A DNA stretch of 64,000 nucleotides, taken from an uncultured Planctomycetaceae bacterium. GTDB lineage: Bacteria; Planctomycetota; Planctomycetia; Planctomycetales; Planctomycetaceae. The position numbers were made by a program, and so were the translations under genes. The notes under the pieces are model-generated. The model worked only from the letters and a program-made list of their open reading frames with translations. It made no database searches and was not told where the DNA came from. Positions 1 to 64,000 of this stretch are shown one piece after another (within the stretch, counting starts at the first letter, position 1; the number at the start of each line of letters is the position of its first letter). The DNA lies in assembly GCA_963815195.1 (NCBI GenBank), contig CAWFGE010000022.1, forward strand, positions 128,001 to 192,000. Direction: 5' to 3'.

Positions 1-1100
1 CAGCGGCGCGAGAGTTCCCCCGGATGTCCCGCTTCCCAGCGAAACCGACCACGAAATAAACTTCATCGAACACAAGAACAAAATGGCTGAGATGGTGAGC
101 CGATTGGACAATATGTTGCTGATGTTGTAGTAACCGACGCCCAAGGTGTCCGGGGCCAGGTATCCGACGACGCCGACGACCACGGCCCCCAATGCCGGCC
201 ACCACATCCAATGGATCGGAAGTTTTTCAAAGCCGTCTTCAATGGCATAGACGACCTTCGTGACGACGACCGAAATCAATCCCATCACTCCGCCAAGGCA
301 AATATAAGTGGCCAAGGCGGTCCCCGTTGGCTGCTGAAGATTCGTCATGGCGAAGACGGGTTCCATGCCTTCAAACATCATCCGAATTCCGGTCGCGGTC
401 GAGGCGGCGAGCGCGACGGGAATAATGGAACGCGGGCGGAACTCGAACAGCAACAACTCAATCGCCAGAAGGACGGCCGAAACCGGGCTTCCGAATGTCG
501 CCGCCATCCCGGCAGCCGCCCCGGCCGCCAGCAGAGTTCGCCGCTCGCCAACGGTCGTCCGAATCGACTGGCCGAACACCGACCCCAAAGCCCCGCCCGT
601 CGCAATGATGGGCCCTTCCGCGCCAAACGGTCCGCCCGTTCCGATGGAAAGCGCCGATGAAACGGGCTTCAAGAAGGTCACCCGGGCCGGGATCCGGCTC
701 TCGTTCGTCAGGATTTGCTCCATCGCTTCGGGAATCCCGTGTCCGCGGATGGCGCTGGAACCGAACCGAGCCATCAGACCGACCACAATCGCGCCCAGGA
801 TGGGAATCGGGATCGACCACAACCCCAGGCGTGGAATCGCGTCGGCCGGCACCGAACCGCCAATGACAGTTCACCGAAATAAGCGAGATTCGTGATGACG
901 GCAATCAATGCCAACAGGACTTGAGCCACAAAAGCCGCGGCGACTCCCAAAAAGATCGTCAAAACGCAAATCAGCAAGACGCGCCGATCGATGAGGGAAT
1001 AATGGGGCGGAACCTGGGCTGCCTCGGCCACCAAATCCAGCGAAGGTGATACCGTCAATCCATCCGATGTGGCGGACTTCGCGGGTTCCCGCTCCGTCAT
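1..1100 (-). CDS. CLC-family chloride channel/antiporter (partial, runs off window; frameshifted)
   Basis: Stitching minus-strand frames gives GHGIPE, GGPFGAEGP and GSGTSGG CLC motifs and many TM segments; frame breaks near 860 and 570. Confidence 0.85.
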
Positions 1101-1303
1101 CTCGACTCCGATAAAAAAATTGTGTCGGCGGGGCAATTGGGAACCACCGTTTTCCTCACCCGGTCAATTGTAGCGAGCCCGCACCGGGGCGGCAAAGTGC
1201 TTGGAATCGGGGTTCAGGCGGGAATGTCAAAAAGCCCGCCGGGGAAGAAGCGAATCTTCCCACGCGGGCGTCGGACGGTGATTGGTTTTAGAGACTGCTC
1301 GAA

Positions 1304-2260
1304 TTAGAACTCCCCCAAGACTTCGCCGCCCGCGCGGCTGCCCAGGGCGTGCCAGGTGGGGAGGTTGATGTTCTCGCCGACGAAGCGGACGCTGCCGTCG
1401 CATAGCAGCACCTGAACGCCGCCCGTGTGTTGGCTGCGGGCGGCGGTGAGGGCGTAGTTGTGGTAGGCGTTTCCGCAATCGGGAAGGCGGGAATTGGGGC
1501 TGTAGTAATGGTTGTAAAGCGCATCGCCGTAGTGCCCGTTGATCCATTTCGCCCCGCGCACGCCCGGTCCAATTTCCTCCGCCGGAGGCCGCCGCCGCAC
1601 AGGCGCTGGGCGTCGTGGCCGAGCCGCCGCTGAGTTCGTAAACCTCTTTTTGGGGATCGATTCCGATCGCCGGGTTGGCTCCGCTGCCGAGCAAAGTTTC
1701 GCTGAAGCAGACGGTGTTCGAGGTGCCGTCGGTGATGTCGCGGAAACGGATCGACGAGGCGGAAAAGAAAATCCCGTCCGCATCGACCATCGTGCCGTTG
1801 TTGACCTGGCCGCTTCCCGTGGACGCCACATAGTTCGTGGGGCCGTAGGTGTTTCCCGGGATTTGATCCGAGTCGCTGGGGCAGAGGTAAATCTTCAAGG
1901 ACAATTTCGCGGCGGCCTGATCGGTTCCCGATCCGAACGCCAAGGGCGGCACGCTGAAGTTGATGAGCTTCTGAAGGGCCGCCTGATCCATGTACGGAAG
2001 CAGATGAGCCTGGGGCGAGAAGACCATCGGAAAGTTGAGCCGGGCCGGGGGAACACGCGCAGGCTGGATTCGTAATTGTGCATGGCCAGCCCGATTTGTT
2101 TGAGGTTGTTTTTGCACTGGAGCCGGCGGGCGGCTTCGCGGGCTTGCTGGACGGCGGGCAATAACAGGGCGATCAAAATCGCGATGATGGCGATGACCAC
2201 CAAGAGTTCAATCAATGTGAAACCGCGCGCACGCCCAGCGCACGTGAATGCAAACATCAT
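1304..2260 (-). CDS. DUF1559 prepilin-type N-terminal / H-X9-DG protein (frameshifted)
   Basis: [34 protein letters not shown]...[15 protein letters not shown], then ITDGTSNT and [12 protein letters not shown] in successive frames. Confidence 0.9.
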
Positions 2261-2346
2261 GGGGGAAACTCCAAGGCTTGTGATTCCGAATAAGCGCAGG
2301 GCCGCTCGGAGCGGAACGCGTCCGCCGGCCGCGCATCAAGAGGCAC

Positions 2347-3013
2347 TTACGCGGCGGGCGTTTTTGGAGGAGGAGTTTCCGGGAGGCGGGACGGATTGGA
2401 AAACCGCCGGCCGGTTTCGCTGAGCGATGTCGGCCAAACGTGCCCGCTTCGCAGTTGAGCCGTCTCGGCGATCAAACGCGGATCGGCATTTAAGGCCGTT
2501 TGGCTTTGCGGCCCGCCGTCACATCCGCACGCCTTCACGCGGAGCAGGACGGAACGAGAGCGTTCGTGGGAGTTCGAAAGACTTCCGGCAACAAGAGCCG
2601 CCCGCCTTGCATGCGGACGGCACGCAGTTCGTGCGGACGATGGCGTCGGATGGCTGGGTCCGTTGGGTCACGCAGCAGCTTTTGACGTGGCTTTTCTTCG
2701 AGCAGCACGAGGACGGGGAACCCTTCTTGCAGCCGCTTTTCGGAGCGTCTTCTTCCCCAAGAGCAAGCTCCCGATGGCAGCAACACTGGCCGGCGGCTTT
2801 TCGCTCTTCGCTGCATCGGCAACCGGCGGGGGTCGGGTTTCCTCCCATCGGCAAGCCGACCGTGGCGCAGAGATAGGCCGCCAACGTTGCCAGGCTGCAC
2901 AGGCAACGCCTGGAGGGAAACCAGGAAGACCATCGGGAAGAAAACACGGTTCGCCGCTCAACGATTGGAACAGGGCTTTCCCTCATGCTATCGCAAGATG
3001 GGAAGGCAAACAA
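2347..3013 (-). CDS. Cys-rich hypothetical protein with Pro-rich C-terminus (one frameshift ~2540)
   Basis: ORF 2519-3013 (CRC, CCC, SCC clusters after a hydrophobic segment) continues into ORF 2347-2538 (CGC...NADPRL...PETPPPK). Confidence 0.6.
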
Positions 3014-3052
3014 ACCAGCGGCGGCTTTTGACGGTTTTGCCGGTAAAAAAGA

Positions 3053-4201
3053 TTACGAAGGCACCGCGAGCCTGCTGCTCATCAGAAACAGCAGATAAGC
3101 CACGCCGGCAATCGCTGCCCAGGAACGCGTCACCGGACGGTAGCGTTCCTGCTCGGCTTCGGCGGGAGGTTCGACGGTCGGAATGTCATCGATCAAGTAC
3201 GCGCCGTCGGCGGCCAGATATTGCACGCGGGATTTCCACAACAAGCAGCCCAACAACACGACGCACACCGCGGCCGCGACCGCCATCAGCGGGGGAACCC
3301 GGCTCGCCAAATCCTCGGGCGTTCCCTGGTCTTTGAGCGCGGCCAGATGTTTGAGGACCAAGACCGGCAAGGCGTTGTGCAAAAAGTGCAATAGCATCGG
3401 GGCCAGAATCGTCCGCGTGGCCAGGTACGAGACGTGGCACATCACGCCCACAAAAAACACGCCCACGGCCTGCACGGGATTCCCATGCACCGCCGAGAAC
3501 AACAGCGACGTCCACAACACGCCCGCGACAAGCCCTTGCCGGGCGATGAGGCCTCGCCCGATCACGCCGCGAAACACCAACTCCTCGCCGAGCGCGGGCG
3601 CCAGGGCCAGAATGACCAATAACATCACCGTGGAGGTCTCGTCGGTCACGCCGCCGAGCACCGTCGGCAGATCGCCTTGCCAAGGCGACGTTCCAAACAG
3701 CGTTTTCCAGACGTCGATCAACATTTGGACCAAAAAACTGTCCATCACCGTCAAGGGCAGGATGAGCAACGTAATCAGTCCCACATGGCGAAACGTCGGG
3801 ACTCGGAACGGAATCACCCGCGTCAACCGTTTCCGGAACACGAGCCAGGCGATCGTGAAAACCGCGAGCAGAAACACGCCCTGGTCAAAGGCGAGCAGCT
3901 GAAACATCTCGCCCGATTGGAGTTGCTCAAGCACCGAAACGCCGGCTTTTGGGCCTTTTCCCGCGAACAACTCGCGGTGAGAGAACATCAGGTACGCGAA
4001 GTAAATCGACGAGGAAATCAGGTGAATCAGCACCACGCCCAGGACAATCAGCACGGCCATGCCCAAGCCCGGTCCGGGCAAGCGAGGCCCAGCGTCCGCT
4101 GGCGGGTTTTCCACGGGCACAGGCGGGCCGGACGAATCCCGCGGCTCGCTGGAATCTGCGGAAAGGGTTTCAGCGGAAAAATCGGACATGGCAGCCGCCA
4201 T
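3053..4201 (-). CDS. CPBP/Abi-family intramembrane metalloprotease
   Basis: EELVFRG, FSAVH, HFLHN motifs; multiple TM helices. Confidence 0.9.
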   Translation of the reverse strand: MAAAMSDFSAETLSADSSEPRDSSGPPVPVENPPADAGPRLPGPGLGMAVLIVLGVVLIHLISSSIYFAYLMFSHRELFAGKGPKAGVSVLEQLQSGEMFQLLAFDQGVFLLAVFTIAWLVFRKRLTRVIPFRVPTFRHVGLITLLILPLTVMDSFLVQMLIDVWKTLFGTSPWQGDLPTVLGGVTDETSTVMLLVILALAPALGEELVFRGVIGRGLIARQGLVAGVLWTSLLFSAVHGNPVQAVGVFFVGVMCHVSYLATRTILAPMLLHFLHNALPVLVLKHLAALKDQGTPEDLASRVPPLMAVAAAVCVVLLGCLLWKSRVQYLAADGAYLIDDIPTVEPPAEAEQERYRPVTRSWAAIAGVAYLLFLMSSRLAVPS

Positions 4202-4656
4202 TGCAAAGAATCAATCGATCGTTCGGCCGCGTCGAGTTCGCCATCAAAGCGATAACCTGCCGAATAATGAACTTTATGGCGGTGAATCGGGTTCGTCAAA
4301 TCCTTCCGCCCTTTTGGACGGCCTGCGTCGTCTTACATTTTTTGTTGATCTTTCATTAGCCCAAAGCGCGAGCGAGGGATTTTTTTCAAATCTTTTACCT
4401 CCCCTTGGGGAGGTCGGACGCGGTAGCGGCCGGGTGGGGGAAGTGTCTGATGCAAGGCGATTTTCAACTTGGCAAATGAACCGACCGGTGCGAGCGAAGT
4501 CGGCGGGTTGCACAGTCAAATCGTTGTCAATGAAATCGACAGAGTGTGCCACTTGTGCCGCTGGCTCTGCCTGTTCAGCCGATCGCAAAGCCCCACCCGG
4601 CCCGGATCCGCCAATGAGCATAATTCCACCCGGAGGTCCCGATGCGGCAGCGGCCC

Positions 4657-4944
4657 TTAGCCATAGACCGCGTGGCGATGGGTGTCGCGGGCCTCGTCGC
4701 CGGCCACCAATTCATCGATCACCCGCAGCACGCCCGCCACGCGCCGGCAGCAATCGGTGCACAAGGAGCGATCTCGCCGGGAAGGCACCCGGCCCCGCAA
4801 AGTGACGATGCCTCCCACCACCTCGGCTTGGACATCTTCCATGCCGCGGAGTTCCTTCAAGTGAAGAAATCGCCGAACCCGGTCTTTTAGATCCTCTTCG
4901 TAAGCGGTCCTGTCCGGAGTCCATTGGGAAGGGGTCGAATACAT
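4657..4944 (-). CDS. BON-domain protein
   Basis: GIVTLRGRVPS...VAGVLRVIDEL; RBS AAGGAAAG upstream of ATG 4944. Confidence 0.75.
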   Translation of the reverse strand: MYSTPSQWTPDRTAYEEDLKDRVRRFLHLKELRGMEDVQAEVVGGIVTLRGRVPSRRDRSLCTDCCRRVAGVLRVIDELVAGDEARDTHRHAVYG

Positions 4945-5201
4945 GAGTTGTCTTTCCTTATGTTGAGCGCTTGAAGGTTTCGAGAGAGGGATTCCCCGCC
5001 GGCTGCAATTTTGACCGTCGCCGGCGAATCGGGAAAGTTCCAAAACGGAAAAAAGGCGAGCGAGCCGGCGGGCGGAGTGAAGGAAAGCGGTTTTTCCCTC
5101 CCGACTGTTCCATTTTCCATGTCTTCTCGAGGAACACGGTTTGAAACAAGAACAAGAATTGGGAGCATCCGCAGAAAAAGCGGACGCGGCGGACGAGGGA
5201 G

Positions 5202-5486
5202 TTACCTCTGGACTTCCAACCGATTGGCGATGGCCGCGACTCCGTCGGCTTTGCGGGCCATCTCCTGGGCGACCTGCTTGAGATAGAACGAAGACACCCG
5301 GCCTTGGAGCACGAGGACTCCATTGTCCGTCGCGCAGGAAACCTGCTGGAGTTCCCGGTACGGGGATTCCGCCAGGTGCTGCCAGGCCCGCTCGGCGGTT
5401 TCATCCATCAATTCCGAGCCCTCCGTGAGGTTCGGTCGCTGGGGCGGGCGGTGGGGGACTGTGATGTGGGGAACCCGATCAATCAT
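5202..5486 (-). CDS. BON-domain protein
   Basis: GVLVLQGRVSSFYLKQVAQE...GVAAIANRLEV; RBS AGGAGG before ATG 5486. Confidence 0.8.
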   Translation of the reverse strand: MIDRVPHITVPHRPPQRPNLTEGSELMDETAERAWQHLAESPYRELQQVSCATDNGVLVLQGRVSSFYLKQVAQEMARKADGVAAIANRLEVQR

Positions 5487-5560
5487 AAAACTTCCTCCTG
5501 TCGTCGTCTCAATGGGTGTGATTGGTATTGGATTTGATTCGCCAGGTTCGGCGGGAGTGA

Positions 5561-5794
5561 TCAAAATCGCTGCTCGATGCGCTGCCGCAAGGCGTTGACG
5601 CCGATCTCGTCCGGCAGTTCGCGGAGCAGATGAAAGAGTTCGCCGGCCGGCAGGGTGTAAGTCGCGTGGGCGGTTTCCAATTGGATGCGGTGACCGGCCG
5701 CATCGCCGCCGTCGGTTCGGGCATCGATGTCCGTCACCGAGACCGCCTTCCCGCCCACAATCCGTTCGACCTCGCGTTGTATTTCCGATTGCAT
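5561..5794 (-). CDS. small hypothetical protein
   Basis: 77-aa ORF with protein-like composition, co-oriented with the BON genes. Confidence 0.55.
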   Translation of the reverse strand: MQSEIQREVERIVGGKAVSVTDIDARTDGGDAAGHRIQLETAHATYTLPAGELFHLLRELPDEIGVNALRQRIEQRF

Positions 5795-6200
5795 GTCTCG
5801 CGTCCTGGGGTCGCCTCTTTTTTTATGTCCCGCCGGATTCGCTCACCGAGCGACGAATCGTATGGACTATCCCGCTTCAAACTTTTTAACCGACCGCCGG
5901 CTAGGGCAACATCCGAGTAAACCCGAAATTCGACACAGGGAGATCCCGCATTTTGCTCATTCTGGCCTTGCCGTTCGCTGAGCGGCCAGATTGCGGGAAC
6001 GGCAAACAGACTCTGAGGCCATGCGAACACAGTTTTCTCATTTCGCGGGTCCGGCGCGGAAGTTGCGGATTCTGGGGATCAACGTCGCGCATGTTGTCGA
6101 AACGTCCCGGCAACGCAAAATAGCCGACGCGGTTGATGAGTTGATTTTACGACCCCATTGTGTGGCATCGGCGTACGATAGATGAAAGACTGGTGAAGAA

Positions 6201-7157
6201 ATGCGAACGTTGGATTTTGGACCCCGCGGGCCCGGTCCGGGCCCGCGGTTGATCTCCGGCCATCCGCCGCGGACTCCGTCGGCAAATCGAATGAGGGAAC
6301 GTCCCACAGGCGGGCACGCCGAGCGGCGGACGTATGCCGACTTGCTCTCCGCCGCCCACGCAGCGCATTTCCCCGAAATCCGGCTGCTGATTCACCGCTT
6401 GCACCTGGAGCGGATTCACCGCGTGCTCGACGCCCCGTGCGGGGACGGGTTTTATTCCGAGCTTCTCGCCGAGGATCTGGAACCGGGCGGGGAAGTCGTA
6501 GCGGTCGATGTGGATGATAAAGCGCTCGCGGAGGTCGAGCAGCGGGCGCGAAACATGTCCCGCGGCGCAACCGTCACGAGCCTGCATGCGGACGTGTTTC
6601 AGATGCCCTTGGCGGACGAGAGTTTTGATTTTGCCTGGTGCGCGCAGAGTTTGATCAGCCTGTCGAATCCGGGAGAGACATCGCCCGGACCGGGCACGCT
6701 GGACGTGCTTCAGGAATTTCATCGCGTCCTGCGGCCCGGCGGCCGAATCGCGGTCTTGGAGGAGGATGCCATGCACTACATGATCCTCCCCTGGCCGGCG
6801 GAATTGGAACTCGCCATCCACCACGCGGAACGCCAAGGCTTCGCCCGCTTGTACGGCCGGCCCGAGCAGTTGGACGCGGGCCGGCAACTCGGCAAGGTTC
6901 TGGCGAAATCCGGCTTCGAGCCGCTCAGGAAGATTTCGCTCTCCGCGGATCGGCAAGGAATCCCGCATCACGATGAGCGGGCCTTTCTGCTGGCCTACTT
7001 TGCGGAACTGCGAAAACGGATCGAGCAAGACATCAGCCCGGACAACCTGTGGGAGTTCGATGCGCTGACCGATGCCCGCTCGCGGCGGTCGTTTTTCCAG
7101 GATCCCGAGTTTGAAATGACCTGGCTGGAGTTTGTGATCCTCGGCTCCAAAGCCTGA
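6201..7157 (+). CDS. class I SAM-dependent methyltransferase
   Basis: VLDAPCGDG motif I, DESFDFAW, HRVLRPGG; true start may be 6291. Confidence 0.85.
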   Translation: MRTLDFGPRGPGPGPRLISGHPPRTPSANRMRERPTGGHAERRTYADLLSAAHAAHFPEIRLLIHRLHLERIHRVLDAPCGDGFYSELLAEDLEPGGEVVAVDVDDKALAEVEQRARNMSRGATVTSLHADVFQMPLADESFDFAWCAQSLISLSNPGETSPGPGTLDVLQEFHRVLRPGGRIAVLEEDAMHYMILPWPAELELAIHHAERQGFARLYGRPEQLDAGRQLGKVLAKSGFEPLRKISLSADRQGIPHHDERAFLLAYFAELRKRIEQDISPDNLWEFDALTDARSRRSFFQDPEFEMTWLEFVILGSKA

Positions 7158-7313
7158 CGCGCCAAAGCCGGAAACAACGTAACTCGGCCGCGATTTTCTC
7201 CCGACTCGTCTGTTATGCGAAATCTTTGGCACTAAAATGAAAGAAGGACGGTCGGGATTTTATCGATGACCGAATGGCTCCGCTTTTGCCGCGAATGAAT
7301 TTCCGTTGGTGAC

Positions 7314-10154
7314 ATGAAACGCTCCCCATTCCAGAACGAGCCGCAAAACGGGTTGGACAGCCAAAGCCTCCCGTTTGTGGAGACGGTCTATGCACAGTAT
7401 CTCAAGGATCCTGCGTCCGTCGGAGCGGACTGGCGGCAGTATTTTGAAAACCTGAATGCGGGCCAGAACGGCCAGCCTTTGATTCCCGCCTGGCCGAGGG
7501 AATCTCCGCATTTCAAACGGACGAGTCTGTTTCACCGCGCCGCGGCCTCCGCCGACGGCGGGCCCGGGGCCGGCAAAGAGCTCGCCGTGCTCCAGGAACG
7601 CGTGGACCAGTTGATCCGCAACTACCGCGTTCGCGGGCACATCATCGCCGACCTCGACCCGCTCGGCCAGCCCCGCCCGCATCCTCCGGAACTCGACCCG
7701 GCCTATTACGGTTTTCGCGAAAGCGATTACGACCGCACGTTTGCAATGGCCACCGCCGGCGGCCAGGAGATCCTCCCATTCCGCGAGATCCTTGATCGTC
7801 TGCAAAACACCTACTGCCGGCGGATTGGCGTGCAGTTCATGCACATCGACGATCTGGAAGTCCGCCAATGGCTGCAATACCGCATGGAGCGGTCGCAGAA
7901 CCGCCTGGAACTCAGCCGGGACGAGCAGTTCCACATCCTGACCATGCTCACCGATGCCGTGGTCTTCGAGCAATACATCTTGAAAAAATACGTGGGCACG
8001 AAAACGTTTTCGCTCGAAGGGGCCGAGAGTTTAATGCCGCTGCTCGGCCTGGCGATCGAACGCGCGGGCGAAGAGGGCATCGACGAGATTGTGATGGGCA
8101 TGGCGCACCGCGGCCGGCTGAACGTGCTGACGAACATCATGGGCAAGTCGGCCCGGCAGATTTTCCGCGAGTTCGAAGACCGCGACCCCGAACTGCACTT
8201 GGGCCGCGGAGATGTCAAATATCACCTGGGCTACAGCACCGATTGGACCACCCGAGCCGGCCGGGAAATGCACATCTCGCTGTGCTTTAACCCGAGCCAT
8301 CTGGAGTTCGTCAACCCCGTGGCGATGGGCCGGCTCAGGGCCAAGCAGGACCGCTATGGCGACCGTGAACGCAAACGGGGATTGCTTTTGCTTATTCACG
8401 GCGATGCCGCGTTCGCCGGCGAAGGCGTGGTGCAGGAAACCTTGAACCTCAGCGAGCTCACAGGCTACCACATCGGCGGCGCGATTCACGTCGTCGTCAA
8501 CAACCAGATCGGCTTTACCACCGGCCCCGCCGAAGGCCGATCCAGCGTGTACGCGACCGACGTCGCCAAGCTGCTGCAGATCCCGATCTTTCACGTCAAC
8601 GGCGAAGACCCGGAAGCCGTCGCCCAGGTCGTGCGGCTGGCGATGGACTTCCGCCGCGAGTACGCGCGGGACGTGGTGATCGACATGTATTGCTACCGGC
8701 TCCACGGGCACAACGAAAGCGACGAGCCGGCCTTCACGCAGCCGATCATGTCCCGCGCGATCGAGCAGCGAGAATCGGTGCAGGAGTACTACTGCAATCA
8801 TTTGATCGCCCTCGGAGAGATCTCCCGCGAGGAAGTGGACCGGATCGCCCAAGAACGCCAGGCCCACTTCGACAAGGAACTCACCGTCGCCCGCAGCGAG
8901 GATTACACCTACCAACCGACGACTTTGGGCGGAATCTGGGAAGGCTATCAAGGCGGCTTAGAAAAAGACGTCGCCGAAGAGGACACGGGCGTCGAGACGG
9001 ACCGCCTCTCCCGGCTCTTGGAACTCCAGACGCAGTTCCCCGAAGATTTCCATCCGCACCGCAAAATTGCCCGCGGCCTCGAGCGCCGGCTGAAAATGGC
9101 CCAAGGCGAGGAACCGCTCGACTGGTCGGCGGGCGAAACACTGGCGTATGCGACGCTCGCGACCGAAGGCGTTCGCGTCAGGCTCAGCGGCCAGGATGCC
9201 GAGCGCGGCACCTTCAGCCATCGCCACGCCGTGCTGCACGATGTCCAAGACGGCCACATTTATATTCCGCTTCAGCATCTTTCCGCAGACCAGGCTCCGG
9301 TGGAAGTCTACAACAGCCCGTTGTCCGAAGCGGGCGTATTGGGGTTTGAATACGGCTACAGCCTCGATTGCCCGGACGGGCTGGTGCTCTGGGAAGCCCA
9401 GTTCGGGGATTTTGTGAACGCGGCCCAAATCATCATCGATCAGTTCATCAGCAGTGCCGAGGACAAATGGAACCGCTTGAGCGGTTTGGTGCTGCTCTTG
9501 CCGCACGGCTTCGAAGGCCAGGGACCGGAGCATTCGAGCGCGCGGCTGGAGCGCAAGCTGATGCTCGCCGCCGAGGACAACGTCCAAATCGCCCAGCCCA
9601 CGACGCCGGCGCAGTTTTTTCATCTGCTCCGCCGGCAGGTTTTAAGGCCTTGGCGAAAGCCGTTGTTCGTGCTCACGCCGAAGAGCCTGCTCCGGCATCC
9701 CCGCGCGGTATCTTCTCTCGAGGAACTTTCCGCCGGCCGGTTTCGCCGCGTGCTTCCCGATGAACGCCCCGCGGAAAAAGCCAAGTCCGCCAAGACGGAC
9801 CGCGTGCTGTTGTGCAGCGGGAAGGTGTATTACGACCTCGTGGACCAGCGGGAAGAACTCGGCCGCGACGATGTGGCCATTGTCCGCATCGAGCAATTCT
9901 ATCCGCTACCGTTCGATGAATTGCGGGAAGCGCTCGCGGGCGTTCCCGACGGCACGCCGGCGTTTTGGGTTCAAGAAGAACCCGCCAACATGGGCGCATG
10001 GTGGTTTTTCCGGCTTTGGTTCGGGGAGCGACTCTTCGACCGCTTACCGTTCGCCCGCATCAGCCGCCCCGAGTCCGCCAGCCCCGCGACCGGCTCGAAG
10101 ACCAGCCACAAACTCGAACAACACCGCCTGCTCGACCGAGCCTTCGGCGGATGA
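7314..10154 (+). CDS. sucA: 2-oxoglutarate dehydrogenase E1
   Basis: [41 protein letters not shown]. Confidence 0.97.
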
Positions 10155-10184
10155 TTTCCACCTTCAATTAGAATGCCCACGCTT

Positions 10185-11465
10185 ATGAGCATCGAACTCA
10201 AAGTACCGGAAGTCGGCGAATCGGTCACGGAAGTGTATCTCGGCGATTGGTTGAAATCCGAAGGCGACTTCGTGGAGGAAGGCGAGCCGTTGATCGAACT
10301 GGAAAGCGAAAAGGCGACGTTTGAGCTCCCCGCCCCCACCGCGGGCGTGCTCTCGGTAATTCTCAAACAAGCCGGCGAACAGGCCAGCGTCGGCGAGGTC
10401 ATCGGCCGCTTCGAGGAAGGCGACGGAAAAGAACCCTCGAAATCCAATCGGCAAAACAAGGAACTGGAAGAGACAAAAGCCGAGAAACAAAAACCTGCGA
10501 AAGAGCAAAAATCAGAGAAAACCCCCGCCGCCGAGAGACGCTCCGAACGAGAGACGATTCCCCCCATCGAAACGGAGACCCGCGTGATGCCCGCGGCGGC
10601 GCGGCTGCTTGAGGAACATGGACTTGAGGCCCAGGACATCGAAGCCAGCGGTCCGGGCGGGAGGTTGCTCAAAGAAGATGTGCTGCATCACTTGGAAACC
10701 GCCGAAGCTGAACCGGAGCTTCAAAAAGCTCGCCCCCGCCGCACCGAGCCGGCTCCGTCGGAAGACCGCGAGGAAGAGCGCGTGCCGCTGAGTCCCATCC
10801 GCCGCCGCATCGCCGCCCGCCTCGTCGAAGCGCAACAGACCGCGGCCCTGCTCACCACGTTCAACGAGATCGACCTGACCGCCGTCAAGGAGCTTCGCCA
10901 GGAATACCGCGAGACGTTTCTCAAGGAATACGGCGTGAAGCTGGGCTTCATGTCCTTCTTCGTCAAAGCCGCCGTCGATGCGCTCCAGCGGATGCCCGGG
11001 CTCAATGCCGAGATCCGCGAGGACGCGATCATCTTCCGCAACTACTATGACATCGGCATCGCCATCGGCAGCGAAAAGGGTTTGATCGTGCCGGTGCTCA
11101 AGGACGCCCACCTCAAAAGTTTCGCCGAGATCGAGCAGGCCATCGACGATTTCTCCCAACGGGCCCGGCGGAATGAACTCAAAGTCAACGAACTCAGCGG
11201 CGGCACGTTCACGATCAGCAACGGCGGCATTTATGGATCGCTGTTGTCCACGCCGATCGTCAACCCGCCCCAATCGGGCGTCCTGGGCATGCACGCCATC
11301 CAAGACCGCCCCGTGGTGCGCAGCGGCGAAATCGTCATTCGCCCGATGATGTATGTCGCGTTGACCTACGATCACCGCATCGTCGACGGCCGCGAAGCCG
11401 TGACGTTCTTGAAGCGAATCAAAGACGTCCTCGAACAACCCGCGCGGCTGCTGATCGAAATCTAA
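10185..11465 (+). CDS. sucB: dihydrolipoyl succinyltransferase E2
   Basis: lipoyl domain LESEKA, catalytic YDHRIVDG; follows sucA. Confidence 0.96.
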
Positions 11466-11466
11466 C

Positions 11467-11519
11467 GCCACAAAATCATCGGGCGCAAAATCATAATTTT
11501 GTGCGCCATGATTTTGTGA
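11467..11519. repeat. intergenic palindromic REP-like element
   Basis: CACAAAATCAT...ATGATTTTGTG inverted arms between sucB and lpdA. Confidence 0.6.
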
Positions 11520-11537
11520 TCGATAAACGGATCGACC

Positions 11538-12926
11538 ATGAAAGAATTCGACCTGATCGTGATCGGAGCCGGGCCGGGGGGTTATGTCGCGGCGATTCGC
11601 GCGGCTCAACTCGGGATGCGGGTCGCTTGCGTCGACAAGAACCCACAACTCGGCGGCACGTGCTTGCGCGTGGGCTGCATTCCCAGCAAGGCACTGCTGG
11701 AATCCAGCGAACTCTATGTCCAAACGCAAAACTCGCTGAAAGAGCACGGCATCGAAGCGGGCGACGTGCGGCTCGATCTGGCCAAGATGCTCAAACGCAA
11801 AGACCGCGTCGTCGAGGCCCTCACCAAAGGCGTCGCCGGCCTGTTTCGGCAGCACAAGATCGAGCACGTTTTAGGCGTCGGCCGATTGCAACCTCAGCAA
11901 CGGGTGCGGGTCGAATCGGAGGAAGGCAAGAATATCGAGCTTCAGGCGAAGCACATCCTCATCGCCACCGGCAGCCGCCCCGCCATGCTCAAAGGCGTAG
12001 AACCGGACGGCCAGCTCATCGGCACCAGCACCGAAGCCCTGGCTTATGACGATGTGCCCAAGCATCTCGCGGTGATTGGGGCGGGTTACATCGGGCTGGA
12101 AATGGGCGCGGTGTGGAGCCGGCTGGGAGCGAAGGTCACGATCCTGGAGTATCTCGACCGGATCCTGCCCGGCACCGATGCCGAGGTTGCCGCCCAGGCC
12201 CAGAAGATTTTCAAAAAGCAGGGATTGGAGTTTCGCTTACAGAGCCGGGTGACGGGCGTCCGCGCAAAGAAACAAAAATGCCGGGTCGAATGCGAGAACG
12301 CGGAGCCGATCGAATGCGATCGCGTCCTCGTGGCCGCCGGCCGTGCACCGAACACGGAAGGCTTGGATCTCGAAGCGATCGGCTTGGAGACGGACCAAAA
12401 GGGTTTCATTCCCGTGGATGAGTCCTTTCAAACCACAGTGGAAAACGTGTACGCCATCGGGGATGTCATCGGCGGAGCGATGCTCGCGCACAAAGCCGAG
12501 GATGAGGGCGTGGCCTGTGTGGAAACGATCGCGGGCGGGTATGGGCGCGTCCATTATCAAGCGATTCCGAGCATCGTTTACACCCATCCCGAAATCGCCG
12601 CCGTCGGCCGCACGGAAGAAGCCCTTCAACAAGCCGGCATTGATTACCTTAGCGGAAAATTTCCCTTCCGCGCGAACGGCCGAGCGCGGGCCCTTGCGGA
12701 GACGGACGGCTTCGTCAAAATCCTCGCCGACGCCAAGACGGACCGCATTTTAGGCGTGCACATCTTGGGGCCGCGGGCGGGCGACCTGATTGCCGAGGCC
12801 GCGGTCGCGATCGAATTCGGCGCGAGCAGCGAAGACATCGCCCGCAGCTCGCACGCGCATCCAACGCTGTCCGAAGTGCTCCGCGAAGCCGCCCTGGACG
12901 TGGACGGCCGCGCGATTCACAAGTGA
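11538..12926 (+). CDS. lpdA: dihydrolipoyl dehydrogenase E3
   Basis: GAGPGG, GGTCLRVGCIPSK, HAHPTLSE. Confidence 0.97.
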   Translation: MKEFDLIVIGAGPGGYVAAIRAAQLGMRVACVDKNPQLGGTCLRVGCIPSKALLESSELYVQTQNSLKEHGIEAGDVRLDLAKMLKRKDRVVEALTKGVAGLFRQHKIEHVLGVGRLQPQQRVRVESEEGKNIELQAKHILIATGSRPAMLKGVEPDGQLIGTSTEALAYDDVPKHLAVIGAGYIGLEMGAVWSRLGAKVTILEYLDRILPGTDAEVAAQAQKIFKKQGLEFRLQSRVTGVRAKKQKCRVECENAEPIECDRVLVAAGRAPNTEGLDLEAIGLETDQKGFIPVDESFQTTVENVYAIGDVIGGAMLAHKAEDEGVACVETIAGGYGRVHYQAIPSIVYTHPEIAAVGRTEEALQQAGIDYLSGKFPFRANGRARALAETDGFVKILADAKTDRILGVHILGPRAGDLIAEAAVAIEFGASSEDIARSSHAHPTLSEVLREAALDVDGRAIHK

Positions 12927-12929
12927 GGC

Positions 12930-14630
12930 TCAATGATCCGCCGGCCCGGCGACGCCTCCGACGTACTCCGCGTCGTTCGCCTCATGCCCGGTGAGCACCT
13001 CGGCCTCGTAACCGCCTTTGGATTTGAAGTACAGGAACAACCCGATGTAGCAGACCAGCATGAACATCGGGAAGAACGCCATTTTGGCGAGAGCATCGAA
13101 CTGCCCGGCCTGGTCGGCGGCGGCCAACGCGGACTTGGCGTCTTTGTCTTTTTCTTCCACCTCTTTTTTGATGTCCGGGTCAATCGCGTGATAGGCGAGG
13201 CCCATGTATTTCTTTTCCTTCAGGACTTCCTTCGCGACCGGTTCGGATGTCGCTTGGAGTTCCGTGCTGGCCGTGCGTTCTTGCAGGAAGCCGATGTAGG
13301 GAAAGCCCAACACGCCCACGGCGATCATCCCGATTCCGGAAATCGCATTTAAAGTGAGGGCCCCGCCTTTGGGACATTGCTCGGCGGTGATGCCCAGCAT
13401 CGTGGGCCAGAAAAACGTCTTGCCGAAACCGTACAGCGTCGCCGCCCCAAAGATCACCGCCAACCCCGCACCACCCGTCTTCGACAATGCCAAAAGCCCG
13501 GCGATCGCCAAAGCGGAACTCACGGTCAATAACCCGATCGGCGAGAGCTTGTGCACGATCGGCCCCGCGAAAAACCTGAGGACCATCATAATCGCCGAGG
13601 TATAAACCAGCACCCAGCCCGGGTTGTAGTCGGCTTCCTTCATCGGGCCTTCCATCAACCCGTTGATCCAGCCGTCGGTGCCGATTTCGGTTGTGGCGAG
13701 CGGCATCATAATGATGATCAAAAATGCCAAAATTCCCCGGCCCAAGCTTCGCGTATAAACGCCAAAGCCTCCCGCAACGAGGAGGGTCAGAACTCCCACG
13801 ACGATATTTCGTACGGTGTCGAGATTCCACTCCTGCTCGGCCACGAAGTTCTTGACGCCGTCTTGGCTGAAGACGACTTCGCCCAACTGGAGAAAAATCA
13901 AACCGAACCCGATCAAGGCCCCGAACGCGCCGAACTCGGCGAGCATTTCGCGGTAGCTGACGCCGGCTTGCTCGCGTTCGCTCTTCGGGAAAGTCGCCCC
14001 GATCAGCATCACCAGGTAAATCACGGCCGGGACGGCGATGATGCCCAGCACGAGCCGCCAGTCGCCCTCGGCCGCGGTGTCGGACATGGCGATCGTGATC
14101 ACGCCGCCGATCACGAGGCCGCCCGGCCAGCCCGCGTGCAGGATGTTGAGCCATTTGGTTTTTTCCCGGCTGAACATCGTGGCCACGACGGGGTTGATGA
14201 AGGCTTCCACCGTCCCGTTGCCGAGGGCGAGAATGATGCTGCCCCAATACAGATAATTGAAGCCCGTGGCTTGGGCGGCTTTCAATGCCTCGCCGGTGGG
14301 GTGGCCCTGAATGGCCGCATAAGCCATGCAGGCCAGGATGAGATACACCGCGTAGCACACGAACGAGATCAGCATCGCCACGCGGTAGCCGATTTTGTCA
14401 ATCACGAGGCTGAACAGAATGATGGAGATGGCGAACGGCCACACGCCCGCCCCTTTGAGCGCCCCGATGTCGACCTTGTCGATCCCGAAATCCGTGCCAA
14501 ACCGCACGTCGCACAGATACATCCGGCTGAAAAATGCAAAGGATGTCGTCACCAACGCCACGAAACAGCCCCAGAAGAGCATCTTGTTCGGTGCTGCGTT
14601 TTGGCCGCCGTTGGAGGCTGGGTTATTCAT
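12930..14630 (-). CDS. MFS transporter
   Basis: about 12 TM segments, DKIGYR loop, GNGTVEAFINP, LHAGWPGG. Confidence 0.85.
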   Translation of the reverse strand: MNNPASNGGQNAAPNKMLFWGCFVALVTTSFAFFSRMYLCDVRFGTDFGIDKVDIGALKGAGVWPFAISIILFSLVIDKIGYRVAMLISFVCYAVYLILACMAYAAIQGHPTGEALKAAQATGFNYLYWGSIILALGNGTVEAFINPVVATMFSREKTKWLNILHAGWPGGLVIGGVITIAMSDTAAEGDWRLVLGIIAVPAVIYLVMLIGATFPKSEREQAGVSYREMLAEFGAFGALIGFGLIFLQLGEVVFSQDGVKNFVAEQEWNLDTVRNIVVGVLTLLVAGGFGVYTRSLGRGILAFLIIIMMPLATTEIGTDGWINGLMEGPMKEADYNPGWVLVYTSAIMMVLRFFAGPIVHKLSPIGLLTVSSALAIAGLLALSKTGGAGLAVIFGAATLYGFGKTFFWPTMLGITAEQCPKGGALTLNAISGIGMIAVGVLGFPYIGFLQERTASTELQATSEPVAKEVLKEKKYMGLAYHAIDPDIKKEVEEKDKDAKSALAAADQAGQFDALAKMAFFPMFMLVCYIGLFLYFKSKGGYEAEVLTGHEANDAEYVGGVAGPADH

Positions 14631-14939
14631 GTTGTCTCTCTCCGATGTCGCATCAAAGGGAAGATTGAGTGTGAGAAGAACCGCCGGTCGGCTGGAAAGA
14701 CGCGGGCCGGCAGGGGAATGAACTTTGAAGATCGTTCCGATGGAACTTCGCATCCTACACGGAACGCCGGCGAAATGCCATCACGCCCGCGCGATGGAGT
14801 TCGGCTTCACCAATTCCAATTCCCGTAGAACGAAATCACGGACAAAGGGCCGAAGGTCCGGCTCTATGTCAGCCCTGGGGAACCGGAACGAACAAAATGC
14901 AAAAGCCCCAACGTGGAGCCGGGATGCCTTTTAAGGGAA

Positions 14940-15875
14940 TCAAGTCCGTTTGCGGGCGGTGAATTGGTGGTGTTTCTCGGTGGCTTTTTCCACGATGTAC
15001 CCCGAGTGTTTTCCAAACTCCTCGGCGATCTTGTCGGCTCGGGTTTTGTCGATCGGGCCGGCGTGGATGTGGAGCAGGTATCTGAGCACCAGCGGTTTTT
15101 GGCGGGTGGTGGTGAGCGGCGTTTTCATGCACGGGGCCGCGCCCATCCAGCCGTCTTCGCGGACGTGCCAGTGGGTCGGGTGGCCTGGGTTTTGGGGGTG
15201 ATCGAAATAGGTGATGCCCTCCCAAAGGTGTCTGCCGATCGCGGGTTCCTTGGCGGGGACGGGGCCGCTGTAGTCCATCCAGCGGGCTTTCTTGCCGAAG
15301 ATCGCCGGCTCTCCCTTTTGGCCTTCGCTATTGGTGAGGCTGCCGCCGCCGAAGTATTCGGAGAGATTCTTCGCGACCCGCACCGCGAGGAAGCCGAAGT
15401 TCGTCTGCCCGAACTCGAGCGATTCGGCCTTGGGCGTGAAGGTCGATTGCAGCTCCAGGGCCCATTCGCCTTTTTCCAGCGGGCGGACGGCGGCGACGAC
15501 ATCCTGCTCGAGGAGATGCGCGGGATCGTGGCCGTCGTACCAGCGGAGCCGAGTGGCGAGCAGGGCTTCGTCGTCGCCGTCTTCATAGGCGAGCCAGTGC
15601 AGTTGGCGGATGCGGGCGGCGGTATTGTCGCTCCAGAAATCGATGCCCAGGACTTTATTATGGGCGAACCACACCGAGCGGTGATGATCGTGGTTCGGCG
15701 CCCCGGGATGGCCCATCCGCGTGAGCGAACTCCCCGTGGGTCCGGTGATCGGATAGAAAAACGGCCGCGGATAATCGGCCCCGTAATGCCAGCGCAGAAG
15801 CTCGCGCCCATCGATCAAAACCGCCGTCTGATGATCCGCCAACGGCAACACCCGGCATCGGGGGAAATCGCTCAT
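14940..15875 (-). CDS. DUF6807 ('PmoA'-named) hypothetical protein
   Basis: RPFFYP, DHHRSVWFAH, WMDYSG, FDHPQNP, WHVRE motifs. Confidence 0.7.
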   Translation of the reverse strand: MSDFPRCRVLPLADHQTAVLIDGRELLRWHYGADYPRPFFYPITGPTGSSLTRMGHPGAPNHDHHRSVWFAHNKVLGIDFWSDNTAARIRQLHWLAYEDGDDEALLATRLRWYDGHDPAHLLEQDVVAAVRPLEKGEWALELQSTFTPKAESLEFGQTNFGFLAVRVAKNLSEYFGGGSLTNSEGQKGEPAIFGKKARWMDYSGPVPAKEPAIGRHLWEGITYFDHPQNPGHPTHWHVREDGWMGAAPCMKTPLTTTRQKPLVLRYLLHIHAGPIDKTRADKIAEEFGKHSGYIVEKATEKHHQFTARKRT

Positions 15876-15933
15876 CCCGTTTTCCTCAAACCATGCATCG
15901 GAAACCAGCCGCAAGCAATCGGCTGATAAATTC

Positions 15934-15997
15934 ATTAGCCGCAGGACGCTCGCCCCGGTTCAGTGGGACAACCGGCCGCGAACGCATGCCCGCTGAA
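15934..15997. repeat. REP-like family A (ATTAGCCGCAGG...GCCCCGGTT)
   Basis: related copies at 19041-19086, 19110-19170 and 50897-50942. Confidence 0.7.
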
Positions 15998-16040
15998 CGA
16001 TACCAGGGTATCTCACACCGCAGCTGTTTCCAATGGTGGT

Positions 16041-16070
16041 TTAGAAGCCGTTGATGACCTCGCCGCCGCG
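16041..16070 (-). pseudogene. orphan duplicate of the last 9 codons plus stop of the downstream DUF1559 gene
   Basis: reads RGGEVINGF* like 16448-16477, differing only at synonymous positions. Confidence 0.75.
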
Positions 16071-16073
16071 GCT

Positions 16074-16417
16074 GGGTGGCTGGGGCGCAGATTCCTCGAT
16101 GAAACAAGTGAGGCAAACGAATACTGGGGCGACGGACGCGCGAGAAGCACGCGCACGGCCCCAGCTTTCGAAACGCGTTTTTCGTTTGATCCATTGCTTT
16201 GCACCCAGCCACCCCCACTGAATCTCAAAATGCCGGATTCATTTTAACTCAAACAGTAAGCGGTTGGGTGGCTGGGGCGCAGATTCCTCGATGAATCAAT
16301 TGAGGCAAACGAATACTGGGGCGACGGACGCGCGAGAAGCACGCGCACGGCCCCAGCTTTCGAAACGCGTTTTTCGCTTGATCCATTGCTTTGCGCCCCA
16401 GCCACCCCCACTGAATC
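16074..16417. repeat. two direct copies of a ~150-bp element with terminal inverted repeats
   Basis: 16074-16224 and 16266-16417 are near identical; ends GGGTGGCTGGGGCGCA...TGCGCCCCAGCCACCC. Confidence 0.9.
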
Positions 16418-16447
16418 GCTGACTGCCGCTTCGCGGCTGAGGACTCC

Positions 16448-18997
16448 TCAAAAGCCGTTGATGACTTCTCCGCCGCGGATGGTGATGAGTCCTTCCATCG
16501 TGTTGGGGTCGATGGCTTGCGAAATGAACTTCACGGAACCGTCGCCCATCAGCATGTGGCAGCCGCCGGGGAACGGGCCGCCGATGCCGTCGGGGCCGTT
16601 GATGTAGGGCTTTTTGGTGAGCGAGCGGATGGTGGCGTTGCCGCCGGCGGACCAGCCGCCGAAGTCTTTCGACGCTTCGCTGATCATCACCGTGTTGGAC
16701 GTGCCGTCGGTGATGTCTCGGAAGCGGGTCTTGCGGTTGTAGCCGAACACGCCGGCCCGGTTGCTGGTTATGGGCAAAAGCGCGGCGTCCTTGCCGATGC
16801 CCGCCATGCCCACGTAATGTGTGGCGCCGAATTTGACTTCCGTTGTCTTCGGAGGCTGCGGTTTCATGCCCGGGTTCTCGAACACCGCGATCTTCGTTTC
16901 GACAACCTGGCGGTTGGCTTTGTCTTTCCAGCCGCCTTCTTTGTCGACTTTCTGATAGAGCGCAGCCTGTTCGACGAAGGGCAAAAGCTCGACGAAGAAG
17001 CTCAGGCGTTCGTCGGGTTTGAGTTTTTCGTTGGGGATCGTGCCCGCCGGGAAGGATTGATGCACATCGTGATAGTTGTGCATCGCCAATCCCAATTGTT
17101 TGAGGTTGTTCTTGGATTGGCTGCGGAGCGCGGCAACGCGCGCTTGTTGAATGGCCGGCAAAAGAAACGCCGGCACGATTGTGACCAGAGGCCCATTCCC
17201 GCCGCCCGGTCCGCCCAGGATCGGCAGCGAAGGCAGCGAAGACCGCGAAGTCCAACGATAGCCGTCCTCGTCCATCGTCATCGTCCGCACGTTGGGGAAC
17301 AGCGGCCCCGCGATCAGTTCCGCGGGCGGCAAGTCGGAAAGCATCCAAGGCAGATTGGCGTTCCGCGGCAGCGTTTGTTGGCCTTTGAGGGATGCGACCA
17401 GAGTGGCCATCGCAAACGGGGCCGCCTTCAAGAGGCTCTGATAAATCACACGCGGATTCGAGACGCCGATGGACGTGAACTTTTCGGGAATCACCGGAAC
17501 CCCGGCCTCTTTGAGTTGGTCTTTCGACCACCGGGGCAGCTTGCCGTCGAGCCTGAGGAAAAAAGCTTCCACGGGCTGGGGCATGAGGGCGATGACCATC
17601 CATTCTTCATCGATGCCGATGCCCAACCCTTGCACGACCTTTCCGAATTCCAGATGCCAAATCTCTCGGCCCTGTTTTGTCGCCCGGTGAATTTTGGCGA
17701 CTTCCTCTTCCGGGGCGAGGCTGTTGAGCTTATCGACGATCTTCTCGAACGACGCTCGGAGTTTTTTCGCGTCTTTGACTTGGACGATCAGCGTGCCGCC
17801 GGTGCCCACGAAGCCCTGCTCGGGATCATCGCAGACCACGACGACGGGGCCCATGGCCTCGAGGAAGTCGGCTTTGGGGTCGAAGCCCAGGAAGTTGGGG
17901 ATCGTGTCGATGACCCGCTCGACTTCCTTCGCGGCCTCTTCGGGACCGTAGGCCATGCTTTCGCGAATCGCTTCGCGGATCGTTTCATAAGCGGCCGCGG
18001 GCTTCATCGACGCGGCAAGAAAGCTGTTGGTGTTTTTCGGCAAAGGCGGCAGGTCGTCGAACGAAATCTCCTCGCCTTCCAGCACCTTGAGGAGGCCTCT
18101 TCGCTCGCCCGTCGTCTTGAGCCGGGTTTCCGACCAGAGGGCTTTGCCTTCGTAGCCGGCTTTCATCACGAACTCTTCGATGGCGTCCAGCCCCAGGACT
18201 TCCAAGGCGTCCTTGACCAACAACGGCCGGCCTTCGGGAACGGGGATGGGAAACCCGCCCAGCTTTTGACGGAGAGCCTGGGCGTCGAGCCAGGCGACCG
18301 AGGTGAGCGTGCGGTTTTCCTTCGCAGAGCCCTTCGACCAGAGCCGATGTTTGGTGATGTTGGGCTGTTGGCCGGTCGCGACGCGGACGGTGTTCTGCAC
18401 GGGATCGACGCCTGCGGCGATCACCAGGTGCCCGCCCTCGGCCCACCACGCCAAATCCATCGCCGGCGTCTTCGACAGATGCGCGAGATGCACCGCGCGG
18501 TTCTCGATGTCGCGGATTTCGGATTCGATCCCCTGCTCCGCTAAGAGCGTGGAGCCTTCGGACACGAGGTCTTCATACTTCGCCGCGTGATGCAATACCA
18601 ACGTCACCCGCGGCAGCGGCGGCCCCGGCGGAATGGAAACCGCGAGCGAGCCGCCGTATTCGGACAGATGCTTCGCCAAGGCTTCGACCTGCGGGTTGAA
18701 CGTCCCCGGCGCTTGCTGCTTCAAAAACTCGACGAGCTTTTGAAGTAGCTCGTCCACACGCGCTGCCGCGAGGGCTTCGTGAGCCGCGGTTTGCTCCCAG
18801 GCGGCGGCGTGTTGTTTCGTGCCGTCGTGCCGGGCGTAGAACACCGTATCGGCCGGGAGCAGCGTCTCCACCGCGATGTCCGGTTTGGCTTTCTCCACCG
18901 AGTCCTCCGTGCGGTCGGCCCAGATCTCCCAAGCCGCGACCAAACTGACGCCCAGCACAATCAAACCCCATCCCCAGTTCGCCCAACGCGCGGACAT
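16448..18997 (-). CDS. large membrane-anchored protein with C-terminal DUF1559 domain
   Basis: N-terminal TM, long periplasmic region, then LLPAIQQAR...SKNNLKQLGLAMHNY...ITDGTSNT...MGDGSVKF. Confidence 0.88.
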   Translation of the reverse strand: MSARWANWGWGLIVLGVSLVAAWEIWADRTEDSVEKAKPDIAVETLLPADTVFYARHDGTKQHAAAWEQTAAHEALAAARVDELLQKLVEFLKQQAPGTFNPQVEALAKHLSEYGGSLAVSIPPGPPLPRVTLVLHHAAKYEDLVSEGSTLLAEQGIESEIRDIENRAVHLAHLSKTPAMDLAWWAEGGHLVIAAGVDPVQNTVRVATGQQPNITKHRLWSKGSAKENRTLTSVAWLDAQALRQKLGGFPIPVPEGRPLLVKDALEVLGLDAIEEFVMKAGYEGKALWSETRLKTTGERRGLLKVLEGEEISFDDLPPLPKNTNSFLAASMKPAAAYETIREAIRESMAYGPEEAAKEVERVIDTIPNFLGFDPKADFLEAMGPVVVVCDDPEQGFVGTGGTLIVQVKDAKKLRASFEKIVDKLNSLAPEEEVAKIHRATKQGREIWHLEFGKVVQGLGIGIDEEWMVIALMPQPVEAFFLRLDGKLPRWSKDQLKEAGVPVIPEKFTSIGVSNPRVIYQSLLKAAPFAMATLVASLKGQQTLPRNANLPWMLSDLPPAELIAGPLFPNVRTMTMDEDGYRWTSRSSLPSLPILGGPGGGNGPLVTIVPAFLLPAIQQARVAALRSQSKNNLKQLGLAMHNYHDVHQSFPAGTIPNEKLKPDERLSFFVELLPFVEQAALYQKVDKEGGWKDKANRQVVETKIAVFENPGMKPQPPKTTEVKFGATHYVGMAGIGKDAALLPITSNRAGVFGYNRKTRFRDITDGTSNTVMISEASKDFGGWSAGGNATIRSLTKKPYINGPDGIGGPFPGGCHMLMGDGSVKFISQAIDPNTMEGLITIRGGEVINGF

Positions 18998-19040
18998 GAT
19001 GTTTTCTCCTTGATCTGTAAATGCTCGGATCGCTCGATGT

Positions 19041-19268
19041 GATTAGCCGCAGGGGGGCACCGCCCGTAGGGTGGTCCGCCCCGGTTCGTGTGATGTTCCT
19101 GCTGTCGTTGAACCGGAAGCTAGCGCGTGCCGGCTGATGGTGATGAGCCGCAGGGCGCTCGCCCCGGTTCGTGTGATCTCTCCACTCTCGCTGCGGCCAA
19201 CGGTCTCGTTGTTCGTCAGCTTTTTAACTAATCCACATAACCAGGGGGCTGACGCCCCCCGCTCGCCT
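19041..19268. repeat. cluster of REP-like palindromes (families A and B)
   Basis: 19041-19086 matches 50897-50942 with 2 mismatches; 19239-19268 matches 22474-22502 (inverted) and 22580-22609. Confidence 0.8.
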
Positions 19269-21109
19269 TAATTTGAAAACCTTGCGGCTTCTCTGGGGTC
19301 GATGAGGTTGTCTTGGTCTTGATCCAGCCGACGGAAGAGTTCGGGTTTGCCCAGAAACTCGCGGATGGAAACGTCGCCGTCGCTGTTCTTGTCCATCGCC
19401 TGGAACCACTTGGGGCCTTTGACGAGCTGCTGCATCGTCGGGTTTTGCGTGTTGCCGTTTTGCGGGGACAACAATCCCGGCAGGTCGGGGAGGCCGGGGC
19501 CAAAGGACACGCGGTACACGTGCGGGATTTCGCCCGAGTCCAGGCTGCCGCTGCCGTTTTTGTCCCAGACCGTCAGCCGGTCGGCGGCGGTCAGCCATTC
19601 CCGCGGGCTAATCCGCAGGTTGCGATCGGCATCGAGCACCGCAAACAAGTCCTGCCCCGCATCCTGCACCGTCATTCGCGTATGCGAGCGGGCAAACTGA
19701 ATTGCATCGGTCACCGGCGGCTGCCATTCTTCGGGATAGAGCTTCCCGTCGCTGTCGGTGTCGTACGTTTTGAAATGGTTGCGAAAGAACACATCCCGAT
19801 TGGATTCGTTCTGCTCGAGATAGCCGTTGTTGTCGCCGTCGGCCTGTTTGAATCGCTCTTCCAGCGATTCCATCACCATCTCGGGCCGGAGTCCGCCGGC
19901 GTCGATCTCGATTTGAATGTCGCCCGCCATCAGGCTCAACGTGCCCGCCGCGGTTTTCTTCACGGTGACGGGAGATTTCTCGGCCGTCACGGTTCCCGAA
20001 AACGTTGGTTCCTCTTTCGCATCGGTTGGCAATTGCACGCGGACCTTGACCATCGGCTGCGGCGTTTCCAGGTACGCCCTCAGTTCAAACTCGTCCAAGG
20101 TCCCGTTGCCGTCGCGGTCGAACCGATCCTCGATCCCTTTCGGCATCTTTAAGACTTCCGGCGGGACGCCTCGGACTTTGACCGTTTTCTCGTCTTCGGG
20201 TTGATCCTCCTTGACGATCCGCGTGATCAACCGCCGGGAGATTTCCGGCCGGGCGTAACGCGTCATCAACTTCCGGACGATGCGGGTTTTGGATCGGTCC
20301 GAAGGCACCGCGAAAAACGGGGTTTCGGTGGTCTGGTTGGACTGGCTGGCCCGAAAGAACGGATTCTCCACGCCCTGGAGTTCGTTGAGGCTGATGGTTT
20401 CGTCCGCGTCGAGATCGTATTTCCTCAAGGTGCGGGGCGCGGTGCGGAGTTCCTCGGCGGAGAGTTGGCGGTTGCCGTCTTGATCCAGCCAGGACAAGAG
20501 CCGCTCGCCCGAGTTGTTCGTGTTCGTCGGCTGCGGGCTGAGCAGGGCGTCAGTTTTGTTGGACGCTTCGGTCTGGAACGCGCCCCGGCCTTGCCGGCCT
20601 AGAAACGCTGCGATCTCATCCGGAGTCAGCTTTCCGTCGCGAGGCTCGGCGTCGGCTTCCCAGAGGCTCGGCGTCTGGAGCAGCGGCGCGGGGATCGGCT
20701 TTCGCGGCTTCTTGTCGGTGGCCTTTTGAGCCACCGCCGGCTGGTTCGGGTCGGCTGGTGGTTCTTTGTTGGGCTGATCGGTCTCGTTTCGCGTCAAGAC
20801 GCCGTTCTTGTCTTTGTCCAATTGGCGGATGATCGCGTTCAATCCGTTTCGCCAGGCGGCTGTGAAGGCTTGGTCGCCGATGGTGATTTGGAGTTCGATG
20901 AGGAGCGGTTCTTTGTTGCCACAGAAGATGACGGTTTGCGCCCGGGTGTTGTCGTCGGCATTTGCGGGTTGGGTCGCGGTGATTGCTGTCAGGATCACCG
21001 CTAAGCGAGCGAATAGACGCAGCCCCCTCACCCTAACCCTCTCCCCCGAGGGGAGAGGGGACAAAGCCTTTGCGACCGCGCCGGCATGTTTTTCTAAGTG
21101 GCGGCTCAT
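19268..21109 (-). CDS. secreted multi-EF-hand protein
   Basis: repeated DxDxxG loops (DKDKNGVL, DQDGNRQL, DRDGNGTL, DKNSDGDV); ATG overlaps the DUF1501 stop (ATGA). Confidence 0.85.
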   Translation of the reverse strand: MSRHLEKHAGAVAKALSPLPSGERVRVRGLRLFARLAVILTAITATQPANADDNTRAQTVIFCGNKEPLLIELQITIGDQAFTAAWRNGLNAIIRQLDKDKNGVLTRNETDQPNKEPPADPNQPAVAQKATDKKPRKPIPAPLLQTPSLWEADAEPRDGKLTPDEIAAFLGRQGRGAFQTEASNKTDALLSPQPTNTNNSGERLLSWLDQDGNRQLSAEELRTAPRTLRKYDLDADETISLNELQGVENPFFRASQSNQTTETPFFAVPSDRSKTRIVRKLMTRYARPEISRRLITRIVKEDQPEDEKTVKVRGVPPEVLKMPKGIEDRFDRDGNGTLDEFELRAYLETPQPMVKVRVQLPTDAKEEPTFSGTVTAEKSPVTVKKTAAGTLSLMAGDIQIEIDAGGLRPEMVMESLEERFKQADGDNNGYLEQNESNRDVFFRNHFKTYDTDSDGKLYPEEWQPPVTDAIQFARSHTRMTVQDAGQDLFAVLDADRNLRISPREWLTAADRLTVWDKNGSGSLDSGEIPHVYRVSFGPGLPDLPGLLSPQNGNTQNPTMQQLVKGPKWFQAMDKNSDGDVSIREFLGKPELFRRLDQDQDNLIDPREAARFSN

Positions 21110-22455
21110 GCGAGGATCTCTTGGATGGGTTTGGCTTCGGGGTCGGCGATGCGGATCGGCCGGCCGATGTTGGACATGTTTTGTTTCATGGGATCGATGC
21201 CCAGAGATTTGCAGACGGTCGCCAAGAGATCGGGCACGTTCACCGGGCGGTCTTCGACGGACATGCCGCTCGCATTGGTTTTGCCCACGACCTGGCCGCC
21301 TTGGATGCCGCCGCCCGAAAGCACGGTCGTCCACGCGGCGGGGAAGTGGTCCCGGCCTTTGGAGCCATTGATGTTCGGGGTGCGGCCGAACTCGCCCATC
21401 CACACGATCAACGTGGAGTCGAGCAGTCCGCGGTCCTTGAGGTCTTTGATCAAAGTCCCCCAAGCCGGGTCCAACACGCCGGAGAGGGCTTTGACCTGCT
21501 CGAAGTTGTTGGAGTGGGTGTCCCAGCCAAACCCTTGCCGGCCGTCCACGCTGTTGAGGGACACCTCGATAAACGGCACGCCGCGCTCGACCAGCCGGCG
21601 GGCGAGCAAACACGATTGCCCGAACAGGTTCTTGCCGTATTCCTCGCGGAGTTTGGCGGGTTCCTCATCGAGCTCGAAGGCTTTGACAGCTTCGGATCGC
21701 ATCATCCGCACGGCTTGCTGGTAGGCGGTTTGATGACTTTGCGTGATCAAACCGGGCCGGGCCTCCCCGAAGCCGGCTTCCATTTCGGCAAGCATCTGCA
21801 GCCGCGCATCGGCTTGGGCGGATTGGACGCCTTCGGGCCGCTGCATGTTTTCGACCTGGAGGTTCTTGTCGTAATCCTTCCCCGCCTGCTGGCCGAAGCG
21901 GTATTCGCCAATGACCAAAGGCGCAAACTGCGGACCCAAAAAGCCCGGCCCATATGCCGCGGGGCTGAAGACCCGAAACGGCGAGATGCTCACAAAGTTG
22001 GGGAGTTCCGACGTCGTTTCGCCGAGTTCGTGGCTGATGAGCGAACCGATCGACGGGTAATGCACCGGCCCCTGCGGGCGGTAGCCGGTGCGGAGGTAAA
22101 ACGTGGCCCGCTCGTGGTCGCCTTCCTTCGATGTCATCGAGCGGATCGGCACGATGTGCTCCATCTGTTTCGCGAGCGTCGGCAGGTGCTCGCTGATCTC
22201 GATCCCAGGCACCGATGTCTGGATGGGTTTGAACTCCCCGCCGTTGGCGTGGTCGGGCTTCATGTCGAAGGTGTCGGTCTGCGTCGGCCCGCCGGTCATC
22301 CACAGCAAAATACACGACCGCTTGCGATCTTTATTCTTCGCCACATCGGCCGCGAGCGTTTCCAACCACCCGGACATCGATCCCAGCGTCACCCCGGCCG
22401 CCGACATCTTGAGCCACTCCCGCCGACTTAATCGATTCTCATAAAACCGGGACAT
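21106..22455 (-). CDS. DUF1501 protein (Tat signal)
   Basis: SRREWLK, LWMTGGPTQTDTFDMKP, WDTH, GEFGRTP, GRDH. Confidence 0.93.
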   Translation of the reverse strand: MSRFYENRLSRREWLKMSAAGVTLGSMSGWLETLAADVAKNKDRKRSCILLWMTGGPTQTDTFDMKPDHANGGEFKPIQTSVPGIEISEHLPTLAKQMEHIVPIRSMTSKEGDHERATFYLRTGYRPQGPVHYPSIGSLISHELGETTSELPNFVSISPFRVFSPAAYGPGFLGPQFAPLVIGEYRFGQQAGKDYDKNLQVENMQRPEGVQSAQADARLQMLAEMEAGFGEARPGLITQSHQTAYQQAVRMMRSEAVKAFELDEEPAKLREEYGKNLFGQSCLLARRLVERGVPFIEVSLNSVDGRQGFGWDTHSNNFEQVKALSGVLDPAWGTLIKDLKDRGLLDSTLIVWMGEFGRTPNINGSKGRDHFPAAWTTVLSGGGIQGGQVVGKTNASGMSVEDRPVNVPDLLATVCKSLGIDPMKQNMSNIGRPIRIADPEAKPIQEILA

Positions 22456-22473
22456 GATGTTCTCCTTGAAAAA

Positions 22474-22609
22474 AGGCGAGCGGGGGGTGTCAGCCCCCTG
22501 GTAACTAGCAAATTTGAACACGTGAGATTGACGAGTTTATCTATCAACACGTTTGTGTAGCCTGTGAAACATTCAACGTAACCGGGGGGCTGACACCCCC
22601 CGCTCGCCT
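22474..22609. repeat. inverted pair of REP-like family B
   Basis: AGGCGAGCGGGGGGTGTCAGCCCCCTGGT ... ACCGGGGGGCTGACACCCCCCGCTCGCCT. Confidence 0.8.
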
Positions 22610-22613
22610 GCTG

Positions 22614-24260
22614 TCAATGATTAAACAAAAACTCGCTCGTATTCAGCAGGACCCAGAACACGTCCGCCAACGCTTTTTTGGAATCGTGCTGCGGGCCGCC
22701 GGTTTTGATGTGGTTCGCGAAGCGGCTCTGTTCCTCGGGCGTGGGCTTGCGGGTTAAGGCGGCGAGGAACAATGTTTCCACCTGGTCCTCCGCGGTGAGG
22801 CCCGGGAACTCGGCGACCGCGGCTAAGGTGTTGCTGCCCTCCAGCTTCGTCGCGTCGGCGACCGTTTCGCCGTTCATGAGTGCGAGGGCCTGGAGCACCG
22901 TGGTTTGGCGTTCGATCTGGTTGGGGTTCTCGTCCGAGAATCGTTCGAGGAACTTGCCCTTGTCAGAGTTCTGTTGAAAACTGATGTCATAGGCTTCGCG
23001 GGGATTGAACTCCTGCTGCATGCCCACGGCTTGGGCGAGGTTGTCGAAAATCTGCTCGGCGGAAAGGCCTTTGACCTGCATGCGGGCGAAGTGGTAAGGC
23101 TCGGACGGCGAACCGCCCCGGCTGGCCCTTTGGTAGGCATCGCTCGCGGCGATGGCTTTGATGAAGAACTTCAAATCGAAGTTGTGGGCTTGCATCTCGC
23201 GGGCGAGCTGGTCCAACAGTTCGGGATGCGACGGCGGGTTATTTTCGCTGAAATCATCCACCGGTGAAACGAAGCCGCGCCCGAAGAAATGATCCCACAG
23301 CCGATTGACGGCCATGCGGGCGAAGTAGGGGTTGTCTTGGTCGGTGACCCAGCGGGCCAACGCTTCGCGGGAGCTGTCGCCCAGCCGCATGCGCGGTTTC
23401 GTGCCGTCCAAAAACGAGGGAGAGACGACTTCCTTGGTGTCGGGGATCGTCAGAGTTCGGCGGGTGAAGAACTCCGCGATCGCCCCGGTCGCTCCGCCCC
23501 GGTTGGGCCGGCGTTCGAGGCCCGCAAAGAACGTCGCGAACTGCCAGAATTCCTTCTGCTGCCAATGGTCGAACGGGTGATTGTGGCATTGGGCGCATTC
23601 GAGCCGAACGCCCAAGAACATCCGCGACGTGCTGGCTCCGAGGTTTTCGGGCTTGATTTGTTTGGACTGATAAAAGGCAGTCGGGCTGACCGATTGGCCG
23701 TCAATCGGGGCCGTGAGCAGTTGATAAACCAACCGGTCGTAAGGCGTGTTGTCGCCGAGCTTTTCGCGGAGCCAGGCTTCAAAACCCGGGACTTGGAATC
23801 GGGTTCCAAAGTCGGTCGCGGCTTCGGGCATCAGCACGCTCCGCCAATACCTCGCGAAGTGCGTGACATAGCCCGCATCGTTCAACAGCCGCTGGACGAG
23901 CCGGCGGCGTTTGTCGGGCGAGTCGTCGTTCAGAAACGTCCGCGCCTCGGCGACCGTGGGAATCCGCCCCGCAATGTCCAAGAACGCCCGCCGCAGGAAT
24001 TCCGCATCATCCGCCAAGGGCGCGGGGGCGATGTTCTCTTCGTCCAGGCGAAGGTTGATGGAGTGATCGATCAACGCCGCCACGCGGGCCACCGGATCCT
24101 GAGGCTTCTCCGCGACGGCGGCTTCGTCCGCGGCGAGTGGCGCGGCGGTCAACAAACCCAAAACCAAAAGGAGGGTGGGCACCGCCCACCACCCAGCAAG
24201 AGACACGGGCGGATTGGTGGGCGATGCCCACCCGACGGAGTTTCGAGGGGAAATGATCAC
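22614..24260 (-). CDS. DUF1549/DUF1553 protein
   Basis: DDAEFLRRAFLDIAGRIP, CAQCHNHP, NPYFAR, NPPSHPELLD, SEFLFNH. Confidence 0.93.
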   Translation of the reverse strand: MIISPRNSVGWASPTNPPVSLAGWWAVPTLLLVLGLLTAAPLAADEAAVAEKPQDPVARVAALIDHSINLRLDEENIAPAPLADDAEFLRRAFLDIAGRIPTVAEARTFLNDDSPDKRRRLVQRLLNDAGYVTHFARYWRSVLMPEAATDFGTRFQVPGFEAWLREKLGDNTPYDRLVYQLLTAPIDGQSVSPTAFYQSKQIKPENLGASTSRMFLGVRLECAQCHNHPFDHWQQKEFWQFATFFAGLERRPNRGGATGAIAEFFTRRTLTIPDTKEVVSPSFLDGTKPRMRLGDSSREALARWVTDQDNPYFARMAVNRLWDHFFGRGFVSPVDDFSENNPPSHPELLDQLAREMQAHNFDLKFFIKAIAASDAYQRASRGGSPSEPYHFARMQVKGLSAEQIFDNLAQAVGMQQEFNPREAYDISFQQNSDKGKFLERFSDENPNQIERQTTVLQALALMNGETVADATKLEGSNTLAAVAEFPGLTAEDQVETLFLAALTRKPTPEEQSRFANHIKTGGPQHDSKKALADVFWVLLNTSEFLFNH

Positions 24261-26245
24261 GGCGTCTCCTTGGGTGGTTTTTCGGCCGAAGCGGGATGAT
24301 TGAGCCAGGCTTCTACGGTGTGGGCGAGAGAATTTTCGCCCGCGGATAATTTCCAGATTTCGACGAACTCGTTGCCGTCGGCGGCGAACAGCAAACTTCC
24401 ATCGCGGCTGAAGGCGACGGCGAACACGTCATCGGTGCCTCCCAGTCGGCGTTCGATTTCCCGCCGATCCAAGTTCCAAATGTTGACGTTCCCGGTCTGA
24501 AGCCCGGCCGCGAGAAGATTGCCGTCGGCGGAACACGCCACCGGCCGCGCGGCGAGGCCGTTGCGGAGGGTGAGCGATTCCCGGAGGCCGTTGACGTCGT
24601 ACATTTGCAGAATGCCATCTTGCGACAGAGAACACAACCGCGAGCCGCCGGGCGTGAACGTCAGCGAGCGCACCGCGTGGGTGTGGTTGTCGAACTGGGC
24701 CAGCTTCGTGCCGTCGGCGGCATCGTGAATCACCACCCGCCCCGGTGTGCGTTCGGTCCATTCGCCGCTGCACGAAGCGAGCTTGGTGCCGTCGGGCGAG
24801 AAGATCACATCGTACACCGGCAACCCATGCTCGCTAAGTTTGCGGACGGGTTTGCCGTCGGGCAATGAGAACACATCGAGGGCCGGATGCCTCGAGTAGC
24901 CCACGGCCAACTGTTTGCCGTCGGGCGAGATCGCCAGGCAGCGGAGATTATCCGCCAATTCCAGCGTCGAGGAGACTTTGCCGGTGTCGGCGTTCCAGAT
25001 CGTGATGTTTTTGCTGCGCCAACTCGCGACGGCGAGGAGTTTGCCGTCCGGCGAATATTCCAGGCAATCCGCGGTGGAATCGAAGCCTTCCAGAACCCGG
25101 CTCTGTTGCCCGGTCGAGAGATCCCAAAGTTCCACAAACCCACCCTGCCCGCCGACGGCGAGCGTGCGGCCGACCGGCGACAGCGACAGCGACCAGACTT
25201 TGCCCGCCGGGATCGGGAGCCTGGCAAACAGCGGTTCCAATGGCAATCGCGCGGTCCAGGCTTGAATGCTGCCATCGAGGCCGGCGGTGTAGAGCGTTTT
25301 GTCGTCGGCCGAGACCGCGAGGCCCATCAGCATGTCTTCGTGCCCGTTGAGATTTTGCAGCCGTTTCCCGTCAGCAACCGACCAGGTCTTGACCCGGCCG
25401 CCCCGCGTGCCCGCCAGCACCGACAAGCCGTCCGGCGAGAACGTCGCCGTTTGCGGCCGGGTTTCCGGTTCGTCCGGGCCGACGATGGTGAAAGACTGCT
25501 CGGCCTTCTGGGTCTTCCGATCCCAGATTTGAACTTTGCCTTCTTCGGGAACGGTCAGGAGTTTTTTCCCGTCCGGCGAGAAGGCCACCGCTTGGATGCG
25601 ATCTGTTTGCGCGGGCAGAAGTTCCTGATGCTCGCCGGTCTTCACGTTCCAGGACCTCACCGTGCCATCGTCGCCCGAAGACGCGAGCGTTTCGCCGTCC
25701 GGCGAGAACGCGAGCGTCCGCACGGTCCCGGCGTGGCCTTCCCAGCGGGCTTTTTGCACGCCCGTTTTCGCGTCCCAGAGGCGGATCGTGCAATCGTAAC
25801 CCGCGGAAGCGAGCGAGGAGCCCGCGGGCGAAAACGCGAGCGAGGTGATCCAGTTCGTATGCCCGCTGAGCGTGAATTGCAGCCGACCCGAAGGCAGATG
25901 CCACAACCGAACTTGGCCGTCGAACCCGGCACTCGCGAGAAAGTCGCCCGACGGGGCAAACGTCACGGCGGACACATTTCCGTCATGTCCGGACAAGACC
26001 TGCTCGATTTTTTGGGTGATGGTGTTTCGCAGGAGAACCCGCCCGTCATCCGTGCCCGCGGCGAGGAGTTTTCCGTTCGGGGACACCGCCAGCGACCACA
26101 AGCCCGGCCCCGACCGCGCGAGGGCCTTGGGAGCGGGTTCGTATTCCACCGGGCTCGCGTCGTCGGCCAACACGCGAGCCGCCCCGCTCAAACAACACAC
26201 CCACCCCAACAAGAGAAAACCAGTGGCGGCGGCAAACCGGGCCAT
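24257..26245 (-). CDS. secreted WD40-repeat protein
   Basis: many GH...AFSPDG...WD repeats; signal peptide. Confidence 0.92.
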   Translation of the reverse strand: MARFAAATGFLLLGWVCCLSGAARVLADDASPVEYEPAPKALARSGPGLWSLAVSPNGKLLAAGTDDGRVLLRNTITQKIEQVLSGHDGNVSAVTFAPSGDFLASAGFDGQVRLWHLPSGRLQFTLSGHTNWITSLAFSPAGSSLASAGYDCTIRLWDAKTGVQKARWEGHAGTVRTLAFSPDGETLASSGDDGTVRSWNVKTGEHQELLPAQTDRIQAVAFSPDGKKLLTVPEEGKVQIWDRKTQKAEQSFTIVGPDEPETRPQTATFSPDGLSVLAGTRGGRVKTWSVADGKRLQNLNGHEDMLMGLAVSADDKTLYTAGLDGSIQAWTARLPLEPLFARLPIPAGKVWSLSLSPVGRTLAVGGQGGFVELWDLSTGQQSRVLEGFDSTADCLEYSPDGKLLAVASWRSKNITIWNADTGKVSSTLELADNLRCLAISPDGKQLAVGYSRHPALDVFSLPDGKPVRKLSEHGLPVYDVIFSPDGTKLASCSGEWTERTPGRVVIHDAADGTKLAQFDNHTHAVRSLTFTPGGSRLCSLSQDGILQMYDVNGLRESLTLRNGLAARPVACSADGNLLAAGLQTGNVNIWNLDRREIERRLGGTDDVFAVAFSRDGSLLFAADGNEFVEIWKLSAGENSLAHTVEAWLNHPASAEKPPKETP

Positions 26246-26702
26246 TCCGAAGTTTCCTTAAAGCAGTGGTGTCGAACGACGGGAAGGGAACTCTGATAGA
26301 GTGATTCGCCCGAGACGCGAATTTGTTTACGAAAAAACCAAATCTTGCGGAATTTGCTCTCAGTCGGTTACCGTTTCCAGGGAATCCGGCGAGCCGGGGA
26401 TCCCGCGTCTTGCGTTCCCTGGTCTCTGACCTCCGAAAGGTTATACTCGAACATCAAGGGATTGGTTTTAGACAAATTGTCTTTCTTCCCCCTATCTCAC
26501 CCGGAATACGGCGAGAATTCAAGAACGGATCTCCCGCTTTTTTGGAATTGGGGCAATTTGTGGTTTTGACCCAATGGCGGGCAGTGGGCGGGGATGCCAA
26601 CAGGAATCCATTTGGCGGAAAGAGTGTGAGGCAGGACCGAGTTCCGAAACAGGAGGCGGATCTCAGGCGGGAGGCCGAAAGGAAATCAGCGGGATTCGCC
26701 GC

Positions 26703-26807
26703 TCAAAGATGCGGCTCGCGAGTCGCCATGTAAAAGAACATCGCCCCGCTGAAAAGGGACAACGAATAAATGGTGAGCATTTCCGGATCGAAGAAATGAG
26801 ACAACAT
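26703..26807 (-). CDS. putative 34-aa small membrane protein
   Basis: GGGAGGAAGAGTTAAT-ATG; MLSHFFDPEMLTIYSLSLFSGAMFFYMATREPHL; downstream of a sigma54-type promoter. Confidence 0.5.
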   Translation of the reverse strand: MLSHFFDPEMLTIYSLSLFSGAMFFYMATREPHL

Positions 26808-26918
26808 ATTAACTCTTCCTCCCTGAATCTGAATGAATGACAACTGGCCATTCGGATATACGACGGCTGGCCGGCGGGTTTTCATCCGATTCAAAAAAAT
26901 TTCGCCCCGAGCAGCGAA

Positions 26919-26935
26919 CGCAATTCGGATGCCAA
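26919..26935 (-). promoter_or_regulatory. putative sigma54 -24/-12 promoter
   Basis: TTGGCATCCGAATTGCG (GG-N10-GC). Confidence 0.6.
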
Positions 26936-27061
26936 ACCTGAGTGAACAACCTTAAGTATCTTAGATATAGTGACTTACGAAGATTCCCATAAAGAAACGC
27001 CCTGCCAAATTCCTTGAAATCGGCAGCGGATTGATTGATGAACCTCCAAACTGGCAGAACA

Positions 27062-27874
27062 ATGCGCAACTTCTTGAGATTCACTCCGACTGGAATGATT
27101 TGCCTGACCGTACTATGTTTTGCGACCGTGGCTTCCGCGGGCGAAGGCACAGAGAAAACCGAATGGGGCACGCTCACCGGGCGGTTTGTGTACGACGGCG
27201 TTCCGCCGAAGCGTGAACCGGTGGAACTCAACAAGGACCTGGAGTTCTGCGGGCCGCTTAAGCCTTTGGACGAGGAATTGATCGTGGACCCCAAATCGCG
27301 GGGCGTTAAAAACGTCGTGCTCTGGCTGGAGCCGAAATCCGATCAGAAGCCGCCGGTGCATCCGGATTATCAAAAGTCGGCGGATGACAAGGTCCGGCTG
27401 GACAATGCCGAGTGCCGATTCGATCCGCACATCTGCGTGCTGCGGACTTCGCAGACGCTCATCATCGGCAACAAGGACAAGATCAACCACCAGGCGGCGG
27501 TGTTCTTCTTTGGCAACGATCCCTTCAACGAAAGCATCCCGCCCGGACAGACGGTGGAAAAGAAACTCACCAAGTCCGAAAGCCTGCCCGCCAAAGTCGC
27601 CTGCCCGATTCACGCCTGGATGTCGGGGTACATCATCGTCAAGGATCAACCCTACGTGGCCGTCACCGATCAGGAAGGGAAATTCGAACTCAAAAACTTG
27701 CCGGTGGGAGAATGGACAATCCGCGTCTGGCACGAAAAACCGGGCTACATCAAACAGGCCACGGTCTCGGGCGAACAAAAAACCTGGACCGCCGGCCGCG
27801 TCAGTGTTTCCATACAGCCTGGCATCAACGCCTGGGGCGACATCCAATTGTCCCCGGCGCTGTTCAAGAAATAA
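27062..27874 (+). CDS. secreted cupredoxin-like / carboxypeptidase-regulatory-like protein
   Basis: signal peptide, GVKNVVLW, CRFDPH, CPIHAWM, WHE. Confidence 0.7.
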   Translation: MRNFLRFTPTGMICLTVLCFATVASAGEGTEKTEWGTLTGRFVYDGVPPKREPVELNKDLEFCGPLKPLDEELIVDPKSRGVKNVVLWLEPKSDQKPPVHPDYQKSADDKVRLDNAECRFDPHICVLRTSQTLIIGNKDKINHQAAVFFFGNDPFNESIPPGQTVEKKLTKSESLPAKVACPIHAWMSGYIIVKDQPYVAVTDQEGKFELKNLPVGEWTIRVWHEKPGYIKQATVSGEQKTWTAGRVSVSIQPGINAWGDIQLSPALFKK

Positions 27875-28068
27875 ATTGGCGCGTGTGTGCGTGAACTTGT
27901 TTTGCCCCGTTGGGGCAAGAGGATATAAATGAGCCCATCCGGTTCGGGAAGATCCTTCCGAAAATCCGATTCACCGGACAGAGCCGCGTAAAGTTTAGCG
28001 AGTCGCACTCCCCTCTTCGACAACGTTGTTCTTGTTTTTCGATTCTATTACCGAGAAAGATTGACACC

Positions 28069-29247
28069 ATGAGAATGACTGCCAGTTTGTTGTTTATTGC
28101 AACCTCTTTCTTCGCGGGCGAGGTTCAGGGGGCGGTGGATGAATCGCCGCTGCCGTTTAAGACCGTGGGCGCGTTTCCCGAGTTGCGGTTCGATCGGCCG
28201 ATCGTCGTCACCGCGCCCCAAGACGGCACGAACCGCCTGTTCGTCGCCGGCCAGAAGGGCCACATCCACGTGTTTCCCAACGATCAATCGGTCGAAGAAG
28301 CCCCCCTGTTTCTCGATATCACCTCCAAGGTGGTTTACAAGGACAAAGAAAACGAAGAGGGGCTGTTGGGCTTTGCGTTTCATCCGGACTACAAACAAAA
28401 CGGCGAGTTCTATATCTATTACACCACGACCGATGCACCGCACACTTCGGTGATTTCGCGGTTCCGCGTGTCGAAGGACGATCCCAACAAAGCCGACGCC
28501 GACTTCGAAGAAGAGGTGATGCGGATCAAGCAGCCCTTCTGGAACCACAACGGCGGCACGATCGAGTTCGGTCCCGACGGCTATCTCTATGTGGGCTTAG
28601 GCGACGGCGGCAAGGCGAACGATCCCTTCAAGAACGGCCAGAACCTGGAAACGTTGTTGGGGTCCATCCTGCGGATCGACGTGGATCACAAAGATCCCGG
28701 CAAAGGCTACGCCATCCCCAAAGACAACCCGTTCGTGGGCAAGAAAAACGCCCGCCCGGAAATCTGGGCCTATGGTCTTCGCAACGTGTGGCGGCTGTCG
28801 TTCGACCGCAAGACCGGCACGCTCTGGGCCGGCGATGTCGGACAGGATCTCTGGGAAGAAATCGACATCATCAAAAAAGGCGGCAACTACGGCTGGAACG
28901 TCCGCGAAGCTTTGCATCCCTTCCCGCCCGGCAGCCGATCCTCCAAGGACGGGTTTATCGATCCCATCTGGGAATACCACCACACCATCGGCAAATCGAT
29001 CACGGGCGGCCTGGTCTATCGCGGCAAGAAGTATCCGAAGCTCCAGGGCTACTACATCTACGGCGATTACGTCAGCGGCAAGATCTGGGGCCTCAAGTAT
29101 GACGAGAAGACCAAAGCCGTGACCGCCAACCGCCCCATCGCCAGCAATAAACTGCCGGTGATGTCCTTCGGCGAAGACGCGAACGGGGAAATCTACCTCA
29201 CCAACCAGTTCGGCGTCCTGTTCACCCTCGCCCCGGCGGATGAGTAA
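28069..29247 (+). CDS. glucose/sorbosone (PQQ-type) dehydrogenase family protein
   Basis: EEGLLGFAFHP, NHNGG, FGPDGYLY, YGLRNVWR, GGNYGW. Confidence 0.9.
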   Translation: MRMTASLLFIATSFFAGEVQGAVDESPLPFKTVGAFPELRFDRPIVVTAPQDGTNRLFVAGQKGHIHVFPNDQSVEEAPLFLDITSKVVYKDKENEEGLLGFAFHPDYKQNGEFYIYYTTTDAPHTSVISRFRVSKDDPNKADADFEEEVMRIKQPFWNHNGGTIEFGPDGYLYVGLGDGGKANDPFKNGQNLETLLGSILRIDVDHKDPGKGYAIPKDNPFVGKKNARPEIWAYGLRNVWRLSFDRKTGTLWAGDVGQDLWEEIDIIKKGGNYGWNVREALHPFPPGSRSSKDGFIDPIWEYHHTIGKSITGGLVYRGKKYPKLQGYYIYGDYVSGKIWGLKYDEKTKAVTANRPIASNKLPVMSFGEDANGEIYLTNQFGVLFTLAPADE

Positions 29248-29353
29248 TGGCGGGTGGTTAACGTTGGCATCCGGGTTCGCGGGGTGGTACAACGGTGTTG
29301 GTTTCTTGGGAAGCCGACGCCGTTTTTCTTTTTGCACTTCGGAGGGTTTTCGC

Positions 29354-30691
29354 ATGCTCAATCGACGACATTTTCTCAAGACTTCGACCACCGCGCTTGC
29401 GGCCGCGACCTTCGCGGCCCCGGCGTTTGTGCGGGGGCAGAACCTCAACTCCAAGCTGCAAATGGCCGGCATCGGCTGCGACGGCAAAGGCTGGTCGGAC
29501 ATCAGCGAGATGGCGAGCCACCGGGGCGTGCAGCACGTCGCGTTTTGCGACATCGACACCGCCCGGATGGAGAAGGTGCAAAAGCTCGCCCCCGATGCGC
29601 CCAGGTTTCAGGATTACCGCGAGATGCTCGCGAAGTTGGGCGACAAGATCGACGCCGTCACCGTCTCCACGCCCGACCACATGCACGCTTTCATCACGCT
29701 CGACGCCCTCCGCGCCGGCAAGCACGTTTATTGCCAAAAACCGCTGACCCACAACGTCGTCGAAGCGCGGCAAGTCCGGCTGCAAGCCGGCAAGTCGGGC
29801 CGCATCACCCGGCTCGGGAATCAAATCCATTCGCACACCTTCTACCGCACGGCGGTGCGGGAAATCCAGAACGGGACCATCGGCAAAGTGAAGCAGGTGC
29901 ATTCCTGGTGTGCCGCGACCGGCCACGGAAAATCCTTCCACATCTCCCGCCCCACGCATCCGCCCGCCGTCCCGAGTTCCGTCGATTGGAACCTGTGGAT
30001 CGGCGTCGCGCCCATGCGGCCTTACGGCGGCGATAAGGTGTACCATCCCTGGGGCTGGCGGGATTGGCAGGACTTCGGCAACGGCGCTTTGGGCGACTTC
30101 GGCTGCCATATTCTCGATCCCGTATTCACCGCGCTCGAAATCACCGAAGCCCCGACCGAGTTCACCGCCGACCACACCGGCATGAACGATGAAGTCTGGC
30201 CCGCCCAGACCACGGTGAAGTACCAGTTCCCCGGCACGAAGTACACGACGGGCAAAGCGCTTCCGATCACCTGGTACGACGGCGGATTGCTCCCGAGCGT
30301 CGGCGGCTCGCACGTCCCGGCGACGACGGCCCTCCCGCGGAGCGGTTCGCTGTTCATCGGCGACGAAGGCAGCCTCGTCCTGCCCCACATCGGATCGCCC
30401 AGGCTTTATCCCGAAAAGAAATTCGCCGATTACGAAGTCAAACCCGCCGAGAATCTGAACCATTACCACGGCTGGGTGGATGGCTGCCTCAGCGGCAAGC
30501 AGCCCAGCGACGGTTTCGAATACGGCGGCAAGCTGACCGAAGCGGTGCTGTTAGGGAACATCGCCGTCCGCTACCGCACGCAAAAGCTCACCTGGAACGC
30601 CGAGGACATGCAGATCACCAACCTCCCCGAAGCCAACCACTGGCTCACCCGAAACTATCGCGAAGGCTGGGAAATCGCCCCGGTGGCGTGA
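29354..30691 (+). CDS. Gfo/Idh/MocA oxidoreductase (Tat signal)
   Basis: NRRHFLK, STPDHMH, HVYCQKP, GDFGCH. Confidence 0.92.
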   Translation: MLNRRHFLKTSTTALAAATFAAPAFVRGQNLNSKLQMAGIGCDGKGWSDISEMASHRGVQHVAFCDIDTARMEKVQKLAPDAPRFQDYREMLAKLGDKIDAVTVSTPDHMHAFITLDALRAGKHVYCQKPLTHNVVEARQVRLQAGKSGRITRLGNQIHSHTFYRTAVREIQNGTIGKVKQVHSWCAATGHGKSFHISRPTHPPAVPSSVDWNLWIGVAPMRPYGGDKVYHPWGWRDWQDFGNGALGDFGCHILDPVFTALEITEAPTEFTADHTGMNDEVWPAQTTVKYQFPGTKYTTGKALPITWYDGGLLPSVGGSHVPATTALPRSGSLFIGDEGSLVLPHIGSPRLYPEKKFADYEVKPAENLNHYHGWVDGCLSGKQPSDGFEYGGKLTEAVLLGNIAVRYRTQKLTWNAEDMQITNLPEANHWLTRNYREGWEIAPVA

Positions 30692-30752
30692 TGGGCCTTT
30701 GCGATCCTTTTCGTTGTGTTGAGTTCCAAGCCCAAAGGCCGCAAAGCACCGC

Positions 30753-33700
30753 TCAGCGGAGGGCCGGGTCCGAAGAGCCGGAAACGGCTTGGCTCGGCTT
30801 GCCGTCCCGATTGGTGTTTTGTGGCCTTTCCAATTCCGGCGCGCGGCCGGCGACCATCGGTCGAACAATTCTTGGAACAGGTCTCGTGTGCCTCGGTCCT
30901 CCTCCGGCCTGTTGCCCCGGGCGGGAGTAAAGACCGTGCGCGCGATGTGCCAACCCAAGGCGCGATAACTTTCGAACTGGGATTCGCTGAACCATTGGTT
31001 GGTTGTCGATTGGTGCGGGAAGAGCGGGTTCGCCGCCCGGTAGTTAAGAACGTCCTGCGGCTCGTCGCCGGTGAGGCTCGGTTTGATATAGATCAAGATC
31101 CCTTCATTGCATTCCGGCCGGAAACGCGACGGCTCGGATTCCGACTCGGCGGACGGCGGTTCTGGACGGCACGCGGCGGCACAATCGACCTCGCCGTAAC
31201 AGATTCGCCCAATCGCCACGTGGCAGGCGCAGGATCCGGAAGCGGCTTCCGGCGTGATTTTTTGCGTGTTGATTTCGATTTGGATTCCAAAATCCACCCG
31301 GACTTTGCGGATCACGCTCGCGAGGTCGGCGAACGTGAAATCGGGATCGGCGCCGGAATCGCAGGCCACGATATACCGGCAGCGGCGGCGGATCAATTCA
31401 TAGAGCCCCAGGTTGTCGAAGTGTCCGCCGTCCGACAGGTACACAAAGTTCTGATCGGCATTGGTGAGCCCCAGCAGCTCGTTTTTGAGGTATTTCAGCA
31501 GGTTCTGTGGTCCGACGTTTTTCCAAGCGCGAAATCTGGGGTTTCCCAGCCACGCCCCCAGCCGCAGGTTGAAGATCGTCAATAGCGCCGAGACGGGGCG
31601 GTAAGAATGATAGCCCATGTTGGGGCTGACCGCGGCACCGGAGATGGAGACGGCCTGCGCGACGGTAATCCCGCCGGCGTAGGCTTGCGTGGGCGCATAG
31701 CCCGTGGTAAGGCTGCCGCAATAAAAGGGAGTGAACGTGAACGACTCGGCCATGCGTTCCCGCCACGCCAGTTCGCCGCCTTCCACGAGATTCAAGGCCG
31801 TCGAAAGAACGGGGATGGGGCCGACGTAGTCGTTCTCATAGGGAATCGCTCCAAGCCGGTTCTGAAGGCATTTGAGCCGCCACCAATTCTGCAGACGGCA
31901 AAACCAGCGAGCATACCACGCGACGTTCCCCAAGCCATTTTGGCGGGATTTCACTTCCTCGATGACCTGCTTAAGCGTTTCGCGCCTTGCGTCCGCCCGT
32001 TGATGGCTGTCGAAGCGCAATTCGGACAAGGGGAAATCATCGCGGGGATCGAACCCCGTGATCGGGTTGGGCGACCGCGGGGTCGAGTGCACGGCATTGG
32101 TCGGGGCGCCGCGATTGAGTTGGCTTCCGTCCGACGCCCAGGCTTTGGGCGCGATGCCCCCAGATAACACCGCGCCAGCCGATTGCGGTAGAGCGCATTC
32201 AAGCTGAAGGTGTTGATGTTGATTCGCCGCGATGCGAAAACCGTCAACGCGCACAAGACGGCGATCGTCAGGCACATCGCCTCAAGCAACCGGAGCTTGG
32301 CGGCGACGGGATCCGCTTCTCGAACCGTCTGGCCGGTCGGCGATGTCGCCTGAAGCTGAACCTGTTCGACGGAAGCCAGATACTCTTCGGGCGTCTCGGA
32401 AAAGCCCCAAACCGGCACGAAATAATCCGTAATGAAGGAGGTGATAATGATCAGCCCGATCAGAAACACGATCGGCACGATGCGAACGGCGTATTTGCCG
32501 AACCGCCCCGTCTGGCCCTGTGAGACGTTTCGGCCCGCCATCATCCCGCTCGCGACGGCGGAGACCCAACCCGCTCCGAGCACGGCTCCGATTCCTGCGA
32601 GTTTCCGCTCCAAAGCCAGAATCAGCCACGGTCCCCAGATGGACAACCCGACGATCGCGAGCCACGCAAAAACATAAATCATGGCGGTGCCCGTCAGGCT
32701 CGCCCACCATTCGCGAATCGCCTCGCTCCAAAGCCTCGAAATAAGTCCGACTTGAATATAGGCGATCAAGATCAATGCCGACAGAAATAAAGGCGGACCG
32801 AGCGTGAGCGCGAGCACCGAACCGTCCCGGCCGACGACGCTGAGGGAATGCAGCAGCGTGAAAACTTGATAAAGCAGCATCCCGCCCACAAATCCCGTCA
32901 AGAGTCCCAAACCGACGCGGGCCAGTTGCAGCATCACGCTCTTGCTCAGATGCATGTCCTCCAAATGTTGAGGCTGATCCAGGCCCACCAGCAAATGAAA
33001 CGTTCCGACCAAGACCGCCATGGCCAAACCGGATAACAGCCTCGCAAACCAGATGGGGTCCAGCGGAATCCCACGTTCGACTTCCGGATAAATCACGCGG
33101 CCGATCAAATCGACCGGGCCCGTTTGCCCTTCGAAACGCGCATGGCACAACCACGCGACCAGCACGCCCAAAATGAGCAACGGAATCATGATGTGACGAT
33201 GAAGATACATCCGCTCGCGGCGAAAGCTCGCCGGCTGTTTCTTTTCCCGGTAACTGCCGCGGATCTGCTGCATCGACCGGTGGATCCAGCGAAAAACCAG
33301 CACCAGCATCACCACGACGAGCGTTTGACCGGCGACCCAAACCACGTTTTCCCAGTTTCCCGAATTTTGATTGTCGGAGGTCATATTGAAGACCATGATC
33401 AACAGCCGCTCCGACATAATCATCCCCAGCAGCAAGGGGATGAGCACCAGCAGGTTCAATAACAAATTGCGAAGATAAATCGAAAACAGCCCCCAAGTGT
33501 CCGCGGAAAAGAACCCGAGCCGCGGCGTGAGATAGTTGCTATACGCGCGAAGATGGTGGATCGGTTCGGGTTCCGCATCGAAGACTTCGCCGGCTTTTAG
33601 GCCGTCCCGCGTGGCGGCGGCTTGGTTGACTCGGCTGGATTGCAACTGCAATTCGACGTTTTCGGTGCTGCCTTCGCGTTTGATCCAGGCTGCAAGCCAA

Positions 33701-34032
33701 CTCCCCACAAATCCGCCGCCGGAAACCGTGGAGAGGTAATCGAAATACTTCAAGAGCCGGTGGTCCGCGAGGCCTTGCAGGATGCCGAGATTGAATGTCG
33801 CGCTGCGGATGCCGCCCCCGGAAAACGCCAAACCCACCACGTCCTCGTCGAGCGCTTCTTGGCGGATTTGTTCGAGGGCTTCGCGCAAGCCGGATTCCGC
33901 GGATTTCGCGGGCCGATTTTCTTCACGGGCTTCGTCCGCGCCGAGTTGATTCGCTCGCCGGCGCTCGCGGATGGCCGCCAGCTCCTCCGCGAGAACCGCC
34001 GAAAAGGGAATCGGGAATTGACCGTCGGCCAC
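30753..34032 (-). CDS. membrane-embedded patatin-like phospholipase (frameshifts ~32140 and ~30845)
   Basis: GLAFSGGGIRSA, YLSTVSGG, LSDGGHFDNLG, with TM helices between the catalytic halves; 3' end approximate. Confidence 0.85.
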
Positions 34033-34155
34033 CGGGCTTGTTCCTCAAGTTGAATCTTGCTGACGATCCTTGATTAAAGAGTCCTATCCTTTCCAACGTA
34101 CCGGCCAAAACGAGGCGCAAGCAACAAAATTCTCCCGCGAGTGGCCTGGGACGCT

Positions 34156-36138
34156 TCACTCCGCGCGGTGCTCTTTTTGTGGCGGCGGGGGATCCTGGTG
34201 GACTTTCAGGTATTCCACAAGGGCCCAGCGGTCCTCGTCGGCCCAATCCGCGCCGTATTCATGCCCGGCGTTCCTGTTGCCTTCGATGGACGTATCAAAT
34301 TCAAAGAGCTTCTTGCCGGTCGCGGCGCCGGCGGTGTCCGGCTTCCAGACAAATCCCACGGATTTGGGATCGAACTCTTGCGATCCGACCAGAAAAGTTT
34401 TCGGACGTTCGGAGGCAGGCAACAGCAAATGATAAAGCGTCGGCACCGATCCGTTGTGCAGATAAGGAGCCGTCGCCCAGACGCCCTCGAGCATGCGGCC
34501 GGGATAAACCGGGCCGCCGGTGACGGTCATCGTGTCGCGCCAGACGACGGGCAGCCGATCCGCTTCCAGGTGGTCCATCAATTCCTGCCGGTCGGCGGAC
34601 ATTTTGGACCTGGCTCGTTGTTGAAGGGCCTCGAGCATGGTGCTGATGGACTCGGCAAATCCGACGGTCGAGCCGTCCGCTTTATACACGGGCCGATCGA
34701 AGTTCGTCGCCACCACCGGATCGGTCTTGACCTCGTCGAGCGAGTAGAGGTTGACGACGATCAGCCCCTGTTTGTTGACGCCCTCGGGCGTATGACACTT
34801 GGCGCAATGCTCTTGATAGAGTGCCTTTCCTCGCTCGACCCGCTTCTCATCAGGAGCGCCAAACACATCGCCGGGCCACTTGGGGGGCGTGATCTTTTGG
34901 ATTTGTTGCTCCATCAGCATTTGATTGACGATGTTGACCGACGTGTCGAACGACTCGGAATCGAAGGTCGCTCCCACGCCGATCGCTTCGCCGATGCTTC
35001 GCTGGATCACCGAGTTGGTATTGGCGTTCCAGTGGAGCCATTCGTATTTGTGGATATTCCAAAGCGGCGGCACACTGACCGGGGCGTTGACCGGCAGCAT
35101 GTTTTTTTCGTTCCAACCGGCGAACAACTCGACGCGGGCGGTGCCGAAGTCGTCGGCCCGCCCGTAGCCCGCTTCCAGCCGATGTCCCGGCTGCGACAGC
35201 CAATTTCGCACTTTGAGAAACGCCAGCCGGTATTTGAGATCCCGCATGTTCCCGTCAAATTCGCCGAGCAGCCTCTCGATCACTTTCTTCCGCTCTTCAA
35301 CCGTTTCGGATTTCAACGGGCTGTTCGGTCCGAAGGACTTATCCGCCAGGTCGGCGGCAAGGGCTTTGACGTCGGCGAGCTTTGCATCCGTGGATTTTTC
35401 GATCCCCTCCGATCGGATGGCACCAATCTCGTGGCGCAACTGGCCGAGCCGGGCTTTGAGATGATCTGCGATTCTGCGTCCGACGTCGCCGTCTTTTTCC
35501 AGGTCTTTGAGCTTCGCAAATTTGCCGATCAACTCTCCGGCGATTTTGCTTTCCTTGGTCAGCCGCTTCAGGAACGCCCAGAACTCTTCCGGATCTTTGA
35601 GCGTCGCGTTGACCGATTCGCCGACCGCGTCGCCCAGCCGATCGACATAAAACAGCCCCGACCCGCCCTCGACGCGGACGACTTTTCCCTGGTAGTGCAA
35701 GTCCGAAGTATGGCATGCGGCACACGTAAAACCGAACATCTCGATTTCCCGGTCGCCGGACTTGATTGTGTTGGTCACGATGCCGACGGGAAACCCTTCG
35801 GGATTGCGGGGCGATTTCTTGCCGGGCACCAGGCCGAATCGCTCGAGGTTTTCGAGAAACGGCCGGCCCGTTTCGCTGTCATTGAGCGCCCGCACGACGG
35901 CCATGGGAAAAAAACCGCTGCCTTGCTCCGAGTAGTGCACGAGGTCCGCATCGTATCCCGCCTGCGTATTGATTCCCATCGGAACCGCCGCGACCGATGG
36001 ACCCCCAGGCGTCTCACCACCTGTTCCATTTGACGGGGAGTTCGATTTCTCGCCGGGCGGCGTCTTCTTTTCGCTCGTGCACCCAAGACACATTCCCACG
36101 CCTAAGACCACACACCACGCGACGCGAGGAAGGGACAT
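34156..36138 (-). CDS. di-heme c-type cytochrome lipoprotein, RoxA/MauG/peroxidase-like
   Basis: lipobox-like CLGC, CAACH and CAKCH heme motifs, GVWATAPYLHNGSVPTL, GNRNAGH. Confidence 0.85.
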   Translation of the reverse strand: MSLPRVAWCVVLGVGMCLGCTSEKKTPPGEKSNSPSNGTGGETPGGPSVAAVPMGINTQAGYDADLVHYSEQGSGFFPMAVVRALNDSETGRPFLENLERFGLVPGKKSPRNPEGFPVGIVTNTIKSGDREIEMFGFTCAACHTSDLHYQGKVVRVEGGSGLFYVDRLGDAVGESVNATLKDPEEFWAFLKRLTKESKIAGELIGKFAKLKDLEKDGDVGRRIADHLKARLGQLRHEIGAIRSEGIEKSTDAKLADVKALAADLADKSFGPNSPLKSETVEERKKVIERLLGEFDGNMRDLKYRLAFLKVRNWLSQPGHRLEAGYGRADDFGTARVELFAGWNEKNMLPVNAPVSVPPLWNIHKYEWLHWNANTNSVIQRSIGEAIGVGATFDSESFDTSVNIVNQMLMEQQIQKITPPKWPGDVFGAPDEKRVERGKALYQEHCAKCHTPEGVNKQGLIVVNLYSLDEVKTDPVVATNFDRPVYKADGSTVGFAESISTMLEALQQRARSKMSADRQELMDHLEADRLPVVWRDTMTVTGGPVYPGRMLEGVWATAPYLHNGSVPTLYHLLLPASERPKTFLVGSQEFDPKSVGFVWKPDTAGAATGKKLFEFDTSIEGNRNAGHEYGADWADEDRWALVEYLKVHQDPPPPQKEHRAE

Positions 36139-36354
36139 CGTTTTCTCCAGCTTGAGGGAAGGCCATTTGAATGGTTGGCACGAGACGGGCACAGGATTCT
36201 GCGAAGTGTTCACCATCCTAAGCGAGTGAACCGAAAAATCCCAGGCAGAATGTCATACTGTTCAAATGCGGGAAGAGCGTCTCTGTTCGTGGCCTGCCGT
36301 TTCGCCTATTCTCTAGACGGAAGCGAGTTGACCCGAACGCGACCTCGAGCCGAA

Positions 36355-37242
36355 ATGGTGGGCCAAATGCACGATGACTTCAAATCGGGCACATTGAAAG
36401 CGAATGGAATCGAGTTTGGTTTTCTGGAAGCCGGGGAAGGCCCGCTCGTCTTGCTGCTGCATGGGTTCCCCGATAATGCTTACACATTCCGTCATCAACT
36501 GCCTGTCCTGGCGGATGCGGGTTATCGGGCGGTCGCGCCGTTTCTGAGGGGCTATGCCCCCACGACGGTGGCGGCGGGTTCTTATCAAACCGCGGTGCTG
36601 TGCCGGGATGTCTTGGCGCTGATCGATGCGCTGGGCTACGACGAGGCCGCGGTGTTCGGCCACGACTGGGGGGCCGTGTTGGCGATGGGGGCCGCGGAAA
36701 TCGCGCCGGAAAAAATCCATCGGCTCGCCGCGGCGTCCGTCCCACACGTGGCACCGCTGTTTGCCTCGTTGGTGAACAACGCCGACCAGCAAAGGCGAAG
36801 CTGGTACATTTATTTCTTCCAACTTCCCATCGCGGAGACAGCGGTTTCCGCGGACGACTTTGCATTTCTCGATCGCCTCTGGCAGGACTGGTCGCCGGGT
36901 TGGAACTATCCCGCGGAGGTGATGGCGAACGTGAAAGACACGCTGGGAAATCCCGGCGTCTTAGGGGCCGCGCTGTCGTACTACCGTTGCCTGTTCGATT
37001 CTTCCGGCTTCGACCCGGCGGTTGAGGAGATTCAAGCGACGCTGTTCAGCACGCCGATTCAAGTTCCGACGCTCTACTTTCACGGCGAAAAGGACGGCTG
37101 CATCGGCGTGGAATTGGTGGAGGAAATGGATCCCTTCTTCGCTCACGGATTGGAGAAGGTCATCCTTCCCGCGGGGCATTTCGTCCAACAGGAGGCCCCC
37201 GACGAAGTGAACCGGCATTTGCTGGCGTTTCTGAAATCGTGA
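36355..37242 (+). CDS. alpha/beta-fold hydrolase with epoxide hydrolase signature
   Basis: HGFP, GHDWG (Asp nucleophile), SWYIYFFQ and LSYYR tyrosines, GHFVQQE. Confidence 0.82.
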   Translation: MVGQMHDDFKSGTLKANGIEFGFLEAGEGPLVLLLHGFPDNAYTFRHQLPVLADAGYRAVAPFLRGYAPTTVAAGSYQTAVLCRDVLALIDALGYDEAAVFGHDWGAVLAMGAAEIAPEKIHRLAAASVPHVAPLFASLVNNADQQRRSWYIYFFQLPIAETAVSADDFAFLDRLWQDWSPGWNYPAEVMANVKDTLGNPGVLGAALSYYRCLFDSSGFDPAVEEIQATLFSTPIQVPTLYFHGEKDGCIGVELVEEMDPFFAHGLEKVILPAGHFVQQEAPDEVNRHLLAFLKS

Positions 37243-37257
37243 CGCCATCCCGGAGGA

Positions 37258-40200
37258 TCAATCGGCTTCGTCGAGCAGACGCCTGGCATCGACAAGATCG
37301 GGCGTTGCAAAGCCTTCGCAAAACCAGCCGAAAACCTCCGCCAACAAAGCCTGGCCTTCCGCGGATCGGCCTTGCGTTTTCCGCAGCCTTGCCAGCGACA
37401 TGGCCGCGCGCAATTCCCACGACTTGGCCCGCTGCACCTGGCCGATTTCCAGCGACTTTTCCAAGCAGGCTTCCACAGCGGGCAGATCGGCGGATTGCTC
37501 CAGGAGCAGTTCGCCTTTCCGCCGGAAGAGTTCCGCTTCGTAGTAGCGATCCTGGTGGAGCGCGGCGATCTCCAGTGAATGGTCGAGCGTTCCGAGGGCT
37601 TCGTCCAACCGGCCGGTCCGCTGCTGGGCTTCGGCGAGAAAACTGTAATAGTAAGGCAGCGACAGCGCCGCTCCCGTGGCTTTGATCGTTTCAAGCCCTT
37701 CTTGCACCAGGTCCAGCACTTCGTCCACGCGGTCCAAAAGCAACAGCGCGGACGAGCGGTACAGCCGGCTCGTCGCCGACCAGAACGCGAAGCCGTGCTT
37801 GTCCGCGAGCCGTTGCTCGGCCTCGGCATATTCCAGCGTCTTTTCGCCCAGCCGGGCATATTGATGCACCCAGGCGCTAAAGTGCAGGGAATAGCATTGG
37901 CTGAAAGGGTGCTTCAAATGGTGGGCCAGGTCGATGGCGGATTCGATTCGCTCGAGCGCCTGGTCGGGATACCCCAGATGCCAATTCGCGAGAGCCCAAT
38001 AACTCTGGAGCGTCACGCCCGAGTTCTGGCCGCTGCGGTGACAGTGCATCCGGCAGCGGTCTTCGTCGTAGAGTGCGAAGCCGTCCTCGCAGTGCTTCCG
38101 AGCGGCCTCGAAGTCGCCAAGGTAATACAGAGAATTGGCCGGGACGTGATGGGCTTCCATCATCATGCCGGGATCGCCGAGCAGTTCGGCGAGCGACATG
38201 ATTTCCTCGGAGAGCTTGAGGCTGAGCACCAACTCGTCGCGGACGAGCCGCCACGCCCAAATCCCGAACAGCACCACGAACGAATTCCACTTGTCGCCCA
38301 CGCGTTCGCAAAGTTCGCGGGCCCGGTCGTAAACCGGCCCCACCTCCGGGGCGGCATACCCGCGGGTCGAGACGAGCGCGGCGCCCAAGGGAACTTTGAG
38401 AACCAATTCCAACTCATCGCGATGCGGCGATTCCTCCAATCGCTCCACAAGGGCCAGACCGCGATGGACGCAACTGATCGTCTCGGCGTGAGCCGACTTT
38501 TCCGCCGCCAACGTCGCGGCCTGACACCAATACTTGACACCTTGTTCCAACTCGCCGGCTTCCGCGAAATGCCAGGCCAAGAGCGCCGGATCGGTCCCGG
38601 GCATCTCCTCGAGCACCTTGGCGACGCGGAGGTGAAATTGCCGGCGTTTGTCCTTTAGCAGCGTTTGGTAAGCGGCATCCTGGATCAGCGCGTGCTTGAA
38701 GATGTAGACGCACCTGGGCGGCCGGCCTTTCTGATAGATCAATTCCGCGAGGATCAGTTTGTCGAGTTCGATCTGCAGGTCCGCCTCGTCGAGTTCGGTG
38801 ACCGCGCGAATCAGCTCATGGCCGAATTCCCTCCCCACCACGGACGCCAATTGGACGATGTCCATGTCGCTCGCCATGCGGTCCAACCGGGCCAACAGCA
38901 GGTCCTGCAGCGTCGCGGGAATTTCCTTGACGGGAAACGTCGCGGACATCTCCGTTTCGCCGTCGATTTCCCGGAGCGTGCCGGTCTGCATGACCATTGT
39001 GGTAAACTCTTCCACAAACAAAGGCACGCCGTCGGTGCGGTCGATCACCGATTGAACAATCTGGGCGGGAATCTGATTCAAGCCCGATTTGCGCTGCATC
39101 ATTTCCGCGATTTGGCGTTTCGTCAGCCGGTTGAGCGCGACCTGTGTCTGATGCGCGAGGCTGCTCCAGGGAGTTTGGAATTCCGGGCGAAACGTCAGAA
39201 TCGTGAGCACGCTGTCGTTGAGTCCCTCCGCGACATGGTACTCGAGAAACTCGAGCGTCGAGGGATCGACCCAGTGGAGATCCTCCACGATGAACAGAAC
39301 CGGCCGGTCCCGCGACATCTCGCGGAGCCAATCCTGCAAGACTTCGATGGTCCGCTGCCGCCTGCGATCCGGACTCATTTCCAAAGGCGGGCACCGGCCG
39401 TCGAGCGGCAACGACAACAGCGACGCCAAGAGCGCGAACTCCTCATCGCCGTGGAGCGCAATGTCTTCGAGGTGCCCAGCCAGACGGTCCAAGCGGTCGG
39501 CGGGGGCATCCTCGGGCTGGAAATTGAGCAACCGCTCGAAATACTCCCGCGCCGCAAACAGGCTGCTGTTCGCGTGCAAAGGCGAACAGAACCATTCGAC
39601 GATCTGTTGTGCCGGCTCTTCCGGCTCTTCCGGCTCTTGATCGGCGAGCACGTAGTCTTTGATCGTGTAAACCAGCCGCGATTTTCCCAGCCCGGCCTCC
39701 CCGATCAAAAGCACGATCTGGCCCATGCCTTCCACGGCCTGATCCCAGCGGTCCACGAGCAGGCCGACTTCGCGGTCGCGTCCCGTGAGCGGCGTCAACT
39801 CGCCCAGATTCGCCGCCCGGTCGATCCGGCTGAGAATCGGCCGCTCGCCGGTGACCTCGAAGAATTCCAGTTTTTGCGAGACGCCCTTGAAGCGAAACTG
39901 GCCGAGGCTTTCAAAGTCGAAATAACCCGCGGTCAGACGTTTTGTCGCTTCGCTGACGATGACCATTCCCGGTTCCGCGACCTGATCCAGCCGGGTGACG
40001 ATGCTCCGCGGTTCGCCGACGATCGAGAGCGAATCGTGACCGATGCTTCCGCGCCCGGCTTCTCCAATCACAACGTGCCCCGTATGCAGCCCGATCCAGG
40101 GCGCGAGGTCGAGCTTTTGTCTTTGGAGATCGGCATTCAGCATTTTGACGCGCTCTTGCAGCTTGAGCGCCGCCTGCACGCTCCGCCGGGTCGAATCCTC

Positions 40201-41588
40201 ATGCGCCAGCGGATACCCGAAGCAGACCAAAACGCCTTCATTGCCGGATTGAACCAGTGTGGCGTCGAACTCTTCGATGATTTCGTCGCAGAGCGACTGA
40301 TACTCCCGCAGGATGCGATGCTGGTCCTGGGGATCGACTTCCTCCAGAAATTCCGACGTCTCGAAAAGATCGCAGACGCAGAACATCATCGTGACCTGCC
40401 GGCGTTCGGCCTCCCGCGCCCGCCGAATCGAGGAGGCCGTTCGATCGCTTTTGGAGGATGACTCCTTCAAAAAGTCCTCGGAGGGCGGGGGCTCTCGCTC
40501 GAACGACGAAGATCGGTCGATTTGAGAGACCGTCGGATCCAGGAGGACGGAGGGTCCCGCCTGGTCGCCTGAATCAAAGGGCGGTTGCAAAATGACGGGA
40601 GACGTGTGTGCCTTGAGGACCCGGCGGAGATCATCGGCGAAGTCGCTCGCCGTCGTGTCGGCGCATTCAACGATTTCGACATGGCTTTGAGGCAGATCGC
40701 CTCGACCGCGGCCGGTACATGCGGGGCGATCTGGCGGGGCGGCTGCGGCTCGTCTTCGCAGACCTGCCGCAAGATCTCCGCCGCGGTCGATCCGTGGAAC
40801 GGGACCCGGCCGCAGAGCATGCGATAAAGCACGACCGCCAGCGAATAGATGTCCGTCCGGCCGTCGATACGGTGCCCTCGGCCCGCGGCTTGTTCCGGCG
40901 ACATATAGGTCACCGTGCCCGCGACCAGTCCGACTTCCGCGCCGGGATCGCCGGCGTCCGTATCGCTGACCGCCAATCCAAAATCCACAAGCACCGGCTT
41001 TTGATCGCTCGTCAACAGAATGTTTCCCGGTTTGAGATCCCGGTGCACAATCCGGCGAGCATGCGCGTGGGCGAGCGCATCGGCGACTTCGGCGACAATC
41101 GCGACGGCCTCTTGCCAGGTCGGCCGGTATTGCTTGAGCCATCGTTCCAGATCCGTGCCGGCGATGTAATCGGAGACGATGTAGCATTGCCCGTCGTCCA
41201 CGCCCAAATCGAACACGGTCACAATGGCCGGATGCCTCAACTGCGCCAGATCGCGCGCCTCTTTCAGGAACCGGTCCACTTCCTCGGGGGAGTGGAGCAC
41301 GTGACGATGCGGGGCCTTGATCGCCACATCACGATTGAGCTGCCTGTCGTACGCGCGGTAAACCGTGCCGAACCCTCCCCGGCCGAGCACGTCTTGAATC
41401 TCGAAGCGGCCGATCGTTTTCGGCATGGCCGCGGCGGTCTCCCGATCCGCCGGGACAACCGGTTTGATCGTGTCCGCAAACGCGTCCGATCGATGCGAGT
41501 TTGTATCGGGATGCGAACCGTCAGGCTTCGCCGGGTTGGGGGCGGCATTGTCCGGCGTGCCGACCGGTTCTTTGTCTTGAGAACTCAT
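37258..41588 (-). CDS. Ser/Thr kinase - cyclase-like - P-loop ATPase - TPR fusion (frameshift ~40670)
   Basis: GRGGFG, HRDLKPGN, DFG, YMSPE; ERRQVT...FGYP; GEAGLGKS, EDLHW; C-terminal WELRAA. Confidence 0.88.
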
Positions 41589-41728
41589 CAAACTCGTTGC
41601 TCGCGGTTCTGAACCTCTCCTGAAAAACGCCCCGTCATCATACCGCGAAGCAAACGCTTCCCACAACATGAGAAACGGCCTGGGCGACGCCGTTGACGGG
41701 AAGATAGATCCGTTAGGACTTTGCGGGG

Positions 41729-42409
41729 TTAGCGTCCTGGGCGGATTTGGGGATGCAGCGCCCCGCCCTCCACAACGTGTTCGATGCCGAGTGCCGCGAG
41801 CATCGCGAGACCGCCGACCCACGCGAGCGTTGTTTCGCCGCTCATTCCGAGAAACGAGCCGCCGGCTTTGCCCAACCGGTTGAAATACAGCCAGCAAAAG
41901 CCGCCGAGCGTTTCATAAAACGTGATCAGCCCCGTCTTCGCCTGCCAGAAGTAAAACCCCCAAGGCTTTTGCTGCATGATGTGCAGCTCGTAGCTGTGCT
42001 GAAGTTGCTCGCCGACGAACAGAATCGCCACCGCGGCGAGGATCCCCGCGATCTGGAATTGGAGGGTCCCGTCGCCCGGCTTGGTGCCAAAACGGTCGAA
42101 GATCCACACGAACAGCATCCACACGATAATTTCACTGAGCGTGATCAGCAGCAGATTCGCAAACCGCTTCCAGGCCGGAATCTGGGCGGCCGTTACGCCG
42201 ATGCCTGAGCCGAAATTTGTTTTGGCCCACCAGACGACGGTCAGGCGTTCGATCATAAAACCGGTCCACAAAGCGATTGTGGAGAACACGTATTTGTTGA
42301 GGAAGTCCGTCTGGTCGAAAAAGTACAGCCAGCCCATCAAGGCGAACCATTCGCCGAAGGTCGCGATAAAGAAGGGGAGTTTCTTCTTTCGAAAATCGTC
42401 GAACGTCAT
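41729..42409 (-). CDS. 6-TM hypothetical membrane protein
   Basis: six hydrophobic segments in three similar pairs; divergent from the monooxygenase genes. Confidence 0.7.
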   Translation of the reverse strand: MTFDDFRKKKLPFFIATFGEWFALMGWLYFFDQTDFLNKYVFSTIALWTGFMIERLTVVWWAKTNFGSGIGVTAAQIPAWKRFANLLLITLSEIIVWMLFVWIFDRFGTKPGDGTLQFQIAGILAAVAILFVGEQLQHSYELHIMQQKPWGFYFWQAKTGLITFYETLGGFCWLYFNRLGKAGGSFLGMSGETTLAWVGGLAMLAALGIEHVVEGGALHPQIRPGR

Positions 42410-42504
42410 ATGGTTCGCTTTCCAAGGTGGAATGTCGGCGGATGAGCCTCTTGAAAGGTTCGTCCCCATCGAGTGGTGGATGCGTCACTCTACCCATGAA
42501 CACA

Positions 42505-42534
42505 TCGACAAGTCAACGAGATAGCCCGTATAAT
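42505..42534 (+). promoter_or_regulatory. putative sigma70 promoter of the monooxygenase operon
   Basis: TCGACA-18 nt-TATAAT. Confidence 0.5.
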
Positions 42535-42607
42535 CCTCACCAGCCCGGGAGACCCATTTCGGGGTTGAAGGAACGCACACGATCAGAACCCGATGATTGG
42601 AATTCCC

Positions 42608-43642
42608 ATGACGCCGCGTCCACCCTTTGAAAGCCATCGGCGGTTTACGTGGTTCAAGCCGGAAAAGGCCTTTCCCACCGAATACGAGTCGCTCACGGTC
42701 GGGCAGCAATCCCGCCCGGAGGAATGGATGCACGTCGATTGGCCCGTCCGGTTCGACGACGGCCGCGCTCCCTTTGTGGAAGACTCCACCGCCCTCCGGT
42801 CCGTGGATTGGAAAGGCTTTCGCGACCCGGCGGGATTATTGCAACGAACTCACGTGGCGACGACCAATCGTCAGGAACAGAGCTTGGCGTCGTTCCTTGA
42901 AGAGTCCCACCGCCAAAACCTGTTGAGCCGGCTCAATCCCGCGTGGCGCGACAGCGTGATCGGGAAATATTACGCGGCGTGGCCGTTCGTGGAATACGGC
43001 CAGTTTCTTGCCTTGAGCTATGCGGTGCGGGAAGCCCCGGCGGCGGCTTTGACGTTTGGCCTGGCGTACCAGATCTCCGATAAACTCCGGCACGGCCAGG
43101 ACATCGTGCATTACCTTGCCCTCTTGGAGAACGCAGTGCCCGGGTTCTCGGATGAAAGAGCCCGCGACGCCTGGATGAACGATGCCGCCTTCGTGCCCCT
43201 CCGCGAGCATCTGGAGCGGATTATCCAGACTCGCGACTGGGGCGAGATCATGATTGCCATCCACCTGGTCCTCGAACCGCTCGCGGGCAAGCTTTTGAAA
43301 TCGGAACTGGTGGCGAGGCATGCTGCGGTTCACGGCGATCCGATCTCGCCGGTCATCCTGGCCAACGCGGGAGCCGACGTGCAAAGGCATCAGCAATTCG
43401 CGGTTCAGTTCGCAAAGTTTCTGACCGCGGATCCCCAATTCGGCGAAAGCAACCGCCACGTAATTCGCGGCTGGATGGAGAAGTGGGTTCCAGAAGGCGA
43501 ACAGGCCGCCGCCGCGCTCAAGCCGATTTTTGAGTTGGAGGGTGTATCGCTCGAACGGTTCGAGGACTGCTACGACCGGATTCGCGCCGGGCATCGACGG
43601 ATCATCGCCGGCGCGACCGGATCACCGAAAGGATCCCCATGA
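42608..43642 (+). CDS. soluble diiron monooxygenase beta subunit (alkene MO AmoA/EtnA-like)
   Basis: FTWF...PTEYE.LTVGQQS...HVDWPVRFDDGR...FRDP...YAAWPFVEYG; alternative start 42593. Confidence 0.9.
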   Translation: MTPRPPFESHRRFTWFKPEKAFPTEYESLTVGQQSRPEEWMHVDWPVRFDDGRAPFVEDSTALRSVDWKGFRDPAGLLQRTHVATTNRQEQSLASFLEESHRQNLLSRLNPAWRDSVIGKYYAAWPFVEYGQFLALSYAVREAPAAALTFGLAYQISDKLRHGQDIVHYLALLENAVPGFSDERARDAWMNDAAFVPLREHLERIIQTRDWGEIMIAIHLVLEPLAGKLLKSELVARHAAVHGDPISPVILANAGADVQRHQQFAVQFAKFLTADPQFGESNRHVIRGWMEKWVPEGEQAAAALKPIFELEGVSLERFEDCYDRIRAGHRRIIAGATGSPKGSP

Positions 43643-43941
43643 GCGACTTCGAGGTTTTGAAACGAGATCGAATCGGCGTTTCGCTGATGAACAGCGCGGA
43701 AACGGAAGCGGCCGTCGCGTGGCTGCGCGACCAGTGTCCCGACGCCAGCGTCTCGTTCCGCGATTGCTATTTCAAAATCGAGCGGGATCACGAACTTCGA
43801 TTCGATTTGTCGGCGATCTCGAATTATCTGGGAAGCGAACTCGACGTGGAGACGTTCCTCATCAACCTGAGTTCGTATTACGGGCGCATCGTGGTCGAAG
43901 AGAACTCGATCCGCGTTGTGTCGGAGATTTCTTCAATTTGA
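43639..43941 (+). CDS. monooxygenase coupling protein (MmoB/DmpM family; AmoB/EtnB-like)
   Basis: GVSLMNS.ET, DCYFKIERD, FLINLSSYYGRIVV; ATGA overlap with the beta gene. Confidence 0.9.
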   Translation: MSDFEVLKRDRIGVSLMNSAETEAAVAWLRDQCPDASVSFRDCYFKIERDHELRFDLSAISNYLGSELDVETFLINLSSYYGRIVVEENSIRVVSEISSI

Positions 43942-43976
43942 CGATGGGTCGAACAATCGATTCTCCGAGGAGCAAA

Positions 43977-45484
43977 ATGAAGCCGAGGAAAAACCCCCTC
44001 CTGTTCGATAAGATCGCGTCCTACGACTGGCAGTTCACGACGTCCGAGCGGCAGCCTCCTTTTAAGACGAAGTACGCGATTCCGCACAAAGGCCCCGATG
44101 CGTTTCGGCTTTTGATTCGGGACTATATGCGCATGGAAGCGCAAAAGGACGATCGAACCTACGGGTTTCTGGACGGGGCCTTGCGGATGCGGATGGCCGA
44201 ACAGGTGGAACCGCGGTTCAACGAATGCCTCAAAATCACCTTGCCCGACACGACCAACGCCGAGTATCAGGCCGTGCTGCGCCTGCGGCGGGATTATCGC
44301 GTCTTTTGAAAACCAGGAGCTGCGGCAAGGCTATTACCACCAGATGCTGGACGAAATCCGGCATACGCAGATCCAGATGAAGCTGAGGGAATACTACGTG
44401 AAGCACGCTCCCGACCCGGCGGGTTGGGACATCAATCAGAAGGCGCTCTACCAGCACCCGGCCGGTCTGGTCTCGCTCGGGGAAATGTACCATTTCCATA
44501 CGGGCGACCCGATCGACTGCATTATCGACCTCAACGTGATCGTCGAAACGGCTTTCACGAACGTGCTGCTGGTCGCCGTCCCTCAAGTCGCGGTGGCGAA
44601 CGGCGATCATGCGCTGGCCACGTCGTTCCTCTCCATTCAGTCCGACGAATCGCGGCACATGGCAAACGGTTACGGGTCCCTGTTGTGCGTGCTCCGCGAC
44701 GAACAGAACATCCCGCTGGTCAACGACGCCATCGAACGGCATTTCTGGCGGTGCTCACAAATCGCTCGACGCCATTACCGGTTGGCAGTGCGAGTACGGG
44801 GCACGCGTCAGGCCTTGGGCCTACAAAGACCAATGGAAAGAGTGGATCGTCGACGATTTCGTCGGAAGTTACATCGCCCGGCTGGAACCCTTCGGCGTCC
44901 AGACCCCGCGGTACTTAGGTCGCGCCTTGGACGACGTCCAATGGATGCACCACACGATCGCCCAGTTCCTGGCATCGATCTGGATGCTGAATTGCTGGCG
45001 CACGGACTGCTTGGACGCCGCGGATTACGATTGGTTCGAAAAACACTATCCCGGTTGGACAAATTATTATGGCAAGTTCTGGGATGGGCATCGGCAGATG
45101 ACGGATCCGGCGGATGGGATGATCATGTTGAAGCAACTGGGCTCGGTGCCCGCCTTTTGCCAGGTTTGCAACGTGCCTTGCGTTGTGCCGCGCCCGGATA
45201 TCAACGAAGGCCGGATCACCGAAATCGACGGAAAGCGGTACGCGGTGTGTTGCGAGCCGTGCGAGTGGATCCTGCGGAAATGGCCGGCGGTCTACACGGG
45301 CCGCCGTCAATGGACCGAGCGATACCACGGCTGGGATCTGGCCGACGTCATTCTTGATTTGGGCTACATTCGACCGGATGGAAAGACTCTGATCGGCCAG
45401 CCGTCGCTGGATCTCGACCGCCTGTGGACGATTGAGGACATCCGCAACTTGAATTACGAAGTCCGCAATCCCTTGGCGAAATAA
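43977..45484 (+). CDS. soluble diiron monooxygenase alpha subunit (AmoC/EtnC-like; frameshifts ~44280 and ~44750)
   Basis: NAEYQA, DEIRH, ETAFT and DESRH diiron-site motifs; C-terminal GWDLADVILDLGYIRPDGKTLIGQP; RBS GAGGAG. Confidence 0.92.
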
Positions 45485-45782
45485 ATAGAAAACGTCTCGG
45501 GGCCCATCCGGGGCCGCCCATCGGCACACGCCCACTGCCGGGCAGGATGTTCAATTCTTTCGGCCCCGGCAAATCCAGCAGGGTCGGCGGTCGCGAATCC
45601 TGCCGCCACCGGTTAATCGCGGGCGGCCGTTTTTCCTCCGCACCATTGTTATCAGAATGATTGACGCGCAGTCAATATGATGACGATTTATGTAGGATCC
45701 TGGAGCGGATCTCGTTGTCGTCACTGTTCTTAACTCATTTTGTAATAATTGGTTATAACATTTAATCCAACCGTGTCACGGT

Positions 45783-45799
45783 TTGGCATTAAAAATGCT
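45783..45799 (+). promoter_or_regulatory. putative sigma54 -24/-12 promoter
   Basis: TTGGCATTAAAAATGCT (GG-N10-GC), about 70 bp upstream of 45867. Confidence 0.55.
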
Positions 45800-45866
45800 T
45801 CGTATGCTAAGTATCCACTGTTGATGGATTTCTGAGTTTCAATGGCATTCCGACAAGGAGATTGAG

Positions 45867-46217
45867 ATGAAAAAGGGTCTTGCAATCGCAGCGTTGGGTT
45901 TGGCGGCCGCGTTTTTTGCCTTTGGGCCTAGCACCGCCCAGGCCGGGCATCACGGACATTGCCGGAGCGGGTATGGCTACGGCGGATCCCGCGGCGGACT
46001 TGGGCTGGGGCTTGGGCTGGGAAACTTGCTCGGCGGCCGGGGCTATGGATACGGCAACTACGGCCGGTCTTATTCCGGTTACAACCGCAATCCCTATTAC
46101 TACGGCAATCGCGGCGTGCCCTACGGCAATTACGGTTACGGCCGAGGCTACGGCTACGGCGGCTACGGCAACGGGGTCCAAGTCCGAACCCCGGGCTTCA
46201 GCTTAGGCCTCTGGTAA
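45867..46217 (+). CDS. small secreted Gly/Tyr-rich protein
   Basis: signal peptide ending AQA, GYG repeats, RBS AAGGAG. Confidence 0.85.
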   Translation: MKKGLAIAALGLAAAFFAFGPSTAQAGHHGHCRSGYGYGGSRGGLGLGLGLGNLLGGRGYGYGNYGRSYSGYNRNPYYYGNRGVPYGNYGYGRGYGYGGYGNGVQVRTPGFSLGLW

Positions 46218-46330
46218 TCGCCGACGCCGCCGGTCTTCGCGACTTCGCGGGAATGAAAGACCGGTTTCACAAATTTCATTTGCCCGCCGACAGGCTCCTG
46301 ATGGGTCTTGGCACACGGTGTGTCAGCTCG

Positions 46331-48409
46331 TCAGGAGTCTTTTTTGAACTCCTCGCCGACGCGGCACAAACAGAATCTTGGTTTTGTGAACCATGCAAGA
46401 TACGTTTTGGCGTGGGCCTCACTCCGCTTCGTCGGCTTCGTCCATGCCGAGTTGCGCATCTTGCGGTACAGATTCGACCGGTGCAGCCCCAACAGTTCGG
46501 CGGCCTGGCTTATGTTGCGTTGCGCGCGGTGGATCGCCGCGCGGATGTAGGTTTGCTGGAAATCCCGCGTGGCGTCCTTCAGGGTCTGGTCGCCAGCGGG
46601 CATCTGGTGCTCGGCGCCTTGGTCGGGGCTGAGAATGAATGCCAAATCGTCGGCTTCCACGCGCTCGCCCGGACTTAAAAACGCGACCCGCTCCATCAGG
46701 TTGCGCAGTTCGCGGACATTCCCCGGCCAGGCGTGTCCCTGCAACCGGCGGCGGGCCTCGGCGGAAAGCTGCAACGACGGGCGGCGGGCCTGAACGCAAA
46801 ATTGCTTGAGGAAAAACTCGGCCAGCAGCAGAATATCTTCCGGCCGGTCCCGGAGCGGCGGAAGAACCTGCGTGACGACGCTCAATCGATAGTACAAATC
46901 CTCGCGGAACTTCTTGTGGCGCACGGCCTCGGCGAGGTTGGTGTTCGTGGCCGCAACGATTCGCACATCGATCGGGATCGGCTGGGAGCCGCCGACGCGG
47001 GTGATGACTTTTTGCTCCAGCACGCGGAGCAGCTTCGCCTGCCCGCCCAGGCTCATGTCGCCGATCTCGTCCAGAAACAGCGTGCCGGCCTCGGCCAGTT
47101 CGAACTTGCCCTGCCGGGTTTCGCGGGCATCGGTGAAGGAGCCTTTTTCGTGCCCGAACAGCTCGCTTTCCAAGAGCGTCTCCGCGAGTGCGGCACAGTT
47201 GACGGCGACGAAAGGATTCTTTCCGCGCGGCCCCTGATAGTGCAGCGCCTGGGCGACGACTTCTTTCCCCGTCCCGCTTTCGCCCAAAATCAAGACCGGC
47301 AGATCCGTGAGCGCCAGGCGTTCGACGGTGCTGCGGAGAGCGACAATCACCGGGCTTTGGCCAATGAGCTTCACGCCTTCGCGGATTTGCTCGGTGAGCT
47401 GCTCGCGGGTGCGGATGAGCTGCTCCCACTCCCGGGTGTTGCGGATGGCGGTCGCCGCGTGCGTGCCGAGCTGCTTGAGGCTTTCGACATCGTCCTCGGA
47501 AAAGTTGCCGCGATTTTTGTTGATGCACTCGAACGCCCCGATCAGTTCGCCCTCGGGATCGTGCACGGGAACGCAGAGAAGGTTACGGGTTTTGTAGCCG
47601 CTCTGCTTGTCCACGTCGGAATGGAAACGGGGATCCTTGTAGGCGTCGTCGACCTTGATCGTTTCGTTCTTTGCGACGACTTCGCCCACGATGCCCGCGC
47701 CTTCCGGGATGCGGAGCGTCTCGCCTTCCACGCCGAGCGCGGGGCAGGCGACCAGTTCGCGGTGTTCGCGGTCCCAGACGAAAATGCTCGAGCGGTCGCA
47801 ATCCAGGAGCCGGGTGGCTTCGGTGGCGATCACCTCCAGAAGCCGCCCCGATTTTCGCTCCTTGGCGAACGACGAGGTGATCTGCAGCGTGCTCCGCAGC
47901 CGCTCGGCACGCCGGGCCGTGAGTTCGCGGTTCTCCATGATGCGAACCGCCAAACCAAACGACCGCCCCACGACCACCGCCATCGGCAGCCAGTCCGCCG
48001 TCAGCGACCGCCCGCACAACACAAACACATCGCGGACCCCGTCGCTGAATGCCAAAGGCACGCCGACGATTCCCCAGCCGGCGGGAGATTCCAAAGTCTG
48101 GAATCCCGCCGCTTGCTGCTTGACGACTTGCTCGAAAAACCCGGCCGGCAGCTCGTCCAAGGGAAATCGCCCGCATTGTTCGCGGATCGACCATTCCGCG
48201 GCGTTTTCGAGCACGCCGGCCCATTGCACCGCAAATTCGGTGGCCAGTTCCGGGAGCATTTCGTGAAGGAAGGTCTTGGAATCCTCGAGTTCGAGCGCCG
48301 CTCCCAACAGCCGTTCCGACAAATGAATCGCCGCCCCGCCCGTTTCCGATTGCGAAAACCAAGGCAGATCCCGCCAGGTCATCCAGGTGATATTGGACTC
48401 GGAAGTCAT
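46331..48409 (-). CDS. GAF-domain sigma54-dependent (Fis-family) activator
   Basis: GAF (SGYKTRNLLCVP), GESGTGKE, GSFTDA, LFLDEIG, WPGNVREL, HTH; true stop probably 46419 after a late frameshift. Confidence 0.92.
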   Translation of the reverse strand: MTSESNITWMTWRDLPWFSQSETGGAAIHLSERLLGAALELEDSKTFLHEMLPELATEFAVQWAGVLENAAEWSIREQCGRFPLDELPAGFFEQVVKQQAAGFQTLESPAGWGIVGVPLAFSDGVRDVFVLCGRSLTADWLPMAVVVGRSFGLAVRIMENRELTARRAERLRSTLQITSSFAKERKSGRLLEVIATEATRLLDCDRSSIFVWDREHRELVACPALGVEGETLRIPEGAGIVGEVVAKNETIKVDDAYKDPRFHSDVDKQSGYKTRNLLCVPVHDPEGELIGAFECINKNRGNFSEDDVESLKQLGTHAATAIRNTREWEQLIRTREQLTEQIREGVKLIGQSPVIVALRSTVERLALTDLPVLILGESGTGKEVVAQALHYQGPRGKNPFVAVNCAALAETLLESELFGHEKGSFTDARETRQGKFELAEAGTLFLDEIGDMSLGGQAKLLRVLEQKVITRVGGSQPIPIDVRIVAATNTNLAEAVRHKKFREDLYYRLSVVTQVLPPLRDRPEDILLLAEFFLKQFCVQARRPSLQLSAEARRRLQGHAWPGNVRELRNLMERVAFLSPGERVEADDLAFILSPDQGAEHQMPAGDQTLKDATRDFQQTYIRAAIHRAQRNISQAAELLGLHRSNLYRKMRNSAWTKPTKRSEAHAKTYLAWFTKPRFCLCRVGEEFKKDS

Positions 48410-48539
48410 CCGTCGCTTGCTCCCCCGGCTGTTGTCAGATTGACGACCGGCCGGGACGGTTTCTGGTAAAATCGACTCACCAGCGCATCATAACAGACAC
48501 ACCCTGTGGAGCAAGACAGGCCAACAACGGCGGGCGTTT

Positions 48540-49172
48540 TCAAAGACCGTCCACGCGCTGCCAGAGGCCGCGGTAAATGGACCAGCCGTCTTTGCGTTTT
48601 TTGCGCTCGAAGCTGGTTTGATAGTCCATGTCGTGTTCCGGTTCTCGCTCGGCGGGCGGGTCGAGCGTGATGAACCGGGGATGACGGTCCATCAGTCCCG
48701 AGATGACGCCAAAGTATTCTTCGACATCGGTCCACGAATGCAGTAACCCGCCCGGTTTGAGAACCTCGGCCGCGAGGTCGGCGAACTCATCGGTGAACAC
48801 CCGCCGCCGCCGGTGTCTTCGCTTCCACCACGGGTCGGGGAAATAGACGTGCACCGCATCGACCGAGGCGGGCGGGACGTGCATGATGAAGGCGGTCCGC
48901 ACGTCGCCGCCGATGACGCGGACGTTATGGAGTCGGCGTTTTTTCAGTCGCCGAGCCGCGCGGCGGGCTTCGCGGTAATCGAGTTCGATGCCCAGGTAAT
49001 TGATGCAGGGGTTCGCTTCGCCGGAGGTGACGAGGAACAAACCCCGGCCGCTGCCCACGTCGATTTCGACGGGATGATCGTTGCCGAAGAACTCGGGCCA
49101 ATCGATCATCCCTTGGGTATTGTGGAGCGTCTGAAACCAGGGACGGAGATCCGGAGGAGCAATGCGCGGCAT
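48540..49172 (-). CDS. trmB: tRNA (guanine-N7)-methyltransferase
   Basis: EIDVGSGRG, YFPDPWWKRRH, TSFERK. Confidence 0.93.
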   Translation of the reverse strand: MPRIAPPDLRPWFQTLHNTQGMIDWPEFFGNDHPVEIDVGSGRGLFLVTSGEANPCINYLGIELDYREARRAARRLKKRRLHNVRVIGGDVRTAFIMHVPPASVDAVHVYFPDPWWKRRHRRRRVFTDEFADLAAEVLKPGGLLHSWTDVEEYFGVISGLMDRHPRFITLDPPAEREPEHDMDYQTSFERKKRKDGWSIYRGLWQRVDGL

Positions 49173-49186
49173 GAGTCAGTCAGGGG

Positions 49187-49687
49187 TCAATCGATTTTGC
49201 GGTCGCGTTCGATGGGCACGCCGATCATGCTGCCGCTGAAAACCATCCGCTCCCCGACGAAGCCTTGAAAGTCGTACTCCGCCCGACGGCCTTTGCGGAT
49301 CTTGGTGACCTTGGCGGCGAGCACGAGCCGGCAGCCGGGGAACACCGGATAGCGGAAACGCACGTTGTCCATCCCGCCGAAGCCCAGGTAGTCTCCGCCC
49401 AGCAGGTTGTATTTGCGGGCATAAAACCCGGCGAGCTGGGCCGCGCATTCGCAGAGGATCACGCCTGGCATCAGCGGAAAGCCCGGCATATGCCCAGTCG
49501 TCCAAAACTCCTCGTGGGTCACATCCTTATAGCCCACGATCACGTTGTGTTCCTGATCGATCAGCAGAATCCCGCTGAGCTGCTCCATCTCGTGCCGCTG
49601 AGGATTCACCCGGCGGATCTCCTGGAGATCGAACATCGGCTTGTCAAAATTCAGCTTGGACAAATCAACAAATGGTGGAGGAGGCAT
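49187..49687 (-). CDS. fabZ: 3-hydroxyacyl-ACP dehydratase (FabA/FabZ family)
   Basis: GHMPGFPLMPGVILCECAAQ, VRFRYPVFPG. Confidence 0.8.
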   Translation of the reverse strand: MPPPPFVDLSKLNFDKPMFDLQEIRRVNPQRHEMEQLSGILLIDQEHNVIVGYKDVTHEEFWTTGHMPGFPLMPGVILCECAAQLAGFYARKYNLLGGDYLGFGGMDNVRFRYPVFPGCRLVLAAKVTKIRKGRRAEYDFQGFVGERMVFSGSMIGVPIERDRKID

Positions 49688-49753
49688 TTGCGCTCAACCT
49701 CGATTTTGGAACAACGGCTTGTGTGGGAACGGATTCTATTATCGATTCGATGC

Positions 49754-49827
49754 GAGGATCGAGGATGGAAGATCGAGGTTAGATATTCAACCTCTCGGCT
49801 AACCTCGATCCTCCATCTTCGATCCTC
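49754..49827. repeat. heptamer-built inverted repeat
   Basis: GAGGATCGAGGATGGAAGATCGAGGTTAG and its reverse complement (2 mismatches). Confidence 0.75.
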
Positions 49828-49867
49828 ACTCCCTTTGTGGGAGGATGATAACACCGCGGCCGACAGA

Positions 49868-50836
49868 TTAAACGACGGGGCACCCGAGTAGTTCACCAAT
49901 TTGGGAGAGTTCCGTCAAGAGCCGATCGGGGCGAAGTTTTTGATCCGCGACTTCCTCTTTGGTGGCCTCCATGCTGAGCTTGTCCCCCGCATAGAGGGCA
50001 GTCCGCATTCCCAGGGATTTCGCCACCGCCAAATCGTTCGACAAGCGGGAACTGACATACAAAATCTGGTTCGGCTCGATGCCCTCTTCCCGGCAACGGT
50101 CGATGAATGTTTGATACAAAAACTTCGACGGCTTTCGCACCTCCTGCTGATAGGACAACACGAATAGCGAAGTGTTAAAAAGTTCCCCCAACGGCGGCAG
50201 CGGCCCCTGGGCTTTGAGACACCTTAGCAACTGCACGAGCGTAAACGGCTGGGCATCCGCCAAAAGTGCTTGCTGAAAATCTCCCCGAGCCACGGTTTCT
50301 AAAGCCGCGAGGGCCTGGGGGGCGGCTTCGAGACCTTGCAGGCTTCGGTGGTAGAAATAGGCGACCTTCTCGCTGAGCTCGTCCAGGTCGCCGTAGAACT
50401 CGGCATCGTATTCATAATCTTTCTCCTGGAGCTGGTCCAGAATCTGCCGCCAGGCTTGGGAACATTTCACCTCCGGCACGTCGCCTTTCTGTTTGGTGGA
50501 GGCCATTCGCTGGCGTTCCAAAAACTTCCCGAGTTGCTCGTGGAGATATTTCCAGGGCGCGACCGGTTTGCGATACATGGAGTTCCACATTTTGAACTCG
50601 GCGTCCACCTTCTCGAGCGCGATCTGCATCCGCAACTCCTCGGGGACCTCGAACAGCAAATCGCCGTCGGCAATCCGGAGGAGCGTGCCATACACGTTCC
50701 ACGCGACCGCGCGGACCTCCGGCAACGGTTTTAGGTACGCGGTCGCTTTGGGGACTTCCAGTTTCGGAGGCAGCGGCCAGCGAAGATCCTCGCGGTCATC
50801 GAGCCAGTCGGCATACTCTTGCAGCGTCTTTGCCAT
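49868..50836 (-). CDS. HAD-superfamily-like protein
   Basis: WNVYGTL, RKPS, NDLAVAKSLGMRT; catalytic Asp motif degenerate. Confidence 0.75.
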   Translation of the reverse strand: MAKTLQEYADWLDDREDLRWPLPPKLEVPKATAYLKPLPEVRAVAWNVYGTLLRIADGDLLFEVPEELRMQIALEKVDAEFKMWNSMYRKPVAPWKYLHEQLGKFLERQRMASTKQKGDVPEVKCSQAWRQILDQLQEKDYEYDAEFYGDLDELSEKVAYFYHRSLQGLEAAPQALAALETVARGDFQQALLADAQPFTLVQLLRCLKAQGPLPPLGELFNTSLFVLSYQQEVRKPSKFLYQTFIDRCREEGIEPNQILYVSSRLSNDLAVAKSLGMRTALYAGDKLSMEATKEEVADQKLRPDRLLTELSQIGELLGCPVV

Positions 50837-50896
50837 GAATGCTTCGGAAGATCATCTAGAAACCAAGAAGGTGCTCAATTCAAAGTGACTCGAATC

Positions 50897-50942
50897 GATT
50901 AGTCGCAGGGGGGCACCGCCCGCAGGGTGGTCCGCCCCGGTT
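50897..50942. repeat. REP-like family A copy
   Basis: near-identical to 19041-19086. Confidence 0.75.
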
Positions 50943-51135
50943 TATTAATCCTGACCTCGAACCAAAACGAGCGTATGGGTAACGGTGTGAGCGTTCAAGC
51001 TTTCATCATAATGGCAAACCCCGCGGGTGGGGAGTCGCAATCCCATCCAATCGAGAATCCGGCCGCTGGCATCCGGTCTGGTTTCGCGATAGGATGGAAG
51101 AAGCGGGCGGACGGCGGTTTTGACGAGGTTTCCCA

Positions 51136-51318
51136 TTGCGCAGGCGTTTCCCCATCCAAGAGCGGCGATCCCGGCGGCGCGGGGTCTCCACGTTGGATTA
51201 CGCGTTGGTCCTGGGCGTGGTGCTGCCTCTGGCGGCGATCGTCGTGCCCACGAGCATCCGCATGGTGCGGGCCGTGTATGAAATGGTGGTGGTGATGATC
51301 GCGTGGCCGTTCCAATAG
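51136..51318 (+). CDS. Flp-like pilin
   Basis: basic leader, G|VSTLDY, hydrophobic helix; start uncertain. Confidence 0.6.
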   Translation: MRRRFPIQERRSRRRGVSTLDYALVLGVVLPLAAIVVPTSIRMVRAVYEMVVVMIAWPFQ

Positions 51319-51347
51319 TTCCAACGTCCCGAACCGGGAGCAAGTTC

Positions 51348-51551
51348 ATGTCGCTTCGAGAAGTTTTCAAAAAGTTGCACCGGGATGAGCGGGGCGTGGT
51401 CAGCTTGGAAACGGTGCTCATCATCGCCGCCGTCGCTTTGCCCGTGCTGATCATCATCATCAAATTCGGCTGGCCGAGGATCAAATCCTATTTCGACACG
51501 GGCATGAACCAGCTCGAACGCGAATCCAACGACGCCATCCAGGGCAACTGA
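51348..51551 (+). CDS. Flp/type IVb pilin
   Basis: LHRDERG|VVSLE plus hydrophobic helix. Confidence 0.8.
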   Translation: MSLREVFKKLHRDERGVVSLETVLIIAAVALPVLIIIIKFGWPRIKSYFDTGMNQLERESNDAIQGN

Positions 51552-51660
51552 CGGGGAAAATGGCCAATGCCTTTGGGCGAGCGTGGGGCGTAAGCCCCAT
51601 GATGTCTGGGAACGACCAATCCCTCCGAAAACATTTCAAAGAATATCCAGCGGGAATTCC

Positions 51661-52182
51661 ATGTCGGAATGGTTGTTGGCGGGGTTGTTGATTGTCGCCA
51701 GCATCACCGACGTCGGTTGGCAGAAGATTTATAACTGGACGACTTACCCCGGTTTGCTGTTGGGACTCGTGCTGGGCGGACTGCAATTCGGCTGGCCGGG
51801 CTTGGAAGACCGGCTGCTCGCGGTGCTGTTGTGCGGAGGATTGATGTTGTTGGCGTTTTTGCTGATGGGCATCGGCGGCGGCGATGTGAAGCTCATCACC
51901 ATGATGGCCGCGTTTTTGGGGATCGAGCGCGGCGTGGAAGCGATGCTGTGGACGTTCGTTTTGGGAGCGATCGCCGCCGGGGCGGTTTTGATCTGGCAGC
52001 TCGGAGCCTGGCGGATCCTCAAAAAAACCGCCGAGCAACTCCGGGTCGTCCTCAAAGCCAAAACCTGGGTGCCCTTGACGGAAGCAGAACGCCAACCGTT
52101 AACGCGAGGCTTGTTCCTCGCCCCGTCCGCGCTCGCCGCGGTGTGTTTGTTGTGGGCTAACGATTCGTACCATTGGTTTTGA
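51661..52182 (+). CDS. A24 prepilin peptidase (CpaA/TadV-like)
   Basis: TD...KIYN, GGGDVKL. Confidence 0.88.
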   Translation: MSEWLLAGLLIVASITDVGWQKIYNWTTYPGLLLGLVLGGLQFGWPGLEDRLLAVLLCGGLMLLAFLLMGIGGGDVKLITMMAAFLGIERGVEAMLWTFVLGAIAAGAVLIWQLGAWRILKKTAEQLRVVLKAKTWVPLTEAERQPLTRGLFLAPSALAAVCLLWANDSYHWF

Positions 52183-52206
52183 TCGGCGTTCGCAATATTG
52201 CGAGTT

Positions 52207-52372
52207 TTCTGGTGCAAATCCGCAGCGCGAAATCCGAAATTCGAAATAAATCCAAAATCCCAATGTCCCAAAACGATTCATATAACGTTACCGGCTCGTA
52301 GGGTTTGGATATTGGAGTTTCGGTCATTCGAATTTGTTTCGGATTTCGAGATTCGGATTTCGGATTTTCCGG
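52207..52372. repeat. ~170-bp heptamer-based palindromic element
   Basis: AAATCCG-type arms facing CGGATTT-type arms; inverted copy at 62523-62696. Confidence 0.85.
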
Positions 52373-52413
52373 CGCGGCGTCTCGCACGGTGACTTAAGAG
52401 GAGGAGAATTTTC

Positions 52414-53415
52414 GTGCATCGGGCGATTCTGGAAGCTTGCTTGCCCTCGTTGGCCGCGCTTGTGGTCTCGCTGGGATTGCTCGCGGCGATCGTTCGAGTG
52501 TGCGGCCGGGGGATTTCCAGCCGGCAGGTTTGGGAGCGGCTGAAGACGTTGCACCATTGCCAGCAGGGGGCGGTGCAGAGTCTGTCGTTTGTCCTTACGG
52601 TGCCGTTTTTTATTGTGATTTGCATGTTCATCGTGCAGGTCAGCCAGTTGATGATCGGCGTGATGGTCGTGCATTATGCGGCGTATGCGTCCGCGCGGGC
52701 CGCGGTGGTGTGGATTCCCGCCCAAGTGGACGACCTCCCGCAAAACAAGCTCGGACCGCCGATCACCACGAGTTCGCCGGTTGTGCTGCGAGGCGACGGG
52801 GCCCTCGTGCGGGAGAATTTCAAGCACCGCAAGATTTTCGAGGCCGCCGCTTTGGCGTGTGCTCCGATTTCGCCTTCGCGGAACGTCGGCTACGTCCCGA
52901 ACGATCTCAGCCGGGGCCCCGCGGTGGTGATGAAGGAGCTTTATCAAACGCTCTGGCCGGAGTCGGCGGAAAATCCCCGCATTCCCAATCGGATCGACAA
53001 TAAGCTGGCTTACAGTTTTCAGAACACGGCCGTGCGGGTGGAGTTTCGCGACAAGAACACGCGGACCGGTCCGACGTACAATCCCCGCGTGCCGGTGCGG
53101 AACCCGCAAACCGGGGGCGTGCTCCGGGACCAGTCCGGGCAGGTGGTCCGGTCTTGGGACCCGCACGAAGTCGGCTGGGAGGATCCGGTGCGGGTCGTGG
53201 TCACGCACGAGTTCGCGCTGTTGCCGGGGCCGGGCCGGGTGCTGGCGAAGCATCTCGTCCGCAGCGACCATCAGCCCGACCGCGTGGCCGAGCGGATCGA
53301 CCGCCGCCGCACGCCCGGCCGCGAGAAGATTTACACGACTTCGATCGTCGCCTCCGCCACGCTGACCAATGAAGGTTTCGAGTCGGTGATGCCCTATGTG
53401 CAAGATTCATATTGA
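52414..53415 (+). CDS. TadE-like pseudopilin
   Basis: QQGAVQSLSFVLTVP...VHYAAYASARAA. Confidence 0.75.
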   Translation: MHRAILEACLPSLAALVVSLGLLAAIVRVCGRGISSRQVWERLKTLHHCQQGAVQSLSFVLTVPFFIVICMFIVQVSQLMIGVMVVHYAAYASARAAVVWIPAQVDDLPQNKLGPPITTSSPVVLRGDGALVRENFKHRKIFEAAALACAPISPSRNVGYVPNDLSRGPAVVMKELYQTLWPESAENPRIPNRIDNKLAYSFQNTAVRVEFRDKNTRTGPTYNPRVPVRNPQTGGVLRDQSGQVVRSWDPHEVGWEDPVRVVVTHEFALLPGPGRVLAKHLVRSDHQPDRVAERIDRRRTPGREKIYTTSIVASATLTNEGFESVMPYVQDSY

Positions 53416-55079
53416 CGTTCAACAAGATTCCCAAGCCGACCGCTTGCGGTCGGAGTCCGACGCCAAGGCGTCGGCTTGGGGCGTTGCGCGATTTGCATCC
53501 TCCTTGCGAAACTTCGCGAGCCGGGTGCATCGGTGCGAGCGGGGCGTGCTGTCGATCACCTCGGTGTTTGCGCTGTTTGTGTTTACGATTTTGCTGATCA
53601 TGATCGTCAACGTCGCGACGCATCTGGACGACAAGATCAACCGCCAGAACGCGGCCGACGCCTCGGCGTACTCCGGCGGCGTGGTCCTCGCGCGGGGCAT
53701 GAACACGATCAGCTACACGAACCATCTGCTGACGGACGTGTTCGCGGTCACGGCATTTTTGCGCGAGGGCCGAAATCGCCAATCCGAACAGATCGCCCCG
53801 GAGATCCTCGACGAATGGGAACGCACCGGGCAGCGGTTCACCGCAGTCTGAGTTTCAAAAGTTCCAATTGCTCGGCCAGGCGATCCTCAAAAAGTCCGCC
53901 CGAAAGCCTTTGGGCAAAGATCGGCGGCTGGTGAAGGCGTTCGGCAACCTGACGGCGGCGGCGTCCGATTTTGCGCTGCCGGTGTTCGAGTACATCCTGC
54001 GAGGCGATTCGCCGATGGGTCAAAATCAGCCGGGCGCCAAACCCGCGGCCAATCCAGAGGGCGGGTTGATCCCGCAGTTTCAGCGGCAGGTGATCCGCAT
54101 GATTCCCGCACTCGCGCAGCAGGTGACGAACGACATCGCCTGGCGGCACGGGCTCGCGAACCGCGACCTCAAAAACCTGCCCGCACCGCCCCGCGCGGAG
54201 CAGAACGGCCGCGGCCCTCAAGCGGGGATGCTCTGGCGAATGTCCGCGCGGCCGGCGGGCTTTCCCGACGAACAAGACCCGCTCGCGCGGACGCTGCCGA
54301 TCGTCGATCCCAGCCCGATGGCCGCCGACTTCCACGGCGTTCCCAACGCTGCCGAGTATTTTAAAATGGCGACGCTCCAGCGGGAGGAGTTGGCCCGGCA
54401 TTATTTGGAGATTTGGACCGGGGACAAATTGCAGCTTTTCGACCGCACGGCGCAGATGTCGCGGTTCAGCCATCTCTGGCGAATCTTCACCTGTGCGGAG
54501 TTGGAGCATTTGCTCAACGAGGAATATCCGCAAACGAACCTGCCGATGATGATCCGCTTCACCGACGCGGGCGGCGATTGGGACACGCTTCGCCAAAAAG
54601 GCCGCCCGCGGGACATCAACCGCAACCTGGAGCGGGATTTTCAGTTTTTGGGCGTGGTGTATCGCGATCATCAAAAAGAAAACGGGCCGGGGCTGTTTAA
54701 GAACCCGCTGAAAAAGCGATCCGACGCCCAGACATTCGCGCAGATCTCGCTGTTTCTGCCCCGGCCGAGGCGGGTGCTGTCGAACGGGCAGCAGAGTCCA
54801 CAACAGAGCCTGGGCGGGACGTTCGGGTTTTCGAGCAACATCGCGTTGCCTCCGCCGCCGGCTCCGGGCAGCATCCGCCCCGAGGAGGAGCGTTGGCCGA
54901 GGGAGAATTGGCCTTGGCATTGGGATCTGCTCAACCAGAACTGGACGGTGAAGATCGTCCCCGCCACCGCGGCCGCCGTTCCCAGAATCCTGCAAACCCC
55001 GCCGCCCGGCGGCAGCCTGCGCCCGCCCAACCTGGGAGCCGCGGGCATTCAGCAGCTCAACCGCGTGAACACGCATTGA
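53396..55079 (+). CDS. TadG-like protein (frameshift ~53850)
   Basis: ERGVLS plus TM, QNAADASAYSG, ARGMNTISYTN; continues in ORF 53868-55079; start uncertain. Confidence 0.75.
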
Positions 55080-55108
55080 GCGGTGTGCCTGTCAGCCAGT
55101 ACTTCAAT

Positions 55109-55222
55109 TGCCCCAACGGGGCAAAACAAAGCCAGCCTGGGGCGAAGCAACGCGGCGACAGCCGTAAGCGGAGCCCCAGGTTCGTGACGGGAAACCAATC
55201 TAGGCCCTGAAGGGGCCAGACA
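55109..55222. repeat. REP-like composite palindrome
   Basis: GCCCCAACGGGGC, CCTGGGGC...GCCCCAGG, GGCCCTGAAGGGGCC; related GCCCCGTTGGGGC near 27905. Confidence 0.6.
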
Positions 55223-55226
55223 AATC

Positions 55227-55852
55227 CTAGGGTTGATTTTGAGGCTGGATTGCCGTCGATTCTGTCGAATCGATGTTTCCCTCATCGACGAACATATCGA
55301 TTTTCAAATAAGGTTCCCCGGATTCAGGATCGCAGGGCAATTTTGTCGAGGCAAGCTGGAGCAAGTTCAATTGATTGAAGAGAACTTCATTAAACGTTTT
55401 GACGACGCCCCGCGCAATCGATTCATCATTTTCCGCCAATTCCGCCATGCGGCAAAGTTCGCGATGAATCGCAAAGGCGTGAGACTTGATGCGATCCAAA
55501 CCGGTGAGACCTCGATTCGAAAATCCCACGTGCAAGTCCCGATCCATCGCCCGCGCGTAGGCTTCCAATTCGCTGATTCGCAGCTCGCCGTCCTCGCCGT
55601 TCTCGATCTTGGACACTCGGCTCTGCGAACAATCGAGTTGTTCCGCGATCTCCGCTTGGGAAATCCCCTTCGCCGCGCGCAACGCATGCAAAGCCTTCAC
55701 CAGCCGCGCTTCGAAATTTGTTCTTCGAGTGCCCGGTTGAAAGCCTCATCGTCCGAGATGTCGCGAATCATCTCCCGAACCGAGTTGTACTGCGGATTTT
55801 CAGAAATTGAGTTGTCGGCCGCGGTAATCTGACCGCGGAAACGTTGAGCCAT
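55227..55852 (-). CDS. XRE-family HTH protein, HigA-like antitoxin (frameshift ~55705)
   Basis: LRAAKGISQAEIAEQLDCSQSRVSKIENG; N-terminal part MAQRFRGQITAADN...YNSVREMIRD lies in the adjacent frame. Confidence 0.8.
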
Positions 55853-56106
55853 TGCGATTCTCCTGTGACCCGGAGCGGGTGCTTCAATGGGGCCGCGGTC
55901 ATTCAACCGCGGAAAGTTGCAGTCGTTAAGGCCCTGCACAGCCTTTGTCTTGAGATCCAACCGTCAACCACCAATCCAACACTTGGTGGTTGGTCGTTAT
56001 GAGCTTCAACCGGCCGTGGTCATTCAACCGCGGAAACAATTTTGTGGATGCCGAAGCTCTTCATGGCATCCTGTTCAATGGGGCCGCGGTTTTTGGATAA
56101 GAAAAG
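55807..56106 (-). CRISPR. degenerate cas-less CRISPR-like mini-array (4 repeats, 3 spacers)
   Basis: + strand repeats: 55807-55842 (partial, GGCCGCGGTAATCTGACCGCGGAAAC), 55881-55916 GCTTCAATGGGGCCGCGGTCATTCAACCGCGGAAAG, 56003-56037, 56072-56106 (partial, TTCAATGGGGCCGCGGT); spacers 38, 86 and 34 nt; minus strand gives a hairpin plus 3' ATTGAAGC. Confidence 0.75.
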
Positions 56107-56121
56107 TGCGTTCAGCCGCCA

Positions 56122-56517
56122 TTATTCTTCCAACGACTCATCCGATTTTTCCTGCACTTCGGAAGCTTTCTCCGCTAACAAGGAATCGACAAAGTGTTTA
56201 CAGAATCGGATGTCGTCGGATTGGCTGTTTTTGTCGCCCAACGTGATCAAATGCAAAGTTTCTGATTCCTCGTCCGGATAAATGTAGAGCCGGAATTCTT
56301 TAAGGTGGGATCCTTTTCCCTTTTGGTCGATCGCCAAAACCCCAGACGGTTCGGGATGAATAAATCCTCGGTGGATTTGCCCGGAGGACGCGCCGGCCTC
56401 GAGGCATTTGAAAAATGTGTCCAAGTTGTCAAAAACATTCTGCAACTCGCGAGAATGTTTCTTCTGGTGCTTTTTCACCCGTTTTTCAATATCGGGCGTG
56501 GGCGACAACTTCCACAT
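56122..56517 (-). CDS. RelE/HigB-like toxin (addiction-module killer type)
   Basis: 131 aa, basic N-terminus, RLYIY...LITLGDKNSQSDDI; upstream of the XRE gene. Confidence 0.65.
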   Translation of the reverse strand: MWKLSPTPDIEKRVKKHQKKHSRELQNVFDNLDTFFKCLEAGASSGQIHRGFIHPEPSGVLAIDQKGKGSHLKEFRLYIYPDEESETLHLITLGDKNSQSDDIRFCKHFVDSLLAEKASEVQEKSDESLEE

Positions 56518-56520
56518 GGG

Positions 56521-56549
56521 ATTATATCATAGAGGAATAGTTTCGGCAA
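56521..56549 (-). promoter_or_regulatory. putative sigma70 promoter of the toxin operon
   Basis: TTGCCG-17 nt-TATAAT with overlapping TATGAT just before the ATG; no RBS, possibly leaderless. Confidence 0.5.
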
Positions 56550-56655
56550 TAAAAACACCGAAATCTCCAAAGATTATTCTTTTTTGGAATATGTTGTCAA
56601 TGACTGATGGATTGTAATAATCCCCGAAGAACCCATCTCAGCAGGAATATCTGCC

Positions 56656-56902
56656 ATGTCCAAGCCAACCTTCCCGCGGCGTTTTTCAACCGTAGCGGAT
56701 TTTGAACTGCTGACAGGCGGCCGGTCCTTCGATGTGGTCCAGGTTGCCCCTGAAATTCATAATCCTTAAAACTCCCCAAGAGATTGCCCCCGGCGATGCG
56801 GAACTCATCATCCGTGTTGAAGATGAGGTGATTCATCGGCAGATTGCTCTGCCAAATGGATCAACCCCAACAATGCGCCGAGTCCCCATCCAACGTTATT
56901 AA
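56656..56902 (+). CDS. small hypothetical protein (frameshift ~56753), absent from the ORF track
   Basis: GCAGGA RBS; MSKPTFPRRFSTVADFELLTGGRSFDVVQVAPE / FIILKTPQEIAPGDAELIIRVEDEVIHRQIALPNG...*. Confidence 0.55.
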
Positions 56903-56962
56903 TTGGAAAAATCGGCAAAACGCGACATAACCATAGATCAGTTGCGAGGCAGTGTCAATTTC

Positions 56963-58015
56963 CTAGGCCGGCACCTGTTGGGTCAGGCAATGAAAGGCTC
57001 CCAGGCCCCAGATGAGGTCGCAGCAGTCGATGCCGATGACCCGGCGGCCGGGGAAAAGGTTGATGAGGATTTCGTGGGCCTCGTGATCCCGCGGGCCTCC
57101 ATAAAACGGAAGCAGCACAACCGTGTTCGCAATGTAGAAATTCGCGTAGCTCGCGGGCAGGCGTTCGCCTTCGTATTCCACCGGGAGGGGCATCGGGAGT
57201 TCCACAATCTCTAAAGGTCGGTCGCCTGCCAGCCGAAACGTCTTCAGGCGGGCGAGGTTTTTCTGGAGCGGCTCGTAGTTTTCATCATTCGGATTTCCTT
57301 CGACGGCCGTGACCACGGTGGTCGGATTCACGAATCGCGTGATGTCGTCGATGTGCCCGTCGGTGTCGTCGCCGACGATGCCATCGCCCAGCCAGAGAAT
57401 TTGCTCGACTCCCAAATGATCTTTGAGAAGCTGTTCGATCTGTGCCTTCGAGAGTTCGGGGTTGCGGTTGGGGTTGAGCAGGCAGGACTCGGTGGTGAGG
57501 AGCGTGCCCTCGCCGTTGGTGTCGATCGATCCGCCTTCCAAAACCCAAGGGATTTCGATCCGCGGCACGTTGAGGAAATCCGCCATGCCCGCGGGCACGC
57601 GGTTGTCCAGATCGTAAGGCGGATATTTGTCGCCCCAGGCGTTGTACTTCCAATCGAGGGCACAGAGTTTTGGGGATTCGCTGCGCTTCACGAAGATCGC
57701 CCCGTGGTCCCGGCACCAGGCATCGTTGGTGGGCAGGCGATGAAACACGACCTGCCCCAACTTACCCTGTTCGGCCAGAAGCCGGCGGGCCTCGGCTTCC
57801 ATCCTGTCATCGTTTACGTTGACGTGCACCGTTTCCGACCGCGACAACTCGGCGACCATGCAGGCGAAGACCGGTTTGATCGTCTCGATCTTCCCCGGCC
57901 AAGAGGTTTCCTTATGCGGCCACGAGACCCACGTCGCCTGGTGCGGCTCCCACTCCGCGGGCATGCGGTAGCCTTGTTCCCGCGGCGTGGTTTTGACTTC
58001 AGTTTGGGTCGTCAT
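56963..58015 (-). CDS. aguA: agmatine deiminase
   Basis: MPAEWEPH, DAWCRDHG, LEGGS, DTDGHID, GAFHCLTQQ. Confidence 0.93.
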   Translation of the reverse strand: MTTQTEVKTTPREQGYRMPAEWEPHQATWVSWPHKETSWPGKIETIKPVFACMVAELSRSETVHVNVNDDRMEAEARRLLAEQGKLGQVVFHRLPTNDAWCRDHGAIFVKRSESPKLCALDWKYNAWGDKYPPYDLDNRVPAGMADFLNVPRIEIPWVLEGGSIDTNGEGTLLTTESCLLNPNRNPELSKAQIEQLLKDHLGVEQILWLGDGIVGDDTDGHIDDITRFVNPTTVVTAVEGNPNDENYEPLQKNLARLKTFRLAGDRPLEIVELPMPLPVEYEGERLPASYANFYIANTVVLLPFYGGPRDHEAHEILINLFPGRRVIGIDCCDLIWGLGAFHCLTQQVPA

Positions 58016-58017
58016 GG

Positions 58018-58911
58018 TTACGAGCCTTCGTCGAGATACCGCCGGGTCAACTCGCCGTAGGCATCGATCCGCCGATCCCGCAGGAACGGCCAATGGGTTC
58101 GGCTGACATCGAGCTGCCGGAGGTCCAATTCCTGAATCAGCACCTCTTCGTTCTGGGCGCCGGCTCTGGCTAAGATCTCTCCCGTCGGACTCGCGTGAAA
58201 ACTCTGGCCCCAAAACTCGATCCCGCCGCCGGGTTCGCCTTCGTGTCCAGAGCGGTTGGCCGCGCACACATAGCAGCCGTTGGCGATGGCGTGCGAGCGC
58301 TGGATGAGTTCCCAACTCTCGTGCTGGGCCTCGCCGTGGCCGGCCTTTTCGGAAGGATGCCAGCCGATGGCCGTGGGATAAAACAGCACGTCCGCCCCGC
58401 GCATGGCGGTGAGCCGGGCGGCTTCGGGGAACCATTGATCCCAGCAAATCAAGACCCCCACGCGGGCGTACCGCGTGTCGAACACCTTGAATCCCAGATC
58501 GCCCGGCGTGAAGTAGAACTTCTCGTAAAACAGCGGATCGTCGGGGATGTGCATCTTGCGGTACTTGCCGAGGTAGGTCCCGTCCGCATCCAACACCGCG
58601 GCGGTGTTGTGATAGAGGCCTTCCGCCCGCTTCTCGAACAGGCTGGCGACGAGCACGATTTCCAACTCCGCCGCGAGCTTTGACAACCGCTGGGTGCTCG
58701 GGCCGGGAATCGGCTCGGCCCATTGAAAGTTTGCGTGATCTTCCGTCTGGCAGAAATACTGCGTGCGGAACAATTCCGGCAGGCAGACGATCTTCGCCCC
58801 CTCCGCCGCCGCCTGGCGAACGAGCGAAACTGCCTTTTCAAAATTCTGCCCCGCGTCGGTGCCCATTTCCATCTGCACCAACCCCACGGCGACCGTCTTA
58901 CGTTCCGGCAT
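58018..58911 (-). CDS. aguB: N-carbamoylputrescine amidohydrolase
   Basis: LPELF, KYRKMHIP, ICWDQWFPE; adjacent to aguA. Confidence 0.9.
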   Translation of the reverse strand: MPERKTVAVGLVQMEMGTDAGQNFEKAVSLVRQAAAEGAKIVCLPELFRTQYFCQTEDHANFQWAEPIPGPSTQRLSKLAAELEIVLVASLFEKRAEGLYHNTAAVLDADGTYLGKYRKMHIPDDPLFYEKFYFTPGDLGFKVFDTRYARVGVLICWDQWFPEAARLTAMRGADVLFYPTAIGWHPSEKAGHGEAQHESWELIQRSHAIANGCYVCAANRSGHEGEPGGGIEFWGQSFHASPTGEILARAGAQNEEVLIQELDLRQLDVSRTHWPFLRDRRIDAYGELTRRYLDEGS

Positions 58912-58942
58912 TGTTTTGGTTGTTCCTCAATAATCTGTTTCC

Positions 58943-59027
58943 AAAGAGCCGCGCACGAAGTAAGCGGTTTTTGATTTCCCGACCGCTTACTGCGTGCGCG
59001 GCTCTTTGATGCGTGCGCGGCTCTTTT
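58943..59027. repeat. REP-like palindrome
   Basis: AAAGAGCCGCGCACG...CGTGCGCGGCTCTTT, with the right arm duplicated. Confidence 0.65.
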
Positions 59028-59136
59028 GCGTCTCGAAAATCCGCCGGTCCGCTTGTGATCTAAGGGCGATTTCGGTTCAATCATCTGAGTGAACCATCAA
59101 AAGTCAATATGTCCCAATCAAATTTGAGGTGACTTC

Positions 59137-60213
59137 ATGAAAATCAACATGCATCATTTCCTGGCCTGTGGCTGTTTGGCCCTTCTTTGCGGTTTGGCAG
59201 GCGCGGCGAGCGCGGCGGACGGGGTTTGGACCGATCCCAAGGACTCCACGCTGCCGGCGGATTTCCAGATTCAAGGCGAATACGTCGGGCAGACGCAAAA
59301 GGGCGACAAACTTGCGGCGCAGGTGATCGCCTTGGGGAACGGGGCGTTTCAAGCAGTGTTTCTTCCCGGCGGACTTCCCGGCGCCGGTTGGGACGGCGAA
59401 CACAAATCCTTGCTGGCCGGGGAACTAAAAGATGACGGCTCCGCCACGTTCACCACCGCCACCGGCAACCGGAAATATCTCGCCAAGGATCCCAAAGAGT
59501 TTTCCGCCACGTCCAAGTTTCCGCCCGCCGGCCAAAAGGAAGGCCAAGCCGTGATCCGCGATGGCAAGCTCTCCGGCCAATTCGGGGATGAGGCGGAGTT
59601 CACCCTGCGGAAGACCACTCGCAAAAGCGACACGATGGGCAAAAAGCCGCCCGAAGGAGGGATCGTCCTCTTCGGCGGCAAGAACACCGACCACTGGACC
59701 GGCGGGCGGCTGGATGAGAAGACCGGCTACTTGAACACCGACGGCCACGACATTCTCACCAAGCAGAAGTTCAACGACTACACCATGCACCTGGAGTTCC
59801 TCTTGCCGTACCGCCCCGACGCCCGCGGGCAGGGCCGGGGGAACAGCGGGTTCTATCAGGTCGATCATTACGAAGTGCAGATTCTGGATTCCTTCGGACT
59901 CGAAGGCAAAAACAACGAGTGCGGCGGCGTCTATCAGTTGGCCGACCCCAAGGTCAATATGTGCCTGCCGCCTTTGGTTTGGCAAACCTATGATGTGGAG
60001 TTCACGAACGCCAAGACCGGCGAGAACGGCCAAGTCACCGCGCCCGCGAAAATGACGCTCAAACACAACGGCGTGATCGTCCACAAGGACCTGGAGCTCA
60101 AACAAAAAACCGGCGGCTCCCGCGGCGAACCCATCGGCACGCCCGGCCCGATCAAACTCCAAGGCCACGGCAACCCGCTCCAGTTCCGCAACATCTGGAT
60201 CGTCGAGAAGTAG
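59137..60213 (+). CDS. DUF1080 (3-keto-disaccharide hydrolase family) protein
   Basis: GNSG, YEVQILD, WQTYDV, LQGHG, FRNIWI. Confidence 0.9.
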   Translation: MKINMHHFLACGCLALLCGLAGAASAADGVWTDPKDSTLPADFQIQGEYVGQTQKGDKLAAQVIALGNGAFQAVFLPGGLPGAGWDGEHKSLLAGELKDDGSATFTTATGNRKYLAKDPKEFSATSKFPPAGQKEGQAVIRDGKLSGQFGDEAEFTLRKTTRKSDTMGKKPPEGGIVLFGGKNTDHWTGGRLDEKTGYLNTDGHDILTKQKFNDYTMHLEFLLPYRPDARGQGRGNSGFYQVDHYEVQILDSFGLEGKNNECGGVYQLADPKVNMCLPPLVWQTYDVEFTNAKTGENGQVTAPAKMTLKHNGVIVHKDLELKQKTGGSRGEPIGTPGPIKLQGHGNPLQFRNIWIVEK

Positions 60214-60221
60214 CGCCGATC

Positions 60222-60297
60222 AAAATCCGAAGCACGAAATCCGAAACAAATCCAAAACCCGAATGGAATTTGTTTCGGATTTCGAAATTCGGATTTT
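60222..60297. repeat. short heptamer-based palindrome (same family as 52207-52372)
   Basis: AAATCCGAAACAAAT...ATTTGTTTCGGATTT between convergent genes. Confidence 0.75.
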
Positions 60298-60981
60298 CAG
60301 CCCAGGTGGTCTTTGACCCACTGGAAGGCATAGTGCTTCAGTTCGTGCGCGGAGCCGATGCCGAGCTTTTGGCGGATGCGGTCGCGGTAGGTTTCGACGG
60401 TCTTGGGGCTGAGCCGCATGTCCTCGGCGATGGTTTTGATGCTGTGCCCGGACCCGATGCGTTCGAGCACATCGAGTTCGCGGTCGGTTAAGAGTTCGAT
60501 GGGAGACAGCAAATTCGCGTGGCCTTCGCGGACGCCGATGGAGCGGTTGAGCATCCGCTGGATGACCGATTCGGAGGCGAAAATCCGGCCGTCGGCGACT
60601 TCGTGAAGCGCTTCGAGCAGGGTGGCCGCCGCGTTCTGCTTATGAACGTATCCCATCGCCCCGATGTGGAGCGCCCGCTCGGCATAGATCGATTCCTCGT
60701 GCATGGAGGACACGATCACCCGCAGGTCCGGCTCTCGGGCCAGCATCCGCTTGACCAAGTCCAGCCCGTTTCCTTCTTTGAGCGAAATATCGACGATGGC
60801 AATATCGGGCGAGAACTGGTTGAGTTGATTCATTGCTTCCGCGACATCGTCGGCCTCTCCGCAGACCACGAAATTCCTCATCCCCTTGGATTCGCAATCG
60901 AATCCCGTCGCGCACGAGCGGATGGTCGTCCACGATGAGGACGCACGCCGGCCGGGCCAGGCGTTGCTTTTCGGTTGTCAT
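60297..60981 (-). CDS. NarL/LuxR response regulator (frameshift ~60880)
   Basis: VLIVDDHPLVR, DIAIVDISL, LTDRELDV...SPKTVETY. Confidence 0.9.
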
Positions 60982-61077
60982 CTTGGAGTGCTCCTCAGAC
61001 TCTGGAACGCTTTCGTCTCACTCATTGGCCGTTTCCAAAAGAAGCATGCCAATGTGGATCTCCCGGCAAGCGTTCTT

Positions 61078-61093
61078 TGCAAAGCCCATGCCA
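61078..61093 (-). promoter_or_regulatory. putative sigma54 -24/-12 promoter
   Basis: TGGCATGGGCTTTGCA, about 100 bp upstream of the response regulator. Confidence 0.6.
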
Positions 61094-61396
61094 TTGGCGA
61101 ATTGACTTCAAAATCGAATCTCCCTGTCGTCTCTGCTTTTAAGTCGAATGCCCAGTATTTGCGCGCCGGGTGCGGGTGCGTCCATATTATCGAGAACGGC
61201 CGCGGATGGACAGAACAGGCGTTTTCCCCATCGCGGGAGGAGGATCACCGAAGTTTTCCGAACCGCCGATGCGGAGTTTCTCGGAGCCGCGCCAGTCGGC
61301 GCGGGAATTGCGGAAAGACGAATTGGAATCAAAAGCGCCGGGCCGGGCCGGGGCGCGAAGGGAACGCATTGATGATCCGCCTATTTGGGATATCCG

Positions 61397-62513
61397 ATGA
61401 GAAAGTCGAACGGTTTGGTCGAGCGGTTTGGGTTCTGGTCGCTCGTGGCCGTCGTGGTCGCGTTGGGGATTCTGTTCTATCACATTGTTGAGCCGTTTCT
61501 GATTTCGCTGTTGTTTGCGGCCATGCTGTCGGTGCTGTTCCGGCCGCTGTTTCATCGGGCCGTGAAATGGCTCGGCGGACGGCACAAGGCCGCGGCCGGA
61601 CTGACCGCGCTCATCTTGCTGATGATGCTCTTGCCGCTTGCGGGGGCGATGTTTTTAGCCGGGCGCGAGTTGGCGGCGATCGGCCAGGATGTGGTGGAAT
61701 GGAACCCCAACGAGCATCCCCTGGTGAAAGACGTGAAATGGTATTGGAAAAACCATCTCACCGAGGACGAATGGCAGCAGATTCAAGATTCCGTGCAAAA
61801 AGGCGTCGGCGAGATCACGGCGAACATTTTCGACCGCACGCAGGCCTTTCTCTCCAACGTCATCCGCTTTGTCGTCGGGCTGACGATCATGTTTTTGGCC
61901 CTGTATTACTTCTTTGCCGACGGTCCGTTGATCGTCAATACGCTGCGGTCGGTCTCGCCCTTGGAGCCGCACGATGAAGAGGTCGCATTCGAGCAGTTCG
62001 TCTCCGTGTGCCGGGGCGTGATCATCGGCAGCCTGTTGTGCGCGGTCGTGCAGGCCGTGCTTTTGGGCATCGGCCTGGCGATCGCCGGCGTCAGCGGGTT
62101 GTGGCTGCTCTCGGCCTTGACGTTTTTGTTTTCGATGGTTCCCTTTGTCGGGGCCGCGGGCGTGTGGCTGCCGGTGACGCTCTGGCTGTTGTCGGCGGGC
62201 GAATATCCATCGGCGACGTTTCTCGGTCTCTACGGAGCCGGAATTGTTTCCACGTCGGACAACCTGGTCCGCGCTTATGTTCTTAAAGGCTCGTCGAACA
62301 TGCACCCGCTCGTGGGATTGATCAGCGTGATCGGAGCGATCCAGACTCGTGGGGCTGTGGGGCGTCTTTCTGGGGCCGATTGCCGCCGCCCTGTTTTATT
62401 CACTGCTCAAACTCCTCAACATGCGGCTGGCCCGTCCGGACCCCGCGATGGAGGCTGTCCACCAAATCGAAGAGCAATCCCAGCCCGAGTGCTCCCCAAC
62501 CGATTCGGATTGA
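61397..62513 (+). CDS. AI-2E family transporter (frameshift ~62347)
   Basis: YYFFADG, PFVG, DNLVR, MHP...GVFLGP. Confidence 0.88.
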
Positions 62514-62522
62514 AGTCGCAGC

Positions 62523-62696
62523 CCGGAAAATCCGAAATCCGAATCTCGAAATCCGAAACAAATGCCAATGACCGAAATTCCAATATCCAAACCCTGCGAG
62601 TCGGTTGTGCTTTACAAATCGAGGGATGGGTTTGGAACATTCGGATTTTGGATTTGTTTCGGATTTGGGATTTCGTGCTGCGGATTTGCACCAGAA
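62523..62696. repeat. ~170-bp heptamer-based palindromic element
   Basis: reverse-complement copy of 52207-52372. Confidence 0.85.
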
Positions 62697-62720
62697 CCTG
62701 CGCCGAATTGCGAGGGTGAT

Positions 62721-63632
62721 TTAACCCTCGGATTCGACGTGCACTTTTTGGCTCGGCACGCAGCGATCGCAAATAACCTGGATAAACTCGGCCCCCAAAA
62801 ACAGCAAATGGCTCGCATAATACAGCCACAACAGAATCGCCAGGAACGACCCCAAGGTGCCGTAGGCGTTCGTGTAGCGGGTTCCGATCAAGATGTTGGA
62901 TAAGACATGCCGGCCCGCTTCCCATCCCACCGCGACGAGCACCGCCCCGGCCAGGGCTTCCCGCCAGCGGATTTTCACCTTCGGCAGCAACCGGTACAGC
63001 AATGTGAAAGCCAGCGTATTCAGCACCAGGCTCGCCGTCCAATCCGTGATCCGGGCCAGAACGTCGGGGATCGGCAGCCACCGCGACGCGAACTGTTCGA
63101 GCGCCGTGACGGTCATCCCGGCGATGAAAATCGCCAGGATCAAGAGGCCCACCGAACACAGCATAACAAACGCGCGAAACCTCTCCAGCACCAGGTGGCG
63201 GAGCGATTGCACGACGCCCATTTCCTCAGGCTCGGGCACGTTCCAAATCACGTCGAAGGCCCGTTCGAACTGGGCGAAAATCGCGACCGCTCCGAACAGC
63301 ATGCCCGCGATCCCCAGGACCCCGTTCAGCGAGGCGTCTTGCTGAACCTGGCTCAAAACGGATTCGAGTTGCTCCCGCAACTCGGGCGAACCTTCTTGTT
63401 CGACCGCGGACAGCACTTCGTGCCGGGCGTCCTGGCCCAATGTCGTCGTCTTCAGAAAAAACCCCACGCCCGAAACCAGAACAATCAATAAGGGGAGCAG
63501 CGAAACGCCCGCGTAATAGGACACCGCGGCGGCCATCAAGCTGCCGTCGTCCCGCTGAAAGCGGCTCCAGGTCTCGCTGGCGGGATTCCAAATCGAGTTG
63601 ACGACCCAATTCCAGAACGTGTTTTTTATCAT
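62721..63632 (-). CDS. YihY/BrkB family membrane protein
   Basis: AAAVSYY...SLLP, YGTLGS, LWLYY, LGAE. Confidence 0.92.
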   Translation of the reverse strand: MIKNTFWNWVVNSIWNPASETWSRFQRDDGSLMAAAVSYYAGVSLLPLLIVLVSGVGFFLKTTTLGQDARHEVLSAVEQEGSPELREQLESVLSQVQQDASLNGVLGIAGMLFGAVAIFAQFERAFDVIWNVPEPEEMGVVQSLRHLVLERFRAFVMLCSVGLLILAIFIAGMTVTALEQFASRWLPIPDVLARITDWTASLVLNTLAFTLLYRLLPKVKIRWREALAGAVLVAVGWEAGRHVLSNILIGTRYTNAYGTLGSFLAILLWLYYASHLLFLGAEFIQVICDRCVPSQKVHVESEG

Positions 63633-63794
63633 CGTGACTCAGGCGGATTTTGCAGTTGAGAATTGGCCCTCGGCTCGCCGGGCGGATGTATCATACTGCG
63701 TCGAAAACGCGGGAAACAGCGAGGGCCGTTTTCTTCCATGGCCTGGAAATGGTAGCCGGCAAACGGGAACCGCTCGAGGACGAAACCGCGGGCG

Positions 63795-64000
63795 TCAGTC
63801 GCTGCCGATGAACCGGGCGAGCGGCTTCGATTGTTCCAGATGCTGGAAAATGATTTTGAGGATCCCCAACAGCGGCACCGCGATCAGAATTCCCCCAATT
63901 CCCCAGACCCAGCCCCAAAACACGATAAATAAGAACACAACGGGAGGGTTCAGCTTCATGGACTGCCCCAAGATCATCGGCGTGATCACGTTGCCTTCGA
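63795..64000 (-). CDS. AI-2E family transporter, C-terminal part (runs off window)
   Basis: EGNVITPMILG...LNP...FWGWVWG...AVP. Confidence 0.85.
   Translation of the reverse strand, partial: EGNVITPMILGQSMKLNPPVVFLFIVFWGWVWGIGGILIAVPLLGILKIIFQHLEQSKPLARFIGSD

Follow-up and report, generated by a model that had tools for sequence, protein, structure and literature searches.

A group-4-type soluble di-iron monooxygenase operon without a recognisable cognate reductase in a planctomycete genome

Group-4 soluble di-iron monooxygenases (SDIMOs) comprise alkene-oxidising systems such as AmoABC and EtnABC. A 2025 SDIMO review (PMC11825192) counts 22 group-4 sequences, which are exclusive to Actinomycetota with the exception of one gammaproteobacterium, and assigns group membership at an alpha-subunit amino-acid identity of at least 50% to a reference. 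According to the same review, the subgroups of group 4 track substrate only where the substrate is known, and there is no crystal structure of any group-4 SDIMO. For comparison, the sMMO operon is described there in the order alpha, beta, coupling protein, gamma, accessory protein and reductase (PMC11825192).

Here, we analysed a stretch of 64,000 nucleotides (referred to as the window) within the 8.87 Mb genome (25 contigs) of an uncultured planctomycete, and compared it with genomes of its congeners (G001-G003). The window carries an SDIMO operon on the plus strand at 42593-45484, in which beta is followed by the coupling protein and alpha (Table 1). This order, proposed in an earlier note made from the letters of the sequence, is borne out by the open reading frames and their Pfam families, while the beta start that the note had placed at 42608 is an internal ATG of a frame opening at 42593. 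The start of the coupling protein and the stop of beta overlap by 4 nt. Beta is 38-54% identical to the betas of group-4-like operons and scores 156.8 bits against NCBIfam NF045802, under the cut-off of 700 bits. The N-terminal and middle pieces of alpha match PF02332 at profile positions 1-88 (1.3e-08) and 110-228 (4.4e-22), respectively, and all three PF02332 matches across the 8.87 Mb genome fall within this operon. A NCBIfam search with the alpha pieces and the intact G001 alpha matched no family; NCBIfam seems to be without any alpha model able to reach this protein. The sigma-70-like promoter upstream of beta should be seen as a consensus match only, since three such sites in the region compare with 1.8 ± 1.2 in shuffled sequences. 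We also considered sigma-54 control through a GAF/sigma-54 activator (46331-48409). This candidate was rejected, as it is not syntenic in G001 and no TGGCAC-N5-TTGC motif was seen by eye at 42470-42592, upstream of beta.

Table 1 Features of the window discussed in the text.
Feature	Position	Strand	Details
PSCyt2+PSD1 gene	22614-24260		
Di-haem cytochrome c peroxidase-family protein (distantly RoxA-like)	34156-36216	-	686 aa; NF040606 401 bits (cut-off 150)
Epoxide hydrolase (putative), alpha/beta-fold	36175-37242	+	355 aa; 5.3 kb upstream of beta; PF00561
Ser/Thr kinase-adenylate/guanylate cyclase-AAA_16 signalling protein	37258-41897	-	Pkinase, Guanylate_cyc, AAA_16
Six-helix membrane protein, rare unnamed family	41729-42469	-	divergently adjacent to operon
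Sigma-70-like promoter TCGACA-18-TATAAT	42505-42534	+	11/12 consensus matches; 58 nt upstream of beta start
SDIMO hydroxylase beta	42593-43642	+	349 aa; alternative start 42608; PF02332 5.5e-56 (Pfam)
MmoB/DmpM-type coupling (effector) protein	43639-43941	+	100 aa; PF02406 3.3e-20 (Pfam)
SDIMO hydroxylase alpha	43944-45484	+	~513 codons; three frames: 43944-44276, 44278-44748, 44753-45484

The broken reading of alpha could be traced to exactly two extra bases by alignment to the intact alpha of the syntenic G001 locus (a 506-aa ORF in a 519-aa open frame, with the same gene order). They lie at ~44276/44277 (site 1) and ~44750-44752 (site 2), the latter being GT in place of C at 44751-44752. 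The three pieces abut between residues 105 and 106 and between residues 262 and 264 of the intact protein; thus, alpha is otherwise complete. In two short-read contigs from different studies (X1, 504 nt, and X2, 360 nt), which are otherwise identical to the window, 44751 reads C instead of G and 44752 is left out, restoring the frame. X1 may represent the source sample of the genome itself. Site 1 falls into 44268-44475, a segment spanned by none of the short-read contigs from four runs. Frame breaks are abundant throughout the compared regions: against 138 kb of G001 we counted 24 frame-switch events (~20 distinct, about one per 5 kb) in which parts of the source genome match long open frames, and 31 indels with a length that is not a multiple of three. 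GCGC was found within 10 nt of 16 of these 31 indels (counted by eye) versus a background of 7.9%, and several PSD1 domains of the genome are split across frames. This frequency, together with the GCGC enrichment, points to a technical cause. We therefore regard the two frameshifts in alpha as most likely consensus errors of an indel-prone assembly, which for site 1 we infer, and the gene as most likely intact in the living organism. The earlier note had counted real frameshifts among the outcomes that would speak against its claim; the in-frame short-read contigs at site 2 and the abundance of such breaks answer this the opposite way. Since the compared regions show about one spurious break per 5 kb, genes of this genome that look like pseudogenes call for caution. 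Relative to G001, dN/dS amounts to 0.05, 0.008 and 0.07 for the three alpha pieces (at dS 0.8-1.0), 0.16 for beta and 0.11 for the coupling protein.

To place the enzyme, alpha identities to references were computed with the G001 orthologue; this protein and the window alpha agree at 93% over 494 columns of the tree alignment (89% for the C-terminal piece). Identities reach 62% to PmoC of Mycobacterium sp. M156, 61.1% to the alpha of M. chubuense NBB4 pMYCCH.01 and 61% to the alkene monooxygenase (MO) alpha of Halieaceae/Alteromonadaceae PE-TB08W. EtnC of Nocardioides JS614 and of NBB4 follows at 54-55%, then the PH-06 type at 43.6% and the Prm/Thm types at 36-38%. Among clusters built at 50% identity, alpha groups with that of representative P0053, to which it is 61% identical. 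In an alpha tree of 55 rows (IQ-TREE, LG+G4, quick search, SH-aLRT; built without R. ruber B-276 AmoC and Solimonas ZmoC of group 7), the window and G001 alphas belong to a clade of 32 rows (support 99) that also contains EtnC of JS614 and NBB4, PmoC of M156, NBB4 pMYCCH.01 and PE-TB08W, and share a common node with the PE-TB08W alpha (support 96). Their nesting among EtnC, PmoC and PE-TB08W has a support of 99-100 overall. Three representatives considered for the MmoX cluster (P0125, P0127 and P0131) turned out otherwise; P0128 represents that cluster. The window alpha contains NAEY, DEIRH, ETAFT and DESRH as well as LYQHPAGLVS and GWDLADVILDLGYIRPDGKTLIGQP, all as listed in the earlier note, and the six diiron ligands (E, ExxH, E, ExxH) are present, their Glu/His columns being invariant in a 12-sequence group-4 alignment. 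As judged from sequence, the window alpha is a group-4 SDIMO of the propene-MO part of the group, its 54-62% identity to group-4 references lying above the 50% cut-off. The assignment to group 4 made in the earlier note thus stands, but the enzyme, which the note called divergent, is not markedly so.

Compared with the canonical operon of beta, coupling protein, alpha and reductase, the locus has the first three genes in order and lacks the fourth. An EtnD/AmoD/MmoC-type reductase was found neither beside the operon nor after alpha in the source genome or G001, and in the congeners G001-G003 the best matches to a cognate reductase were NqrF-like frames. Using three group-4 reductases in tblastn against the source genome, the only full-length match was C22:215297-216385 (E 1e-33), which we rejected as an EtnD homologue because it is NqrF situated within the nqr operon. 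Fer2 and NAD_binding_1 occur together in only one ORF of this genome, NqrF being its only Fer2-FAD-NAD protein. The remaining ORFs with Fer2 or NAD-binding domains were discarded; they encode small subunits of molybdo-hydroxylases, one PyrK-like protein and a solitary ferredoxin of 187 aa (C12:913517-914077). EtnE of JS614 and NBB4 gave no tblastn match at E ≤ 1e-3 in the 25 contigs, which sets the locus outside CoM-dependent (Etn/Xec-type) clusters. Among group-4-like loci of other genomes, the reductase directly follows alpha in 50 of 58, and EtnE lies within 7 kb in 21 of 58. Frameshift errors could also conceal a reductase from ORF-based checks, although tblastn and six-frame HMM searches were part of the analysis. 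The genome is 94.6% complete, so that unassembled sequence could hold the reductase or EtnE. The earlier note was silent on the absent reductase and EtnE and on the linked epoxide hydrolase.

The latter is encoded upstream of the operon, beyond the divergent membrane-protein gene and set off by the 4.6 kb signalling gene. Epoxide hydrolases are recognised by an HGXP oxyanion motif, a Sm-X-Asp-X-Sm nucleophile elbow and a C-terminal catalytic His; HGFP, GHDWG and a C-terminal GHF are visible in this protein. Its best PDB match is 5ng7 (E 1.2e-47, near full length), and 37 of the 38 top listed PDB matches are named epoxide hydrolase, the exception (row 25) being a bare hydrolase. Motifs and closest structures thus identify a putative epoxide hydrolase; NCBIfam gave haloalkane dehalogenase and other matches, all under their cut-offs. 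The 78% match in G001 stands against 33-35% in G002 and partial matches of 32-35% in G003, a co-occurrence with the SDIMO that is drawn from four related genomes only. Near the group-4-like loci of other genomes, a homologous hydrolase was found at none of 80.

The six-helix membrane protein was found in the source genome and G001 only (four congeners searched), with 91.6% identity between both. For the hydrolase and the membrane protein alike, close counterparts are confined to the congener that has the SDIMO. A search of 5.8 billion clusters gave 10 homologues of the membrane protein, all of them devoid of Pfam domains, and the invariant positions of the family are E40, E74, E113, E154, H158, E161, H163, E186, E230 and H231. 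A structure model (pLDDT 80) retrieved nothing from the PDB by Foldseek at E ≤ 0.001; a wide VIA-align search peaked at Z 7.2, corresponding to helical-bundle noise, and the Atlas returned only sub-threshold unnamed matches. A styrene oxide isomerase fold was considered and dropped, as Z 5.2 at an rmsd of 8.7 is no evidence for it. The signalling gene, which sits between hydrolase and membrane protein, is intact in G001 (1464-aa ORF; 1485-aa open frame). In the window it has lost one base at ~40664, which breaks its frame and adds a third one-base indel to the two in alpha. Further upstream, the cytochrome at 34156-36216 is the best homologue in the source genome (35%, E 2e-94) of a gene located directly after alpha and a small ferredoxin in the metagenome contigs L112/L113. 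A patatin-like phospholipase is also among the neighbours of the operon.

Taken together, we consider it likely that the locus encodes a group-4-type hydroxylase and coupling protein that are intact in vivo and have no cognate reductase. The genes would have entered the planctomycete chromosome by horizontal transfer. In our proposal, the carboxylate-bridged diiron centre of alpha would take up two electrons, activate O2 with the coupling protein bound and insert one oxygen atom into the C=C double bond of an alkene of small or medium size to give an epoxide. Since no EtnD/AmoD/MmoC-type reductase is detectable in the source genome or the three congeners, the electrons would come from a non-cognate donor. 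The epoxide would then most likely be converted to a diol by the upstream hydrolase, without an epoxyalkane:CoM transferase. This alkene-epoxide-diol route is tentative, plausible yet short of probable, and short-alkene epoxidation as its physiological role is suggested by clade membership only.

Several other explanations have to be weighed against this proposal. Alpha might be a true recent pseudogene in this organism, its frameshifts real and the operon decaying after loss of the reductase. Both insertions stand in the assembly, neither lies within a homopolymer, site 1 is outside the short-read coverage and no reductase was detected, all of which would fit. However, two contigs from different studies that elsewhere match the window exactly read site 2 in frame, G001 retains an intact gene although it likewise lacks a reductase, and dN/dS values of 0.008-0.07 over the entire alpha indicate long-term constraint in the reductase-less state. 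Given also the technical signature of the other frame breaks, we regard decay as quite improbable. Programmed +1 ribosomal frameshifting at both sites would agree with the common direction of the shifts and their highly conserved flanks, yet is vanishingly improbable: neither site offers a slippery or stop-codon context, the congener and all listed homologues have a single continuous frame, and the site 2 shift is missing from the short-read contigs. It is also highly improbable that the region is mis-binned or chimeric foreign DNA, for example of actinobacterial or proteobacterial origin, even though its closest named relatives belong to other phyla and the operon has a GC content of 57-58% compared with ~60% for the window overall. 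The 403 kb contig holding the operon also bears PSD1/PSCyt2 genes and the nqr operon, and a 14.6 kb upstream block including the operon is syntenic on a 305 kb contig of the independently assembled G001, which settles the concern about a chimera raised in the earlier note. A large expansion of PSD1/PSCyt (DUF1553/DUF1549) proteins marks Planctomycetota, and the source genome yields 72 PSD1 matches versus none in 14 control genomes. This supports a planctomycete, here one from soil, as host and answers the call of the earlier note for a check of the taxonomy.

A different matter is whether an intact and selected enzyme needs to be an alkene epoxidase. It could act on an alkane, an ether or a lipid- or isoprenoid-derived substrate, or serve a non-catabolic role with an unusual donor. 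The context, devoid of reductase, EtnE and CoM-pathway genes, is unlike every canonical alkene cluster; the phospholipase, the di-haem cytochrome and the orphan membrane protein are its neighbours, and in L112/L113 the genes after alpha are a ferredoxin-only ORF and a member of this cytochrome family. Against such a role, the characterised enzymes among which alpha nests all oxidise C2-C4 alkenes (PMC11825192), and an epoxide product fits because the epoxide hydrolase co-occurs. We therefore see a non-alkene role as fairly unlikely. A related, more speculative idea, and an unlikely one, is a small group-4 lineage that has given up the NADH reductase for another electron route and clears its product hydrolytically, with a detoxifying or lipid/isoprenoid-modifying function instead of growth on short alkenes. 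This lineage may include the window, its congener and the contigs L111-L114, with the ferredoxin domain kept in L112/L113 and nothing left of the reductase in the planctomycetes; a candidate for the electron route would be the six-helix membrane protein, which is inherited along with the operon and bears an array of invariant Glu and His residues.

The locus adds Planctomycetota to the range of group 4. Our genome scan also recovered group-4-like operons from metagenome-assembled genomes (MAGs) of Gammaproteobacteria, Myxococcota, Chloroflexota and Dormibacterota, and thus the range is much wider than published. The earlier note, which described group 4 as mainly actinobacterial and the phylum as unexpected, needs to be revised in this respect. 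Among titles and abstract openings of the literature on soluble di-iron monooxygenases in planctomycetes, none dealt with such an enzyme, and a literature search joining group-4 SDIMOs with epoxide hydrolases found nothing. In two species that have no recognisable cognate reductase, strong purifying selection has maintained the hydroxylase and coupling protein, raising the testable question of how such enzymes get reduced. Moreover, the locus offers a predicted stereoselective epoxidase paired with a hydrolase instead of the CoM pathway.

Among known systems, MmoX of soluble methane monooxygenase (1fyz, 6d7k, 7m8q) offers the closest solved structures; it shares fold family and ligand motifs with the window alpha and provides the best PDB sequence matches of its two larger pieces (E 2e-35 and 6e-26). 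Its cluster representative P0128 lies outside the group-4 clade on a long branch of unsure exact place, and no sMMO gamma-subunit gene is apparent between or beside the three window genes. The EtnABCD systems (JS614 pNOCA01, NBB4 pMYCCH.02) have their first three genes in the same order as the window; their alphas, 54-55% identical, form a sister subclade in the tree and are not nearest to the window. In the Etn clusters, EtnD comes right after these genes and EtnE right before them; both are missing here.

The nearest readable contexts are metagenome contigs with alphas 73% (L111) and 69-70% (L112/L113) identical to that of G001. Like the window, they show beta, coupling protein and alpha in this order without a full reductase. 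In L112/L113, alpha is followed by a 100-aa ferredoxin-only ORF, which matches the NBB4 reductase in its N-terminal domain at 50-51% identity, and then by a di-haem cytochrome c peroxidase-family gene. By contrast, neither gene comes directly after alpha in the window, whose cytochrome homologue is located 6.4-8.4 kb upstream. Among described enzymes, the window locus is closest to PmoABCD of Mycobacterium sp. M156, its homologue on M. chubuense NBB4 pMYCCH.01 and AmoABCD of PE-TB08W. The NBB4 alpha is followed by a 340-aa 2Fe-2S/FAD/NAD reductase, which the window lacks. Next to the window operon there is likewise no NBB4-type CoA-transferase or NAD(P)/FAD oxidoreductase, and its genes are chromosomal in a planctomycete while the NBB4-type genes are plasmid-borne. 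All of these systems share the beta-coupling-alpha order with the window, the subunit sizes are close (349/100/~506 aa versus 344/106/501 aa in NBB4), and the window alpha has kept all six positions of the diiron ligands as well as the cluster of Cys residues at the C terminus.

The hydroxylase and coupling protein of a soluble diiron monooxygenase (SDIMO) are encoded by three closely packed plus-strand genes in the order beta, coupling protein, alpha. The stop codon of beta overlaps the start of the coupling-protein gene by 4 nt, and 2 nt separate the latter from alpha, whose first and second pieces match positions 1-88 and 110-228 of the Pfam profile PF02332. No further PF02332 match was found outside the operon in the whole source genome (G000; 8.87 Mb, 25 contigs). 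The genes, families and motifs described in an earlier note on this DNA are real, all motifs it quoted being present in the translations, and the diiron ligand columns showed no variation in an alignment of 12 group-4-like alpha subunits. A strong sigma-70-like hexamer pair lies 58 nt upstream of beta (11 of 12 positions, a consensus match only), and no sigma-54 promoter motif was seen there when the sequence was read by eye. Downstream of alpha, an AT-richer spacer of 380 nt precedes a small secreted-looking protein. A convergent regulator follows 850 nt after alpha and has no synteny in the congeneric genome G001; two distant loci, L060 and L081, have homologous activators (37% identity) on the upstream side of beta.

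Features of the SDIMO region (window positions unless a contig is named)
Feature	Position	Strand	Remarks
Patatin-like phospholipase	31951-34032	-	693 aa
Di-haem cytochrome c peroxidase-family protein (distantly RoxA-like)	34156-36216	-	NF040606
Alpha/beta-fold epoxide hydrolase	36175-37242		HGFP, GHDWG, GHF visible
Ser/Thr kinase + adenylate/guanylate cyclase + AAA_16 signalling protein	37258-41897	-	between epoxide hydrolase and SDIMO island
Rare membrane protein	41729-42469	-	246 aa; divergent from beta
SDIMO beta	42593-43642	+	349 aa; PF02332, 5.5e-56 (Pfam)
MmoB/DmpM coupling protein	43639-43941	+	100 aa; PF02406, 3.3e-20 (Pfam)
SDIMO alpha	43944-45484	+	three successive frames
Small protein	45867-46217	+	116 aa; Gly/Tyr-rich, GYGYG repeats; no family match
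Regulator	46331-48409	-	GAF, sigma-54 activator, HTH_8
nqr operon (Na+-translocating NADH:quinone reductase), complete-looking	G000, C22:207001-226000		NqrF = only Fer2-FAD-NAD protein in genome

To place the enzyme, we compared the intact alpha of G001 with annotated plasmids. Its identity is 61.1% to the alpha in the pMYCCH.01 operon of M. chubuense NBB4, 54-55% to the EtnC proteins of Nocardioides JS614 and NBB4 pMYCCH.02, 43.6% to the PH-06 type and 36-38% to the Prm/Thm types. A search of 5.8 billion clusters returned 606 proteins at E <= 1e-10, among them M156 PmoC (62%), the PE-TB08W alkene monooxygenase alpha (61%) and, as nearest metagenome protein, one of 77% identity; in a 50% clustering the query joins a single representative (P0053). 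In a maximum-likelihood tree of 55 rows, including Prm/Thm, PH-06 and an MmoX-cluster representative found via the PDB, with toluene, phenol and Xamo enzymes as outgroups, the window and G001 fall within a clade of 32 rows (support 99) together with both EtnC and PmoC, and share a node with the PE-TB08W enzyme (support 96). With this clade and identities of 54-62%, the group-4 assignment proposed earlier was right. The available text of a 2025 review defines group 4 by the order beta, coupling protein, alpha, reductase and a 50% cut-off, with propene monooxygenases as subgroup C (PMC11825192); by this scheme, the window alpha classes on sequence as a group-4, subgroup-C-like protein. The nearest solved structures are those of sMMO MmoX, well before the toluene and phenol enzymes; the same text states that no group-4 structure exists (PMC11825192).

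The three frames of alpha might reflect a decayed gene or errors in the assembly. G001 carries the same operon with an unbroken alpha of 506 aa (89% identity, C-terminal piece searched), and its DNA alignment with the window contains exactly two single-base insertions that change the frame, at ~44276/7 (site 1) and ~44750-2 (site 2); mapped onto the intact protein, the alpha pieces meet at residues 105|106 and 262|264. Of the four public runs compared with the region, none covers site 1, and contigs from two short-read runs of different studies (X1, 504 nt; X2, 360 nt) span site 2; both read C for G at 44751 and leave out 44752, which gives TGG CGC GCT CAC and restores the frame, and are otherwise identical to the window. 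Between G000 and G001, dN/dS of the three pieces is 0.05, 0.008 and 0.07 at dS 0.8-1.0. Frame breaks are also frequent elsewhere in G000. The kinase gene beside the operon is broken by a one-base deletion at ~40664 and intact in G001 as a 1464-aa ORF (1485-aa open frame), and several PSD1 domains are likewise split across frames. When long open frames taken from 138 kb of G001 were compared with all of G000, 24 frame-switch events (~20 distinct) appeared on contigs C1, C8, C12, C13, C16, C17, C18, C22 and C23, or roughly one frame-breaking indel of 1-2 bases per 5 kb. In the 20 affected genes there are 31 indels with lengths not divisible by three. GCGC lies within 10 nt of 16 of these 31, counted by eye, against a genome background of 7.9% per 21-nt window (p ~2e-10), and near all three indels of the SDIMO locus (~40664, 44277 and 44751-2). 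The pattern resembles a systematic consensus error tied to a motif, possibly caused by faulty basecalling where the site is methylated. Thus, given the intact G001 gene, the short reads, the genome-wide frame breaks, the GCGC enrichment and the low dN/dS, the frameshift at site 2 either is an artefact or, at the least, is not a fixed change, that at site 1 is very probably an artefact too, and those in alpha are most likely not biological. Other apparent pseudogenes in G000 are probably consensus errors as well.

The junction of host genes and operon is no assembly chimera, since window positions 30922-45484 are collinear with a 305 kb contig of the independently assembled G001; this collinearity stops exactly at the alpha stop codon. 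As to the taxonomy of the contig, flagged for checking in the earlier note, 72 PSD1 matches in G000 against 0 in 14 control genomes, together with one PSCyt2+PSD1 gene inside the window, support a planctomycete host. Of 41 related genomes searched, only G000 and G001 carry alpha; among the three other congeners it is thus present in one.

Further genes are linked to the operon. The epoxide hydrolase has 5ng7 as its best PDB match (E 1.2e-47), epoxide-hydrolase names on 37 of the 38 best matches listed, and a 78% match among the congeners only in G001 (33-35% in G002; partial, 32-35%, in G003). The membrane protein occurs, among the four congeners, only in G000 and G001 (91.6% identity), together with the SDIMO. 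In the entire collection of proteins (5.8 billion clusters) 10 homologues were found. The protein has no Pfam family and an invariant Glu/His array including GEQxQHxYELH and EHVV stretches; its model predicts six long helices (pLDDT 80) and gave no informative fold match. The phospholipase gene adjoins the cytochrome gene within the G001-syntenic block. G002 has no SDIMO; its cytochrome homologue (65-71%) is spread over three pieces in neighbouring frames.

Canonical group-4 operons carry a 340-aa 2Fe-2S/FAD/NAD reductase directly after alpha, often with EtnE nearby, whereas the window has neither. Among 58 group-4-like loci from genomes of other species, 50 have the reductase after alpha, and in 21 EtnE lies no more than 7 kb away. 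No reductase was found after alpha in G000 or G001, and no EtnE homologue in G000. The sole full-length EtnD-like match in G000 is NqrF, 42 kb away, and no other ORF of this genome combines Fer2 with NAD_binding_1; we rejected NqrF as cognate reductase, as it sits inside the nqr operon. In G001 to G003, too, NqrF-like frames match EtnD best, and no better candidate turned up. The closest relatives with a readable context point the same way, a dedicated reductase not being seen after alpha: L111 (73% identity) has none in 1.3 kb downstream, and in L112 and L113 (69-70%) alpha is followed only by a 100-aa ferredoxin-domain ORF and then a di-haem cytochrome c peroxidase-family gene. Within G000, the latter is matched best by the window's cytochrome gene (35% identity, E 2e-94), which is separated from the operon by only 6.4-8.4 kb. 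Members of this family thus occur near this SDIMO lineage directly after alpha and ferredoxin (L113, 1568-3541; L112, 3475-3861) and 6-8 kb off in the window.

Judging from clade membership, hydroxylase and coupling protein would use the diiron site for O2-dependent epoxidation of an alkene, like the Pmo/Amo/Etn enzymes. A non-cognate electron donor presumably drives the enzyme, since the operon already lacked a reductase before G000 and G001 diverged and its genes have been under strong constraint ever since. The epoxide would most plausibly be opened by the linked hydrolase and not by the CoM route. What merits experiment here is the absence of a detectable reductase and EtnE, combined with the link to the hydrolase.

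The phylum had been called unexpected, which holds in part: Planctomycetota is new relative to the review, where the available text counts 22 group-4 sequences with one non-actinobacterial exception (PMC11825192), but group-4-like operons already occur in metagenome-assembled genomes (MAGs) of several phyla outside Actinomycetota. Besides many Actinomycetota, we found such loci in MAGs or isolates of Gammaproteobacteria (66% identity), of Kofleriaceae and Polyangiaceae (65%) and of Chloroflexota and Dormibacterota; a further, more distant group carries the labels Deltaproteobacteria, Binatia, Proteobacteria or Enterobacteriaceae. Both reductase and EtnE accompany the operon in five Gammaproteobacteria MAGs (L025, L028, L029, L041, L062), one of Chloroflexota (L040) and one of Dormibacterota (L043); of the Kofleriaceae/Polyangiaceae MAGs, L026 and L076 have the reductase only and L027 neither. 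Taken together, the phylum is new for the group with respect to the published review, although MAG data show the group to be much more widespread, with a range wider than that count (PMC11825192).

Follow-up and report, generated by a model that had tools for sequence, protein, structure and literature searches.

CreTA modules adjoin their cas operon. Their toxin is an RNA, and a crRNA-like antitoxin guides Cascade to the toxin promoter, as outlined in excerpts of PMC9458426 and PMC8501985. The locus described here lies in a 64,000-nt window (the whole stretch of DNA that was analyzed) from a planctomycete genome, hereafter G000, and resembles CreTA in that ectopic degenerate CRISPR repeats adjoin a toxin gene (excerpts of PMC9458426, PMC8501985, and PMC12737573). 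It differs from CreTA in that both partners are proteins, cognate cas genes are absent, and no spacer matches the promoter or the operon over 10 nt or more; the longest exact matches of the spacers to positions 55001-56900 (self excluded) were 7–9 nt. A CreTA-like pairing was thus ruled out by the lack of spacer–promoter complementarity.

Type II HigBA systems, such as those of S. pneumoniae (6af4) and M. tuberculosis (HigB1, 7awk), share with this locus the toxin-first gene order, the predicted RelE/ParE fold of the toxin, an HTH_3/HTH_37 antitoxin, and, in the homologs, tight adjacency of the two genes. In contrast to HigBA, the toxin described here stands outside every Pfam and NCBIfam toxin family by sequence, the antitoxin carries an N-terminal extension predicted to hold the toxin, and a CRISPR remnant parts the genes in G000.

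Orphan and degenerate CRISPR arrays are comparable with respect to the repeat, which is near-identical to that of true arrays in G000 (1/36 bases differ) and to that of a type I-G array in a relative, with a length of 36 nt, a 7–8-bp stem, 4 nt, and the handle ATTGAAGC. Unlike such arrays, the locus is a fragment of 274 nt in which one repeat is intact, the spacers are uneven, and a leader is missing, in a genome assembled without cognate cas genes, and it sits within an operon, where it separates two genes linked in translation, rather than in an intergenic island. Phage Racrs, a known kind of element (excerpt of PMC10651486), likewise present repeat-like hairpins outside arrays, and viral contigs bear units with this stem and handle, whereas this locus is chromosomal, is common to the sister species, and comprises several array units with spacers. 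In a thin literature check, covering parts of its sources, no CRISPR array lying between the genes of a protein toxin and its antitoxin came to light.

The G000 assembly is 94.6% complete in 25 contigs. It was compared with the independent assembly of a sister species (G256), with a relative that has a type I-G operon (G257), and with metagenome DNA contigs from three runs, which, among the pieces listed, all cover parts of the window.

Structure of the Array Remnant

Positions 55817-56090 (274 nt), between the toxin and antitoxin genes, represent a segment derived from a type I-G CRISPR array. A previous reading of the DNA, made from the letters and their open reading frames (the sequence-only reading), had reported four repeats of 35–36 nt at this place. 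They are real, lie where it had put them, and are not due to chance, but two of them reach full length (36 and 35 nt) and the other two are partial (26 and 19 nt). The repeat-to-repeat intervals are uneven (34, 86, and 38 nt), indicating an array fragment rather than a regular array. The crRNA sense of the repeat is the minus strand, to which all elements described in this section belong, and the repeat is co-oriented with both genes, in agreement with the earlier reading.

Repeat B (55881..55916; CTTTCC...ATTGAAGC) is the sole intact copy, with 36 nt and 1 mismatch to the genome consensus; its 36-nt unit had 0 matches in 100 shuffles. It forms an 8-bp stem followed by 4 nt and the 8-nt handle, with the fold ....((((((((....))))))))............ 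and a dG of -13.5 kcal/mol. Its only Rfam match was a weak one to CRISPR-DR16 (21.7 bits; gathering score, 35). Repeat C (56003..56037) is a degenerate copy of 35 nt with three substitutions and a 1-nt deletion, in which a C.A mismatch breaks the canonical stem, and it folds no better than its shuffles (z -0.78).

The partial copies lie at the two ends of the remnant. Repeat D (56072..56090), on the toxin side, corresponds to repeat positions 18-36, the 3'-terminal 19 nt, carries two substitutions in the handle, is without a stem of its own, and folds to nothing. Repeat A (55817..55842), on the antitoxin side, consists of the 5' 26 nt with an intact stem and four substitutions in the loop, and the 10 nt that follow it agree with the repeat at 0/10 positions. 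This copy sits within the extended antitoxin frame, and its diverged form is common to G256.

The segments between the copies also differ in character. The spacer at 56038..56071 (34 nt) forms a stable hairpin (dG -12.7 kcal/mol, z -3.9), and the interval between repeats C and B (55917..56002), which at 86 nt exceeds one spacer, contains a 10-bp hairpin (dG -27.7 kcal/mol, z -2.1). The last spacer (55843..55880, 38 nt) bears the AGGAG and ATG (55850-55852) of the extended antitoxin frame. Judged by homolog spacings, the 31 nt from the toxin stop to the first repeat scrap (56091..56121) would be the toxin-side rest of the original toxin–antitoxin spacer.

Neither promoter-like nor terminator-like sites were found within the remnant on the minus strand. 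At the leader position of this locus, the toxin gene directly precedes the truncated first repeat, and no similarity to the G257 leader was found beside any of the three mini-arrays of G000. The spacers of the operon had no protospacer in their own genome, with chance matches of 14–16 nt only, and the spacers of all three mini-arrays gave matches of 14–20 nt against the same genome, which is also the chance level.

Repeat Family and cas Genes

Repeat B differs at 1/36 bases from the repeat of two other mini-arrays in G000, one at C7:38884-39265 with five full copies and a truncated one, and one at C15:142238-142634 with six full copies. All 11 full repeats of these two mini-arrays are identical. 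When repeat halves were searched with up to 2 mismatches, the three mini-arrays and one solitary copy (C21:220650-220685) were the only sites in G000. Such a copy distribution ruled out a dispersed REP-like family, a possibility on which the sequence-only reading would have fallen, and the genome search for arrays with the same repeat that it had proposed was borne out by the mini-arrays on C7 and C15.

Contig C329 of G257 carries Cas3g (E value, 3.8e-220), Csx17/Cas8g1 (1e-196), Csb1 (1.1e-21), and Csb2 (1.2e-39), followed after ~550 nt by an array with a near-identical repeat (2–5/36 bases differ). Because this array stands beside type I-G cas genes, the assignment of the repeat to type I-G (I-U), as first proposed from the letters, holds. 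The fold and spacing of the repeat also agree with the published Csb2 substrate, described in an excerpt of PMC9638904 as a stem of ~7 bp, then 4 nt, then a handle of 8 nt.

The cognate cas locus, in contrast to the arrays, was not found in the G000 assembly. The G257 proteins Csx17, Csb1, and Csb2 had no tblastn match in G000 at E ≤ 0.01, and the four G257 proteins together gave just weak Cas3-helicase matches at two I-MYXAN loci. The Csb2 model TIGR02165 had no match in G000, while the same model matched in G257 as a positive control. Cas1 was located in G000 at C18, C14, and C3 only, and the Cas6-class genes of the genome are two copies of Cmx6 and a PF10040 Cas6 in a III-D locus at C14:91246-91572. 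The resident III-D and I-MYXAN arrays have repeats unrelated to that of the locus. Within the window, 0/86 ORFs (≥200 aa) matched a Pfam Cas family at E ≤ 1e-6, and Cas1, Csb2, and Cas6 had no match on the contig bearing the locus, and to this extent the earlier remark that the window is without cas genes holds.

Three type I-G mini-arrays, all of them orphans, and one solitary repeat persist in G000 without assembled type I-G genes. At the given completeness (94.6%, 25 contigs), a type I-G cas locus may have escaped assembly and may be in an unassembled piece or a plasmid. The identical repeats of the C7 and C15 mini-arrays argue for a recent presence of type I-G.

Toxin and Antitoxin Genes

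The toxin gene (56122..56517, minus strand) encodes 131 aa with a predicted RelE/ParE-superfamily (HigB-like) fold. Two sigma-70-like promoter sites lie upstream of its start on the same strand, at 56600-56573 (TTGACA-16-AATAAT, 11/12) and at 56549-56521 (TTGCCG-17-TATAAT, 10/12, with TG); both are consensus matches only.

By sequence, the toxin matched 0 Pfam families (E ≤ 1) and 0 NCBIfam families, and a search of PDB sequences with its profile gave nothing relevant at E ≤ 10. None of its 95 homologs carries a Pfam domain, nor is any of them informatively named, and 0/46 members of the family matched a Pfam toxin family such as Gp49/HigB, ParE_toxin, or YafQ. Its closest homologs (P0001-P0005) showed 82–96% identity by BLASTP, and 78–86% in the alignment for the three that were aligned. 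The toxin retains all 12/12 invariant residues of its family.

The AlphaFold model of the toxin (pLDDT 90.8) aligned by VIA-align with 6af4_A at Z 11.8 (rmsd 2.7, 106 residues aligned), with M. tuberculosis HigB1 (7awk) at Z 10.6, and with RelE (4v7k) at Z 9.8. HigB-type toxins were matched at Z 11.8, 11.2, and 10.6, and 35 chains at Z ≥ 8. All 50/50 structural matches listed are either toxins of the RelE/ParE type or proteins in which that domain is present, and the top Foldseek matches were all RelE, YafQ, YoeB, or HigB (E values, 2e-3 to 3e-2). These models suggest that the toxin belongs to an unnamed RelE/HigB-fold family.

The antitoxin is divided between two ORFs on the minus strand, which overlap as GTGA. 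The downstream ORF (55227..55700; 157 aa, GTG start) holds the XRE HTH and the C-terminal part, matches Pfam HTH_3 (E value, 6.7e-12), HTH_31, and HTH_37, and is 84% identical to the G256 antitoxin. The upstream ORF (55697..55852; 51 aa) passes through repeat A and aligns with residues 1–50 of full-length antitoxins (G256, G306, G554, and others); it represents the N-terminal, predicted toxin-binding part. The split arises from a 1-nt deletion at 55703..55705, as seen against G256 and one metagenome contig. This contig, from run X1 (55596-55745), is otherwise identical and has an extra G behind 55705 at a depth of 3; the frameshift could reflect either variation between strains or a mistake in the assembly. 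The ancestral antitoxin start (55805-55807) is now ATT and the GAGGA preceding it has been lost, which leaves ATG 55850-55852 as the probable working start.

Complex prediction, with the G256 antitoxin as chain 2, gave a score of 0.85 against 0.00 for the best control, thus passing a mark that is reached by 116/157 solved complexes and by 2/215 mismatched pairs. At least 97% of contacts agreed between runs, and the partner pLDDT was at least 80. As HigBA complexes have already been solved, the pass may partly reflect likeness to them. The predicted interface involves antitoxin residues 4–48, and in the model the antitoxin would hold the toxin through its N-terminal extension of ~45 residues ahead of the HTH. 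The two proteins are thereby predicted to be a cognate pair. Of the RelE/HigB-like and XRE pair described in the sequence-only reading, the fold and the predicted pairing were retained, but the antitoxin is longer than it had been drawn and includes the ORF at 55697-55852.

Homologous Loci and Sister Species

Seven homologous toxin loci from metagenome and genome scans were compared, all of them distant (42–50% identity). An antitoxin homolog was located directly downstream of the toxin in 6/7, and the seventh locus ends 98 nt past the toxin. The distance between the two genes in the six paired loci ranges from a 44-nt overlap to ~21 nt apart, compared to 314 nt in G000, counted from the stop codon of the toxin to the ancestral start of the antitoxin; the arrangement in G000 is a derived one. 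Repeats of this kind were found in 0/7 of these loci. The recurrence of intergenic repeats among homologous pairs, which the earlier reading had proposed to look for, was therefore not seen; the version in G256 is more eroded and its toxin is gone.

G256 keeps an intact 193-aa antitoxin whose own ATG directly follows the diverged repeat A. It also has a spacer of 19 nt and a second repeat scrap that is cut at the same position as repeat D. Where G000 has the toxin segment, G256 has ~577 unrelated bases with a different gene, and a search of G256 with the G000 toxin as the query gave no homolog. No repeat within 3 mismatches and no Csb2 match were found in G256 either. The locus lies on the chromosome in the midst of housekeeping genes; its right flank is syntenic with G256, and the flanks of the two species diverge by 11–15%. 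The homology between G000 and G256 breaks exactly within a repeat. For this reason CRISPR repeats could, as a remote possibility, have served as break-and-join points at which the gene beside a conserved antitoxin was swapped.

An assembly artefact was ruled out because the same antitoxin–repeat junction recurs in the independent G256 assembly. Insertion of a toxin–antitoxin pair into an array was also ruled out, since the homologs of both partners form adjacent pairs at other loci and, here, the array piece separates the two genes.

Origin of the Remnant

The evidence favours a neutral relic, which the sequence-only reading had kept as its fallback: a 274-nt array fragment would have been inserted into a spacer of ~40 nt before G000 and G256 split (probability of roughly 0.78). 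The starting point would have been a HigBA-type operon consisting of a toxin gene followed by an antitoxin gene with an N-terminal extension, XRE HTH, and C-terminal part, and the type I-G array piece would have entered the short spacer between them. The piece begins at repeat position 18 and ends at position 26, and it thus comprises whole repeat-spacer units plus a 9-nt overlap (ACCGCGGCC). Such ends are what might be left by an array segment that looped out through repeat–repeat recombination and was re-inserted elsewhere. Its visible effects are in cis: the insertion would have stretched the gap between the stop of the toxin and the ancestral start of the antitoxin from ~40 nt to 314 nt, and the old ribosome site and ATG of the antitoxin have gone, so that the AGGAG and ATG in the last spacer probably head the frame now.

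Decay presumably went on ever since an insertion older than the split, and of the four copies one is intact, one degenerate, and two partial. Most likely the remnant is simply part of the transcript that starts at the toxin promoter, in which it would form a long structured spacer. With type I-G cas genes absent from the genome, nothing cognate would be able to process the repeats. The operon may nevertheless be fully functional with the remnant inside, because the toxin has kept its 12/12 family residues and the new start has a good ribosome site.

The near-perfection of repeat B is a counter-point to a relic, as this copy retains 35/36 bases while the G000 and G256 flanks differ by 11–15%. 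The numbers are small, and the copy could owe its state to constraint, to gene conversion from the other arrays, or to re-acquisition at a later time.

If the relic reading is true, the locus would be a clean natural example of an array piece leaving its own locus and entering an operon, which would cope by means of a new antitoxin start codon and read-through of a repeat. The locus would then also be a caution against inferring function from ectopic repeats. Possibly more lasting are the unnamed family of toxins with a predicted RelE/HigB fold, whose XRE antitoxin has a predicted N-terminal grip, and the occurrence of several orphan type I-G mini-arrays in one genome with no assembled type I-G genes.

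Alternative Explanations

Co-option independent of Cas proteins was considered, in which the hairpins and the new start form a cis RNA spacer, comparable in effect to operon-borne REP hairpins, that tunes mRNA stability or toxin:antitoxin translation. Repeats A and B and both folded spacers form hairpins that are stable, with dG between -12.7 and -27.7 kcal/mol and z between -2.1 and -3.9, an in-frame spacer ATG with AGGAG replaces the lost antitoxin start and ribosome site, and all toxin family residues are retained. However, conservation is absent outside the genus, the corresponding spacer of G256 is 19 nt rather than 38 nt and its antitoxin starts at its own ATG, and by our own arithmetic the 19 extra open codons are expected by chance in ~40% of cases. 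This explanation is considered unlikely.

A function tied to CRISPR processing had been the main proposal of the sequence-only reading. The repeats would be working Csb2/Cas6 sites, and cutting of the mRNA in trans would link the toxin–antitoxin balance to CRISPR processing as an addiction or back-up module of a type I-G system. Csb2, Csx17, and Csb1 are missing from the assembly even though the G257 control was detected, which leaves the proposed cleavage without its enzyme, and the toxin has stayed intact without that enzyme, contrary to what is expected of an addiction module. A cleavable form is seen in 1/4 copies, and 0/7 homologous loci carry the repeats; G256 has lost the toxin and shows only scraps, with no repeat at ≤3 mismatches and no Csb2 match. 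The lack of a cognate Csb2 and the lack of another homolog built like this one are both grounds on which the sequence-only reading had said its proposal would fall. Yet repeat B is intact, co-oriented, and exactly like the substrate in the excerpt of PMC9638904 in its stem, its 4 nt, and its 8-nt handle, and a single transcript is plausible because the remnant contains no terminator-like or promoter-like site. The perfect repeats of the two other arrays suggest a recent type I-G presence in an assembly that is 94.6% complete, and metagenome contigs with pieces identical to the locus show the same repeat before many different spacers. On balance, the cleavage switch is quite improbable. A historical version, in which Csb2 once cut the mRNA at the repeats and, after the loss of cas, G256 dropped the toxin and G000 rewired the antitoxin start, is likewise highly doubtful.

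Three Cas6-class genes in the genome, viral contigs with the same stem and handle, and the precedent of Racrs (excerpt of PMC10651486) would be in line with a working mini-array that supplies crRNAs to the resident III-D or I-MYXAN systems, or with a phage-like solitary-repeat RNA anti-CRISPR acting as a decoy, but this is scarcely credible given the unrelated repeats of the resident arrays, the uneven spacers (34, 86, and 38 nt) without a G257-like leader, the lack of a protospacer in the own genome, and the chromosomal position among housekeeping genes with a right flank syntenic with G256. The five viral stretches with this stem and handle (L060-L064) are themselves of different kinds: L060, L063, and L064 are solitary units, the match of L061 lies at a contig end, and L062 is a mini-array.

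Anatomy of the Locus

All features of the locus lie on the window's minus strand, running from promoter-like sites through the toxin gene and the repeats to the antitoxin ORFs. Two promoter-like sites identified by sequence match (56600-56573 and 56549-56521) precede a 131-aa ORF for the toxin (56517-56122), which is followed by a 31-nt spacer and by repeat D, a 19-nt repeat scrap (56090-56072). A 34-nt spacer (56038-56071) separates D from repeat C, a degenerate copy of 35 nt (56037-56003), and an interval of 86 nt (55917-56002), exceeding the length of one spacer, separates C from repeat B, the intact copy of 36 nt (55916-55881). A 38-nt spacer then leads to repeat A (55842-55817), a repeat reduced to its first 26 nt. 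A 51-aa ORF (55852-55697) and a 157-aa XRE ORF (55700-55227) overlap within GTGA, which combines the stop of the former with the GTG start of the latter. The sequence-only reading had counted four repeats of 35-36 nt; two are indeed full-length copies, and the other two are partial. Chance does not account for the repeat, as no match to it arose in 100 shuffles. Among the four copies, the canonical hairpin with its handle is predicted to fold in B only; the canonical stem is broken in C, and D has no stem. The stretches 56038-56071 and 55917-56002 are predicted to form hairpins with a stability unusually high for CRISPR spacers, at z -3.9 and -2.1, respectively. A short dispersed element lies between a 403-aa ORF and the antitoxin end (55096-55182), with matches on two other contigs (C12:236492-236549, 88%; C8:102767-102837, 86%).

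Both components of the locus, the orphan CRISPR remnant and the HigBA-type module, are ordinary, and it is their placement that is unusual. In the portions of the literature covered by a limited check, no description was found of a CRISPR array lying between the genes for a protein toxin and its antitoxin.

Toxin-Antitoxin Pair

The 131-aa toxin has 95 homologs, all unnamed and none with a Pfam domain, and no match to a curated toxin family was obtained for the toxin or for the 46 family members aligned. The best structural matches of its predicted model (pLDDT 90.8) were all RelE/ParE-type toxins with HigB-type on top (6af4_A, Z 11.8, rmsd 2.7 over 106 residues; 7awk, Z 10.6; ribosome-bound RelE, Z 9.8), and this fold bears out the earlier description of the protein as RelE/HigB-like. 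Seven homologous loci were compared, of which three came from 400 sampled genomes of the phylum, three from metagenome contigs, and the last from a MAG. An XRE-type gene lies directly downstream of the toxin homolog in six of them, with spacing from a 44-nt overlap to a gap of ~21 nt, and the seventh sequence ends 98 nt after the toxin. The antitoxins of the homologs (179-213 aa) share a conserved N-terminal segment of ~35-45 residues (…YNNV.EM..D.S.D..F.K…) before the HTH; the 51-aa ORF of the window corresponds to this segment and the 157-aa ORF to the HTH part, and both tile onto the full-length antitoxins.

The complex modeled from the window toxin and the antitoxin of G256, the sister species in the same genus, scored 0.85 versus 0.00 for the best control, passing a mark that 116 of 157 solved complexes attained, as did 2 of 215 mismatched pairs; solved HigBA complexes exist, and the pass may partly reflect likeness to them. 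Contact agreement between runs was at least 97%, the partner pLDDT was at least 80, and the predicted interface comprises antitoxin residues 4-48, that is, the N-terminal segment. Adjacency and the predicted complex uphold the XRE gene as the partner of the toxin: the two genes form a single toxin-antitoxin pair, with the complex itself a prediction.

Comparison with G256, the one congeneric species in the collection, indicated that one base is missing from the window near 55703-55705; the antitoxin of G256 is intact (193 aa). A 151-nt contig from metagenome run X1 (depth 3) is identical to the window over 55596-55745 except for an extra G that would restore the frame as in G256, and therefore the split may reflect strain variation or an error in the assembly. 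The antitoxin was treated as one gene, of uncertain state in this strain. Many genes of the genome containing the window (G000) seem to be broken into neighboring ORFs (stretches L009 and L017 and elsewhere), including those for alpha-amylase, HsdR, IstA/IstB, and Cas1; either the genome is rich in pseudogenes or indel errors affect the assembly, which bears on trust in the antitoxin frameshift.

Repeat Family and Type I-G Assignment

The G000 assembly (8.87 Mb, 25 contigs, 94.6% complete) contains the repeat, with consensus GTTTCCGCGGTTGAATGACCGCGGCCCCATTGAAGC, outside the window only as an orphan mini-array of five full copies plus a sixth that an IS21-family element truncates (C7:38884-39265), an orphan mini-array of six identical copies (C15:142238-142634), and a solitary diverged copy (C21:220650-220685). 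A dispersed REP family was therefore ruled out. No cas genes were found within 10 kb of the C7 or C15 mini-array. At C7 (L009), the leader-side repeat is cut by the IS21-family element (IstA/IstB; from C7:39266 onward), which a serine recombinase gene interrupts in turn; the resulting composite recurs, whole or in part, at 95-99.9% identity on at least eight contigs of G000. The C15 mini-array (L010) neighbors an NOV_C-domain fragment, a truncated copy of the composite, and a 484-aa TIR-domain protein. The C21 unit (L011:9650-9685), TTCTCCGCGGCGAAACCGCCGCGGCCCCATTGAAGC, retains the exact stem and 18-nt 3' half with a different loop, and a 298-aa ORF beginning MWCTKCQ... follows 16 nt downstream; ~230 unrelated bases take the place of the unit at the syntenic site of G256.

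Two of 300 other genomes sampled from the family carried the repeat within 3 mismatches (G257 and G130). The G257 array starts ~550 nt after genes for Cas3g, Csx17/Cas8g1, Csb1/Cas7g, and Csb2, and the type I-G assignment proposed from sequence is therefore borne out. By folding, the repeat B RNA forms an 8-bp stem, 4 unpaired nt, and then ATTGAAGC. The anatomy of repeat B fits the substrate reported in a biochemical study of Csb2, in which cleavage occurs 4 nt 3' of a stem of 7 bp and leaves an 8-nt handle (PMC9638904).

Search for Cognate Cas Enzymes

A Csb2 acting in trans, as the sequence-only reading had supposed, was not found in the 94.6% complete assembly. A tblastn search with the four G257 proteins returned only weak helicase-level Cas3g matches, which are the Cas3 genes of two other systems, and the TIGR02165 model detected no Csb2 in G000, G130, or G256; the same model was positive in G257 and negative in all 14 control genomes. 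Cas1 occurs at three places only in G000, in two type I-MYXAN loci (C18; partly broken on C3) and one type III-D locus (C14) where a reverse transcriptase gene adjoins Cas1, and the repeats of these loci are unrelated to the window repeat. The three Cas6-class genes are Cmx6, present twice, and a PF10040 Cas6 (C14:91246-91572).

The type III-D locus (C14:80000-103358, L013) contains Csx10, Csx19, Csx7, Cas10, a reverse transcriptase of group-II-intron type, and a 49-repeat array. Of the two type I-MYXAN loci (C18:30-15000, L015; C3:7-12000, L017), one contains an IS4 insertion and has its cas1 gene broken into three parts. A further array, which is orphan and built of 11 units with a repeat length of 29 nt, lies among IS elements (C14:28738-29420, L012).

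Origin and Decay of the Insertion

The toxin stop and the ancestral start of the antitoxin lie 314 nt apart in the window versus at most ~21 nt in homologs, the excess being 274 nt (55817-56090). Intergenic repeats, whose recurrence in homologous toxin/XRE pairs the earlier reading had looked to, did not recur: none of the seven loci had the repeat or handle motif. Judged from these sequences, the array piece is a derived insertion. It runs from repeat position 18 to position 26 and its ends overlap by ACCGCGGCC, which fits an array segment that, we infer, may have been looped out, cut, and then re-inserted.

The junction between antitoxin and repeat is common to G256 and the window. After the antitoxin, G256 carries repeat A in diverged form, a spacer of 19 nt that differs from the window spacer, and a repeat cut after …GGGGCCGCGGTC, at the same position as repeat D. 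Beyond it, ~577 nt are unrelated to the 547 nt with the toxin in the window, and homology returns at window 56638. No toxin homolog was detectable in G256 with the window query, which did find the gene in four genomes, and G256 contained no repeat within 3 mismatches. The G256 antitoxin has a start of its own, an ATG that follows GAGGA and lies 9 nt past repeat A. In the window, the corresponding codon is ATT and GAGGA is lost; an in-frame upstream ATG behind AGGAG in the 38-nt spacer extends the antitoxin frame through repeat A. The segment replacing the toxin in G256 (contig C40) holds a 154-aa ORF without Pfam match (L049:2269-2733) and one more repeat scrap (GGCTTCAATGGGGC). The left neighbor of the antitoxin is different in the window and G256.

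Functional Interpretation

We consider the remnant a neutral relic of a type I-G array piece inserted into the toxin-antitoxin spacer (probability roughly 0.78), most likely without a CRISPR-linked function now. It should be co-transcribed with the operon, because no promoter-like or terminator-like site occurs inside it. Against a relic, repeat B is almost perfect although its flanks differ by 11-15% between G000 and G256, the pristine state of the other two mini-arrays suggests recent type I-G presence, and ~5% of G000 may be missing from the assembly. The remnant lengthens and structures the spacer and has probably shifted the antitoxin translation start. A Cas-independent role of its hairpins in cis is possible but unlikely. 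The proposal that the repeats are cut, tying toxin-antitoxin balance to CRISPR processing, is very improbable, as the enzyme was not found in G000, the architecture is not conserved, and the toxin has stayed intact in a genome that lacks type I-G genes, which contradicts the proposal. A CreTA-like design was excluded, with no spacer matching the operon.

The toxin-antitoxin family and orphan type I-G arrays and solitary repeat units, also on viral contigs, most merit a further look. In G130, a different species from the sampled bacterial family, the window repeat forms a degenerate orphan mini-array (G130:C226:1240-1420; L025/L036) with one good, one truncated, and one eroded copy, between an unknown-function gene near a recombinase C-terminus and a gene for a large aspartate/glycine-rich repeat protein. 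Five stretches of IMG/VR viral contigs carry the same CCGCGG stem and CCCCATTGAAGC handle with other loops; the units are solitary in L060, L063, and L064, at the contig end in L061, and form a mini-array of eight in L062. The viral units are reminiscent of repeat decoys or mini-arrays that have been described in phages.

Follow-up and report, generated by a model that had tools for sequence, protein, structure and literature searches.

The locus described here raises the question of whether a CRISPR spacer can have become the translation start of a cellular gene. In the window, by which we mean the whole 64,000-nucleotide stretch of DNA that was analysed, the relic of a CRISPR array lies on the minus strand between a candidate toxin gene and a candidate antitoxin gene, and the last spacer of this relic carries AGGAGA followed by an ATG. 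The first-pass annotation had proposed that this spacer acts as a translation initiation cassette for the antitoxin rather than as a guide, and that cleavage at the flanking repeats, with Cas6 or Csb2 as the enzymes in view, would either release a crRNA-like antitoxin mRNA or disconnect its start codon. On balance we hold it probable, from sequence comparison, that translation of the antitoxin now starts at the ATG of the last spacer, the array fragment being lodged in a higBA-like operon. The case rests on one assembly and one congener.

All coordinates given below are those of the window, and the features lie on its minus strand unless stated otherwise. Two sigma-70-like matches are found 5' of the toxin gene at 56521-56600 (TTGACA-16-AATAAT at 56600-56573 and TTGCCG-17-TATAAT at 56549-56521) and are presumed to represent the operon promoter. 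Four sigma-70-like sites were seen as against 1.1 expected in shuffled sequences, all of these being consensus matches only, and the same consensus scan detected no promoter-like site within the array region. The toxin gene (56122-56517, starting at 56517) is an open reading frame of 131 aa, for which a RelE/YafQ/HigB-type fold with a C-terminal helix was predicted.

The 5' edge of the relic is an 18-nt half repeat (R0, 56073-56090, ACCGCGGCCCCATTGAAC) that corresponds to the 3' half of the CRISPR repeat. It is followed by a 35-nt spacer (S1, 56038-56072), which includes a separate 7-bp inverted repeat and whose matches in the genome and in related loci did not exceed chance, and by a mutated 35-nt repeat (R1, 56003-56037). 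R1 differs at one position in a 20-nt core, but its 3' arm reads CCACGG for CCGCGG, its 3' tail is altered and the canonical hairpin is lost, the fold being no better than that of shuffled sequences (z -0.78). The 86 nt between R1 and the following repeat (55917-56002) exceed the length of one spacer and contain a 10-bp stem-loop. That this piece is itself a decayed repeat was considered and rejected, its local alignment lying within the shuffled null (100 of 500 shuffles scored at least as high).

The next repeat (R2, 55881-55916) is canonical save for its first base, where a C replaces G, and retains an intact hairpin with a predicted folding energy of -13.5 kcal/mol. It agrees with the array repeat of this genome at 35 of 36 bases, an exact 35-nt match of which none is expected by chance; against the Rfam family CRISPR-DR16 it scored 21.7 bits, under the gathering threshold. 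The last spacer (55843-55880, 38 nt, ACCCGCTCCGGGTCACAGGAGAATCGCAATGGCTCAAC) contains the AGGAGA at 55864-55859 and the ATG at 55852-55850 with 6 nt between them, so that the positions given in the first-pass annotation proved exact. One spacer length downstream exactly lies a degenerate terminal repeat (R3, 55807-55842), in which the first 26 nt agree with the canonical repeat at 22 positions. Its CCGCGG/CCGCGG stem is kept and its fold reaches -13.8 kcal/mol, but divergence is seen in the loop and in the 3' tail; read as codons it gives RFRGQITAADNS. The distance from R2 to R3 is 74 nt, which is a normal period, that from R1 to R2 is 121 nt, and R0 is only half a repeat; Tandem Repeats Finder did not call an array at the relic. 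When the whole region was folded as RNA, separate repeats chiefly paired with one another. Neither a leader nor cas genes were found beside the relic: upstream of R0 lies the 3' end of the toxin gene, and none of the 54 open reading frames of at least 100 aa in the window matched a Cas protein.

The antitoxin gene is interrupted in the assembly. The frame that opens at the ATG of the spacer (55697-55852) comprises 51 codons followed by TGA and includes an internal ATG at 55771-55769. It reads MAQRFRGQITAADNSISENPQYNSVREMIRD / MAQRFRGQITAADNSISENPQYNSVREM... and continues through the terminal repeat into the N-terminus of the antitoxin with no stop codon across 55842-55807, as had been noted from the letters alone. 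At 55805-55807 this frame passes an ATT codon. Relative to homologues one nucleotide is missing at 55705-55706, where one added base gives ...KRRLVKAL..., and the remainder of the gene, an XRE/HigA-like HTH with a C-terminal helical domain, was assembled as a separate 157-aa open reading frame (55227-55700) whose GTG start overlaps the TGA of the upstream frame.

The antitoxin matched Pfam models HTH_3 (6.7e-12) and HTH_37 (2e-5), and the profile of its family matched the PDB structures of M. tuberculosis HigA3 (2e-8) and HigA2 (3e-7); full-length homologues are about 200 aa long. For the toxin, none of 29 family members matched a Pfam model, a sequence-profile search of the family against PDB and Pfam returned nothing, and with TIGR02683 there was a weak match only (E 0.035). 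An AlphaFold2 model based on 29 homologues was obtained with a pLDDT of 93.3, and the top Foldseek matches of this model were all YafQ (E 7e-4), HigB2, RelE and YoeB, with a probability of ~1.0 and target-normalised TM values of 0.5-0.7. We are therefore confident, on the strength of the model, in assigning the toxin a RelE-superfamily fold. The toxin also retains eight of eight invariant family columns. Since the toxin is intact and its predicted RelE-type fold is confident, an antitoxin should be needed in these cells, and no second copy of either the toxin or the antitoxin gene was detected in the genome.

The arrangement of the two genes was compared with that in 38 distinct related loci, defined as loci that encode a relative of the HTH protein, after four duplicate loci had been removed. 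A toxin homologue lies directly upstream and on the same strand in 35 of them, the exceptions being the congeneric genome G256 and two loci at contig ends. The HTH core follows the end of the toxin alignment at a median distance of 160 nt (range 77-301) in the related loci and at 425 nt here. Because toxin and antitoxin are adjacent in relatives and the distance is so much larger in the window, the CRISPR relic has, by this comparison, been inserted into an operon that is normally tightly spaced.

The pair is thus best described as a candidate higBA-like type II toxin-antitoxin system with the toxin first, a description that draws on sequence and on the structural model. Like HigB2-HigA2 and the operons of M. 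tuberculosis HigA2/HigA3, it has a gene for a RelE-fold toxin upstream of a gene for an XRE-HTH antitoxin. It differs from them in that about 300 nt of CRISPR relic part the two genes, in that the toxin family has no Pfam model and in that the antitoxin has an additional C-terminal helical domain of about 60-70 residues; toxicity and neutralisation are putative.

The origin of the relic was traced through its repeat. The 36-nt unit GTTTCCGCGGTTGAATGACCGCGGCCCCATTGAAGC is also the repeat of two true arrays of the same genome (G000), one with five copies on contig C7 and one with six copies on contig C15. Among the open reading frames scanned within about 10-20 kb of these two arrays no cas genes were found; IS21 and serine-recombinase genes are present in their neighbourhood. 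A search of 398 genomes of the family identified a nearly identical repeat, with 2-3 mismatches in 32 positions, on contig C329 of genome G257, where it lies directly downstream of a gene for Csb2, the Cas5-Cas6 fusion (E 1e-123). As the repeat adjoins Csb2 in this relative, the repeat family is type I-G (I-U), judged from sequence. The repeat copies of G257 have a compensatory change in the stem (CCGCAG/CTGCGG), which supports the repeat hairpin. In the same set of genomes, a single similar repeat copy was seen in G130.

A Csb2 gene was not found in the present genome, which is 94.6% complete, with either of two models (TIGR02165 and PDLC01778), although PDLC01778 as a positive control recovered the Csb2 of G257; G256 likewise gave no match with the model that detects the G257 protein. 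The genome does encode other CRISPR systems, namely a type I-B locus on contig C18, a type III locus with reverse transcriptase, Cas1, Cas6 and a CARF protein on C14, and an I-E-like array also on C14. The repeats of all three are unrelated to that of the relic, and the two Cas6 genes of the genome belong to the I-B and the type III locus. With Csb2 not found and no Cas match in the window, the three arrays with the GTTTCCGCGGTTGAATGACCGCGGCCCCATTGAAGC-type repeat appear to be orphans, as far as an assembly of this completeness shows.

These results bear on the cleavage logic of the first-pass annotation, according to which a Cas6-type cut at R2 would release an antitoxin mRNA whose 5' end resembles that of a crRNA, and a cut or binding at R3 would detach the start codon, so that antitoxin output would follow CRISPR-Cas activity. 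The repeat type fits such a switch, being processed by Csb2 in relatives and lying directly behind the Csb2 gene in G257; R2 and R3 both keep stable hairpins, and two Cas6 genes exist in the genome. Still, Csb2 is absent from the searches of this genome and of G256, Cas proteins are missing from the 54 open reading frames of the window and from the surroundings of the two sister arrays, and both Cas6 genes serve systems with repeats of unrelated sequence. In addition, R3 lacks the 3' tail in which cleavage would fall and R1 lacks the hairpin. We therefore consider a present-day switch of this kind very unlikely, and this part of the annotation gained no support. Because the cognate Cas machinery (Csb2 and its partners) was not found in the genome, the relic is most likely just carried along in the operon mRNA, whose transcription would begin at the promoter preceding the toxin gene.

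The layout could also be a remnant of an arrangement that once functionally coupled the protein toxin-antitoxin pair to a type I-G CRISPR-Cas system. In such a scenario, processing by Csb2 would have uncoupled the expression of toxin and antitoxin, the pair would have sensed or enforced the presence of Cas proteins, and after loss of the I-G system G256 would have dropped the toxin while the genome studied here restarted the antitoxin from the ribosome binding site of a spacer. We regard this history as very unlikely; if it were true, the locus would have been a protein-based counterpart of CreTA.

The reading that we favour, initiation at the spacer ATG, draws on the comparison with G256, a genome of the same genus that is syntenic with the window on the agmatine-deiminase side. 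Over 55282-55845, the terminal repeat included, the two sequences are 88.7% identical. In G256 the terminal repeat (GTTTCCGCGATCAATCGACCGCGGCCGAGGATCCT) abuts ATG CCT AAA ACT CCG CAG TAC, encoding MPKTPQYASV. The window aligns to it without indels and has ATT TCT GAA AAT CCG CAG TAC at the same columns. The three closest metagenomic homologues begin at the same position with MT(K/E/D)N.QY.SV. Since G256 has an ATG and the closest homologues have a methionine where the window has ATT, the ancestral start codon appears to have been lost in the lineage of the window, at least as assembled. The same seems to apply to the Shine-Dalgarno sequence: where G256 has CGAGGATCCT, which includes GAGGA, the window has CGACAACTCA.

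The relic is known from these two genomes only, and its insertion would date to their common ancestor. G256 lacks the toxin gene and has a kinase-like open reading frame in its place, with two partial repeats remaining upstream. In G307 a kinase-like gene is also found at the site, with no array. In both G256 and G307 homology to the window stops at about 56635-56638, a short way 5' of the promoter matches. Neither gene is found in the other two genomes of the genus, so that the HTH gene is present in two of four genus genomes and the toxin gene in one of four. When genomes and metagenomes were scanned for the DNA of the closest homologues (P0002-P0004 and P0021), no locus above 62% identity was obtained.

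Between G000 and G256 the last spacers could not be aligned with each other. The start motif was assessed against the genomic background. A motif of the form AGGAG-N5-9-ATG occurred in 266 of 200,000 random 38-mers of the genome (0.13%) and in none of 388 spacer orientations taken from the other arrays of the genome. The requirement that the ATG be in frame contributes a further factor of about 3, which gives a chance of about 4 in 10,000, a figure to be read with the hypothesis having been formed after the motif was seen. The 3' end of the 16S rRNA of this genome (...CACCTCCTTTCT) carries CCTCC, and the Shine-Dalgarno sequence of the spacer matches this anti-Shine-Dalgarno. Signs of a guide function were not detectable. 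The last spacer had no significant match in its own genome, in some 90 related loci or in phage and plasmid collections (all E >= 0.1); viral contigs contained neither an exact 27-mer of the spacer nor the repeat. The proposal of an initiation cassette in place of a guide thus gains from the comparison as a whole, that is from the ATT and lost Shine-Dalgarno as against G256, the purifying selection described below, the intact toxin, the canonical Shine-Dalgarno and the missing target, and an initiation role appears the better supported of the two.

Use of the spacer ATG would extend the antitoxin at its N-terminus by 15 residues. In the family, the N-terminal tail ahead of the conserved [FY]xSV motif ranges in length from about 5 to about 27 residues, and in an AlphaFold2 model of the G256 antitoxin residues 1-9 are coil, with helix 1 beginning at the near-invariant V10. 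Because tails vary in length and the first nine residues are modelled as coil, the extension should be tolerated. A search for longer proteins that carry the 51 N-terminal residues of the antitoxin returned nothing.

Initiation elsewhere was weighed against initiation in the spacer. The antitoxin could start at the ATT, either as a rare start codon or as a miscalled ATG, at the internal ATG (55771), or, should the frameshift prove real, at the GTG of position 55700, with termination-reinitiation taking place at the overlapping GTGA; the spacer ATG would then be irrelevant or give rise to a minor isoform. The assembly is error-prone and the ATT lies outside the coverage of metagenome contigs, P0002 is annotated from the internal methionine, the GTG overlaps the TGA of the upstream frame, and initiation at the spacer ATG could be hindered by the R3 hairpin (-13.8 kcal/mol), which starts at +15. 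On the other hand, the ATT is preceded by CGACAACTCA, which offers no Shine-Dalgarno sequence where G256 has GAGGA; the GGGAG at the internal ATG abuts it with zero spacing, and a start at this position would delete V10 and the beginning of helix 1; with a GTG start, positions 1-20 of the HTH_37 profile would be lost. Moreover, the assembly errors that were seen are indels, and no substitutions occurred over the parts covered by metagenome contigs, coverage that leaves out most of the array as well as 55752-55843, and with the latter the ATT and the terminal repeat. Taken together, these alternative starts seem unlikely, though they keep more weight than the other rival readings.

Homologues of the antitoxin read ...EEQISKRRLVKAL... 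where the window reads ...EEQISKRGW*, the HTH part being in another frame. The first-pass annotation had flagged a frameshift near 55705 that, if real, would leave a dead gene. The frameshift is indeed present in the assembly, but the case for a dead gene is weakened: a 151-nt metagenome contig (run X1, record 2) is identical to 55596-55745 save for one base inserted behind 55705. This insertion restores KRRLVKAL; the contig has a depth of 3 and may stem from the same sample. Since the X1 contig restores the frame and other genes of the assembly, encoding an alpha-amylase, HsdR and a Cas1, also look split by indels, we think it likely that the frameshift at 55705 is an assembly indel. On the plus strand, an open reading frame at 56656-56902 likewise looks split in comparison with a 103-aa form in G256.

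The dN/dS between G000 and G256 came to 0.16 for the HTH and C-terminal part (145 codons), with an overall value of 0.20, at a dS of ~0.35. The antitoxin gene is, by this measure, under purifying selection.

The contrary reading, a decaying pseudo-operon in which the antitoxin start is lost, the frameshift is real, the Shine-Dalgarno and ATG of the spacer are coincidental and nothing functional is made, can point to two lesions in the assembly (the ATT at the ancestral start and the 1-nt deletion), to the decay of R0 and R1, to the loss of the toxin from G256 and to the accessory, unstable nature of the module in the genus. It is at odds with the dN/dS values, although a very recent death would escape this measure, and with the X1 contig. 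The toxin reading frame is intact and a second antitoxin copy is missing, a state in which a dead antitoxin should be harmful, and a fortuitous in-frame Shine-Dalgarno and ATG would be expected about 4 times in 10,000. Accordingly, we judge decay of the whole operon to be improbable, although not to the degree of the cleavage switch.

We therefore return to the spacer start and propose the following course of events. A type I-G array fragment, consisting of a half repeat, two repeats and a degenerate terminal repeat, would have become lodged in what was a short intergenic spacer in a higBA-like operon, with the end of its terminal repeat about 9 nt before the original start codon of the antitoxin. 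In the lineage of the window the original start would then have decayed from ATG to ATT, together with its Shine-Dalgarno sequence, and antitoxin initiation most likely moved 45 nt upstream to the spacer ATG, with AGGAGA 6 nt before it. A ribosome starting there would read the remaining spacer and the whole of the degenerate repeat, unwinding its hairpin, and would add 15 residues (MAQRFRGQITAADNS) to an N-terminal tail that is predicted to be naturally flexible. Transcription through the relic with its three hairpins, use of the spacer ATG and the activities of toxin and antitoxin are all inferred from sequence.

If the spacer ATG is used, a CRISPR spacer and repeat have been co-opted in nature to provide a cellular gene with a ribosome binding site, a start codon and coding sequence, and the locus would clearly illustrate start-codon turnover. 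The locus also shows that fragments of arrays are able to insert into operons and to outlast a speciation event. Finally, it offers a test bed for the effect of a stable repeat hairpin at +15 on translation initiation and for the action of Cas6-type enzymes on host mRNAs.

In Clostridioides difficile, type I toxin-antitoxin modules are co-located with CRISPR arrays; there, RNA antitoxins lie beside the arrays, and it is not an array that lies inside a protein toxin-antitoxin operon. No spacer is known to supply a start codon in these modules. With CreTA the present locus shares a degenerate mini-array in physical association with a toxin-antitoxin pair; CreA is flanked by divergent repeats according to the published accounts (PMC10120712, PMC12737573). 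CreTA is, however, an RNA-RNA pair inside cas operons, whereas both partners are proteins here and the window encodes no recognisable Cas protein. CreA furthermore depends on Cas6 together with Cascade, and the pairing partner of its spacer is the toxin promoter; in the present case Csb2 was not found and no partial target lies nearby. A search for such a CreA-like partial target near the locus was negative, the best outside matches of the spacers being 12-17 nt long, all at other places in the genome and no better than chance. Because there is no cas operon and no spacer matching a promoter, and because both partners are proteins, the locus is not a CreTA module. In full-text literature searches and in passages of the two accounts named above, neither an array inside a type II toxin-antitoxin operon nor a start codon supplied by a spacer was encountered.

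The terminal repeat may itself be under some constraint. Over R3 and the start codon, G000 and G256 differ at 11 of 38 positions. When the stems were grouped with their 4-nt flanks, 1 of 20 positions differed, compared with 10 of 18 in loop and tail (p = 0.0009); for the stems alone the figures were 1 of 12 and 10 of 26 (p = 0.12). As the outcome hinges on the grouping, this gives no more than a hint of constraint on the R3 hairpin at the sequence level.

In its repeats the relic resembles orphan or decayed type I-G arrays, with a 36-nt repeat as in the two cas-less arrays of this genome, a near match to that of G257 and a degenerate terminal repeat. It differs from them in its setting, as it sits in sense orientation within an operon and is in part read as protein-coding sequence.

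All three arrays of the source genome (G000) that carry the type I-G-family repeat, namely those on contigs C7 (38896-39260) and C15 (142180-142640) and the relic in the window (half repeat at 56073-56090), start on their 5' side with the 3' half of a truncated repeat, which is followed by a normal spacer. Two partial repeats of the same truncated kind were detected in G256, a genome of the same genus. The C7 and C15 arrays are neighbored by IS21 or serine-recombinase genes. A scan of ORFs within about 10-20 kb detected no cas genes near them. Taken together, the truncated half repeats of both genomes and this neighborhood suggest that the repeat hairpin is a point where array fragments move or break.

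Further CRISPR loci of G000 are located at C18:1-16000, C14:85000-103400, C14:28738-29403 and at the ends of contigs C1 and C3. These systems comprise a type I-B (MYXAN-like) locus in which Cas4 and Cas1 are fused and whose long arrays are broken at contig ends, a cas-less I-E-like array, and a type III locus encoding RT, Cas1, Cas2, Cas6 and two CARF effectors (CARF-RelE-like and CARF-Lon), which adjoins an array of 42-50 repeats.

For the toxin gene, the better match to a -10 element (TATAAT, 56526-56521) lies just 3 nt upstream of the ATG at 56517, and no Shine-Dalgarno sequence precedes this ATG. The mRNA for the toxin may be leaderless or may initiate translation weakly. Unlike the toxin ATG, the spacer ATG (55852), which was proposed as antitoxin start, is preceded by a strong Shine-Dalgarno sequence. 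At the place of the toxin gene, the congeners harbor a minus-strand ORF of about 154-180 aa that is kinase-like (2299-2763 of locus L016 in G256 and 1036-1559 of locus L125 in G307). In both genomes, this ORF appears to carry a frameshift close to its 3' end.

A small conserved plus-strand ORF (56656-56902), which encodes 103 aa in G256, is split into two frames in the window, and the genes for an alpha-amylase and HsdR (both C7) and for a Cas1 (C3) are also split in G000. Together with the 1-nt deletion at 55705 in the antitoxin frame, these cases point to indel errors in the assembly.

Two extra hairpins were observed on the minus strand in the region that separates the toxin gene from the antitoxin gene: a 10-bp stem-loop CAACCACCAA...TTGGTGGTTG at 55970-55997, within the 86-nt piece that separates repeats R1 and R2, and a 7-bp inverted repeat (GGATGCC...GGCATCC) at 56044-56071 within spacer S1. 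On the minus strand at 55101-55122, downstream of the antitoxin gene, lies a short GC hairpin with AATTGAAGT (GCCCCGTTGGGGCAATTGAAGT) after it. This arrangement is similar to the 3' handle motif of CRISPR repeats, which could be due to chance or represent another relic.
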